Assembly: GCF_004366635.1 (NCBI RefSeq) | Contig: NZ_SORN01000010.1 | Coordinates: 94,867 to 126,866, forward strand | Source: Roseinatronobacter bogoriensis DSM 18756 | GTDB lineage: Bacteria > Pseudomonadota > Alphaproteobacteria > Rhodobacterales > Rhodobacteraceae | Length of the DNA stretch: 32,000 nt | Direction: 5' to 3' | Shown here: in pieces, positions 1 to 32,000 of the stretch | Layout: each line of letters starts with the position of its first letter | Numbering within the stretch: the stretch's first letter is position 1 | Position numbers and translations under genes: made by a program | The notes under the pieces: model-generated | What the model was told of the DNA's origin: nothing | The model's input: the letters and a program-made list of their open reading frames with translations, nothing else | Database searches by the model: none

Positions 1-1313
1 GCGGCTTCCAGCGCGGCTTCGACAAGGTGATTGCGCGGAATATACAGCGGATTGCGCGTCTCCAGCAGGTCCGCCATTGCTTGCGGATCGTCCAGTGCGG
101 CCCTGTAGCGCGCAAGCCATCCCTCCAGCCCGTCGGCAGACCGGAACAATGCGGCGAGCGGGTCGGGGTTTCCGCGCAGCGCATCAGGAAGCGCCCGGAA
201 AAAGCTTGTGAAGTCAACCTCTTGCCTCTGCCACAGGGCATGCAGGTCTTCGATCAACGCTGCATCGGGCTGGTTCAGTCCCAGCTTATGGGCAAAGACA
301 TTCAACCAATCCTGCCGATAGTCGGCTTGTGCCTGCTCGATAACCTCGGTGGCGCGCGCGATGGCGCGTTCTTCACGCGGGTCGATCAGCGGCAGCAACG
401 CTTCTGCCAGTCGCGCAAGGTTCCACACCATGATTGCGGGTTGATTGCTATAGGCATAACGCCCCATCTGGTCGATCGAACTGAACACAGTGGCGGGGTC
501 ATACCTGTCCATGAAGGCGCAGGGGCCATAATCTATGGTTTCGCCCGAAATGGTCGTGTTATCCGTATTCATGACACCATGAATAAAGCCAAGCCCCATC
601 CATTGCGCGACCAGACGTGCCTGACGTTTGCACACACGCTCCAGAAATTTCAGGGCGGCATCCTCGACCCCGGTAAGGTCTGGCTCGTGCCGGGCTATCG
701 CATATTCCAGCAACAGCGAGAGTTTCTCAATCTCGCCGCGTGCCGCGAAGAACTGAAAGGTCCCCACCCGTATATGGCTGGAGGCAACGCGCGCAAGGAC
801 CGCGCCCGGCTCCATCCCGAACTGGCGCAACACCCGATCACCCGTTGTGCAGGCTGCAAGGCTGCGTGTCGTCGGGACACCAAGTGCGGCCATTGCCTCG
901 GACACAAGGTATTCGCGCAGAACCGGGCCAAGCACCGCGCGCCCGTCGCCCCCGCGCGCAAAGGGCGTGCGGCCAGACCCTTTCAGATGAATATCCCAGC
1001 GTGCGCCTTGCGGGTCGAGCACCTCGCCCAGCAGGATTGCGCGCCCGTCACCAAGCTGTGGGGTAAACCCGCCGAACTGATGGCCTGCATAAGCCTGCGC
1101 CAGCGGGTGCGCAGAATCGGGAAGGGCATGGCCTGACAACATACCCACACCCTCAGCGCTGCGCAGTGTCGCGGGATCAAGCCCAAGCGCCTGCGCAAGC
1201 GTATCATTCAGCACTATCACTTGCGGATCAGGCCATTGCGTCCCCTGCCACGACACATAGAGCCCAGTCAATTCCTGAGCATAGCTGTTTTCAAAACTGA
1301 TCGAGAGGGACAT
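1..1313 (-). CDS. selO: Protein adenylyltransferase SelO/YdiU (3-prime end lies outside the window)
   Basis: This gene is absent from the ORF track because its stop lies left of position 1. My minus-strand translation from the ATG (1313..1311) reads MSLSISFENSYAQELTGLYVSWQ...AGHQFGGFTPQLGDGRAILLGEV...IHLKGSGRTPFARGGDGRAVLGPVLREYLVSEAM...GFIHGVMNTDNTTISGETIDYGPCAFMD...LYIPRNHLVEAALEAA. These are typical SelO motifs, and the frame stays open to position 1. Confidence 0.85.
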   Translation of the reverse strand, partial: MSLSISFENSYAQELTGLYVSWQGTQWPDPQVIVLNDTLAQALGLDPATLRSAEGVGMLSGHALPDSAHPLAQAYAGHQFGGFTPQLGDGRAILLGEVLDPQGARWDIHLKGSGRTPFARGGDGRAVLGPVLREYLVSEAMAALGVPTTRSLAACTTGDRVLRQFGMEPGAVLARVASSHIRVGTFQFFAARGEIEKLSLLLEYAIARHEPDLTGVEDAALKFLERVCKRQARLVAQWMGLGFIHGVMNTDNTTISGETIDYGPCAFMDRYDPATVFSSIDQMGRYAYSNQPAIMVWNLARLAEALLPLIDPREERAIARATEVIEQAQADYRQDWLNVFAHKLGLNQPDAALIEDLHALWQRQEVDFTSFFRALPDALRGNPDPLAALFRSADGLEGWLARYRAALDDPQAMADLLETRNPLYIPRNHLVEAALEA

Positions 1314-1372
1314 TTTGCACTCCGGCACTTCCCAGCGTGGGAGTGATAACATGATTTGCGCGGCTTGCCAGC

Positions 1373-1816
1373 CTATCCGTCAACCTGAGGCAGAAGGTCG
1401 CCATAGCCTTCAGCCTCCATCTCTTCCAACGGAATAAACCGCAATGCTGCGGAATTGATGCAATAGCGCAATCCTCCCCTGTCAGCAGGCCCATCCGGGA
1501 ACACATGGCCCAGATGGCTGTCCCCATACGCAGAGCGGACCTCTGTGCGCGTCATGCCAAGGCTGTGATCGGGCAATTCCACGACATGGTTCGTGACCAG
1601 CGGTTTGGTAAAGCTGGGCCAGCCACAACCGGATTCGTATTTGTCGGACGAGGCAAAAAGCGGCTCGCCCGATACGATATCGACGTAGATACCGGCGCGT
1701 TTGTTGGTATTGTACTCTCCCGACCAGGGGCGTTCCGTGCCATTTTCCTGCGTGACGTAATGCTGTTCCGGGGTCAGTGATTCGATAATCTCGGGGCGGC
1801 GTTCGTAGCGCGACAT
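1373..1816 (-). CDS. msrB: Peptide-methionine (R)-S-oxide reductase MsrB
   Basis: This is the internal ATG (cat at 1814-1816) of ORF 1373..2035. The product reads [36 protein letters not shown]...[10 protein letters not shown]...[21 protein letters not shown]...RYCINSAAL, which are canonical MsrB/SelR motifs. Confidence 0.9.
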
Positions 1817-1960
1817 GGGGGCCTCGTGGTGTTGGGTGCTGATTTGGGATGTAGCCAGCGTAAAGGTGAAGGCAACCCCGATGGCTTCGCTCTGGATTTC
1901 CGGGCGGGGCTGGTGCATAAGGGCCAAAACTCGCCGCACCCGTACAACAAGAGGATGCCC

Positions 1961-2335
1961 ATGAAATTTCTGCTGCGCCTGCTGACATGGTGGAACTTTT
2001 CCACTTTGAACACAGCTTTCTTCACCTGGCGTCATGGCATCAAGGTGGGAGAGGATACTCAGGGCAATATCTTCTACCGCTCAAAGGACGGTGCGAAACG
2101 TTGGGTCATCTACAATGGCGAATCCGAGGCAAGCCGGGTTTCACCGGACTGGCATGGCTGGCTTCACCATACATGGGACGAACCGCCAACCGACCGCCCG
2201 TTGACCCATAAGGCATGGGAGAAGCCGCATCAGGAAAACCTGACCGGCTCTGCGATGGCTTATGCGCCGCAAGGTTCGATCCGGCGTGCAGAACCTGCAC
2301 CGCGCAAGGATTACGAGGCCTGGACGCCAGAATGA
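1961..2335 (+). CDS. NDUFA12-like (NADH:ubiquinone oxidoreductase subunit B17.2-like) protein
   Basis: It lies within ORF 1826..2335. The product reads [75 protein letters not shown] at 1951-1955 sits 5 nt before the ATG at 1961. The in-frame ATG at 1955 is an alternative start. Confidence 0.8.
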
Positions 2336-2417
2336 ATTTTGGGCAGGCAATAGGGCTGCTGTTGCGGTTGATCCGCATGGTGCAGCGCAACCAGCGACGC
2401 GGCAGGCGCAGATAGCC

Positions 2418-2807
2418 ATGCGCGCGGTCCTTTTGGCATTTGGGTTGGGTCTTGGTCTTGGGGGTGGCGTTGTCGCGCAAGACCTTGAACCGCCAACCCC
2501 CTCGGACAGAATTGCCACCGGCGATGGTGCCGTTTTACGCGGGCTGGACAGGGTGGCTGGGACCAGCCTAGATATCACGCTGGACGCTGGCGGCAGTGCA
2601 AGCATCGGCCATCTTGTGGTCATGCTGGAAGAATGCCGCTACCCCGTCGAAAACCCGGCGGGAGAGGCCTATGCCTGGATTGATGTCTTTGACAGCCGTG
2701 CGGATGACATCATTTTCTCTGGCTGGATGATTGCATCCAGCCCTGCCCTGAATGCGCTTGACCACCGGCGTTATGATATCTGGGTGTTAAGCTGCACCAC
2801 TTCGTGA
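2418..2807 (+). CDS. DUF2155-like secreted protein
   Basis: This is the internal ATG 2418 of ORF 2262..2807. It has an N-terminal signal-like segment MRAVLLAFGLGLGLGGGVVAQ, followed by ...AVLRGLDRVAGTSLDITLDAGGSASIGHLVVMLEECRYPVENPAGEAYAWIDVFD. The neighbourhood next to the NDUFA12-like gene and aat is typical of alphaproteobacteria. Confidence 0.7.
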   Translation: MRAVLLAFGLGLGLGGGVVAQDLEPPTPSDRIATGDGAVLRGLDRVAGTSLDITLDAGGSASIGHLVVMLEECRYPVENPAGEAYAWIDVFDSRADDIIFSGWMIASSPALNALDHRRYDIWVLSCTTS

Positions 2808-3409
2808 CTATCCGGCAGTGGAAAGCGGTGGAAATCGGCATCTGCGCGCAAAGCATGTGCCAGCCGGGCGCGATAGGCCACACGCGAAATCTCGACCCCG
2901 CCCAGACTGGCCAGATGTTCTGTCAGATATTGCGTATCGAAAAGCGTGAAACCACAGTGGCGAAGATGCGCGACCAGATAGGCCAGCGCGATTTTTGACG
3001 CATCCTTGCGGCGTGAAAACATGCTCTCTCCGCAAAATGCCCCGGCCAGAGCCAGCCCGTAAACACCGCCAACCAGTTCCGGGCCATCCCAAACCTCGAT
3101 AGAATGGGCATGACCTTGTTGGTGCAGGGCTGTGAAAAGCTGCGCAATTTCGGCATTGATCCATGTCGTCTCGCGGTCGGCACAGCCGCGCAGGACATCT
3201 TCAAACGCCTGATCCAGCGTTAACCTGAAAGGCACGGCCCGGATTTTGCGGCGCAGACTGCGCGACAATCGAAACCCGTCCAGCGGCAGAACCCCACGCG
3301 CGACCGGGTCGAACCAATGCAGCCGCGGATCATCGCGGCTTTCGGCCATTGGGAACACCCCCATCCGATAGGCTTGCAACAGCATCTCAGGGGTCAGCTC
3401 CAAACGCAT
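2771..3409 (-). CDS. aat: Leucyl/phenylalanyl-tRNA--protein transferase
   Basis: This is the internal ATG (cat 3407-3409) of ORF 2771..3634. The product reads MRLELTPEMLLQAYRMGVFPMAESRDDPRLHWFDPVARGVLPLDGF..SRSLRRKIR...SIEVWDGPELVGGVYGLALAGAFCGESMFSR..DASKIALAYLV..L....FTLFDTQYLTEHLASLG. Confidence 0.9.
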   Translation of the reverse strand: MRLELTPEMLLQAYRMGVFPMAESRDDPRLHWFDPVARGVLPLDGFRLSRSLRRKIRAVPFRLTLDQAFEDVLRGCADRETTWINAEIAQLFTALHQQGHAHSIEVWDGPELVGGVYGLALAGAFCGESMFSRRKDASKIALAYLVAHLRHCGFTLFDTQYLTEHLASLGGVEISRVAYRARLAHALRADADFHRFPLPDSHEVVQLNTQIS

Positions 3410-3426
3410 GGCGCGCGCTCCGGGAA

Positions 3427-3915
3427 TCACAATTCGTCGGCTTTGACCTCTCGGGCCATATGATCCAACACCGCGTTTACAAAATTGGTTTCCCGCCCTT
3501 CGGCTGAAAAGGCTTTGGCAAGATCGACATATTGCGAAATGACAACGCGCGGCGGGGTCTGCTCGCCCAACAATTCGGCCCCTGCGGCACGGAACAGGGC
3601 GCGCAGCGTCGGGTCGATCCGACTGATCGGCCATTTTGCCACCAAGGCACGGTCAGTCATCTGGTCAATCGCCGCCTGACGGTCCACGGCCACCTCAATC
3701 AGGCGGCGGAACAGGGGCAGATCAGCTTCGGCCCAAGTCTCGGTTTCCGTTTCGGCCCCGATCCGATGCGCTTCAAACTGGCGCGTAATCTCGCCAATCG
3801 CCACATCAGATGCTTCCATCTGAAACAGGGCCTGAACCACATAGAAACGCGCGGCCGCCTTGCGGGCGCGCCGTTCTTCCTGCGTCAGGCGACGCTTTGG
3901 GCTGGTGTCGCTCAT
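3427..3915 (-). CDS. nusB: Transcription antitermination factor NusB
   Basis: The product reads ...RRARKAAARFYVVQALFQMEASDVAIGEITRQFEAHRIG...DRALVAKWPISRIDPTLRALFRAAGAELL. Its start overlaps the ribH stop as ATGA (3912-3915). The ribH-nusB order is classical. Confidence 0.9.
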   Translation of the reverse strand: MSDTSPKRRLTQEERRARKAAARFYVVQALFQMEASDVAIGEITRQFEAHRIGAETETETWAEADLPLFRRLIEVAVDRQAAIDQMTDRALVAKWPISRIDPTLRALFRAAGAELLGEQTPPRVVISQYVDLAKAFSAEGRETNFVNAVLDHMAREVKADEL

Positions 3916-4460
3916 GCCACCGGCCCCTTGGTATCGCCTGCGATCTGGAATTCCTCACGCTCTGGCAAAAACCCGACAGAGCGCCGGGCGCTGCCCCAGC
4001 GCCGCCCCAGTGCGATCAGATGCAAGGCAGCCGCCGCCGCCCCGCCGCCCTTGTTCTGACCTGCAACTTCGGCCCGCACTTCGGCCTGCGTGCGGTTTTC
4101 CACTGTCAGAATACCATTTCCAATGCACGCGCCCTGCAAGCCCAGAAGCGTGATCGCGCGCGAGCTGTCGTTGCAGACCGTGTCGTAATGCGTTGTCTCA
4201 CCTCGTATCACGCAGCCAAGGGCCACGAAGCCGTCAAAATTCGACATACGGTGCGCCTGCCCGATTGCTGTGGGCACTTCCAGCGCGCCGGGCACCTCGA
4301 TCACTTCAAAACTGCCGCCGACCTTTTCAATCTCGGCGCTGGCCCCGGCAACGAGTTGGTCAGCGATATCCTTGTAATAAGGGGCTACGACGATCAGCAG
4401 CTTGGGCGCCTTGTCGAATTCAGGCAGGGGCAGCGTGTAATGTGTTTCATGTCCGGCCAT
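3912..4460 (-). CDS. ribH: 6,7-dimethyl-8-ribityllumazine synthase
   Basis: This is the internal ATG (cat 4458-4460) of ORF 3912..4532. The product reads MAGHETHYTLPLPEFDKAPKLLIVVAPYYKDIADQLVAGASAEIEKVGGSFEVIEVPGALEVP...GFVALGCVIRGETTHYDTVCNDSSRAI...GNGILTVEN..QA..RA. Confidence 0.9.
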   Translation of the reverse strand: MAGHETHYTLPLPEFDKAPKLLIVVAPYYKDIADQLVAGASAEIEKVGGSFEVIEVPGALEVPTAIGQAHRMSNFDGFVALGCVIRGETTHYDTVCNDSSRAITLLGLQGACIGNGILTVENRTQAEVRAEVAGQNKGGGAAAAALHLIALGRRWGSARRSVGFLPEREEFQIAGDTKGPVA

Positions 4461-4461
4461 G

Positions 4462-5592
4462 TCAGGCGCCTTTCGCAGATGGAATTTTGCGCGTGCCGGT
4501 AATGGACAAACCATAGCCATCCAGCCCCACAACTTTCGGCGTGGCCGAATTGGTCAGCAGAATCAGGTCATGCAGACCCAATGACGACAAGATCTGCGCG
4601 CCCAGCCCGTATTGGCGCAACACTTGCGGGGTGCTGCCCTCTGCCGGGGCCATCTTCATTTCTGTGTCGCGCAGCAGCACCACGACCCCGCGCCCCTCTT
4701 CACCGATCAGGCGCATGGCATCGCTGAATTCAGCCGCACGCGCACCGCCACCAGTGCCGACCATATCCAGCAGCGGGTCAAAGGCATGCATACGCACCAA
4801 AACAGGCTCTGGCGTGGAAATATCGCCCTTGATCAACACGACATGTTCAGCACCTTGGGTCGTGTCGGAATAGACCCGCATCATCCAGTCACCGCCAAAT
4901 GCCGAATTGATCTTTTGTTCACTTATCACGCGCACAAGGTTGTCGTGCCGCCGCCGATAGGCGATCAGATCCGAGATTGTGCCAATCTTCAGCCCGTGTT
5001 TCTGCGCGAACGCCACCAGATCCGGCAGGCGCGCCATGGTTCCGTCTTCCTTCATGATCTCGCAGATCACACCCGAGGGGTTCAGACCAGCAAGTCGCGA
5101 AATATCGACCGCCGCTTCGGTATGGCCTGCGCGCACCAGCACACCGCCATCGCGGGCGCGCAAAGGGAACACGTGGCCCGGCGTAGCAATATCGGCAGCC
5201 CCTTTGCCCGCATCAATCGCTACGGCAACCGTGCGCGCGCGGTCATGCGCAGAAATGCCGGTTGATACACCCTCGCGCGCTTCAATCGAGACTGTGAACG
5301 CGGTTTCGTGGCGCGAGGAATTGCTTGATGCCATCAAGGGCAGGCCAAGCTGGTCGATCCGCTCGCCCGGCAAGGTCAGACAGATCAGCCCCTTGCCATG
5401 TGTCGCCATGAAATTGATCGCTTCGGGTGTCGCCATCTGCGCCGGAATGACAAGATCGCCTTCATTCTCGCGGTCTTCATGATCCACCAGAATGAAGATG
5501 CGGCCATTACGGGCCTCTTCGATGATCTCCTCAGTCGAGGAAATCGCATCCTTCCAGCTTTGCTCGACATCACCGGGCTGTTCGTAATTCAT
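4462..5592 (-). CDS. ribBA: Bifunctional 3,4-dihydroxy-2-butanone-4-phosphate synthase / GTP cyclohydrolase II-like protein
   Basis: This is the internal ATG (cat 5590-5592) of ORF 4462..5670. The product reads ...ARNGRIFILVDHEDRENEGDLVIPAQMATPEAINFMATHGKGLICLTL...SRHETAFTVSIEAREGVSTGISAHDRARTV...PGHVFPLRARDGGVLVRAGHTEAAVDISRLAG. A C-terminal RibA-like half follows. Confidence 0.9.
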   Translation of the reverse strand: MNYEQPGDVEQSWKDAISSTEEIIEEARNGRIFILVDHEDRENEGDLVIPAQMATPEAINFMATHGKGLICLTLPGERIDQLGLPLMASSNSSRHETAFTVSIEAREGVSTGISAHDRARTVAVAIDAGKGAADIATPGHVFPLRARDGGVLVRAGHTEAAVDISRLAGLNPSGVICEIMKEDGTMARLPDLVAFAQKHGLKIGTISDLIAYRRRHDNLVRVISEQKINSAFGGDWMMRVYSDTTQGAEHVVLIKGDISTPEPVLVRMHAFDPLLDMVGTGGGARAAEFSDAMRLIGEEGRGVVVLLRDTEMKMAPAEGSTPQVLRQYGLGAQILSSLGLHDLILLTNSATPKVVGLDGYGLSITGTRKIPSAKGA

Positions 5593-5755
5593 GGCAGACT
5601 GATCCTTTGCTCTGGGGTGGCAGATAGCCCAAAGGAAGGCGCGGGAAAAGGGGGCAAACGGGCACATCACATGTGCAACGCACGGTCAGTTAGCCGGGAA
5701 TTGAGGCAAATCCGGCAAATTCCGGCTAATCCGACACTGCCAAAGGTGCCACATC

Positions 5756-6355
5756 ATGAAGTCTGTCCGCCAGCTTGCCACGCAGATTGTCGCCCGTGAG
5801 GGCGGCTTCGTCAATGACCCCGATGATCCGGGTGGGGCTACGAATTTCGGCGTGACCATCCACACCCTGCGCCGATTGCGCCCCAACCAGCGTGTCACCG
5901 TGCAGGATGTGCGCGACCTGACGCGCGCGCAGGCGATTGAAATCTACATCGAGCATTACTTCACGCGTCCACGCATCGCCGAATTGCCAGAGCCGCTATG
6001 GCCCAGCGTTTTCGACATGTATGTAAATGCAGGGGCCAATGCCGTGCGCATTCTGCAACGCCTGCTTGTTCAGATGGGGATACATGTCGCCGTTGATGGC
6101 ATTATCGGTCCGCAAACCATTGCCGCCACCCATCGCGCTTATGACATGGCACCCGCACATCTGGTCGATGCGTACGGGATAGCGCGGCGCGATTATTATT
6201 ACGCTATTGCCGACCGTCGCCCCGCCAGCCGCAAATTCGCGCGCAGGCGTGATGGAGGCAAGGGCGGTTGGATCACACGGGCGGAGGAATTCATCAATCC
6301 CCGCTTTCACCTTAGCGCGGAACAGCACCGCGCACGCACGCGGGGCTGGGCATGA
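5756..6355 (+). CDS. GH108-family peptidoglycan hydrolase (endolysin-like) with a C-terminal PG-binding region
   Basis: The N-terminus ...VAREGGFVNDPDDPGGATNFGVT... matches the EGG(Y/F)..DP.D.GG.T..G(I/V)T signature of glycoside hydrolase family 108. An AAGGTG sits 7 nt upstream of the ATG. The stop overlaps the next gene as ATGA (6352-6355). Confidence 0.8.
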   Translation: MKSVRQLATQIVAREGGFVNDPDDPGGATNFGVTIHTLRRLRPNQRVTVQDVRDLTRAQAIEIYIEHYFTRPRIAELPEPLWPSVFDMYVNAGANAVRILQRLLVQMGIHVAVDGIIGPQTIAATHRAYDMAPAHLVDAYGIARRDYYYAIADRRPASRKFARRRDGGKGGWITRAEEFINPRFHLSAEQHRARTRGWA

Positions 6356-6858
6356 TCCGGTCGCTTTTCGGATGGGTCTTTGGCGGCGCGCGAGAAGCGC
6401 GCGCACTGGGCCAGACGGTCACGTCTGTCGCCGAGGTGTTTCGTCCAAATGCCACGCGCGCACTGGAACTGGGCCATGACGCCTACAAGGCCGCCCATGC
6501 CAGCCATGCTGCCGAATTCCAGTATGGGCGCGGCGGGTGGTTTGATTCGGCGGTCAACGGGCTGAACCGCCTGCCCCGCCCCTTGCTGGCGCTTGGCACA
6601 TTGGGATTGTTCGTCTTTGCGATGGCGGACCCGGACGGCTTTGCCATCCGCATGCACGCACTCGCCGCTGTGCCAGAGCCGCTGTGGTGGTTGCTTGGGG
6701 CTGTTGTGGCATTTTACTTCGGCGCACGAGAGGCGCACCATCTGCGCGTCACGAAAGTACCTGCACCGCCGCCAACAGAAAGGCGCGCGCGCTCAGAGGT
6801 GCCGTCAGATACGGGAGCAAACCCCGCATTGGCCGAATGGGCGGGGCTGAAAGGGTAA
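6352..6858 (+). CDS. 3-TM holin of the type linked to gene transfer agent release (GTA_holin_3TM-like)
   Basis: It is translationally coupled to the GH108 gene. The product reads ...FRPNATRALELGHDAYKAAHASHAAEFQYGRGGWFDSAVNGLNRLPRPLLALGTLGLFVFAMADPDGFA...VPEPLWWLLGAVVAFYFGARE. It has hydrophobic segments and resembles the family as I remember it. Confidence 0.7.
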   Translation: MIRSLFGWVFGGAREARALGQTVTSVAEVFRPNATRALELGHDAYKAAHASHAAEFQYGRGGWFDSAVNGLNRLPRPLLALGTLGLFVFAMADPDGFAIRMHALAAVPEPLWWLLGAVVAFYFGAREAHHLRVTKVPAPPPTERRARSEVPSDTGANPALAEWAGLKG

Positions 6859-6884
6859 GCGCTGCGCCACAGATGTGGCGCGGC

Positions 6885-7214
6885 TCACGACCCTTGGCGC
6901 AGAAAATCCTCTTCCTCGCCGGTCACATCGATGCCCAACGCTTCCAGGCCGCTTTCAAGGTTTTCCGCCAGATGCGGCATACCCAGCAGGTAATCGGCTG
7001 TCGGGGTCGTTGCTTCTGATACAGCGGTCGCAACCGCTTCGTCATATTCTTCGGCCTCAAACGCACCGCGACCGACCCAGGCAACGGCCGTCAGGCTGGC
7101 TTGTTCGTCATCATTCAGGCCTTCAATGAAGGCATGTGCCTCAGGGTCACCCACTGTACCCTCGCGGGCAAGGTAAATGATATGAACAATTTTGCGCGGG
7201 CTGATAGCAAGCAT
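6885..7214 (-). CDS. DUF3775-like protein
   Basis: This is the internal ATG (cat 7212-7214) of ORF 6885..7373. The product reads MLAISPRKIVHIIYLAREGTVGDPEAHAFIEGLNDDEQASLTAVAWVGRGAFEAEEYDEAV. Confidence 0.65.
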   Translation of the reverse strand: MLAISPRKIVHIIYLAREGTVGDPEAHAFIEGLNDDEQASLTAVAWVGRGAFEAEEYDEAVATAVSEATTPTADYLLGMPHLAENLESGLEALGIDVTGEEEDFLRQGS

Positions 7215-7284
7215 GGTTGCCTCCTGTATCCTTGGATGCAACTGTCGCTGAAACCGCACGGTGTTGCAAGGGTGAACCCGCCGA

Positions 7285-8022
7285 TTAGCGCCCTCCGAAG
7301 ACCCGGAAATACAACCCGTCCGGCAAGAAATTGGCCCCGCGAAACACCAGTGAGAACAAGCGTGGAAACGCACGCTGGAATTTTTCCGAACGCATAAGTT
7401 GCATCATCTCCTCTGCCGCCTGGTCGGGCTCCATCAGGAATGGCATGTTAAAATTATTCTTGTCAGTCAGGCGGGTACGGATGAAACCGGGATTGGCCAA
7501 TTGCACATCTACGCCAGTGCCGCGCAGGTCGGCATACATCGACTCTGCCAGATGCATAAGCCCGGCTTTGCTGGAACTATAGCCAATGGACCCCGGCAAA
7601 CCCCGGTAGCCAGAAAGTGAACCTGTTATCACGATATGCCCGGCCCCGCGCGCGACCATTGCCGGCACAACCTGCCCCAAGACCCGCGCAGCCCCGGTCA
7701 GGTTGACATCAAACATGGCCTCGGTCTGCTCTGGCTGCCATTCGGTCGCCGGGAAGGGCCAGTAGACCCCGGCAAGAAACACCATCCCGTCAACCTCGCC
7801 CGCGTCTTGTGCCGCGCGAACCACCGACTCGCGATCAGACACATCGCAGGGCACGATCCGGGCCTCTCCCGGCAAACTGTCGGCCAATGCCTGCAAACTG
7901 TCGGCGCTGCGCGCACTCAGGACCAGCGCGCAGCCCGCCTTTGACAGCTTTTTCGCCAGCGCCCGGCCCAAGCCCTCCGACGCACCAATGATCCAATACG
8001 TTTTCCCCGACAGCTTTCTCAT
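7285..8022 (-). CDS. Short-chain dehydrogenase/reductase (SDR)
   Basis: This is the internal ATG (cat 8020-8022) of ORF 7285..8190. It has the Rossmann motif YWIIGASEGLGRALA and the catalytic YSSSK. Its start overlaps the upstream gene stop as ATGA (8019-8022). Confidence 0.85.
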   Translation of the reverse strand: MRKLSGKTYWIIGASEGLGRALAKKLSKAGCALVLSARSADSLQALADSLPGEARIVPCDVSDRESVVRAAQDAGEVDGMVFLAGVYWPFPATEWQPEQTEAMFDVNLTGAARVLGQVVPAMVARGAGHIVITGSLSGYRGLPGSIGYSSSKAGLMHLAESMYADLRGTGVDVQLANPGFIRTRLTDKNNFNMPFLMEPDQAAEEMMQLMRSEKFQRAFPRLFSLVFRGANFLPDGLYFRVFGGR

Positions 8023-8579
8023 GCATCCACCTTGCGCATCGTTGCGACCAGTTCGGCCACCTTGATACCAAACTTGCGAAACTGGCTGCGGTTCACAATT
8101 GTCTTGTCGTCGATCAAATACATCCAGTCCGTGACCTGCAACGCATGCCCCCCCGCACTTTCCGGCAGTCGGATCGTGTAGCTGAGGCACAGCGCGCCCC
8201 CTTCCTGCTGCCCAGAACCCTTGCCGACCAGATCATCCGCTTCGGCGGTGACGCGCCCGCCATTGCCCAGCGTCAACCGCCATTCGCGGTCTTGCTTTGT
8301 GCCGCTGTCATAGCTGAAATGTTCTGCCAGAACGCCGCGATTGCCATCCCAGCGCCCCTCCATATCGGCGGTGAAACGGGATGTGACGCGCCCCATCGGC
8401 CCATAAATCACACCCTCGCAACGGATCGGCCCCGAGAGATGCTGCTGTATGTCCATGTGCGGGGTCAGCTTGGCATAATCTTCCGGCTTCTGTGCCTGAA
8501 ACCCGATTACCCTCTGCCCGATAGCGAAGAGCGCCAGGACCAGGACACTACCGGCAAGAAAGGTCAAAAACATACTCAT
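8019..8579 (-). CDS. DUF3833-like membrane-anchored protein
   Basis: It has an N-terminal TM segment MSMFLTFLAGSVLVLALFAIG. This is followed by ...GPIRCEGVIYGPMGRVTSRFTADMEGRWDGNRGVLAEHFSYDSG..QDREWRL. It sits in the same operon position as in ChrR-linked clusters. Confidence 0.7.
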   Translation of the reverse strand: MSMFLTFLAGSVLVLALFAIGQRVIGFQAQKPEDYAKLTPHMDIQQHLSGPIRCEGVIYGPMGRVTSRFTADMEGRWDGNRGVLAEHFSYDSGTKQDREWRLTLGNGGRVTAEADDLVGKGSGQQEGGALCLSYTIRLPESAGGHALQVTDWMYLIDDKTIVNRSQFRKFGIKVAELVATMRKVDA

Positions 8580-8581
8580 GG

Positions 8582-9838
8582 TCAGCTCTCCTTCAAAGGG
8601 GTCAGCGCCAGCAACGCGATTGCCACGACCTTCAACACCGAAGGCAGGGCAGCATATAGCAGGACAAGGGTGTTCAGCGCGGTCGGGCTGTTCTCAGCCC
8701 CGGCCTCAAAGCCTGCAACCTGCAAGGCGGGGAATACCATCAGCGCGGCCAGCGCCAGAGTGGCTTTGGTGACAAAGGCCCAAAGGCCAAAGCCCTTGGC
8801 CGCTTCAGGCGACAATTCGGCCATACGCCGCGAGAAAATGGCGGGCAACAGCGTCAGGTCAGCCCCGATGCCCGCCCCCGAGATCACGCAGATCAGCGCA
8901 AACAGCGCCAGATCGCCGGGGCCAAGCGTGGTGACAAAGGCGAAACTCAGCGCCGCCAGCCCCATACCTGAAAGCAGCGCCGTCTTGGCCCCGGTGCGCC
9001 GCGCCAGCCGCGCCCAAAGCGGCGCAGAGGCCGCCGCCGACAAAAACAGCAGGATCAGCAGCACACCTTCCATGCCTTCGGCCTGCAAGACGCTTTCGGC
9101 ATAGAACAGAAACAAGGTCGAGGTAATGGCGACTGGCGTTGCATTGACCAGCGCGACGATAAGCAAGCGCCGCGCGGTGGCATCTGCGAAGACATCGCGC
9201 AGGCTAAGCCCCGCTTCTGCCACTTGCACATTGCGCGCGCGCGGCCATTCGGCACGCATCGCAGCAATCGCCAGCACTGTGATGACAACAAAGCCGATGG
9301 CAAACCCCATGAATGGCGCAGGTAGCACCGCTTCAAGCGCCACGGGCGCGGCAGCGGCCAGACATACGCCCAGCAAGGCACCAGTTTCACGCCATCCGGC
9401 CAGATAGACATGCCCGCCCTGCCCCAGCGCATCGCCGCGCGCGGCACCCGTGGCGTAAAAACAGATGGTGAGGAAGGAATAGCACGAAAACAGCAGCGTC
9501 AGGGCAATGGCAAACCATGCAAGCGGCGCGAACAGCGGCGGGACAGCAAACAGCATCAGCATTGCAGCGGCCATCACGGCAGCGGTAAGCGCGACCGCCA
9601 GCCCGCGCATATGAGTCAGCCTTGCCGCCAGCCAGCCCAGCGCTGGGTCTTGCAAGAAATCAAGCCCGCGCAACACGAACAACACCGTGCCCAGCGCGGC
9701 CAGAGATACGGCATATTCATCAACGTAGAAATACGGGGCATGAATATAGATCGGCAAACCGGCCATCGCCAGCAACCCGCCAAACAGCGAATAGCCCCAC
9801 AGGCGTGGGCGCGGGCTGGCGGCAACCGCAGTGGTCAT
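8582..9838 (-). CDS. MFS-type transporter
   Basis: This is the internal ATG (cat 9836-9838) of ORF 8582..9916, and it overlaps the DUF1365 stop as ATGA. The product is a polytopic hydrophobic protein with about 12 predicted helices by eye. Confidence 0.8.
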   Translation of the reverse strand: MTTAVAASPRPRLWGYSLFGGLLAMAGLPIYIHAPYFYVDEYAVSLAALGTVLFVLRGLDFLQDPALGWLAARLTHMRGLAVALTAAVMAAAMLMLFAVPPLFAPLAWFAIALTLLFSCYSFLTICFYATGAARGDALGQGGHVYLAGWRETGALLGVCLAAAAPVALEAVLPAPFMGFAIGFVVITVLAIAAMRAEWPRARNVQVAEAGLSLRDVFADATARRLLIVALVNATPVAITSTLFLFYAESVLQAEGMEGVLLILLFLSAAASAPLWARLARRTGAKTALLSGMGLAALSFAFVTTLGPGDLALFALICVISGAGIGADLTLLPAIFSRRMAELSPEAAKGFGLWAFVTKATLALAALMVFPALQVAGFEAGAENSPTALNTLVLLYAALPSVLKVVAIALLALTPLKES

Positions 9839-10605
9839 TGGCTGACCTCTTGTGAGGGTGGCTTTGGCCGTCCGTTGAACTTTGCCCCCCGCCACCACAG
9901 CTTGAGTGCTTGCCAATGGATCAGCGCCAGCACCCGGCGCGAACCGAAACGGCGCACCATTGCGCCCAGAATGGCACGATTTCCCAACGGACGGCGCTGC
10001 CCGGTCAGAGTGGCGACCAGCCCCGCCCCCGGTGCCTCGTGATCCTGCGTATAGCCGATACGGATGGACAGCTTGTCAGGATGGATGTTGAAATTGAACG
10101 CATAATCCCCTTCGACCGGCTGAAACGGCGAGACATAGAATATCTTCTGCGCTGCCAGCGTATCACTACCCTGAATGACCGAACGGTCGGGCTTGACGCA
10201 GAGATAGGAATGGCGGTCACCATAGGTATTGTTCACTTCGGCAATCACCGCGCGCAAGCCGCCTTGCGCGTCATGGCACAGCCAGAAACTGACCGGGTTA
10301 AACAGATGGCCCAGCACGCGCGGTTGCGTCAGCAGATAGACCACGCCATCGGTTACCCCCTCCAACTGATGGGACGCAAGCACCTCGCGGGCCCAAGCGG
10401 CCCCTCGCCCCTGACCAGGCGCGCCGCCGTGGTCGCGGTCACTCAGGCTGGCAATGTTGCGCGCATTGCGCGACATCAGGCGCGGCAGGTGCAGGTCTTC
10501 CTCGGCATTGAACAGCACGTAATCCACCGCATAGGTGAACTTGTTGCTGATCGGCCCGCGCCGCCCGTGAAAGGTCTGGCCTGCGATATGTTCTACACCA
10601 CTCAT
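9835..10605 (-). CDS. DUF1365 family protein
   Basis: The product reads ...HGRRGPISNKFTYAVDYVLF...LGHLFNPVSFWLCHD..GGLRAVIAEVNNTYGDRHSYL... with the characteristic FNPVSFW motif. Its start overlaps the upstream stop as ATGA (10602-10605). Confidence 0.85.
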   Translation of the reverse strand: MSGVEHIAGQTFHGRRGPISNKFTYAVDYVLFNAEEDLHLPRLMSRNARNIASLSDRDHGGAPGQGRGAAWAREVLASHQLEGVTDGVVYLLTQPRVLGHLFNPVSFWLCHDAQGGLRAVIAEVNNTYGDRHSYLCVKPDRSVIQGSDTLAAQKIFYVSPFQPVEGDYAFNFNIHPDKLSIRIGYTQDHEAPGAGLVATLTGQRRPLGNRAILGAMVRRFGSRRVLALIHWQALKLWWRGAKFNGRPKPPSQEVSQ

Positions 10606-11900
10606 GCGACCGCCAGGCTCTTGACACGCGCTTCCATCGCGCGCGCGACATCGACCGCGCTGGCAAAGCCGTCCTCATGAAAGCCATTGCGCATCCAGGC
10701 CCCGCAGAACCACGTGCGATTGGTGCCGTTGAAGTTCTGGATTGCCTTTTGTGCCGCCAGTGCCGCCGCGTCATAGACAGGGTGCGAGAATGTGTAAGTG
10801 TCGTAGATACATTCCTCGCGCACCGGATGATTGGCATTCAGCGTGATGAACATGGGGTCATCATGGGGGATGGGTTGAAGCGAATTCATCCAATAGCTTA
10901 GTGAAATGCGGTCGCGGTCCTGTGGCCCGCGTTCGGTATAGACCCAGCTTGACCAGCACTTGCGCCGCTTGGGCATGAAACTGGTATCGCAATGCAGAAT
11001 CGCGTCATTGGGTTGGTATTTCACCGCGCCCAGGGCCTGTGCTTCTGCCCCGGTTGGGTCTGCCAGCAAACGCAGGCTGACATCGGAATGGGTGGCAAGG
11101 ATCACTTCATCGAATTGCTCTTCCTCAGTCCCTTCAACCTTGACCCAGACGCCCATTGGCCCGCGCCGTACCGACTGAACAGGCGTCCCAGCGCGCAGAT
11201 TGACGCCAGCGCGGTCCAGATACGCCTCCAGCCGCCGAACATATTCGACCGATCCGCCCTGAACCGTGTACCATTGGTGCTGTCCCTCATAGCCAAGCAG
11301 CGCGTGGTTGCGAAAGAAATCCATCATCGCATGGGCCGGAAAATCGAGGATTTTCTGCGTCGGCGTGGACCAGATCGCGCCCGAGAAGGGCAGAAGATAC
11401 CGCTCTCGGAACCAGTCGCCGGTTCCGAGCTTGTCCAACAGCGCACCAATACTCAGGCTTGGGTTGGCCTGGCTGACGGACAGGGCATTCTTGTTGAAAT
11501 GCATGATATCGCGGATCATGCGCCAGTAACGCGGGTTGACCAAATTCTTGCGGGTGGCAAAAATCTCGTCAATCCCGGAGAGTGAATACTCAAACCCACC
11601 CCCATCAAACGATGCGCCGAAAGACATGTTCGACTTCACGACCGGCACATCCAGCTTTTCAAAAAGCGCGGTCAGGTATGGGTAATTGGTGTAGTTGAAA
11701 ACGATAAAGCCCGTATCAACAGGCTGGGTCCCGTTCTTTCCAGCCGCGATGGTGCGTGCATGTCCCCCGAAACGGGGCTCCGCCTCAAATAACGTGACAC
11801 GGTGCCTCTGAGACATGAGCCAGGCACTTGACAGCCCGGAGATGCCCCCGCCTATAACTGCAATTCTTCTGGCCGGGGTATCAATCAGTTCAAATGGCAT
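10602..11900 (-). CDS. NAD(P)/FAD-dependent oxidoreductase (amine-oxidase-like), first gene of the operon
   Basis: It carries the dinucleotide-binding N-terminus RRIAVIGGGISGLSSAWLMSQRHRVTLFEAEPRFGGHARTI. It lies divergent from rpoE-chrR. Confidence 0.85.
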   Translation of the reverse strand: MPFELIDTPARRIAVIGGGISGLSSAWLMSQRHRVTLFEAEPRFGGHARTIAAGKNGTQPVDTGFIVFNYTNYPYLTALFEKLDVPVVKSNMSFGASFDGGGFEYSLSGIDEIFATRKNLVNPRYWRMIRDIMHFNKNALSVSQANPSLSIGALLDKLGTGDWFRERYLLPFSGAIWSTPTQKILDFPAHAMMDFFRNHALLGYEGQHQWYTVQGGSVEYVRRLEAYLDRAGVNLRAGTPVQSVRRGPMGVWVKVEGTEEEQFDEVILATHSDVSLRLLADPTGAEAQALGAVKYQPNDAILHCDTSFMPKRRKCWSSWVYTERGPQDRDRISLSYWMNSLQPIPHDDPMFITLNANHPVREECIYDTYTFSHPVYDAAALAAQKAIQNFNGTNRTWFCGAWMRNGFHEDGFASAVDVARAMEARVKSLAVA

Positions 11901-11933
11901 TCAGCCACTCCCTATCATCTTTATGTTGTCAGG

Positions 11934-11961
11934 ATTACGCGGTGCGCCCAGCGGCGGATCA
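11934..11961 (-). promoter_or_regulatory. Putative RpoE(ChrR-class ECF)-type promoter for the FAD-oxidoreductase operon
   Basis: The minus strand reads TGATCC (11961..11956), then 16 nt, then CGTAAT (11939..11934). This lies about 35-60 nt upstream of the ATG at 11900. The hexamer, spacing and CGTAA match the plus-strand copy at 12008-12035. Confidence 0.5.
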
Positions 11962-12007
11962 TTTGGAAAAAGATGTGATTTTCATGTGAATTTTTTGAGC
12001 TGAGATG

Positions 12008-12035
12008 TGATCCAGTTTCGAGCATGTAACGTAAA
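12008..12035 (+). promoter_or_regulatory. Putative autoregulated RpoE-type promoter for rpoE-chrR
   Basis: TGATCC (12008-12013), then 16 nt, then CGTAAA (12030-12035). As I recall it, this matches the TGATC...CGTA class of ChrR-associated ECF sigma promoters. Confidence 0.55.
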
Positions 12036-12041
12036 TCTGAC

Positions 12042-12692
12042 ATGTTTGACATCACGCCACAAACTCTGCCTTCTCGACAAGCCGCCGCGGCTGTGGATAT
12101 GCTGTGCGCTCAACACGGGATATCGCGCCGCGGGAAAAGGCAATCGGAAGTGGATGTACAAAACGCAGCGAAGTGGGTTGTCCTTCTTGAGAAAGTGGCG
12201 ACCGAACAGGATACAGACGCTTTCACAGAGGTGTTCGAGCATTTTGCGCCACGGGTCAAAGGCTTTTTGATAAAATCAGGGGCTGACCATGCCATGGCGG
12301 AAGAATGCGCCCAAGATGTGATGGTGACGGTCTGGAACAAGGCCGCACAGTTTGACCCGGCGCGCGCAAGCGTCGCAACATGGATATTTACCATCGCCCG
12401 CAATCGGCGCATCGACATGCTGCGCCGTGATCGCAGGCCAGAGCCTGAAGAATTAACCTGGGGACCGGAAGCAGAGCCAGACCAACTGGACGTCATGACC
12501 ATGCAGCAGGAAAGCGAGCAGCTGATCTCAGCCATCGCAAGCCTGCCTGAAAAACAGCGCGTGATGATCGAGCGCGCCTATTTTGGCGATTTGACCCATA
12601 GCGAAATCGCCGAAGAAACCGGACTGCCCCTTGGCACGATCAAATCCCGAATACGGCTGGCGCTTGAACGTTTGCGCCATTCCCTGAGTTGA
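12042..12692 (+). CDS. rpoE: ECF sigma factor RpoE (ChrR-regulated, ECF11-like)
   Basis: The product reads ...DAFTEVFEHFAPRVKGFLIKSG...AEECAQDVMVTVWNKAAQFDPARASVATWIFTIARNRRIDMLRRDRRPEPE...LPEKQRVMIERAYFGDLTHSEIAEETGLPLGTIKSRIRLALERLR, and an anti-sigma gene follows. The start is uncertain. The ATG at 12042 lies only about 7 nt after the putative -10, and an in-frame GTG at 12150 with AAAGG upstream is an alternative. Confidence 0.85.
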   Translation: MFDITPQTLPSRQAAAAVDMLCAQHGISRRGKRQSEVDVQNAAKWVVLLEKVATEQDTDAFTEVFEHFAPRVKGFLIKSGADHAMAEECAQDVMVTVWNKAAQFDPARASVATWIFTIARNRRIDMLRRDRRPEPEELTWGPEAEPDQLDVMTMQQESEQLISAIASLPEKQRVMIERAYFGDLTHSEIAEETGLPLGTIKSRIRLALERLRHSLS

Positions 12693-12706
12693 GAAAGACG
12701 ACGACC

Positions 12707-13366
12707 ATGATTACCCACCACCTGAGCGACAAGTTGTTGATGGCCTACTCTTCCGGCACGCTGCCCGAAGCATTCAACCTTGCTGTCGCGACCCATATCG
12801 CCATGTGCGACGAATGCCGCGCAAGGTTGGCAAGCTTTGACGCAATTGGCGGCGCAGTTCTGGAGCGTGCCGAAGATACAGCCGCGCCCATGTCGCATGA
12901 AACCCTGCTGGCGACATTGTCGCGCATCAAGGATCAAGGCCCCCGTGAACAAGCTGCCCAGAGCGGCAGGGCAACGCAGGAAGGCTGGACCCTGCCAGAG
13001 CCATTGCGCAGCTATGTCGGCGGGGATGTACAGGATGTGAAATGGCGCAATGTCGGCGGCGGCGTGCGTCAGGCTGTTATACCGACATCCGAAAATGCGA
13101 CAGCGCGTCTTTTGTATATTCCGGCGGGCAAGGCTGTGCCCGATCATGGCCATCATGGCATGGAATTGACACTGGTGCTGCAAGGCGCCTTTGCCGATGA
13201 AGAGGATTGCTTCAGCCGCGGCGATATAGAGATTGCGGATGAAGGGACCGAACACCAGCCGATCGCGCAAGTCGGCGCAGATTGCATCTGCCTTGCCGTA
13301 ACGGATGCGCCGTTGAAATTCCGCGGCCTGCTGCCGCGTCTGGCCCAGCCGTTTCTGGGTATTTGA
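12707..13366 (+). CDS. chrR: Anti-sigma-E factor ChrR (ZAS N-domain plus cupin C-domain)
   Basis: The start is the ATG at 12707, whereas the track ORF begins at a TTG at 12689. The product MITHHLSDKLLMAYSSGTLPEAFNLAVATHIAMCDECRARL contains the H-x3-C-x2-C zinc anti-sigma motif. The C-terminal part ...IPAGKAVPDHGHHGMELTLVLQGAF.DE is cupin-like. Confidence 0.85.
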   Translation: MITHHLSDKLLMAYSSGTLPEAFNLAVATHIAMCDECRARLASFDAIGGAVLERAEDTAAPMSHETLLATLSRIKDQGPREQAAQSGRATQEGWTLPEPLRSYVGGDVQDVKWRNVGGGVRQAVIPTSENATARLLYIPAGKAVPDHGHHGMELTLVLQGAFADEEDCFSRGDIEIADEGTEHQPIAQVGADCICLAVTDAPLKFRGLLPRLAQPFLGI

Positions 13367-13435
13367 TACAGATCAAGGCAGCCCGTGTCGGTCCATGCGA
13401 CCTCGCATTCATAAAATAATATGTGAGGAATGAAC

Positions 13436-13774
13436 ATGGACTACCCTGCTTTCATCGCGGCAACCCGCGACCAGAGCCGCAATCTGGCAAAAGCCATTCC
13501 GGACGCCATGAAAGGGTTTGGCGGGCTGTCGCGCGCGGTCAAGGAAGGCGGCGTGCTTGGCTACAAGGAAAAGGAATTTGTGGCACTTGGCATTGCCATC
13601 GGTGTGCGCTGCGAGCCTTGCATCGCATTCCATGTCGAAGCACTGATCAAGGCTGGTGCCACGCGCGAGGAATTGGGCGATGTGCTGGCCATGGCGATCC
13701 AGATGGGCGGTGGCCCGGCAGTGATGTATGCAGGCAAGGCGCTTGATTGCTGGGACCAGCTTCAGGCAGTGTAA
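13436..13774 (+). CDS. Carboxymuconolactone decarboxylase / AhpD-like family protein
   Basis: The product reads MDYPAFIAATRDQSRNLAKAIPDAMKGFGGL...KEKEFVALGIAIGVRCEPCIAFHVEALIKAGATREEL..VLAMAIQMGGGPA, with a CxxC in the AhpD-like core. A GAGGAA sits 5 nt upstream of the ATG at 13436. The ATG at 13430 is an alternative start. Confidence 0.8.
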   Translation: MDYPAFIAATRDQSRNLAKAIPDAMKGFGGLSRAVKEGGVLGYKEKEFVALGIAIGVRCEPCIAFHVEALIKAGATREELGDVLAMAIQMGGGPAVMYAGKALDCWDQLQAV

Positions 13775-13886
13775 TCCGATTGTGCGGCTGCGCCGCAAGT
13801 TCATATGTCACCCCCTGCCCGTTCCGGGCCGGGGGTTCCGGGTTTGAGTATTTTTAGCAAGAAAATGCGGCATTTCTAAACAAGAT

Positions 13887-13912
13887 AAAAAAACCCCGCC
13901 AAAAAGGCGGGG
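13887..13912 (-). terminator. Rho-independent terminator downstream of ccrM
   Basis: The stem is CCCCGCC (13894-13900) and GGCGGGG (13906-13912) with an AAAAA loop. On the minus strand the hairpin is followed by a T7 run (complement of A7 at 13887-13893). Confidence 0.6.
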
Positions 13913-13965
13913 TAAGTTGGTGTCCCGGCGGGTAACACAGGACACCGGCGGTAAAGGGTTAAGCG

Positions 13966-15174
<1,209 letters not shown>

Positions 15175-15183
15175 TCATGTAAC

Positions 15184-15807
15184 CTATGGACACAAGATTT
15201 TGCGTATCGGCGCGAAGGAGCGCCTATGCTCGGGGGTTGGCCCCAAATCTGCTATGGCATTTTTGTGACGCTTGGTCGGATAACCTGCGTTCTCGGCCCA
15301 GCCATAGCCGGGATAGCGCTGGTCCAGTTCCGCCATGATCCGGTCGCGTGTGACCTTGGCAATGATTGAGGCCGCCGCGATGGAGAGCACGCGCCCATCG
15401 CCCTTGATCACAGCCTCGGCGCGGCAGGGTAGATCGGCTGGCAGGCGGTTGCCATCAATCAACAAGTGGTCGGGGGGCGTTTGCAGTGCGGCAATCGCGC
15501 GATGCATTGCCAGATAAGTGGCCTGCAAGATGTTCATCGCATCAATCTCGGCCGGGGTGGCATGGCCGATGCCTACATCCGCACTGGCCATAATCGCATC
15601 GAATAGCTGGGTGCGCGCCGCAGCGCCCAGGCGTTTGGAATCCGCAAGCCCCTGTGGGATAGCAGCAGGGTCCAGCCACACGGCCGCAGCCGTCACCGGA
15701 CCGCAGAGGGGGCCACGGCCCACTTCATCCACGCCGACAATACGGCGCGCGCCTTGCAGGGCTGCAAGGCGCTCGAACTCATAATCAGGGGCGGGCGCAG
15801 GGGGCAT
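15184..15807 (-). CDS. rnhB: Ribonuclease HII
   Basis: The product reads ...IVGVDEVGRGPLCGPVTAAAVWLD....GLADSKRL....R..L...I......IG.A...EID..NI..AT.LAM.RA...L...PD..LIDGN......AIIKGD....SIAAASI.AKV.RD..M. Confidence 0.9.
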   Translation of the reverse strand: MPPAPAPDYEFERLAALQGARRIVGVDEVGRGPLCGPVTAAAVWLDPAAIPQGLADSKRLGAAARTQLFDAIMASADVGIGHATPAEIDAMNILQATYLAMHRAIAALQTPPDHLLIDGNRLPADLPCRAEAVIKGDGRVLSIAAASIIAKVTRDRIMAELDQRYPGYGWAENAGYPTKRHKNAIADLGPTPEHRRSFAPIRKILCP

Positions 15808-15845
15808 GGCCTGTCATGCCCCATTGACGCGCATCTGTGCAACCC

Positions 15846-16523
15846 TCAACGGCGCTGTGTGCGATAACCGCGCTCGGTCAGGCACTGGGCGGAATAGATC
15901 GTTCCACTGGTGCTTCGAACCTGACAGGTGCGCGGCAGATCGCGCACGCCGCGCTGTTCCAGACAGGCGCCACGATACCCCGCCAAAGTCTGGCCGCCAT
16001 AGCGGTAAGAGATCAGACATTGCTGCGGCAGCACCGATCCGCCTTGCCAGCCACCCCCGCGCGGCGGAGTGGGTTGGTGACGGTCGCGGCCGCGATTGGG
16101 CGCGCTGCGTTCCGGGAAATAGCCTGCGTTGCGCAGGCAGGTGGCGCGATAGACACTGCGCTGCCCGCGATTGGTGCGCACTGTTTCCTGACATTGGCGC
16201 GGCAGGTTGCGCAGCCCGGCATTGCGCAAGCATTGCGCGTTATACACCGTGATATCCCGATTACGGACGCGCAAGACCTCTCGGCAGTAATCGGGCAATT
16301 CGCGGCTGGCATATTGCGGCCGGTTCTGACTGGTGCCCCTGTCAGAGCGGGCCGCCTGAACAACGATGGCCACGGCCGCCGCGCCCAGAAGTAGCTTGAT
16401 GAGCGCATCATCAGACGCCTGTGCAGGGGTCGCGGGCAGGCTGATTGCACCCAGCGCGACACCGGCGGCCAGAATCGCACCGGTGGCACGCTGTCGCAAT
16501 GTGCTGAACAATGTTGTGGTCAT
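15846..16523 (-). CDS. Secreted protein with four tandem Cys-pair repeats (unknown function)
   Basis: This is the internal ATG (cat 16521-16523) of ORF 15846..16787, with GAAGGAA/GAGG upstream. It has a signal peptide ...GAISLPATPAQASDD. Four units of the form LP..C-x12-15-Y..(A/T)CL...G follow. Confidence 0.65.
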   Translation of the reverse strand: MTTTLFSTLRQRATGAILAAGVALGAISLPATPAQASDDALIKLLLGAAAVAIVVQAARSDRGTSQNRPQYASRELPDYCREVLRVRNRDITVYNAQCLRNAGLRNLPRQCQETVRTNRGQRSVYRATCLRNAGYFPERSAPNRGRDRHQPTPPRGGGWQGGSVLPQQCLISYRYGGQTLAGYRGACLEQRGVRDLPRTCQVRSTSGTIYSAQCLTERGYRTQRR

Positions 16524-16673
16524 GCCTCGGGTTCCTTCGTTTGAAAAACTTGTACCCGAAGCGTGCTGTGATACGGCATTGCCGTGCAATAACGCCTGCC
16601 TGCTATCAGATAACAACGCACAGGCAACAGGGCTGATATTGAATAACCGTGCCGCTGGTGCAATGGTTCCGCC

Positions 16674-16964
16674 ATGAAAACCACGATCCTTTCTGCGGTG
16701 TTTCTGGCACTGACGCTTGCGGGGCAAGCCTCGGCCCAGTGTTACGCAGATTACAAGGCCAAGCAGGACAACCCGTTGCGCCTGCAATATGGCATCATTG
16801 AATTACCGCAATCAGCCTGCGCATCGGTGCAGGCTGCCCGTAACTATGCCGAACCTGTCATTTCACGAAGTGGCTGGACGCTATTACAGATCGAGTCCAT
16901 CTTCGACCAATCCGAATTTCATAGCAGGAGCGCCAATGCCGGGGCCATCCATCTCCGCCAGTGA
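16674..16964 (+). CDS. Small secreted protein (unknown function)
   Basis: It has a clear Sec signal, MKTTILSAVFLALTLAGQASA-QCYADYKAK. The mature part is about 75 aa with two Cys. The 3-prime end overlaps the next CDS by 29 nt. Confidence 0.55.
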   Translation: MKTTILSAVFLALTLAGQASAQCYADYKAKQDNPLRLQYGIIELPQSACASVQAARNYAEPVISRSGWTLLQIESIFDQSEFHSRSANAGAIHLRQ

Positions 16965-17640
16965 TCTGGCGCGCATCGGGAACCGGGCGGTTGTCTGGGG
17001 TGTCGCGGCGATTGTTGGTGTTCTGGTTCTGACGGCGGTGCTGCTGTTTCTGAACCTGCCAGATGCGGGCGCGTTTAATGCCCGGGTCGAGCGGGTCTTT
17101 GTCGAGAATGCTGACCTGACCAGTCAAGCCGAAATCAAGCTACTGGAGATTCTGGCACAATCAGGCACGGCGTTTTCGGAAACGCTGGTGTCCTATCGGG
17201 TTGTGATTTTTGTGTTACTGGTTTTTGCGACCGGGCTTCTGGTGACCTCTCTGGTCATGATCGTGCTGTTGATCACGCTGAACCGGCGCATGGCAATGGT
17301 CGAGAAGCAGGGCTTGCAAGTCTCTCAACTGGTGATCGACCGGGCCACCAATTCGGTTGCGATCAATGATATGGAATTCAAACTGACCCCCGCCGCAGTC
17401 GAGACATTGGCGGTGCTGGCAGAGGCGCGCATTGATGATGAGGTGCTGACCGGGGCAGCCATCGAGGCTGTCATCTCTGGCCGGATGGAGGTGGATTGCG
17501 ATGAGGCCGCAGGGGCCACACGCATTAAACGATTGCGCGATACTTTGGGCAACCAGTTGATAAGCGAAGTGCTGGTCAAGAATATCGCGCGGCAGGGCTA
17601 TATGCTGGCAATTGACAGCAAGGTGATTTCCCTGCGCTAG
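16936..17640 (+). CDS. Two-TM membrane protein with a C-terminal OmpR/PhoB-type winged-helix DNA-binding domain
   Basis: This is the internal ATG 16936 of ORF 16717..17640, preceded by AGGAG (16926-16930). The TM segments are AVVWGVAAIVGVLVLTAVLLFL and VVIFVLLVFATGLLVTSLVMIVLLITL. The C-terminus ...FKLTPAAVETLAVLA......VLTGAAI.......ATRIKRLRDTLG......VKNIARQGYMLAI resembles the trans_reg_C pattern. Confidence 0.65.
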   Translation: MPGPSISASDLARIGNRAVVWGVAAIVGVLVLTAVLLFLNLPDAGAFNARVERVFVENADLTSQAEIKLLEILAQSGTAFSETLVSYRVVIFVLLVFATGLLVTSLVMIVLLITLNRRMAMVEKQGLQVSQLVIDRATNSVAINDMEFKLTPAAVETLAVLAEARIDDEVLTGAAIEAVISGRMEVDCDEAAGATRIKRLRDTLGNQLISEVLVKNIARQGYMLAIDSKVISLR

Positions 17641-17774
17641 TGTTCGCCACCCGACGAAAGGGTCCCGCGCCCGATCCGGTGCTTTCGTCAGGGAAGGCTA
17701 TACGGAACCTTGCGGACGTTCGGGCCCGATGGCGAATGGCGAGACTTAGCACGCGCAGCACAACAGACGGCGCT

Positions 17775-18662
17775 TCACACCAGCGCTTCGCGGGCGTGAC
17801 GGCGCAGGGCATCGCTTAGCGCCCGAAGCGGTTCTGCCGCACGTCGGTTGATTTGCCAGAATAGGGGCCGGTCAAAGGGTGTGTCCGCAATCAGCTCCAC
17901 CAATCGCCCAGAGCGCAGATGATCCTGCACCAAAGACGCGGGGTTCATGCCCCAACCCACCCCCTGCACCGCCGCTGTCACAAAGCCTTGCGTCGAGGGC
18001 AGCCAATGGGTTGGCGGCGCCAGCCGTTGTCCGAAGACGGCTTGCATCCATGCATTTTGCAACTGATCCTTCTGGTTGAAGGTCAGCGCAGGGGCGCGGG
18101 CCAATGCTGAAAGGGTGACCCCGTCAGAGAAAAACCGTTGCACGAAACCGGGGCTGGCCGTTGCATGATAGCGCAGGCTGCCCAAAGCGATGGATTTGCA
18201 ACCCTGCACGGGCTTGGCCACAGCGGTCAGCGCAGCCACCACCCGCCCCGATTTCAGCCAGTCGGTCGTGTGATCCTCATCATCGACCGCGATATCCAGC
18301 AAGATATCCGCATCACGGGCAAAACCTGCCAGGGCGGGCAGAACCCATGTGGCCAGGCTGTCGGAATTGACGGCAACAGACAGGGTCACGCGGTCTGTCT
18401 GATAGGCGCTTGCAGGCAGCTGGGCCATTAGGTCGCGCTCTGCCAGACCCACAAGCTCTATATGACGACACAGGGCATCCCCGGCCGCCGTGGCGCGGCA
18501 CGGGCTGGCGCGCTCGATCAGGACAGTGCCAAGACGTTCCTCCAGCGCGCGGACCCGCTGCGAAATGGCCGAGGGCGTCACCCCCAAGGCCCGCGCCGCG
18601 CCCTCGAAACTGCCGGTCTGCACCACCATCGCGACCGCACGCGCGGCGGGATAATCAAGCAT
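17775..18662 (-). CDS. argP: LysR-family regulator, ArgP/LysG type
   Basis: The product begins MLDYPAARAVAMVVQTGSFEGAARALGVTPSAISQRVRALEERLGTVLIER..PCRATAAG. The gene is divergent from a LysE/ArgO exporter gene, which is the classical pairing. Confidence 0.8.
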   Translation of the reverse strand: MLDYPAARAVAMVVQTGSFEGAARALGVTPSAISQRVRALEERLGTVLIERASPCRATAAGDALCRHIELVGLAERDLMAQLPASAYQTDRVTLSVAVNSDSLATWVLPALAGFARDADILLDIAVDDEDHTTDWLKSGRVVAALTAVAKPVQGCKSIALGSLRYHATASPGFVQRFFSDGVTLSALARAPALTFNQKDQLQNAWMQAVFGQRLAPPTHWLPSTQGFVTAAVQGVGWGMNPASLVQDHLRSGRLVELIADTPFDRPLFWQINRRAAEPLRALSDALRRHAREALV

Positions 18663-18748
18663 TAGCTTCCCTTAACCAGTGTTACGTCGTTTAATTTGCC
18701 TAATCACATGGCCCGGTATATCGCAAGCCAAACCTGACAGAGGCTGAT

Positions 18749-19363
18749 ATGAGCGACCTGACGATTTACCTGACCGGCCTTGGCATCGGCCTGAGCCTGA
18801 TCATCGCCATTGGTGCGCAGAATGCCTTTGTTCTGCGTCAGGGTCTGCGCGGGTCGCATGTCTTCCCGGTGGTGCTGACCTGTGCGCTGTCAGATGCGAT
18901 TCTGATCGTCGTCGGGGTGACCAGTTTCGCCAAAATCGCCGCATGGTTGCCGATGGTCGATCCGGTCATGCGCTATGGCGGCGCTGCGTTTCTGCTCTGG
19001 TATGGGGCGCGCAACATGCGCGCGGCCTTTACTTCGTCGCAAGCACTATGGATCGACGGTGCAGCCCCGCGAGAGCCGCTGCGCCCTGTGCTGCTGACAG
19101 CGCTGGCGCTGACATGGCTGAACCCGCATGTCTATCTTGATACTGTGGTATTGCTGGGTACGATCTCGACACAGTATGCGGGCCAGCAGTTTGCCTTTGC
19201 CGCCGGTGCGGTGAGCGGATCCTTCCTGTTTTTTTTCGCGCTCGGCTATGGTGCGGGTAGATTGAGGCCTCTTTTCGCACAACCCAGGGCTTGGCGGCTT
19301 CTGGAGGGCGGGATTGCTCTGGTGATGTGGGCAATTGCTGTGAAATTGATCTTGTCAGCCTGA
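18749..19363 (+). CDS. LysE/ArgO family basic amino-acid exporter
   Basis: The product reads ...GLGIGLSLIIAIGAQNAFVLRQGLRGSHVFPVVLTCALSDAILI..GV...LNPHVYLDTVVLLG. It has about 6 TM segments. Confidence 0.85.
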   Translation: MSDLTIYLTGLGIGLSLIIAIGAQNAFVLRQGLRGSHVFPVVLTCALSDAILIVVGVTSFAKIAAWLPMVDPVMRYGGAAFLLWYGARNMRAAFTSSQALWIDGAAPREPLRPVLLTALALTWLNPHVYLDTVVLLGTISTQYAGQQFAFAAGAVSGSFLFFFALGYGAGRLRPLFAQPRAWRLLEGGIALVMWAIAVKLILSA

Positions 19364-19758
19364 ACAGGTCGTTTCGCGCTGATCCAGCGCCCGAAGCACT
19401 ACACTATCGGTCAGCGAATACTTAGCGCAGCACTGCGCCCGAATAACCGCAATGCCCTCAAAGCAGTCATAGAGAATCTTGTCTGTGGCGGCAAACACTA
19501 GAATGGCGCATTCTGGCAAATCGGTCCAGTAGGCTGCGCAAGCAGACCCAACCATCCACCCCACGCAGCGCCCGCAAAGCTGGCATCTGAAAAGCACCAA
19601 GGCGACGCCGCGCCCCTCTCTCTGAGGCCTTGCCATCATGATCGAACGACCGCATCAAGCAATAGCATTCCCCTGCTTTTACTCTGCCACACGCAACCGC
19701 CCTTGCACCTGCGCCTCTGCAATGCCAGATATTGCGGCAGTGAACAGGGAGAGATGCA

Positions 19759-21204
19759 ATGCTGGACAAACGCCAATTCTACATAAACGGCCAATGGTGC
19801 GACCCGGTGGCGGGCGAGGATCTTGATGTCATCAACCCCTCGACCGAAGAAGCCTGCGCGGTCATTTCACTTGGGGGCGCAGCAGATACCGACAAGGCCG
19901 TGGCCGCAGCGAAGGCGGCCCTGCCCGGCTGGATGTATTCCGACCCGGCGGAACGGCTGGCGCTTGTCGAGCGTATACTTGAAGAATACAAGGCGCGCGC
20001 CGAAGATATGGCGCAGGCCATCAGCACCGAAATGGGTGCACCCATTGACATGTCGCGCAGCTCTCAGGTGGGTGCCGGGACATGGCATATCAGCAATTTC
20101 ATCAAGGCCTTCGAGAAGGTTCACTTCATTGAACCGCTTGGCGATCATGCGCCAGAGGATCGCATCATCCGTGAAGCGGTGGGTGTCTGCGCCCTGATCA
20201 CGCCCTGGAACTGGCCAATGAATCAGGTCACACTCAAGGTCATCCCCGCCCTTCTGGCAGGCTGCACGATGGTGCTGAAACCGTCCGAGATTGCGCCGCT
20301 CTCCTCGATCGTCTGGGCAGAGATCATGGACGCCGCAGGCACACCGAAGGGCGTTTTCAACATGGTCAATGGCGATGGGCCGGGGGTCGGCACACAGCTA
20401 TCAGGCCACAAGGACGTGGACATGGTCAGCTTCACCGGCTCAACCCGTGCCGGCATAGCCATTTCCAAGAACGCCGCCGAAACCCTGAAGCGCGTGCATC
20501 TGGAACTGGGCGGCAAGGGCGCGAATGTCATCTTCGCCGATGCCGATGAAAAGGCCGTGAAGCGCGGGGCGGCTCACTGCTTTAACAATACCGGCCAGTC
20601 CTGCAACGCGCCCACACGGATGCTGGTGCAGCGCGAAATCTATGATCAGGCCGTGGAAACCGCACGCGAACTGGCAGAAAAAACAGCCGTTGGCCCCGCT
20701 TCCGAATCCGGGCGCCATATCGGGCCAGTTGTCAGTCAGGCGCAGTTCGACAAGATTCAGGACCTGATTCAGACTGGCATATCCGAGGGGGCAAAACTGG
20801 TTGCGGGCGGTCTGGGCAGACCAGAAGGGATGAATCGTGGCTATTTCGTGCGCCCGACCGTTTTTGCCGATGTGAATAACCAGATGACCATCGCGCGCGA
20901 AGAAATCTTCGGCCCTGTCCTGTCCATCATCCCGTTCGAGTCTGAAGATGATGCTGTGCGCATCGCCAATGACACTGTTTATGGCCTGACCAATTATGTG
21001 CAAAGCGAAGATGGCGCAAAACGTAACCGCATGGCGCGCCTGCTGCGCGCGGGCATGGTGGAAATGAATGGTAAATCTCGTGGCGCGGGGGCCCCGTTCG
21101 GCGGCATGAAGCAATCAGGCAACGGGCGCGAAGGTGGCGTCTGGGGTATCGAGGATTTTCTGGAAGTCAAAGCCGTATCCGGCTGGGCCAATGACGCGGA
21201 GTGA
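19759..21204 (+). CDS. NAD(P)-dependent aldehyde dehydrogenase
   Basis: The 481-aa product carries ...ITPWNWPMNQV..K..PALLAGCTMVLKPSE.APLS...FTGST..G......AA..LKRVHLELGGKGANVIF.DAD......FNNTGQSC.A.TR..V...EEIFGPVL. A GGGAGAG sits 6 nt upstream of the ATG. Confidence 0.9.
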   Translation: MLDKRQFYINGQWCDPVAGEDLDVINPSTEEACAVISLGGAADTDKAVAAAKAALPGWMYSDPAERLALVERILEEYKARAEDMAQAISTEMGAPIDMSRSSQVGAGTWHISNFIKAFEKVHFIEPLGDHAPEDRIIREAVGVCALITPWNWPMNQVTLKVIPALLAGCTMVLKPSEIAPLSSIVWAEIMDAAGTPKGVFNMVNGDGPGVGTQLSGHKDVDMVSFTGSTRAGIAISKNAAETLKRVHLELGGKGANVIFADADEKAVKRGAAHCFNNTGQSCNAPTRMLVQREIYDQAVETARELAEKTAVGPASESGRHIGPVVSQAQFDKIQDLIQTGISEGAKLVAGGLGRPEGMNRGYFVRPTVFADVNNQMTIAREEIFGPVLSIIPFESEDDAVRIANDTVYGLTNYVQSEDGAKRNRMARLLRAGMVEMNGKSRGAGAPFGGMKQSGNGREGGVWGIEDFLEVKAVSGWANDAE

Positions 21205-21211
21205 ATGCGTG

Positions 21212-21595
21212 ATGACATATGACTATGATGATCAGAACATCTTTGCAAAAATCCTGCGCGGGGAAATCCCGTGCAGCAAGGTGTATGAGACCGACCATAG
21301 CCTTGCCTTTGCGGATATTTCGCCCAAAGCCCCCCATCATGTGCTGGTCATCCCGAAAGGGCCTTATGTTTGCTACGACCATTTCGCACGCAGCGCCTCT
21401 GATGCGGAAATCGTCGATTATACGCGTGCGATCGGTGAGGTGTGTGTCCGACTCGGCGTGGCACCGGGTGATGGCGGCGCGGGTTACCGGATGATCGCGA
21501 ATTCAGGGTCAGACGGGGTGCAGGAAGTGCCACATCTGCATGTGCATATTCTTGGCGGGCGCAATATCGGGCCGATGGTGATGATGCGCCCTTGA
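21212..21595 (+). CDS. HIT-family (histidine triad) nucleotide hydrolase
   Basis: This is the internal ATG 21212 of ORF 21134..21595. The product reads ...QNIFAKILRGEIPCSKVYETDHSLAFADISPKAPHHVLVIPKG...VPHLHVHILGG, which includes the H-phi-H-phi-H-phi-phi triad. Confidence 0.85.
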   Translation: MTYDYDDQNIFAKILRGEIPCSKVYETDHSLAFADISPKAPHHVLVIPKGPYVCYDHFARSASDAEIVDYTRAIGEVCVRLGVAPGDGGAGYRMIANSGSDGVQEVPHLHVHILGGRNIGPMVMMRP

Positions 21596-21633
21596 CGCGA
21601 TAGGCGCGAGTGCATAATCAAGCGCCACAGGAC

Positions 21634-21707
21634 GGCGAGTTGGCGGAGTGGTTACGCAGCGGATTGCAAATCCGTGTACAGGAGTTCGATTCTCCTACTC
21701 GCCTCCA
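21634..21707 (+). tRNA. tRNA-Cys (anticodon GCA)
   Basis: I folded the cloverleaf by hand. The acceptor stem is GGCGAGT/ACTCGCC and the anticodon stem is GCGGA/TCCGT with loop TTGCAAA (GCA). The T arm is AGGAG-TTCGATT-CTCCT. The discriminator is U and CCA is encoded. Confidence 0.95.
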
Positions 21708-21708
21708 T
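21663..21708 (+). repeat. attL: 46-bp direct repeat (tRNA-Cys from the anticodon loop to the 3-prime end plus 1 nt)
   Basis: ATTGCAAATCCGTGTACAGGAGTTCGATTCTCCTACTCGCCTCCAT is identical to 31185-31230. Confidence 0.85.
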
Positions 21709-21859
21709 ATATATTGTGCTTTTTCTTTGCTTGCGTACAGTCAGTTACAACATGTAGTCGCAGCAGTGCTGTACACAACTTGTACACAGAAAATGATAGG
21801 CGCTTGCGCTCTATTGTGCTAAGCTAAGTAAATCAACCACTTAGCACCAAACCCACAAA

Positions 21860-23281
21860 ATGAGTTATGGCGTCAGTTCAATAGAACTACACAGCAAGCT
21901 GCGAATCGATAAGCGCGCAGGTAGTAACAATTGGTACGCGCGTTTAACCTTGCCCAACAAAAAACGGTTGGTGAAGTCTACAAAAACAGCTGATGTGGAA
22001 GAAGCAAAAGAGGTTGCGCTGAGGCTGTACTATGAGACGGAAGCGCGCATAAAAAATAAGCTTCCAGCTACTACACGAAAATTCAAAGATGTGGCTGAGC
22101 ACGCATTACGGCGTATGAATGATGAGCTGGCGCAAGGCGTAGGCAGGCAAGCGTATAAAGATTACATCCAAGCAACCAGACGCTGGCTTATTCCTTTTTT
22201 TGGCAGCACAGACATCAGCAAAATTGACCTGCTTGCACTCAAAAATTTTGACGCTTGGCGCGCAGAGAAAATGAATAAGACTCCTGCACAAAGCACCATC
22301 AACAATCACAACGCTGCATTGAACAGGATATTAGACGAAGCAGAGCTGAACGGCTGGATCACAAAAGCGCTCCGTCCCACCTTGCTCAACAAAGGTTTAA
22401 AGACCCAAAGCAGAGGTAGCTTCACAGTACAAGAATATCGCACCATCTATGCAGCCTTACGCAACTACCACAAATCAACTGCCCATCCAAAAGCTGCAGC
22501 AACACGCGAAACGCTGCGCAACTATGTCCTGTTTCTTGCAAACACAGGCATACGACATGGCACAGAAGCAATTGGATTAAGGTGGCGAAATATTGAATGG
22601 TACTACAAAGGCGGTGAAAAATATCTTGCTGTCAATGTTGACGGGAAAACAAAGAACCGACAGACAATTGCACGCGATAGAACGAGCCGTTATTTATTTC
22701 GTCAAAGCAAACTCAACCCGCGCCTGCAATTTGATAGCTTGGATGCGCTGATTGATGCAAAAAGCGATGAGTTTGTATTTACAACGCGCTTAGGCAAACC
22801 AGCTACTGTACATAACTTAAACAGGGCATTTAATGCACTGCTTGACGAACTAAATTTGAAAACTGGCGCCGATGACAGAGAGCGTACGCTTTACAGCTGG
22901 CGTCATTTCTACGCTACAGAAGATCTAGCACGTGGTATGAGCGCTCACACGCTAAGCAAGCAACTTGGCAATAGCACAGCGATGGTGGACAAGCATTACA
23001 GTAAGTATAGCCCAGCCATCAATGCTGAGCTGCACAGCGGTAGACGAAAAAAAACAGATCAAAAAACAGATTTTTCAAGTGCACAAGCCTCAAATTCTAC
23101 TGTGCAGTTGGCTTTTCAGATGCTTAATGACGGCAAGCTTAGCGAAACAGCGCTACTGGCAACGCTTGGCGTTGAAAAAGATGGCTATACAGTAACGCAG
23201 GAGATAATGCTGGCTGCGCTACAGGCCAAAAACGATAATAAAATAGCAGAAGAAACACTACTTCTGATACTGAATGGATAA
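21860..23281 (+). CDS. int: Tyrosine-type site-specific integrase
   Basis: The 473-aa product has catalytic-domain signatures: LFLANTGIRHGTEAIGLRWRNI (Arg I), YSWRHFYATEDLARG (H-x-x-R) and LGNSTAMVDKHYSKY (Tyr). It is the first gene after the tRNA. Confidence 0.9.
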   Translation: MSYGVSSIELHSKLRIDKRAGSNNWYARLTLPNKKRLVKSTKTADVEEAKEVALRLYYETEARIKNKLPATTRKFKDVAEHALRRMNDELAQGVGRQAYKDYIQATRRWLIPFFGSTDISKIDLLALKNFDAWRAEKMNKTPAQSTINNHNAALNRILDEAELNGWITKALRPTLLNKGLKTQSRGSFTVQEYRTIYAALRNYHKSTAHPKAAATRETLRNYVLFLANTGIRHGTEAIGLRWRNIEWYYKGGEKYLAVNVDGKTKNRQTIARDRTSRYLFRQSKLNPRLQFDSLDALIDAKSDEFVFTTRLGKPATVHNLNRAFNALLDELNLKTGADDRERTLYSWRHFYATEDLARGMSAHTLSKQLGNSTAMVDKHYSKYSPAINAELHSGRRKKTDQKTDFSSAQASNSTVQLAFQMLNDGKLSETALLATLGVEKDGYTVTQEIMLAALQAKNDNKIAEETLLLILNG

Positions 23282-23331
23282 GAGAGCGCGCAACACATTT
23301 CTGCGCTGCGCAATCTCAAAGCTCAAAAAAT

Positions 23332-23754
23332 TTATGCGCTTTTGCGCTTTGCCACACTCTCAACGGCTGTATCAAACTCACCAGCTGCAGCTGCCTTGTA
23401 AAACGCCTCTAGCACAGCGTTAACTTCTGCGAGCTCTTTTACAAAAACAGCGTTACCCTTGTCAGCAATTGGCAGCGCGCGCGCGCCATATTTGCACTGG
23501 ACGTAATAGCCACCGTCCTGCTCAAAAAACCAAGCACGCACGCGCTTTTCTGCATCAACGCGTACACGCTCACCTTCTGCATTCGTTTTCCATTTACGCA
23601 CAGCAAGCACATAGTCCTTGCCCACAACAGCATCTGCCCAAACGCGCATCTGCTCCTCAATCGCGCTTAGCAGCTTAGCACGCCTTTGCTCGGATGCAGA
23701 CTTGTACGCAGTACGCTGAACTGACTTTACATTTAGCTTAGCAAGTACACTCAT
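23332..23754 (-). CDS. Island hypothetical protein (140 aa)
   Basis: This is the internal ATG (cat 23752-23754), preceded by a perfect AGGAGG. The product reads MSVLAKLNVKSVQRTAYKSASEQRRAKLLSAIEEQ.... I recognise no motif. Confidence 0.7.
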   Translation of the reverse strand: MSVLAKLNVKSVQRTAYKSASEQRRAKLLSAIEEQMRVWADAVVGKDYVLAVRKWKTNAEGERVRVDAEKRVRAWFFEQDGGYYVQCKYGARALPIADKGNAVFVKELAEVNAVLEAFYKAAAAGEFDTAVESVAKRKSA

Positions 23755-23818
23755 TTCAAACCTCCTGTGTTTGCTAATCACTTTATAAATTCAGAACACA
23801 ACAAGAACGACCGGAATG

Positions 23819-23839
23819 TTACTTCAAACTGTGAAGTAA
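23819..23839. repeat. 21-bp palindrome, copy 1 (TTACTTCA-AACTG-TGAAGTAA)
   Basis: It has 8-bp perfect arms and a 5-nt spacer. It lies in the divergent intergenic region between 23754(-) and 23910(+). It is identical to the copies at 26128-26148 and 30265-30285. Confidence 0.9.
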
Positions 23840-23909
23840 GCGCGCATCAAAAATGCACCCGCCTTAACGCATTAAGGATAAATAAAACACTAAAGTAGAA
23901 AGGATATAA

Positions 23910-24557
23910 ATGAGAACTTACAATAACTTAAATTGGAAACAACTGACACATAACGCATGGAGCAATGAGTTAGCACATGCGCACTATGACGTAACCGGCA
24001 CACTGAAATTTAACAACGGGAGGCGCGTAGGCAAGAGCACAGCAAGCAAGCTACTGACTGCGTATTGGCATAGAATGGATAAGCTGTTTTTTGGCGCGGA
24101 CGCAAAGAAGCGGATAGGTGTAGAGCGCTGGGTGTTTGCGGAGTATGGCGAGCTAGGCGACAACTTGCATTTTCACTTCAAAGCCAAGTCACCGATCGAA
24201 CCAGTTTTCTTTTGCGCTATAGCAAATTTGTTGTGGAGCAACTTAGACAACCTGACAGCATCGGCAAAGTACAACGAAATCACACCAACGATAGACGCTG
24301 TAAAATCCGCACGTTACGTTACAAAAGGCACAAAACATTTTTACTTTGACGAAATAGGCTTTAAGGCATCACACCGCAACAACACAAATATTGACGTAGA
24401 AAATTATCAGAACATACAACAGGCAAAACGCATCCAAAATCGTTTTTCTTTCCCAAAAATCATAGAGGCAATGGATTCAGTCATACAACAGGCAGCAAAT
24501 GCAGAGCGCAACATGAAGATCAGGCAAACCAAAGCTGTAGCGTCAGGCGCTCAGTAA
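23910..24557 (+). CDS. Small protein with HUH-endonuclease (rolling-circle Rep/relaxase-like) motif arrangement
   Basis: AAAGGA sits 6 nt upstream of the ATG. Three motifs occur in Rep order. Motif I-like is YDVTGTLKF. Motif II-like is DNLHFHFKA (H-hydrophobic-H). Motif III-like is SARYVTKGTK (Y-x-x-K). The coding call is solid; the function is a motif-level inference. Confidence 0.5.
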   Translation: MRTYNNLNWKQLTHNAWSNELAHAHYDVTGTLKFNNGRRVGKSTASKLLTAYWHRMDKLFFGADAKKRIGVERWVFAEYGELGDNLHFHFKAKSPIEPVFFCAIANLLWSNLDNLTASAKYNEITPTIDAVKSARYVTKGTKHFYFDEIGFKASHRNNTNIDVENYQNIQQAKRIQNRFSFPKIIEAMDSVIQQAANAERNMKIRQTKAVASGAQ

Positions 24558-24690
24558 ACACAGGCATGGAAAATTTACAGACACTAAGGCAGCGCTTTGA
24601 GGCGCTGCTAATCTTCAGTATATTCAAATCAAACAATTTGATACTTACAGAAAAACCAAACACAGAGAGTAAATACTTAAGGAGAACAGC

Positions 24691-24987
24691 ATGACGTTAC
24701 TTGAAACACTTTACAGGCACTTGAGACACAACGAGCTTACAGCGAATGCTGAGCATTTTAGCACAGAGTATTTGAATAAGAGCAAGAGCTGGTATGCTGT
24801 ACAGATGCATGAGCGACGAGAAATAAGCGCAGCTGCAGCTATCCAGTGTTTACGCTCCATACGCAGCACGCAAGCTAACGCGGCTTTGTACAGCGAACAG
24901 CAGCGTGTTGCACTGATAGCGGCAGAGCACTTGTTGACACAGCACTTGCAGCAACAGCACGCGGTGGCGGAAATTACCACTGCGTAA
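24691..24987 (+). CDS. Island hypothetical protein (98 aa)
   Basis: AAGGAG sits 6 nt upstream of the ATG. The product looks helical and Gln/Ala-rich, and I recognise no motif. Confidence 0.65.
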   Translation: MTLLETLYRHLRHNELTANAEHFSTEYLNKSKSWYAVQMHERREISAAAAIQCLRSIRSTQANAALYSEQQRVALIAAEHLLTQHLQQQHAVAEITTA

Positions 24988-25133
24988 ATGTTAAACAATG
25001 CACAATCCATAACATCTTGCCCATATTCCAAACAAATACATAGGCTTGCGTGATCTGTGTTTTCAGGTCGTCCTGCATAATGTGTGGAATTATATTGTTT
25101 AACAAGAGAACCACACATTTGGGAGCTGAACAG

Positions 25134-25712
25134 ATGAAACAGGCAAAGCTGCTAACTGACGCGGAACGCAAGCGACTGAGTGCTGTGGTGGATAGCTTGC
25201 GCCACAGCACACGCAATCACACAGCAATAGCACTGAGCTTTTACGCTGGCCTGCGTGCCTGTGAGATTGCTGCGCTGCGCATTGGCGATGTGTTTGACGC
25301 ATCGGGCGCTGTGCGTGATACGATTTACCTGTCAGCAGCACAGACCAAAGGCAGTGACAGCTGCACGGTGCTGATGAACAAGAAATTGCGCGCACAACTC
25401 AAACAGTACGCCCTACGCTACCCCAAGCAAGTCGCCAAACCCAATGCAGCACTGATTTTCAGCGGCAAGGGCGGCAGCTTTACTGCGCAAACAGTGGTCA
25501 ACCTGTTTCAGCGCTTGTACAAGCTGGCAGGCATTGAAGGTGCCAGTTCGCATTCAGGTCGTCGTCAGTTTGTAACGGAGCTGGCAGACAGGGGAATAAA
25601 TGCGCGTGTCGTGCAAGCACTTGCGCGCCACAAAAACCTCAACACCACCATGCGCTACATTGACTTGAACGAGAACAAGTTGCGCGCTGCAGTTGAGCTG
25701 ATCAATTTCTAA
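25134..25712 (+). CDS. Short tyrosine recombinase (catalytic domain only, 192 aa)
   Basis: This is the internal ATG 25134 of ORF 25050..25712, with GGGAG 8 nt upstream. Signatures are ALSFYAGLRACEIAALRIGDV (Arg I), SSHSGRRQFVTELA (H-x-x-R) and LNTTMRYIDL (Tyr). It has no N-terminal core-binding or arm-binding domain. Confidence 0.8.
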   Translation: MKQAKLLTDAERKRLSAVVDSLRHSTRNHTAIALSFYAGLRACEIAALRIGDVFDASGAVRDTIYLSAAQTKGSDSCTVLMNKKLRAQLKQYALRYPKQVAKPNAALIFSGKGGSFTAQTVVNLFQRLYKLAGIEGASSHSGRRQFVTELADRGINARVVQALARHKNLNTTMRYIDLNENKLRAAVELINF

Positions 25713-25837
25713 GCAACACAGCTATGCCTGTCAGTCATGCTGCCAGTCAGCGTCTTGAATACTTCAAAACCGCCAAAACCCTGCATTTCCTGCAAAATTG
25801 AGCAATCAATTCACCCCAAATAGCAACAGTTGCGCAG

Positions 25838-25987
25838 TTACGGTCTGTGCTTGATGGGCGGCACAGGGCTTTGTGGGCGCAGGTTACGCTTCTTGCTCCG
25901 CAGTTTGGTCATGTTTTTCTCCCAAGCAGTTTTATGGGTTGGCTTAGCCGCGCTGCGCTTTTGTGTAACGATTTCTTCTATAGTCAT
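25838..25987 (-). CDS. Possible small basic protein (49 aa)
   Basis: This is the internal ATG (cat 25985-25987), preceded by AGGAG at 5-nt spacing. The product is MTIEEIVTQKRSAAKPTHKTAWEKNMTKLRSKKRNLRPQSPVPPIKHRP. I have no similarity evidence. Confidence 0.4.
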   Translation of the reverse strand: MTIEEIVTQKRSAAKPTHKTAWEKNMTKLRSKKRNLRPQSPVPPIKHRP

Positions 25988-26126
25988 CTTTGCTCCTGGT
26001 GTTTGCAAACTGGTGGGGAGATTTGGCAAGTACTTGTACGCTTGATTTTGCGCGCCACAACTTTTTGTCCAAAACACCCCTTCCAAATGTATTTACTATA
26101 TTGACGAAGCCGCACAGCTGAGCCAG

Positions 26127-26149
26127 CTTACTTCAAACTGTGAAGTAAG
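26127..26149. repeat. 21-bp palindrome, copy 2 (arms extend to 9 bp)
   Basis: CTTACTTCA-AACTG-TGAAGTAAG ends 8 nt before the ATG at 26158. Its 3-prime arm overlaps the AAGGGA Shine-Dalgarno-like sequence. Confidence 0.9.
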
Positions 26150-26157
26150 GGACAGCT

Positions 26158-27867
26158 ATGAGCACGCAGCTAGACACACAACTGGCCTCACTTAAAGCAT
26201 TGGCTGACACTCAAACTGCCGCGTACTACATGAGCAGAGATCAGCTGCATCAAGCTTTTGTGGACACCTATTTGTGGTGGCGCGAGGCAGACAAACAAGC
26301 TGGTTACTTGGATGCCAAGTATGCGGCCGCAGGCATTACCACACGCAAGCGCAAGGCCAATAGCCCAAATTTCTATCCCCTTGTACGACTGGTGTGGAAC
26401 ATTGACCCAACTAAGCAGGCCAGCACCATCAGCAACTGGGCAAAATCTCTGCTTGCACTGCATGACGAATATACAGGAAAAACAGAGCTATACGCACAAA
26501 ATGCACGCGCTGACCTGATTAATTACATCAAAGACGAAGGCGGGCTTGCGCGGCTGCGTGGCGAAAAAGGGATGACAGCCGCAGAGCTTGCGGCAGAAGA
26601 AGCTGCTGGCGTACAACTGATGCAGCGCGGTAGACCTAAACTCACTGCCCCAGCCCCCGCCAATGTTGCCGCGTCAAAGCTTGAAGCTGTCAAAGCAATC
26701 GCGCCCAAAGCCACCATTCCCAGCTTTCCTACTGCCGTTACAAACGCTGACAACTTGGTGGTAATGCTGGGGCGCAAGAATGCTGCTGGACAGATTGAAA
26801 TTGTGGGCAGCAATTACAGCGATCAGCTTGTGCAAACGGCACTTGACGCCTGCACAGCGCTGGATCGTAGCAATGTGACGCTTAGCTTGCGTCTAATTGC
26901 AGAAGCACTTGAGCCACACGCGCTACCAGCTAAGTTGGAGAGCTACAGGAAAAAGTTTTTTGACGACAGCGAAGTAGAACGCACTGTTACGCTGCGCGAT
27001 TTGGACAAAGATGGAAATCCAAAAACTGAGGTTCAAAAAATCAAGCAAGCAACGCGCTTGCGTTACCGCCCAACAGCTACAGATTTTCTTGTCAGCAAAA
27101 CTGCAACCCCTGCAAGCCTAGTCACATATGCACGACCAAATGCTGCGTTTGTCTGCGCTGATGAGGTCATATTGCGTGGCGCAGATAGAAGCTGGATAGA
27201 AAGCGAGCTGCTGAATAAGCAAAAGCTAACACTTTATAAGGCAGAGCCAAACAATGGGCTTGCGGCGACGCAGGGCACTGTAAAGGCAACGCACACGTTG
27301 CGTTTGGATGATGCGGCCTCAGAGCATACACGCAATATCTATTTTTATGAGAAATCCACTGTGCCTGTTGAGTCAAACCAGCAGCCAAGCATCAAAAATC
27401 AAGCTGCGCTTAATTGGAATTGGGAGCTTGAAACAACTGTGCAGTGGTTGGCAGAGTTTGACGCGCAATGCGCGACTCCATACGTAAACACAATACGTGG
27501 TTTTTTCAATCGCTCCAAATTTGCCAGCATTCAACTGCAGCTAGGCAAAACCGAGTTAGAGTTGCGGTACTGGTACGAAAATGACGTGTATGCTTACAAC
27601 TACAGCCTGCCCTACAACAGCAACGCCAAACGCTTGGGCAAGAAGACTAGTACCCAACTGTTTACGGCAAATGCTAAAGACCTCGCGCTTGTGTTTGCAG
27701 TATTACCCACCCTCCCCATCACCAGCCAAAACGTGCTGCTATCTGGCAACAGCAACGTAATGCGGGTCAAGTACAGCACCGAGCTTGCTGACTATGAAAC
27801 TTACATCCCAGCTGCTGACACAGCAGGCCTGCGTGATGCGACTGCATTTGAATTGTATGGTGCGTAA
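26158..27867 (+). CDS. Orphan 569-aa protein, first gene of the island cargo block
   Basis: This is a long clean ORF. It has an N-terminal helical region of about 140 aa, an Ala/Pro-rich linker (AAELAAEEAAG...TAPAPANVAAS...) and a beta-rich remainder. I see no Walker A, HUH, DEAD or nuclease motif by eye. A single nucleotide separates the stop (TAA at 27865-27867) from the next ATG (27869). Confidence 0.8.
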   Translation: MSTQLDTQLASLKALADTQTAAYYMSRDQLHQAFVDTYLWWREADKQAGYLDAKYAAAGITTRKRKANSPNFYPLVRLVWNIDPTKQASTISNWAKSLLALHDEYTGKTELYAQNARADLINYIKDEGGLARLRGEKGMTAAELAAEEAAGVQLMQRGRPKLTAPAPANVAASKLEAVKAIAPKATIPSFPTAVTNADNLVVMLGRKNAAGQIEIVGSNYSDQLVQTALDACTALDRSNVTLSLRLIAEALEPHALPAKLESYRKKFFDDSEVERTVTLRDLDKDGNPKTEVQKIKQATRLRYRPTATDFLVSKTATPASLVTYARPNAAFVCADEVILRGADRSWIESELLNKQKLTLYKAEPNNGLAATQGTVKATHTLRLDDAASEHTRNIYFYEKSTVPVESNQQPSIKNQAALNWNWELETTVQWLAEFDAQCATPYVNTIRGFFNRSKFASIQLQLGKTELELRYWYENDVYAYNYSLPYNSNAKRLGKKTSTQLFTANAKDLALVFAVLPTLPITSQNVLLSGNSNVMRVKYSTELADYETYIPAADTAGLRDATAFELYGA

Positions 27868-27868
27868 T

Positions 27869-29137
27869 ATGGCAGGTGAAAACTTTACTGCGCAGTATGA
27901 CAACAAAGCCGTTTACTTGCCCAGCTTACAGCAAGGTTATGCAGCTTTCCCATTTAAAGACGCCAAGTCTGTACGCAACGGCGCTTTACCAAAAAATTTT
28001 CAACTGCAAGACTTGGATTTTCTGAACCCAGAAAGCAATCTATGGCACTGCAAGTATGTGCTTTACAGTGCAGGCCAGTTTAGCAGAGCGCAGATACGCA
28101 CGCGCGATATGGTTACAGAGCGCAAGGCTGGCACAGTGGTTGTTGGGGATAGCGGCGGTTATCAAATTGGCACTGGCAAAATGAAAGCTGTGCAAGGTTG
28201 GCATAAATTTGCAAATGAGCCTGACAAGATCGCACATAACTGGCTTTTAGACGTAACTATACGCGACAGAACATTACGTTGGCTCGACAGATATTGCGAC
28301 TACGCAATGACACTGGATATGCCACTTTGGGTATTGAACAATCCAAAAGCAACTGCTTCGCCCTTCAAAAACCTCTCCGCCAATCAATTGATCGATTTAA
28401 GCTATGAAAACTTGAAGTATTTTGCAAATAACAGGGGTAAAGCGACAGGTTCTAAGGCGAAATTTTTAAACATACTGCAGGATGGGGGAGGCGATACTGG
28501 GGAGATATGGTATAAACGCGTAAAAGACTTTGATTTTGAAGGGTGGGCATTTGGCGGTGATACAAAGAATGGCATTGCGCCCTTGCTAAAGTGGGTTCGG
28601 CGCTTGCTAGACGATGGAAAAATTAACAACAAAACTGAGTGGCTTCATGTGTTGATGATGTCACCGCCCATAAATAGCGTGCTGCTCACTGCCCTTCAAA
28701 AGCGACTGCGTGAGATATTGGGCAACAACATTACGGTAAGCTACGACAGTAGCAGCCCTTTTCAAACGTCAGGTATCAGCCAACAGATCGCAGTGCTACC
28801 TGAACTTACAAGCGACATAAAAACTTGGCGTATTAAGAGCGTTCAATACCCACAGCATCCGAAATACACAAGCAAGACAGATATTCGCTACTTGGAAAAT
28901 ATTGTCTCGCCTGTGACCAAACTCGTCAGTATCAACGACTTTCATGCCAAAGCTGGACCAATGGAAACCAAGTTTCTGGACTCGCTAGCACAGCATTTGC
29001 TGACCAATCATAATCTATATGTTTATCACAAAGCAGCTATTGATGCGTGTAATATTGTATTCAAGCGCAACGAATCTGAGCGCATACTTAAGAAAGTCAG
29101 CGCTAATTTGCTTTACATTAAGAATTTCCTTCAGTAA
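27869..29137 (+). CDS. Divergent tRNA-guanine transglycosylase (TGT)-superfamily / DpdA-like protein
   Basis: The start is the ATG at 27869, in frame within ORF 27785..29137. Four motifs occur in TGT order. VVVGDSGGYQIGTG corresponds to DSGGFQ, FEGWAFGGDTKNG to GYAIGG, and TEWLHVLMMSPP to the LH/YL.G.G.P strand. VSYDSSSPFQTS corresponds to the FDC/FDSA nucleophile-Asp motif. No CxCxxC...H zinc site is visible. Confidence 0.6.
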   Translation: MAGENFTAQYDNKAVYLPSLQQGYAAFPFKDAKSVRNGALPKNFQLQDLDFLNPESNLWHCKYVLYSAGQFSRAQIRTRDMVTERKAGTVVVGDSGGYQIGTGKMKAVQGWHKFANEPDKIAHNWLLDVTIRDRTLRWLDRYCDYAMTLDMPLWVLNNPKATASPFKNLSANQLIDLSYENLKYFANNRGKATGSKAKFLNILQDGGGDTGEIWYKRVKDFDFEGWAFGGDTKNGIAPLLKWVRRLLDDGKINNKTEWLHVLMMSPPINSVLLTALQKRLREILGNNITVSYDSSSPFQTSGISQQIAVLPELTSDIKTWRIKSVQYPQHPKYTSKTDIRYLENIVSPVTKLVSINDFHAKAGPMETKFLDSLAQHLLTNHNLYVYHKAAIDACNIVFKRNESERILKKVSANLLYIKNFLQ

Positions 29138-29170
29138 CGTAAATGTGCCACAATCTATCAAGACCACAAA

Positions 29171-29902
29171 ATGAACATCAATAATGTTATCGCTAGATCC
29201 TTGGCACACCTTAAACAAAGCTTGAAAAAATTTAGAGATCGCTTTTTAGCTCAGCTAGGGCTTACGCGGATAAAAGAATTGTCGGCGCTCGAAAAAAAGC
29301 TTGAAATTTGTAGCGCCACAAGCGACTACTTATTTGATTTGAGTTTTTCTGACTATATCCTTGAAGAAATTTTTGAGCGAGCTGAGAGAGTAAAACAAAC
29401 AGAGATTTCTGGAAAACTTCACACTAAGCGATTTAGAAATCGCTTTGGAGTATCGTCTGGATTAACTAAGAAGCAAGCTTTCTTCTTAGAGCTTGATTGC
29501 TTATCGAGAATTGCGGAGTGCTGTGACATTGAAGCACAGCAACATTTTCCCATCCTTATCGATTATGACACGGAGCAGTTTACTATCACAACCTCGCACA
29601 ACGGAATATCTTTGAAGGATATTCGAGAAGTGATCGCAGTTCCAGACTTCAACTGTCAACTTTCCCTAATTCTTTCAACTCTCAGCAAGGCGCAAGTGGC
29701 GCACTTAGATTGTCACCCAAATGGCAAAAACCTAACTGTTTCTAACGAAGGTATAATTTCTTTGATTGATTTTGACAATGCGCAAGTAAAAGATCAGCCA
29801 TTCAATCACATAATGAGAAATCGTTACGAAAATAATTTTCAAAAAACAAAGGAAAAGATGGTTTTCGCTGTTGTAAATTGTAAATTCTTAATCTTGAAGT
29901 AG
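29171..29902 (+). CDS. Small protein-kinase-like-fold protein (Kdo/APH/RIO-like catalytic loop)
   Basis: The product contains ...AQVAHLDCHPNGKNLTVSNEGIISLIDFDNA... This resembles the H-x-D-x-H-P-x-N catalytic loop plus the IDFD metal-binding motif of kinase-like phosphotransferases. I see no clear glycine loop. The gene is very AT-rich relative to the rest of the island. Confidence 0.45.
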   Translation: MNINNVIARSLAHLKQSLKKFRDRFLAQLGLTRIKELSALEKKLEICSATSDYLFDLSFSDYILEEIFERAERVKQTEISGKLHTKRFRNRFGVSSGLTKKQAFFLELDCLSRIAECCDIEAQQHFPILIDYDTEQFTITTSHNGISLKDIREVIAVPDFNCQLSLILSTLSKAQVAHLDCHPNGKNLTVSNEGIISLIDFDNAQVKDQPFNHIMRNRYENNFQKTKEKMVFAVVNCKFLILK

Positions 29903-30120
29903 TGAGAAAAATTATTCTTAATTTATTGGTATGACGCCGAAAATAGGTAATTTAGCAGCTAACTATACAGCGCCATGACGCTTATTCATTTTTTAATATA
30001 AATAGGTATATATTCACTTATCACTTAATCAAATCGCAGCTATACCCTGACTCATCAACCGCACTATCTGTTTTTCCGGAATCTGTCCATAAATTTTAAA
30101 CAACACTTAACGCCCTGCGC

Positions 30121-30143
30121 CTTACATCGGAAAGCGATGTAAG
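30121..30143. repeat. Variant hairpin sharing the outer arms of the 21-bp palindrome
   Basis: CTTACATCG-GAAAG-CGATGTAAG has 9-bp perfect arms and a 5-nt loop. The outer CTTAC...GTAAG is the same as in the copy-2 palindrome. Confidence 0.7.
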
Positions 30144-30263
30144 CATAGCCGCAGCCACGCTGTAAGGCGCCCGACAAGCGCGACCAAAGCCACAGCTATA
30201 GCAACAAAGCCAAAAAAAATCGCACCACACCCTGTATGAAGCTGTTTGACGCTGCTAGTCGCC

Positions 30264-30286
30264 GTTACTTCAAACTGTGAAGTAAC
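30264..30286. repeat. 21-bp palindrome, copy 3 (arms extend to 9 bp)
   Basis: GTTACTTCA-AACTG-TGAAGTAAC lies 20 nt beyond the stop of the minus-strand gene 30306..30758. The loop orientation is the same as in copies 1 and 2. Confidence 0.9.
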
Positions 30287-30305
30287 GCACGGCCGCACAG
30301 CTTGC

Positions 30306-30758
30306 TTACGGAAGCAAAATCTTCATGCTTGCTTCCAGCTGCGCCTTTAGCCCATCGTCATGCAACAAAACTGTTTCAAGTACATCTTCTTCCACCACAA
30401 GCACAGCATCGACCACTTCACTTCCCGTAACTACCATAAAATGCACAATATTTCCGCCTAAGTCCCATGCATATCGCAAACTTAAAGCCTGCTTGTTCAC
30501 CTTAACCTGCGCCGGCTCACCTTCACTGTTTGAATGCAGCAAGGGATTGAAAGCTTGATAAGCAACGAGCTTTAGGTTTGGCGCACAATTTGGCAAAAGC
30601 GCGAAACCTTGTTGCTCTTTGCCTTCCGCTGCCAAAGCACGCAGTGTTTCCCACAAATCAGCATTCCAATGCTTGCGCCAGCGCAGCCTAAATCTGTCAT
30701 GCACCACATCAAGCAAGCTTCTAAATTCACTGCTTCTGTTTTCGTATGCTTCTATCAT
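30306..30758 (-). CDS. Island hypothetical protein (150 aa)
   Basis: The start is the ATG (cat 30756-30758), with GAGG 6 nt upstream. The track ORF begins one codon earlier at a GTG. I recognise no motif. Confidence 0.7.
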   Translation of the reverse strand: MIEAYENRSSEFRSLLDVVHDRFRLRWRKHWNADLWETLRALAAEGKEQQGFALLPNCAPNLKLVAYQAFNPLLHSNSEGEPAQVKVNKQALSLRYAWDLGGNIVHFMVVTGSEVVDAVLVVEEDVLETVLLHDDGLKAQLEASMKILLP

Positions 30759-31184
30759 CACTCACCTCGTCTATGCTGGCTCGTTTCTAATCATCGGTTC
30801 GCCACAAACCTGCATTTGCCAGCCGTTTGCCTGCTCAACCCATCAAAACCTAGCCCACACGCAAACGCATGACTAGTCAGAACAAGTAGCAGCACAGCAC
30901 AAAAAGCCATCTAAACAACGCGCTACAGTACTCGACCTGCTATGCTGCCACCTGGCTGCGCAAAAACTGAAAGCTTGCGCTGTAGCCCCGCCGCTGTGCA
31001 CTGCTAGACGCCACAGCATTGAATTATGGTGAAAGCTTCTGCTTGCAAAGTATTCGCGCCACTGTCATTGTCGAATTATTGGAAAGTATTCACGCTTGTG
31101 CATATGTTGTACACAAATATGTACGCAGTGACTTTTTTTAACATTAACATGTTGATTTTTAATGGTTATACTTTTTGTTGCTCT

Positions 31185-31230
31185 ATTGCAAATCCGTGTA
31201 CAGGAGTTCGATTCTCCTACTCGCCTCCAT
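31185..31230 (+). repeat. attR: 46-bp partial tRNA-Cys copy
   Basis: It is identical to 21663-21708. The sequence upstream of 31185 does not continue the tRNA, so this is a remnant or duplicated target and not a second gene. Confidence 0.85.
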
Positions 31231-31513
31231 TTTTCAAAAACATCTCTGACGATTTGAGTATCTGGATCGAATATGGCCTTTAGCGCGTGAAACGCGCTGA
31301 CATGCCACGTCGGCCCTATCGCGTGCAGCGGCGATGACTTTGTCGTTCAAGACAGAAACGCGGCCCGGGGTGACACAACTGTCAGAATTCAAAATTTTGT
31401 ACGAAAAATCCGGCGTTTTTGGTGTTAATCTAGCAATATCAATGGCTTAATTTTGCAATTTCAAAATCGTCCTCCGGAATTTCAAAATAGGCCTGTTTTC
31501 GACGGACAAGAAA

Positions 31514-31541
31514 GAACCCGCGATGAGATCATCGCGGGTTC
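31514..31541 (-). terminator. Hairpin terminator downstream of the TniB-like gene
   Basis: GAACCCGCGATG-AGAT-CATCGCGGGTTC has a 12-bp perfect stem. On the minus strand it is followed by TTTCTTG. Confidence 0.5.
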
Positions 31542-31571
31542 ATGCAGGCTAAAACCGAAATTCGGTAAAGT

Positions 31572-32000
31572 CTATGTCGGGAAGAGCTTATGCGCTTCGA
31601 TCCGATAAGGGTTGTCGACCAACATGACGTTTGCACTGTCAGAGGCGCCGGTCCAACGGCGAAACGTCTCGGCAAGGTCGGACCGGGTAAGCTCGGTTCT
31701 TCCGGAAGCTTTGGCATGGGCCATCGAATGAACCACCATCTCGATGAAACGCCCCCAGCGGCGGGCGGCCCCATGGATCATCCGATTATAGGTGTCCTCA
31801 TCCCGGAGCCCCGAAACGTCAAGTTTCGCAGCCGTACCATAGGCGCACATGATCGCGTCGGCCTCTTCGAGGTTTTGCTGATTATACGCGATATCGCTGT
31901 AGGAGATCGGCTCAAGCAGTGCGATCAATTCATCCGACTGATTGAGGTAATCCAGAAGTGTCGGGATGCCGGACAAGATCAGGACGATCGGCCATTCCGG
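31572..32000 (-). CDS. AAA+ ATPase C-terminal part, TniB-like transposition helper (5-prime end lies outside the window)
   Basis: The frame is open to the window edge. The product reads PEWPIVLILSGIPTLLDYLNQSDELIALLEPISYSDI...RMIHGAARRWGRFIEMVVHSMAHAKASGRTELTRSDL. This resembles the post-Walker-B/sensor region and the helical lid of TniB-type ATPases. The assignment rests on pattern only. Confidence 0.45.
   Translation of the reverse strand, partial: PEWPIVLILSGIPTLLDYLNQSDELIALLEPISYSDIAYNQQNLEEADAIMCAYGTAAKLDVSGLRDEDTYNRMIHGAARRWGRFIEMVVHSMAHAKASGRTELTRSDLAETFRRWTGASDSANVMLVDNPYRIEAHKLFPT

Follow-up and report, generated by a model that had tools for sequence, protein, structure and literature searches.

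A palindromic box linked to the p569-p422 gene pair in small Rhodobacterales tRNA-Cys islands may be an operator-like control site

Introduction

Several identical short palindromes dispersed on one element are known from the KorB OB sites of the IncP plasmid RK2 and the centromere/operator palindromes of N15; these are mostly located in promoter or intergenic regions and link many operons to one element-encoded DNA-binding protein. The late promoters of P2/P4 carry dyad activator sites (TGT-N12-ACA) at about -55, which are bound by Ogr/Delta. Integron attC sites are imperfect palindromes of 57-141 bp that are recombined as folded single strands, and the integrase IntI is a full-length enzyme that carries a specific additional domain. 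REP elements, which number tens to hundreds per genome, border the gene of a RAYT, an HUH Y1 transposase.

Here we analyzed a 32-kb stretch of DNA from Roseinatronobacter bogoriensis (the window), which contains an island with a repeated 21-bp palindrome. Like KorB OB and N15 sites, its copies are identical and scattered over one mobile element, but no ParB/KorB-like protein was detectable in the island, the box differs in length (21 bp) and sequence, and its presence is linked to an operon for a tRNA-guanine transglycosylase (TGT)-fold protein. As in P2/P4, a shared palindromic box before several operons could allow co-regulation by a helper or by the element itself, whereas the box is unlike those sites in sequence and spacing and directly adjoins the Shine-Dalgarno (SD) sequence instead of lying at about -55. 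Similar to integron attC sites and Vibrio chromosomal repeats, palindromes are found ~10-30 bp upstream of successive unrelated genes in one related island (L019), a tyrosine recombinase gene adjoins, and the gene content between repeats is variable; unlike attC, the box is a near-perfect palindrome that is missing from most of the islands with the recombinase, this enzyme is only 192 aa long, and repeats reach past the palindrome. As with REP/RAYT systems, an HUH-family gene has repeats of a short palindrome in its vicinity, yet only 2-5 copies are present per island, all confined to it and uncorrelated with that gene. FimB/FimE switches also combine a ~190-200-aa tyrosine recombinase with short repeats bracketing a promoter-containing segment, and the two boxes on either side of the small-ORF/promoter segment of L005 are opposite in centre orientation; in contrast, the equivalent boxes of L017-19 are in direct orientation, those of the window all point the same way, and the recombinase matches FimB/FimE-type invertases near full-length but below threshold (52.6 vs a cutoff of 221 bits).

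Results and discussion

A tRNA-Cys island and its genes

The window includes a complete 9.5-kb island (21709-31230), bordered by 100% identical 46-bp direct repeats of the tRNA-Cys 3' end; GC content drops from ~0.60 to ~0.45 at attL (Table 1). It is a member of an undescribed family of small Rhodobacterales tRNA-Cys genomic islands, for which about 100 related loci (designated L plus a number) were compared, amounting to 545 kb together with the window.

Sequence searches revealed no recognisable DNA-binding domain in any island protein. The DUF6641 protein, conserved in 23 loci and with no relative found in PDB, is a candidate regulator. In the HUH-like protein, H87/H89 and Y136..K139 (HUH and YxxK motifs) are invariant in 18 sequences, and its AF2 model (pLDDT 86.8) matches Microvirus/CRESS Rep proteins in BFVD (E 3e-4 to 2e-2), with no significant match in PDB. 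The short recombinase has the invariant residues R41, K72, H140xxR143, H166, and Y175. No match to p569 was found in Pfam, NCBIfam, PHROG, PADLOC, or PDB; its homologues form at least 103 clusters, all hypothetical. p422 has neither a Pfam match (including TGT) nor an NCBIfam DpdA match, and its predicted TIM-barrel structure suggests a TGT/DpdA-fold, tRNA-guanine-transglycosylase-like enzyme (Foldseek E 4e-7 for TGT and 5e-5 for DpdA 7ui4). Its invariant motifs are GDSGG.Q, LQD, GW, and YDSS, and DSGG-x-Q, QDxGG, GWAFGG, and YDSSSP follow the order of the TGT catalytic motifs. Unlike in TGT, no conserved Zn-site cysteines are evident; unlike DpdA, p422 has the orphan p569 (569 aa) as its partner in place of DpdB, and the island has no preQ0 synthesis genes. 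From homologue comparison, the p569-p422 pair is ancestral core of the island superfamily and not cargo, contrary to the original prediction that these genes could be part of a cassette.

Table 1. Positions of island features within the window
Feature	Coordinates	Strand	Basis or remark
tRNA-Cys(GCA), island integration target	21634-21707	+	ARAGORN; Rfam tRNA 64 bits
attL, 46-bp direct repeat, tRNA-Cys 3' part	21663-21708	+	100% identical repeat
Island integrase, tyrosine recombinase, 473 aa	21860-23281	+	PF00589, phrog_1 integrase
DUF6641 protein, 140 aa, divergent from HUH-like gene	23332-23754	-	PF20346 just below cutoff
Box copy 1 (type A), position P0, divergent DUF6641/HUH intergenic region	23819-23839		Exact match
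HUH-like rolling-circle Rep-like protein, 215 aa	23910-24557	+	Conserved motifs, AF2, BFVD
DUF6626 protein, 98 aa	24691-24987	+	PF20331; found in 41 loci
Short tyrosine recombinase, 192 aa, catalytic domain only	25134-25712	+	PF00589 E 1e-24
Conserved block GCAACACAGCTATGCC, directly past recombinase stop codon	25713-25728		20/33 distinct HUH-type loci
Small basic ORF, 49 aa, divergent from p569	25838-25987	-	Also called in L002
Box copy 2 (type A), position P2, universally conserved	26128-26148		Exact match, family comparison
p569, orphan protein, obligate partner of p422	26158-27867	+	No database match
p422, TGT/DpdA-fold (TIM-barrel) protein	27869-29137	+	AF2 pLDDT 90.7, Foldseek
p243, low-GC variable cargo gene	29171-29902	+	Weak kinase-like matches
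Type-B box TTACATCGGAAAGCGATGTAA, commonest family variant, start of right-end module	30122-30142		Motif search
Conserved non-coding right-end module, type-B box to copy 3	30143-30264		nhmmer/alignment
Box copy 3 (type A), 143 bp from type-B box, between convergent genes	30265-30285		Exact match
p151, 151 aa, variable island gene outside the copy 2-3 bracket	30306-30761	-	Absent from L001
attR, second 46-bp tRNA-Cys 3' repeat copy	31185-31230	+	Direct-repeat comparison

The palindromic box in the window and in related islands

Exactly three exact plus-strand copies of TTACTTCAAACTGTGAAGTAA are present in the window, the same three that had been predicted and all within the island, with none in the 21.6 kb of host DNA and no further match at up to 3 mismatches in the 32 kb; 100 shuffles gave 0 matches (chance expectation, none). 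Conservation of the flanks stops ~2 bp outside the copies. The palindrome is a weak hairpin (only -6.1 kcal/mol for the 21-mer) and not a terminator: as predicted, no T-run occurs at any copy and none was called terminator-like. The related hairpin noticed near 30121-30143 corresponds to TTACATCGGAAAGCGATGTAA. Copy 1 is indeed located between the divergent DUF6641 and HUH-like genes, but copy 3 is not past the last island gene, because the p151 gene is situated to its right. The 11-mer GCCGCACAGCT previously noted outside copies 2 and 3 is present at both places but imperfect or absent in relatives (the left copy has one mismatch and the right copy is absent in L002; there is none on the left in L001); its one-mismatch matches are not above chance, and it is probably not a functional element.

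Across the about 100 related loci, TTACTTCAAACTGTGAAGTAA is one (type A) variant of a family box, TTAC-W-TC-N7-GA-W-GTAA, which was detected 59 times in the 545 kb vs 0-2 times in shuffles. No exact TTACTTCAAACTGTGAAGTAA copy was found in 185,579 species genomes or in IMG/VR, which, together with its absence from the host DNA of the window, shows that it is not a genome-wide REP-like element, the possibility originally named as a refutation. Thus, the box is a specific feature of a single lineage of small Rhodobacterales islands integrated at tRNA-Cys.

All three copies are identical at 21/21 positions between the window and L002, whose overall identity is only 87%, and copy 3 is shared exactly despite unrelated flanks (12/40 and 11/40). 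Among islands with only 40-50% protein identity, 12/14 arm positions are fixed, only the box positions 5/17 and 8/14 are variable, and changes are almost always symmetrical. Because copies stay identical amid diverged flanks and 12/14 arm positions are fixed, these comparisons indicate selection on the box sequence, beyond structure alone. A small selfish or structurally unstable palindrome without a dedicated function, propagated through template switching or illegitimate recombination, might account for presence/absence polymorphism at the same spot past the recombinase gene, for centre flips between islands, and for identical copies amid unrelated flanks; considering that the 100% association with the p569 start region despite protein divergence and the exact window/L002 conservation both indicate selection, we regard it as quite improbable.

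The dyad symmetry extends to the centre, and several variants are perfect 10+1+10 palindromes (TTACTTCAAACTTTGAAGTAA, TTACATCAAACTTTGATGTAA). The uniform orientation that had been noticed holds for the central 5 nt of the three window copies, whereas in related islands the centre flips relative to the downstream gene (AAA in L010 vs TTT in L006; C in L021 vs G in L036). Tandem box arrays with a 33-bp (three-turn) period are found in L007. In the most divergent relatives, the divergent region between DUF6641 and p579 holds one palindrome, which differs from the box; this is consistent with an ancestral operator there.

Association with p569-p422 and with gene starts

Over 50 loci, each with the short recombinase (71-85% identical), the box is present in 12/12 loci with the p569-p422 pair and in 3/38 without it, and 35 of the 50 have no box at all. 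Box vs no box is 12/11 in DUF6626-bearing and 10/7 in DUF6641-bearing loci. Box presence thus tracks the p569-p422 module and not the HUH-like protein or the short recombinase.

Every p569 homologue in the lineage (all 15 metagenomic loci, L096/97, and L098-101) is preceded by a box, at 9-51 bp from its start codon. In the window, copy 2 ends 9 bp short of the p569 ATG and overlaps the AAGGGA SD sequence, confirming the predicted abutment on the ribosome-binding site. A TATTTAT box is conserved ~30 bp upstream; a promoter search located none. Altogether, 16/42 distinct sites (38%) lie within 60 bp before an SD-bearing gene start vs 9.6% of random positions, and in L019 a separate box lies ~25 bp upstream of each of three unrelated cargo genes. 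The divergent DUF6641/HUH promoter region contains a box in about 12 islands, P0 being also occupied in L001, L002, L006, L007, L010-12, and L015-18. A further site, P1, is found in many islands 5-6 bp past the recombinase stop codon, between convergent genes.

The original prediction had offered the boxes as folded single-stranded sites for the HUH-like protein. They would then be nick or recognition hairpins, for rolling-circle origin/termination or for a REP/RAYT-like process. The invariant motifs and Rep-like fold of this protein and the copy 1 site, which precedes its gene by ~70 bp in about 12 islands, may favour such a role, but among the 22 sufficiently flanked loci with the HUH gene 11 are boxless, L005, L021, L034, L098, and L099 possess the HUH gene with boxes at unrelated places and none upstream of it, the centre has no fixed strand orientation, perfect 10+1+10 variants cannot form a useful loop, and the element is not genome-wide. 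This makes it very improbable.

An operator-like control site as the best explanation

Among the three roles originally considered, that of an operator is best supported, by the boxes at p569 starts, in the DUF6641/HUH region, and before L019 cargo genes and by the 5' bias, whereas the HUH role is not supported and attC-like sites are weakly supported at best. We give a probability of roughly 0.45 to the box being an operator-like control site bound on duplex DNA by a dimeric sequence-specific protein; a duplex site for such a protein is suggested by the full dyad symmetry, the flipping centre, the 33-bp tandem arrays, and the weak hairpin. The protein would recognise TTAC-W-TC-N7-GA-W-GTAA, with its anchor position just upstream of the p569-p422 operon SD, and the box would have been reused in the DUF6641/HUH promoter region, at the fronts of acquired cargo genes, and at both right-module ends. 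Shared boxes might tie the island transcription units into one regulon or block read-through between modules. The sequence family, its strict p569-p422 linkage, positions, symmetry, and conservation against diverged flanks are observed directly; duplex binding and transcriptional regulation through it are predicted, with p569 itself, the small basic ORF, DUF6641, or a helper-phage or host factor as candidate binders.

It is also conceivable that the box works at the RNA level, as a hairpin close to the SD in the 5' UTR and also at some 3' ends. Such a hairpin would control mRNA stability or translation and, by analogy with stem-loop-binding TGT enzymes, might be recognised by a complex of TGT-fold p422 and p569. 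The tightly kept spacing of 9-32 bp from the SD/start codon at p569 and L019 cargo genes, the upstream TATTTAT, which would put the palindrome within the transcript, the copies at operon 3' ends (P1 and copy 3), and the link to the p422 module are compatible with this. We consider it unlikely: centre orientation relative to the gene is not conserved, perfect 10+1+10 palindromes gain nothing as hairpins, the arms are conserved with almost no free covariation and no evident G-U pattern, the hairpin is weak, and the L007 arrays suggest duplex binding.

Some features accord less well with an operator, among them the absence of a recognisable DNA-binding domain from the island proteins at the sequence level. 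A consistent minority of sites do not precede genes: P1, copy 3, and the type-B box are located between convergent ones; placement is relative to the start codon/SD (9-32 bp) and not to an identified promoter, which also fits a 5'-UTR RNA element or a cassette boundary; and the 7-bp half-site centres are 14 bp apart, which is unusual for a simple HTH dimer. In addition, identical boxes in non-homologous flanks and box-flanked inserts (L007 and L019) must have spread to some extent by recombination, and a purely regulatory model leaves this unexplained.

Variable content and recombination

Each close relative differs in what lies between p422 and the right-hand boxes: p243 in the window (missing in L001, L002, L098, and L099), an RM system in L001, nothing in L002, and other genes in L098 and L099. 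The right-end module aligns with L005, L011, L017, L018, L019, L001, and L028, showing no Rfam match and no covariation, and box pairs equivalent to its ends are 142-175 bp apart in L098/L099.

The boxes could accordingly be attC/lox-like sites at which the short recombinase or other recombination swaps, inserts, or deletes modules, the inter-box segments being cassettes. Besides the variable content, this would fit the 7-7-7 / 8-5-8 box layout, which is similar to a tyrosine-recombinase core site, the P1 box, which, when islands that lack it are compared, looks as if 27-29 bp had been inserted as a discrete unit, the one-gene 1.1-kb insert between identical boxes in L007, the three [gene + box + flank] units of L019, the copy 3 shared exactly by L002 and the window, and the sites with hybrid arms in L096 and L042. 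However, the recombinase is catalytically intact in the 35 boxless loci and scores far beneath integron-integrase and invertase cutoffs, the bracketed p569-p422 pair is ancestral core, and centre flips are not predicted by site-specific inversion. Repeats and break points also do not stop at the palindrome: the duplicate in L034/L021 is 220 bp long and takes in the 5' end of p569, the L019 repeats have at least 60 bp of flank in common, and mosaic break points are 38-75 bp away. In addition, the genes inserted in L098 (T5orf172) and L099 (176 aa) have no flanking boxes. A recombination-site role is therefore rather unlikely. An alternative target might be a different conserved inverted repeat adjoining the recombinase gene, the GCAACACAGCTATGCC block (family consensus (G)GCAT-TTGCGCT-ATGCC), which is, speculatively, a candidate recombinase site; the window/L001 mosaic break point falls within this block.

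Palindromic boxes in the island

A tRNA-Cys gene has its 3' 46 bp repeated 9.5 kb downstream, and GC content drops from ~0.60 to ~0.45 between the two repeats, which together indicate that the window contains a complete 9.5-kb island (table below). Proteins with 100% identity place the host as Roseinatronobacter (Rhodobaca) bogoriensis. The three exact copies of a 21-bp palindrome (hereafter box), TTACTTCAAACTGTGAAGTAA, that had been reported for this island were all recovered on the plus strand. When up to three mismatches were allowed, no other match was found in the 32-kb window or in 100 shuffles, and the window's 21.6 kb of host sequence had no copy. The copies share no sequence past ~2 bp on either flank.

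Features of the island and its borders (window coordinates)
Feature	Position	Strand
tRNA-Cys gene	21634-21707	
Complete island	21709-31230	
Integrase	21860-23281	+
DUF6641	23332-23754	-
Copy 1 box	23819-23839	
HUH-like, 215 aa	23910-24557	+
DUF6626	24691-24987	+
Short tyrosine recombinase, 192 aa	25134-25712	+
49-aa basic ORF	25838-25987	-
Copy 2 box	26128-26148	
p569 (569 aa)	26158-27867	+
p422 (422 aa)	27869-29137	+
p243 (243 aa)	29171-29902	+
AT-rich gap	29903-30121	
Type-B box	30122-30142	
Copy 3 box	30265-30285	
p151 (151 aa)	30306-30761	-
3' tRNA-Cys repeat (46 bp)	31185-31230	

A related hairpin noted near 30121 corresponds to TTACATCGGAAAGCGATGTAA and belongs to a variant (type B) of the same family. 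The 11-mer GCCGCACAGCT was likewise present at 26109 and 30292 as described. It was considered as a target-site duplication or functional flank and rejected, being unconserved in the related islands L001 and L002 and having one-mismatch matches not above chance; on these sequence comparisons, its position next to the boxes appears incidental. The view that the copies are poor intrinsic terminators held: no T-run follows any copy and none was called terminator-like in our scan. The type-A hairpin (copies 1-3) has an energy of -6.1 kcal/mol and G-C pairs at two of eight stem positions, so that the box differs from Rho-independent terminators, which have a GC-rich stem and then a T-run. No usable promoter was found close to any copy in a promoter scan.

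Box family and symmetry

Related island loci were gathered via the HUH-like protein (five loci), the short recombinase (80 metagenomic loci), and p422/p569 homologues (16 more). Their boxes share the consensus TTAC-W-TC-N7-GA-W-GTAA, number 59 in 545 kb of loci compared with 0-2 in shuffles, and were found inside islands only. Scans for the exact 21-mer in 185,579 species-representative genomes (one per species) and in IMG/VR yielded zero matches. REP/BIME-type repeats occur in tens to hundreds of copies dispersed over the host chromosome, whereas the box is island-restricted in the loci examined; the possibility, raised in the original prediction, that it is a genome-wide REP-like element of the host was therefore not borne out by the host DNA of the window, the species genomes, or IMG/VR. 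The motif is real, selected, and family-wide, and it is improbable that the box represents a functionless mobile palindrome.

The variants comprise type A (TTACTTCA-AACTG/AACTT/AAGTT-TGAAGTAA), type A' (TTACATCA-AACTT-TGATGTAA), and type B (TTACATCG-GAAAA/GAAAG/GAAAC/GTTTC/TTTTC-CGATGTAA), the last being the commonest. L002 carries three exact type-A copies in the same relative places as the window, whereas in L001 the box before the HUH gene is type A and those at the other two places are type A'. Arm substitutions are nearly always symmetric (positions 5/17 and 8/14), with uncompensated hybrid-arm boxes in L096 and L042. Several of the variants form perfect 10+1+10 palindromes. The orientation of the centre changes with respect to the gene downstream (AAA in L010 vs TTT in L006; C in L021 vs G in L036) and also, with the flanks being the same, between islands at a position just after the recombinase gene (P1). 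In L007, tandem boxes with a 33-bp period (7466-7552 and 8634-8687; unit composed of the 21-bp box and CGGAGGGTGTGC) are arranged as three boxes, an insert of 1.1 kb with a gene for a 164-aa membrane protein, and two more boxes. Palindrome symmetry, centre flips, and the L007 arrays are consistent with a symmetric dimer that recognises duplex DNA, and they agree less well with a strand-specific signal in ssDNA or RNA. An RNA-level role, in which the box would act as a 5'-UTR or 3' hairpin, is a minor possibility.

Weaker neighbouring boxes with helical-phase spacing were considered as a general feature and discarded, as they were seen in L007 only. In L003, the stop codon of the recombinase gene is directly followed by a type-B box reduced to its right half (7735-7750), and this locus also has an "inside-out" arrangement, CCCAATGTAAC-N13-GTTACATTGGG, near attR (8393-8427). 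De novo search of box-less islands for other recurrent palindromes found none.

Association with the p569-p422 operon

The recurrent core of the islands consists of DUF6641 (minus strand), HUH, DUF6626, recombinase, and a small minus-strand ORF. Boxes are located in the divergent DUF6641/HUH region (P0; window copy 1, with a box in about 12 islands), in a 27-29-bp block 5-6 bp past the recombinase stop codon (P1; missing from the window, L002, L004, L029, and L032), and upstream of p569 (P2; window copy 2), which is the universal position. Within this lineage, p569 homologues are without exception preceded by a box, at 9-51 bp from the start. The P2 box lies ~30 bp past a TATTTAT block and abuts the Shine-Dalgarno sequence (SD), and the conserved blocks upstream of P2 are AAGTACTT, GAACCCATTTC, GTATTTAT, and CTTG.

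Gene-box co-occurrence in the 50 loci that extend at least 1.5 kb past the recombinase gene (number of loci)
Gene	Present, with box	Present, without box	Absent, with box	Absent, without box
p569	12	0	3	35
HUH-like	11	11	4	24
DUF6626	12	11	3	24
DUF6641	10	7	5	28

Loci of the L021/L034, L096/97, and L098-101 groups have a box before p569 and none before the HUH gene, and L024, a close relative of L021/L034, has neither p569 nor box. The REP/RAYT type of system, in which repeats co-occur with and flank an HUH (Y1) transposase gene, differs from the box in that HUH-bearing loci are evenly split between those with and without it. This split makes the HUH-like protein, one of the partners originally suggested, a poor candidate, and the box is very unlikely to be an HUH target.

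In distant relatives (44-48% p422 identity), the p569-p422 pair is directly divergent from DUF6641 and adjoins DUF6626 and the recombinase, which implies that the pair is part of the ancestral core; its description as cargo was thus not upheld. Islands of these distant relatives have no TTAC box, and one different palindrome was found in their divergent region. Overall, the box is a recognition element under selection, specific both in its sequence and to this family, and it goes together with the p569-p422 operon, whose second product has a tRNA-guanine transglycosylase (TGT) fold (see below).

A proposed operator-like role

The box is most likely regulatory, and our main reading, to which we give a probability of about 0.45, is that a dimeric factor binds it as duplex DNA in the manner of an operator. 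Near-identical palindromes in the 5' regions of several operons are characteristic of KorB/OB-like operator sets, and the boxes show the same arrangement. Sixteen of 42 distinct boxes (38%) lie no more than 60 bp before a gene start with a Shine-Dalgarno sequence, compared with 9.6% of random positions, and the share of sites in 5' regions rises to ~60% once P0 sites are included. In L019, each of three unrelated minus-strand cargo genes has its own box ~25 bp upstream of the start. The operator role proposed in the original prediction is thus supported by boxes before every p569 homologue of this lineage, in the DUF6641/HUH region, and before cargo genes, but does not account for a minority of sites, namely those after the recombinase gene (P1) and copy 3 of the window. 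As an operator, the box would be reused at the promoter of the replication module and before cargo genes.

As a conserved cis element, the box alone joins the p569-p422 operon to the replication module and to the cargo, and the palindrome provides a handle on a family of small islands that combine an HUH Rep-like protein, a catalytic-domain-only recombinase, and the p569-p422 module. The box-binding protein, once found, would show how the island is switched on, possibly by a helper phage, and would also give the first functional clue to the p569-p422 pair. On the narrow question of the palindrome, we consider the result useful rather than revolutionary. Screening of the island proteins by sequence recognised no DNA-binding domain.

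Variable content and the cassette hypothesis

That the box is a recombination or cassette site seems unlikely. Content between boxes does vary among islands, a point that the original prediction proposed to check, but the left limit of the variable zone is the p422 stop codon and not a box. After p422, the window has p243, L001 a BsaWI-like endonuclease and a methylase, L002 nothing, L096 a NACHT gene, L098 177-aa and 172-aa genes, and L099 181-aa, 341-aa, and 485-aa genes. Also in favour of exchange at the box, copy 3 of L002 is identical to that of the window (21/21) amid unrelated 40-bp flanks on both sides. On the other hand, several inserts are unflanked by boxes (T5orf172 in L098, a 176-aa gene in L099, and p151 in the window), and break points, mosaic junctions, and the ends of repeats or duplicates are 38-110 bp away from the palindromes rather than inside them. 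The short recombinase (71-85% identical) is present in all 50 loci, 35 of which have no box, so that both its distribution and the junctions make it a poor candidate for the partner suggested originally.

Integron attC sites are 57-141 bp long with imperfect R''/L''...L'/R' symmetry, whereas the box is a 21-bp near-perfect palindrome whose conserved flank is one-sided and lacks covarying structure; the recombinase, of only 192 aa, scores far under the cutoffs of integron integrase models (TIGR02249, 36 bits vs 265; NF011946, 21 vs 435). Integrons are arrays of unrelated single-gene cassettes, each bounded by repeats; units of this kind number three in L019 and one in L007, with none in the window, L098, or L099.

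Identity between the window and L001 is 85% in the core and only 72% in the small ORF-p569-p422 segment, with the break just after the recombinase gene. The recombinase, the most conserved of the island proteins, has complete catalytic residues and a nearly full-length match to FimB/FimE-type invertases that is far under cutoff. A conserved block, (G)GCAT-TTGCGCT-ATGCC(T), with 5-6-bp inverted arms around 7 bp, follows its stop codon directly (25713-25728); the mosaic break coincides with it, and GCAT-N7-ATGCC occurs in 20 of 33 distinct HUH-type loci, some without the TTAC box, and at the same position in L003-L048. This block could be the actual target (dif/res-like) of the recombinase, although a loose pattern of this kind is not rare by chance.

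In L021/L034, ~220 bp covering the region before p569 with its box and SD, together with the first 75 bp of the gene, are directly duplicated downstream of p422; the "copy 3" box of these loci belongs to the duplicate, in which the ATG has become ATA (L034, 11456-11660 vs 14821-15024; L021, 6128-6332 vs 10091-10294). The duplicate is a footprint left when the whole module was duplicated in tandem or underwent Campbell-type recombination.

At the right end of the window island, the type-B box and copy 3, 143 bp apart, bound a non-coding module (30122-30264) with homologues in L005, L011, L017, L018, L019, L001, and L028; L098 and L099 have equivalent box pairs 142-175 bp apart adjoining the integrase 3' end. 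A structured RNA was unsupported for the module, with no Rfam match in a search of the island and no covariation by RNAalifold. The minus strand of 30122-30298 contains an ORF with a hydrophobic stretch that ends at a TAA inside the type-B palindrome (…RLxxCLHRFPM*). Only a few copies exist (L011, L017, L018, and L019), with an in-frame 3-nt indel between the window and L017, and the ORF could represent a small membrane peptide or leader, or mere nucleotide conservation. The region of p243 and the following gap (29003-30000) has a GC content of 0.36-0.41 compared with ~0.45-0.51 in the rest of the island. p243 is missing from all close relatives and has weak kinase-like matches (Kdo kinase NF002475, E 1e-3; a PHROG kinase, E 2e-3); it was probably acquired recently, in place of a minus-strand gene that the type-B box formerly served.

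Island proteins and a possible reader of the box

p422 belongs to a family of 1061 clusters at 90% identity, all annotated as hypothetical, and is always paired with the orphan p569. Its structural model (pLDDT 90.7) has as best Foldseek match in PDB a tRNA-guanine transglycosylase (1wkd, E 4e-7, probability 1.00) and also matches the DNA preQ0 insertase DpdA (7ui4, E 4.8e-5), so that p422 is predicted to have the TGT-type TIM-barrel fold of the TGT/DpdA superfamily. It does not match the curated family models (Pfam TGT, NCBIfam DpdA): 33 members searched against Pfam at E up to 1 gave no match, and NCBIfam gave none. The invariant motifs GDSGG-x-Q, LQD, GW, and YDSS resemble TGT catalytic motifs. 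A reading of p422 as an actin-like ATPase, based on DxGG motifs, was abandoned once the fold search pointed to TGT. Jumbo phages (Pseudomonas PA5oct group, Sinorhizobium Phosso) and an Azospirillum megaplasmid encode homologues with 26-30% identity. Genes for preQ0 synthesis are missing from the island. Sequence and profile searches of p569 (PDB, Pfam, NCBIfam) gave nothing meaningful, those of p422, DUF6641, and HUH against PDB gave nothing, and DUF6641 has no solved relative there.

Box type (A vs B) tracks the similarity of p569 and not that of other island proteins. Given this and the strict co-occurrence of box and module (12/12 vs 3/38), both of which are confounded by physical linkage, it is conceivable, at long odds, that p569 reads the box and p422 swaps a conserved G for a 7-deazaguanine-type base in DNA or transcript. 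The target would be the invariant G of GA-W-GTAA on both strands, and such site-specific modification would switch the island operons epigenetically or mark them as self. If true, a transglycosylase would for the first time be seen in a sequence-addressed regulatory role.

In the HUH-like protein, H87, H89, Y136, and K139 (HUH and Y-x-x-K motifs) are invariant. Its model (pLDDT 86.8) had no significant Foldseek match in PDB, and its named matches in a viral structure library (BFVD) were all rolling-circle Rep proteins (Microvirus/CRESS, E 3e-4 to 2e-2); it is probably an HUH rolling-circle Rep, with moderate support from the fold. The public annotation of this gene (P0004, 160 aa, 74% coverage) is shorter than the 215-aa family, in which the N-terminal 55 residues show good conservation, and this gene call appears N-terminally truncated. 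At 23862-23883, ~27 bp upstream of the HUH start, CCTTAACGCATTAAGG is followed by ATAAATA. Relatives of this CCTT..AAGG plus ATAAATA arrangement precede HUH genes in other islands, and CCTTAA-N4-TTAAGG as a universal Rep hairpin was downgraded, the palindrome being perfect in only 4 of 23 loci. The CCTTAACGCATTAAGG/ATAAATA element may represent the promoter/-10 of the HUH gene or have a connection with Rep.

Distribution of the island family

We found no relevant literature on DUF6641, DUF6626, or this island type, and the islands apparently form an undescribed and abundant family of 6-10-kb tRNA-Cys-integrated elements of Rhodobacterales. They occur by the hundred in marine and soda-lake Rhodobacterales, and the short recombinase has 289 relatives in JGI metagenomes; a recombinase-based scan of IMG/VR viral contigs detected none of the islands. 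Many are located at the tRNA-Cys 3' repeat, in tandem in L004, L032/33, and L005, and the L001 island adjoins a prophage. PADLOC gave no matches on the window island. Cargo elsewhere includes genes of defence type (a BsaWI-like restriction-modification system in L001, NACHT in L096/97, and T5orf172 in L098) as well as radical-SAM/HxsD genes (L091/92) and secreted Sel1-repeat proteins (L019, L095).

What the first reader, a model, noticed from the sequence alone, without database searches (positions are those of the whole stretch)
27869..29137. TGT-fold protein that keeps the catalytic Asp motifs but lacks the zinc knuckle
The translation shows, in canonical order, GDSGGYQ (general acid/base Asp motif), GWAFGG, LHVLMMSPP and YDSSSP (position of the nucleophilic Asp in the FDC/FDSA motif). 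Downstream of the last motif I see no CxCxxC...H zinc-binding cluster, which canonical bacterial and archaeal TGTs have. The C-terminal 130 aa or so has no recognisable PUA or other RNA-binding motif. This points to a divergent branch whose substrate (DNA or tRNA) and inserted base are unknown.
Basis: partly seen in the sequence, partly recalled or inferred. Interest (0 to 1): 0.75.

Follow-up and report, generated by a model that had tools for sequence, protein, structure and literature searches.

The report
Zinc-less DpdA-like transglycosylase with clamp partner
This gene encodes an unannotated, zinc-site-free relative of the enzymes that swap guanine for 7-deazaguanine bases in tRNA and DNA. 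It is paired with a sliding-clamp-like partner on a small mobile island, and relatives in hundreds of large phages sit beside 7-deazaguanine synthesis genes, so it most likely modifies DNA.

Summary
ORF 27869..29137 (422 aa) carries GDSGGYQ, MTLD, LQD, GWAFGG, WLHVLMMSPP and YDSSSP in TGT order. It has three unconserved Cys and no CxCxxC.

No Pfam, NCBIfam, PADLOC, PHROG or PDB sequence model detects it. Three results still place it in the TGT/DpdA superfamily:
- A confident AF2 model (pLDDT 91) hits Z. mobilis TGT and the DNA preQ0 insertase DpdA first.
- hhalign against E. coli Tgt gives 91% probability and aligns all motifs.
- D94, S95, G97, G225, H260 and D293 are invariant in 75 diverse homologues.

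The family is large: 880 clusters at 50% identity and at least 600 viral contigs.

In this window the gene is translationally coupled to a 569-aa partner whose model matches PCNA. The pair is the core of a 9.5-kb island in tRNA-Cys. Phage relatives (PA5oct-like) sit in a PolB / FolE / QueE module.

Best reading, confidence 0.55: a new DpdA-like subfamily that exchanges guanine in DNA for a host-made 7-deazaguanine, with the clamp-like partner holding it on DNA. The substrate and the base are inferred, not shown. The island type has no conserved link to que genes.

Novelty: new variant of a known kind.

The parts
27869..29137 (+). TGT/DpdA-superfamily protein, 422 aa, no zinc site. Predicted general acid/base D94 (nt 28148-28150), base-edge D150 (28316-28318) and Q204, nucleophile D293 (28745-28747). 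Invariant H260 (28646-28648). NHN at 380-382 (29006-29014).
26158..27867 (+). Partner protein ('P570', 569 aa). The N-terminal ~260 aa are helical. The beta-rich C-terminal ~300 aa are predicted to have a PCNA-like sliding-clamp fold. Its stop codon lies one base before the TGT-like ATG.
   Evidence: AF2 pLDDT 84. Foldseek PDB gives 437 hits at E<=1e-3, and the top 50 are all PCNA, E ~2e-8, TM to target 0.52-0.62. No Pfam, NCBIfam, PADLOC, PHROG or PDB sequence hit. A partner-family gene is adjacent to the TGT-like gene in 52 of 66 non-edge genome loci. The domain boundary is inferred from secondary structure.
26128..26148 (.). Perfect palindrome TTACTTCA-AACTG-TGAAGTAA, 10 nt upstream of the partner's ATG and overlapping its Shine-Dalgarno (AGGGA). 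It is a candidate operator or translational hairpin for the partner/TGT-like operon. Identical copies lie at 23819-23839 and 30265-30285.
   Evidence: The box is conserved upstream of the partner gene in related islands, with symmetric compensatory changes (TTACATCA...TGATGTAA).
21634..21708 (+). tRNA-Cys(GCA) and the left copy of the 46-nt attachment repeat (21663-21708).
31185..31230 (+). Right copy of the 46-nt direct repeat, 100% identical. It marks the end of the ~9.5-kb island (GC 0.46 against 0.59 upstream).
21860..23281 (+). Long tyrosine integrase (473 aa) of the island.
   Evidence: PF00589, PF13102, phrog_1. The same cluster occurs in 37 related loci.
25050..25712 (+). Short tyrosine recombinase (220 aa, catalytic domain only), a conserved island backbone gene.
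   Evidence: PF00589 at 1.1e-24. The cluster occurs in 46 loci.
23332..23781 (-). DUF6641-like protein, a conserved island backbone gene.
   Evidence: PF20346 at 1.2e-5 (25.8 bits, just under Pfam's 27-bit gathering cut-off). The cluster occurs in 45 loci.
29171..29902 (+). Variable cargo gene downstream (243 aa, GC 0.38) with weak protein-kinase-like hits. It is not conserved next to the pair in other loci.

Best explanation
The ORF encodes an active base-exchange enzyme of the TGT/DpdA superfamily. It belongs to a large, unannotated clade that has lost the structural CxCxxC...H zinc site.

Proposed mechanism, by analogy with TGT and bDpdA:
1. A target guanine nucleotide is flipped into a pocket. 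Y98 and L262 sandwich the base. D150 and Q204 read its Watson-Crick edge.
2. D293 attacks C1' and D94 protonates the leaving guanine. This gives a covalent enzyme-nucleic-acid intermediate.
3. D94 then deprotonates N9 of an incoming 7-deazaguanine base, which resolves the intermediate.

I infer that the nucleic acid is DNA. I also infer that the co-translated upstream 569-aa protein, through its PCNA-like C-terminal half, holds or slides the enzyme on DNA. That role is analogous to, but not homologous with, DpdB in the Dpd system.

The pair is a backbone module of a 9.5-kb island integrated in tRNA-Cys. The island has no deazapurine synthesis genes, so the base (preQ0, preQ1 or CDG) would come from the host's queuosine pathway. 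The likely pay-off is protection of island or host DNA from restriction.

Shown: fold, motif homology, residue conservation, gene coupling, the partner's predicted clamp fold, and the 7-deazaguanine/replication context of the phage relatives.
Inferred: DNA as substrate, the identity of the base, physical interaction with the partner, and the biological role.
For: 1. Fold and active site. The AF2 model has pLDDT 91. The top PDB matches are TGT and the DNA preQ0 insertase DpdA. hhalign against E. coli Tgt gives 90.9% and aligns every motif. D94, S95, G97, G225, H260 and D293 are 75/75; Q99 and L262 are 74/75; D150 is 73/75; position 98 is Y or F; position 204 is Q (63) or H (11). H is the residue bDpdA uses there (PMC10164549).

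2. Viral relatives. In BFVD, after uncharacterised family members (TM 0.63-0.77), the next matches include the annotated transglycosylase of Achromobacter phage Motura (E 7e-9) and a Vibrio phage nt-1 protein, R9TGF0 (E 3e-8). I take R9TGF0 to be nt-1's DpdA2 but did not check its sequence. nt-1 DpdA2 inserts preQ0 into DNA experimentally (PMC10516641).

3. Phage-type relatives.
- Jumbo phage PA5oct protein EST35_0316 (~30% identity) lies between the DNA polymerase genes and QueE.
- PA5oct DNA resists several G-containing restriction sites, and a modified G is proposed (PMC12191111).
- Iyer et al. 2021 list a 'deazaguanine synthesis/incorporation system' in PA5oct (PMC7824862).
- At least 600 IMG/VR contigs carry relatives.
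- In the 80 loci fetched (+/-10 kb), PolB occurs in 72-74, FolE in 45-46 and QueE in 19-20.

4. Partner. Its model matches PCNA. Its stop is one base from the ATG. In genome loci a partner-family gene is directly upstream on the same strand in 31, upstream and divergent in 12, downstream in 6 and within two genes in 3 of 70 TGT-like genes. Gaps are mostly -83 to +13 nt. The partner is present in ~61 of 71 metagenome loci.

5. Mobile context. The island has a 46-nt att repeat and two recombinases. One MAG carries up to 4 copies of the family.
Against: - No biochemical data exist for any member.
- The island-type loci have no conserved link to que genes. QueF-QueC-YhhQ follow the pair in only one locus (L020), where the TGT-like gene has an in-frame stop. 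None of 71 metagenome relatives of that locus keeps the arrangement.
- Similarity to TGT and DpdA structures is only moderate (TM 0.4-0.53). No curated HMM detects the protein.
- The partner's clamp fold is a prediction (pTM 0.65), and nothing shows that it binds DNA or the enzyme.
- The phage-type relatives have a different upstream partner, the 240-aa phrog_12062 protein. Its homology to the island partner is unproven (hhalign 8-12%, E 0.002-0.005).
- Whether the host has a queuosine pathway cannot be seen in this window.
Confidence: 0.55

Rival explanations
1. It is a glycosylase-type effector, not an exchanger. It would remove guanine, or a 7-deazaguanine already present in invading phage DNA, and leave abasic sites or a covalent DNA-protein adduct. 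The pair would then act as an anti-phage or inter-element conflict system carried by the island.
For: The same catalytic apparatus (nucleophile plus acid) can stop at the covalent intermediate or be hydrolysed. The islands carry variable conflict cargo next to the pair, for example a BsaWI-type endonuclease with a DNA methylase, and PIN domain proteins. The island-type loci lack base-synthesis genes. Glycosylases that target 7-deazaguanine phage DNA are a known defence class (bioRxiv 10.1101/2025.10.29.685425).
Against: The pair is a conserved backbone gene set of the element, not variable cargo. There is no PADLOC hit. All base-recognition residues used for exchange are conserved, as in the phage relatives that sit in biosynthetic modules. 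No known defence glycosylase has a TGT fold.
Confidence: 0.15
2. It is a tRNA-guanine transglycosylase variant carried by a mobile element. It would install a queuosine or archaeosine precursor, or another base, in host tRNA.
For: The best single PDB match and the best profile alignment are to bacterial tRNA TGT. The island sits in a tRNA gene.
Against: There is no PUA or other RNA-binding domain and no zinc dimerisation subdomain. The partner has a DNA-clamp fold. Phage relatives lie in DNA replication modules of phages whose DNA appears G-modified (PMC12191111). Viral structural neighbours include annotated or proven DNA insertases.
Confidence: 0.1
3. The pair serves replication or maintenance of the island. 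The TGT-like protein would make a site-specific covalent or abasic lesion that primes or marks the excised element, and the clamp-like partner would recruit the host replisome.
For: The island lacks any recognisable replication or transfer gene, yet the pair is part of its backbone next to two recombinases. Phage homologues neighbour PolB, primase and helicase.
Against: There is no precedent. Phage DNA-modification genes are commonly encoded in replication modules (my own knowledge, not tested here). The FolE/QueE linkage in phages is better explained by base insertion.
Confidence: 0.07
4. The motif matches are coincidental and the protein is an unrelated TIM-barrel enzyme, for example a sugar hydrolase.
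For: TM-scores to TGT and DpdA are only 0.4-0.53. Glycoside hydrolases and Rubisco also appear in the Foldseek list. No curated HMM hits.
Against: TGT and DpdA rank first with probability 1.0, and the other barrels are at least 10-fold weaker. Sequence-profile evidence independent of structure aligns all six motifs in order. The residues that are invariant are exactly the TGT catalytic ones. The family co-occurs with FolE/QueE in phages.
Confidence: 0.03

Closest known systems
Bacterial tRNA-guanine transglycosylase (Tgt, PF01702; e.g. Z. mobilis 4h6e, E. coli b0406)
   Same: Both have the (beta/alpha)8 TGT barrel. DSGG[YF]Q, the second Asp, the Q before G, the G-[WY]-A-x-G-G strand, L-x-G and the nucleophile Asp occur in the same order at strand ends. 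Both have a terminal helix with an H-N motif.
   Different: This protein has no CxCxxC zinc subdomain and no Pfam-level similarity. It has an invariant His two residues before the conserved Leu (H260). It is paired with a clamp-like protein and is encoded on a mobile island, not with queA/yajC.
bDpdA of the Dpd system (S. Montevideo, PDB 7ui4), the DNA preQ0 insertase that works with DpdB
   Same: It is the second-best PDB match. Three invariant Asp and a hydrophobic base sandwich are shared. 11 of 75 family members have His at the position where bDpdA has H181 (PMC10164549). Both need or keep an adjacent accessory gene, and both are horizontally mobile.
   Different: bDpdA keeps the CXCX2CX22H zinc site and DpdA-specific insertions (PMC10164549). 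Its partner DpdB is a ParB-like ATPase (my own knowledge; not in the passages read), not a PCNA-like protein. No dpdC-K genes occur here, and no PADLOC Dpd model hits.
Phage DpdA2 (Vibrio phage nt-1 and VH7D); annotated transglycosylase of Achromobacter phage Motura
   Same: Closest annotated viral structures: Motura E 7e-9 and nt-1 R9TGF0 E 3e-8, TM ~0.5. I take R9TGF0 to be nt-1's DpdA2 but did not verify it. DpdA2 is a distant TGT homologue that inserts preQ0/preQ1 into DNA (PMC10516641).
   Different: True family members score TM 0.63-0.77 in the same search, so DpdA2 is a different subfamily. tblastn at E 1e-3 does not connect them. I did not run a direct profile comparison with a DpdA2 sequence.
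Phage DpdA3 (Cellulophaga phage phiST CGPG_00065, 259 aa) and DpdA4 (DUF6610)
   Same: DpdA3 is also a very divergent TGT relative in phages that make CDG-level precursors (FolE, QueD, QueE and no QueC), like the phage-type relatives here. It shares the H-x-L-G motif.
   Different: hhalign gives only 70.5% over 83 columns and Foldseek E 0.04. DpdA3 is 160 aa shorter. The DUF6610 Pfam model does not hit.
PA5oct EST35_0316 and its homologues in Sinorhizobium phage Phosso, Vibrio phage 2.275.O and at least 600 IMG/VR contigs (unnamed 'hypothetical proteins')
   Same: Same family by sequence: ~30% identity, phmmer E down to 1e-121 between phage and phage-like MAG loci. All catalytic residues are kept.
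   Different: The phage type is ~100 aa longer. It is preceded by a 240-aa phrog_12062 protein instead of the 570-aa partner. It is embedded in a PolB / GT-like / FolE / QueE module with no integrases.

Membership tests
TGT/DpdA superfamily (fold level) | (beta/alpha)8 barrel of the TGT type | tested here: met
   AF2 pLDDT 91. The Foldseek top hits are 4h6e TGT (E 1.1e-6) and 7ui4 DpdA (E 3.4e-5), both probability 1.0. BFVD hits include annotated phage transglycosylases.
TGT/DpdA superfamily (fold level) | Three active-site aspartates (general acid/base, base-edge, nucleophile), invariant in both families per PMC10164549 | tested here: met
   D94 is 75/75, D150 is 73/75 (the other two have E) and D293 is 75/75. 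hhalign aligns them to the corresponding Tgt motifs.
TGT/DpdA superfamily (fold level) | Structural zinc site CxCxxC...H | tested here: not met
   0 of 75 members have CxCxxC, and the window protein has three scattered, unconserved Cys. Only the His-bearing helix (H381, 67/75) is retained.
Bacterial Tgt / Pfam PF01702 | Match to the curated HMM above the gathering score | tested here: not met
   No hit at E<=0.1 for the window protein. One distant member reaches only E 0.088.
Archaeal TGT (ArcTGT) | C-terminal C1, C2 and PUA tRNA-binding domains | tested here: not met
   The protein ends after the barrel's terminal helices. No PUA or any other Pfam domain is found.
bDpdA / Dpd restriction-modification system | Adjacent dpdB (ParB-like) and dpdC-K genes; PADLOC Dpd models | tested here: not met
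   No PADLOC hit for the protein or its neighbours. The neighbour is a PCNA-like protein. The island holds only recombinases and small genes of unknown function.
Phage DpdA (functional class: DNA 7-deazaguanine insertase) | Co-location with 7-deazaguanine synthesis genes (FolE, QueD, QueE, QueC) | tested here: inconclusive
   Met for phage-type relatives: FolE in 45-46 of 80 and QueE in 19-20 of 80 loci, and QueE next to the PA5oct homologue. Not met in this island or in about 140 island-type loci, except L020.
Phage DpdA (functional class: DNA 7-deazaguanine insertase) | Demonstrated base exchange on DNA | not testable with these tools
   This needs LC-MS/MS of DNA or an in vitro exchange assay.
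DpdA3 (phiST CGPG_00065 type) | Sequence-profile homology over the whole protein | tested here: not met
   hhalign gives 70.5% over 83 columns only. Foldseek E is 0.04.
DpdA4 (DUF6610, PF20314) | Match to the Pfam model | tested here: not met
   No Pfam hit at E<=0.1.
Sliding clamp (PCNA-like) - for the partner protein | Two-domain clamp fold; ring formation on DNA | tested here: inconclusive
   The fold is met by prediction: 437 PDB hits at E<=1e-3 and the top 50 are all PCNA. There is no sequence-level hit. Oligomerisation and DNA loading cannot be tested here.

The most novel reading that the evidence does not exclude
The TGT-like enzyme and a clamp-fold partner form a previously undescribed two-component machine that exchanges bases in DNA while held or sliding on the duplex. 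Islands use a 570-aa version of the partner. Phages may use a 240-aa version (phrog_12062). One lineage is a backbone function of a widespread family of small tRNA- or secA-adjacent integrative islands in Alpha- and Betaproteobacteria. The other is the missing transglycosylase of PA5oct-like and many uncultured large phages. There, with a GT-like enzyme and FolE/QueE but no QueC nearby, it may install a new, possibly glycosylated, 7-deazaguanine derivative.
Probability: 0.35. Interest if true: 0.85.

Novelty: new variant of a known kind. Interest (0 to 1): 0.68.

Why it matters
- Pipelines that look for DNA 7-deazaguanine systems use TGT and DpdA HMMs (for example bioRxiv 10.64898/2026.04.15.718813). 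Those HMMs do not see this family. Hundreds of phage genomes, and many bacterial islands, would therefore be scored as lacking an insertase.
- The family offers a candidate for the unidentified transglycosylase behind the modified G proposed for PA5oct-like therapeutic jumbo phages (PMC12191111).
- It shows that the 'conserved structural zinc' of TGT and bDpdA is dispensable across a whole clade.
- The obligate clamp-like partner suggests a way to couple base exchange to DNA tracking or replication. That could bear on how some phages reach very high replacement levels.
- If the island version modifies host chromosomes with host-made preQ0 or preQ1, it would be a new and simple epigenetic mark spread by a mobile element.

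Tried and rejected
- Curated libraries found nothing for the enzyme or the partner: Pfam, NCBIfam, PADLOC, PHROGs and PDB sequences.
- The diverse alignment A2 was too variable for the search for related loci, so I used A1.
- I tested whether the phage 240-aa upstream protein (phrog_12062) is homologous to the clamp-like half of the island partner. hhalign gave only 0.3-12% probability (E 0.002-0.2), although the alignments were co-linear and shared a C-terminal '...Y.Y.(I/L)PA' end. A PDB profile search gave only noise. I treat this as unproven.
- I tested whether the QueF-QueC-YhhQ adjacency in L020 is a conserved operon. None of 71 metagenome relatives has it, and the L020 gene carries an in-frame stop. 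I downgraded it to an anecdote.
- I tested membership in DpdA3 and rejected it.
- The partner has no phage homologue by tblastn.
- Promoter and terminator scans around the operon were at chance level.
- Rfam found only the tRNA.
- Supplements that might list the PA5oct transglycosylase (Iyer 2021; Cui 2023) are not held. I did not fetch a DpdA2 sequence for a direct profile comparison.
Full report
**1. The observation**

The ORF runs from ATG 27869 to the stop at 29135-29137 and encodes 422 aa. It contains these motifs in this order:
- GDSGGYQ (residues 93-99)
- MTLD (147-150)
- LQD (203-205)
- GWAFGG (225-230)
- WLHVLMMSPP (258-267)
- YDSSSP (292-297)

It has three Cys (61, 143, 394) and no CxCxxC.

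No curated model recognises it. Pfam (including TGT PF01702 and DUF6610), NCBIfam, PADLOC, PHROGs and a PDB sequence search give nothing at E<=0.1.

**2. Is it really TGT-like?**

A word-indexed search found 1061 homologues, all 'hypothetical' and without Pfam domains. The 100% match is LY39_03179 of Roseinatronobacter bogoriensis subsp. barguzinensis. An exhaustive profile search found 880 clusters at 50% identity, 273 of them below 1e-30. The family is therefore large but does not merge with canonical TGTs.

- **Structure.** AF2 on a 40-sequence alignment gave pLDDT 91 and pTM 0.91, with eight strand-helix units. The conserved residues lie at or just after the strand ends. In Foldseek against the PDB, Z. 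mobilis TGT (E 1.1e-6, TM 0.48/0.53) and the DNA preQ0 insertase DpdA 7ui4 (E 3.4e-5) rank first. Unrelated TIM barrels follow.
- **Sequence profile.** hhalign of a 75-sequence profile (identity down to 24%) against E. coli Tgt gives 90.9% probability and E 1.2e-6 over 174 columns. It aligns all six motifs with their Tgt counterparts. A profile search of PDB sequences returns almost only TGTs, at E about 0.2. It also weakly aligns the family's 'LLxNHNxY' helix with the TGT 'LMTEHNIAFY' helix. From my own knowledge of TGT structures, that His is the fourth zinc ligand in TGT.
- **Conservation.** Across the 75 sequences D94, S95, G97, G225, H260 and D293 are invariant. Q99 and L262 are 74/75 and D150 is 73/75. 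Position 98 is always Y or F. Position 204 is Q (63) or H (11). H381 is 67/75. None has CxCxxC.

These are the residues that the TGT and bDpdA literature assigns to acid/base catalysis, nucleophilic attack, Watson-Crick edge reading and base stacking. bDpdA uses D95, D130, D256, F99, L236 and H181, and keeps a CXCX2CX22H zinc site (PMC10164549).

The zinc site is missing from the whole clade. Partial loss was already known for phage 9g DpdA (PMC5699537).

**3. Surroundings in the window**

GC falls from 0.59 to 0.46 after a tRNA-Cys at 21634-21707. A perfect 46-nt direct repeat (21663-21708 and 31185-31230) delimits a ~9.5-kb island. The island holds:
- a long tyrosine integrase (21860-23281)
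- a DUF6641-like protein (23332-23781, minus strand)
- a 215-aa protein of unknown function
- a short recombinase with the catalytic domain only (25050-25712)
- a 569-aa protein (26158-27867)
- the TGT-like gene
- a low-GC gene with weak kinase-like hits (29171-29902)

The 569-aa gene ends with TAA one base before the TGT-like ATG.

A perfect palindrome, TTACTTCAAACTGTGAAGTAA, lies 10 nt upstream of the 569-aa gene's ATG and occurs twice more in the island. Related islands keep it at the same place with symmetric compensatory changes.

**4. The partner**

The 569-aa protein has 103 retrieved homologues and no Pfam or PDB sequence match. Its AF2 model has pLDDT 84. The N-terminal ~260 aa are helical and the C-terminal ~300 aa are beta-rich. 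Foldseek gives 437 PDB hits at E<=1e-3. The top 50 are all PCNA sliding clamps, with E ~2e-8, TM to target 0.52-0.62 and ~275 aligned columns. I infer a PCNA-like clamp fold for the C-terminal half. The domain boundary is inferred from secondary structure only.

**5. Conservation of the pair**

I fetched 80 genome loci from Alpha- and Betaproteobacteria, Bacteroidota and other phyla. I clustered my own ORF calls. Three neighbour clusters turned out to be one partner family (hhalign 99.7% and 97.6%).

Of 70 TGT-like genes:

| Position of the partner-family gene | Loci |
|---|---|
| Directly upstream, same strand (gaps mostly -83 to +13 nt) | 31 |
| Upstream, divergent | 12 |
| Downstream, same strand | 6 |
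| Within two genes | 3 |
| Phage-type partner (phrog_12062) instead | 6 |
| TGT-like gene at a contig edge | 4 |
| No partner seen | 8 |

The short integrase (46 loci), DUF6641 (45), the long integrase (37) and DUF6626 (26) recur with the pair. The positions next to the pair are variable cargo, for example a BsaWI-type endonuclease with a DNA methylase, or PIN proteins. The pair is therefore a backbone module of a family of small integrative islands. One Rhizobiaceae MAG has four copies.

**6. Phage relatives and the 7-deazaguanine link**

- **Cultured phages.** tblastn finds ~30%-identical homologues in PA5oct-like jumbo phages, Sinorhizobium phage Phosso and Vibrio phage 2.275.O. In PA5oct the homologue EST35_0316 lies between the split DNA polymerase and QueE. 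It is preceded by a 248-aa protein (phrog_12062) and followed by a weakly glycosyltransferase-like protein. In Phosso it is followed by primase and a DnaB-like helicase.
- **Phage-like contigs in MAGs.** Five 'genome' loci from Bacteroidota, Rickettsiales and Phycisphaerae MAGs are PA5oct-like phage modules: PolB 6e-208, TGT-like 1e-121, GT-like 4e-83, QueE 3e-52.
- **Uncultured viruses.** IMG/VR holds at least 600 contigs with relatives. Counts for the 80 loci fetched are below.

| Gene found within +/-10 kb | Loci of 80 |
|---|---|
| phrog_12062 protein | 78 |
| PolB | 72-74 |
| Two small proteins of unknown function | 71 each |
| GT-like protein | 61 |
| FolE | 45-46 |
| QueE | 19-20 |
| QueC, QueF, E. 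coli-type QueD | 0 |

[quoted passage not shown] Iyer et al. 2021 list a 'deazaguanine synthesis/incorporation system' for PA5oct (PMC7824862). Their supplement was not readable.
- **Viral structures.** In BFVD, after the uncharacterised family members (TM 0.63-0.77), the next matches include the Motura transglycosylase and nt-1 R9TGF0. I take R9TGF0 to be nt-1's DpdA2 but did not verify this. nt-1 DpdA2 inserts preQ0 into DNA (PMC10516641).
- **DpdA3.** DpdA3 of phiST is only marginally related.

**7. What remains weak**

The island type has no conserved que linkage. Only L020 has QueF, QueC and a YhhQ-like transporter directly after the pair. Its TGT-like gene has an in-frame stop, and 71 metagenome relatives lack the arrangement.

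Homology between the island partner and phrog_12062 is not established. The alignments are co-linear, but probabilities stay at or below 12%.

Nothing here shows activity, a substrate, or an interaction between the two proteins.

**8. Conclusion**

The protein is a catalytically intact member of a new, zinc-less subfamily of the TGT/DpdA superfamily. The most likely function is exchange of guanine in DNA for a 7-deazaguanine, aided by a clamp-like partner. In this island the base would come from the host. Confidence in this composite reading is 0.55. Confidence in superfamily membership alone is about 0.9.

The rivals, in order, are a glycosylase-type conflict effector, a tRNA enzyme and an island replication function. 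Coincidental motif matches are essentially excluded.

I rate it a new variant of a known kind, interest 0.68.

Noticed in passing
window 21663-21708 and 31185-31230: A perfect 46-nt direct repeat, the left copy being the 3' part of tRNA-Cys, delimits a ~9.5-kb low-GC island (0.46 against 0.59) that contains the finding.
   Followed up: yes
window 23819-23839, 26128-26148, 30265-30285; also L007:8254, L013:8270, L230:4000, L233:4000: A 21-nt perfect palindrome, TTACTTCA-AACTG-TGAAGTAA, occurs three times in the island. One copy overlaps the Shine-Dalgarno of the partner gene. Related islands keep it upstream of their partner gene with symmetric compensatory changes (TTACATCA...TGATGTAA). It is probably an operator or a translational hairpin (RNA fold z-score only -1.8).
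   Followed up: partly
window 25050-25712: A short (~190-220 aa) tyrosine recombinase made of the catalytic domain only is conserved in 46 related loci alongside a separate full-length integrase. It is unclear why the islands keep two recombinases.
   Followed up: no
window 29171-29902: A very low-GC (0.38) 243-aa ORF just downstream of the TGT-like gene has weak protein-kinase-like hits (Kdo kinase E 0.0011; phrog kinase E 0.0016). It is not conserved in other islands and is probably cargo.
   Followed up: partly
L087 (PA5oct 214988-231881); L046, L050, L056, L072, L083; viral loci L092-L171: There is a conserved phage module: PolB - 240-aa phrog_12062 protein - TGT-like - two small proteins of unknown function - GT-like protein (PA5oct 0317) - (epimerase) - FolE - QueE, with no QueC nearby. 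This suggests a CDG-derived, possibly further decorated, guanine modification in many large uncultured phages. The GT-like gene also adjoins the TGT-like gene in Rhizobiales loci L049, L068 and L076.
   Followed up: partly
L046, L050, L056, L072, L083: Contigs assigned to Haliscomenobacter, Chitinophagales, Rickettsiales and Phycisphaerae MAGs are co-directional, tightly packed, PA5oct-like phage sequence (PolB phmmer E 6e-208). They are likely phage contigs binned into MAGs, or prophages.
   Followed up: partly
L020:8361-13128: An alphaproteobacterial MAG has partner - TGT-like - QueF - QueC - YhhQ-like (Vut_1) in one direction with overlapping ends. The TGT-like gene has one in-frame stop near codon 83, and the arrangement is absent from 71 metagenome relatives.
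   Followed up: yes
L067, L068, L077, L078: One Rhizobiaceae MAG (AQ.31.F.A4_36_95) carries four copies of the TGT-like/partner pair, two of them ~21 kb apart on one contig. In these copies the gene order is reversed, with the partner downstream.
   Followed up: no
alignment A2, column of residue 204: The residue predicted to read the base edge is Q in 63 members, as in TGT, and H in 11 members, as in bDpdA. This may mark sub-clades with different base specificity.
   Followed up: no
window 27836 against 27869: The public annotation (433 aa, LY39_03179) appears to start at an ATG 33 nt upstream, inside the partner gene (inferred from the 11-aa length difference).
   Followed up: partly
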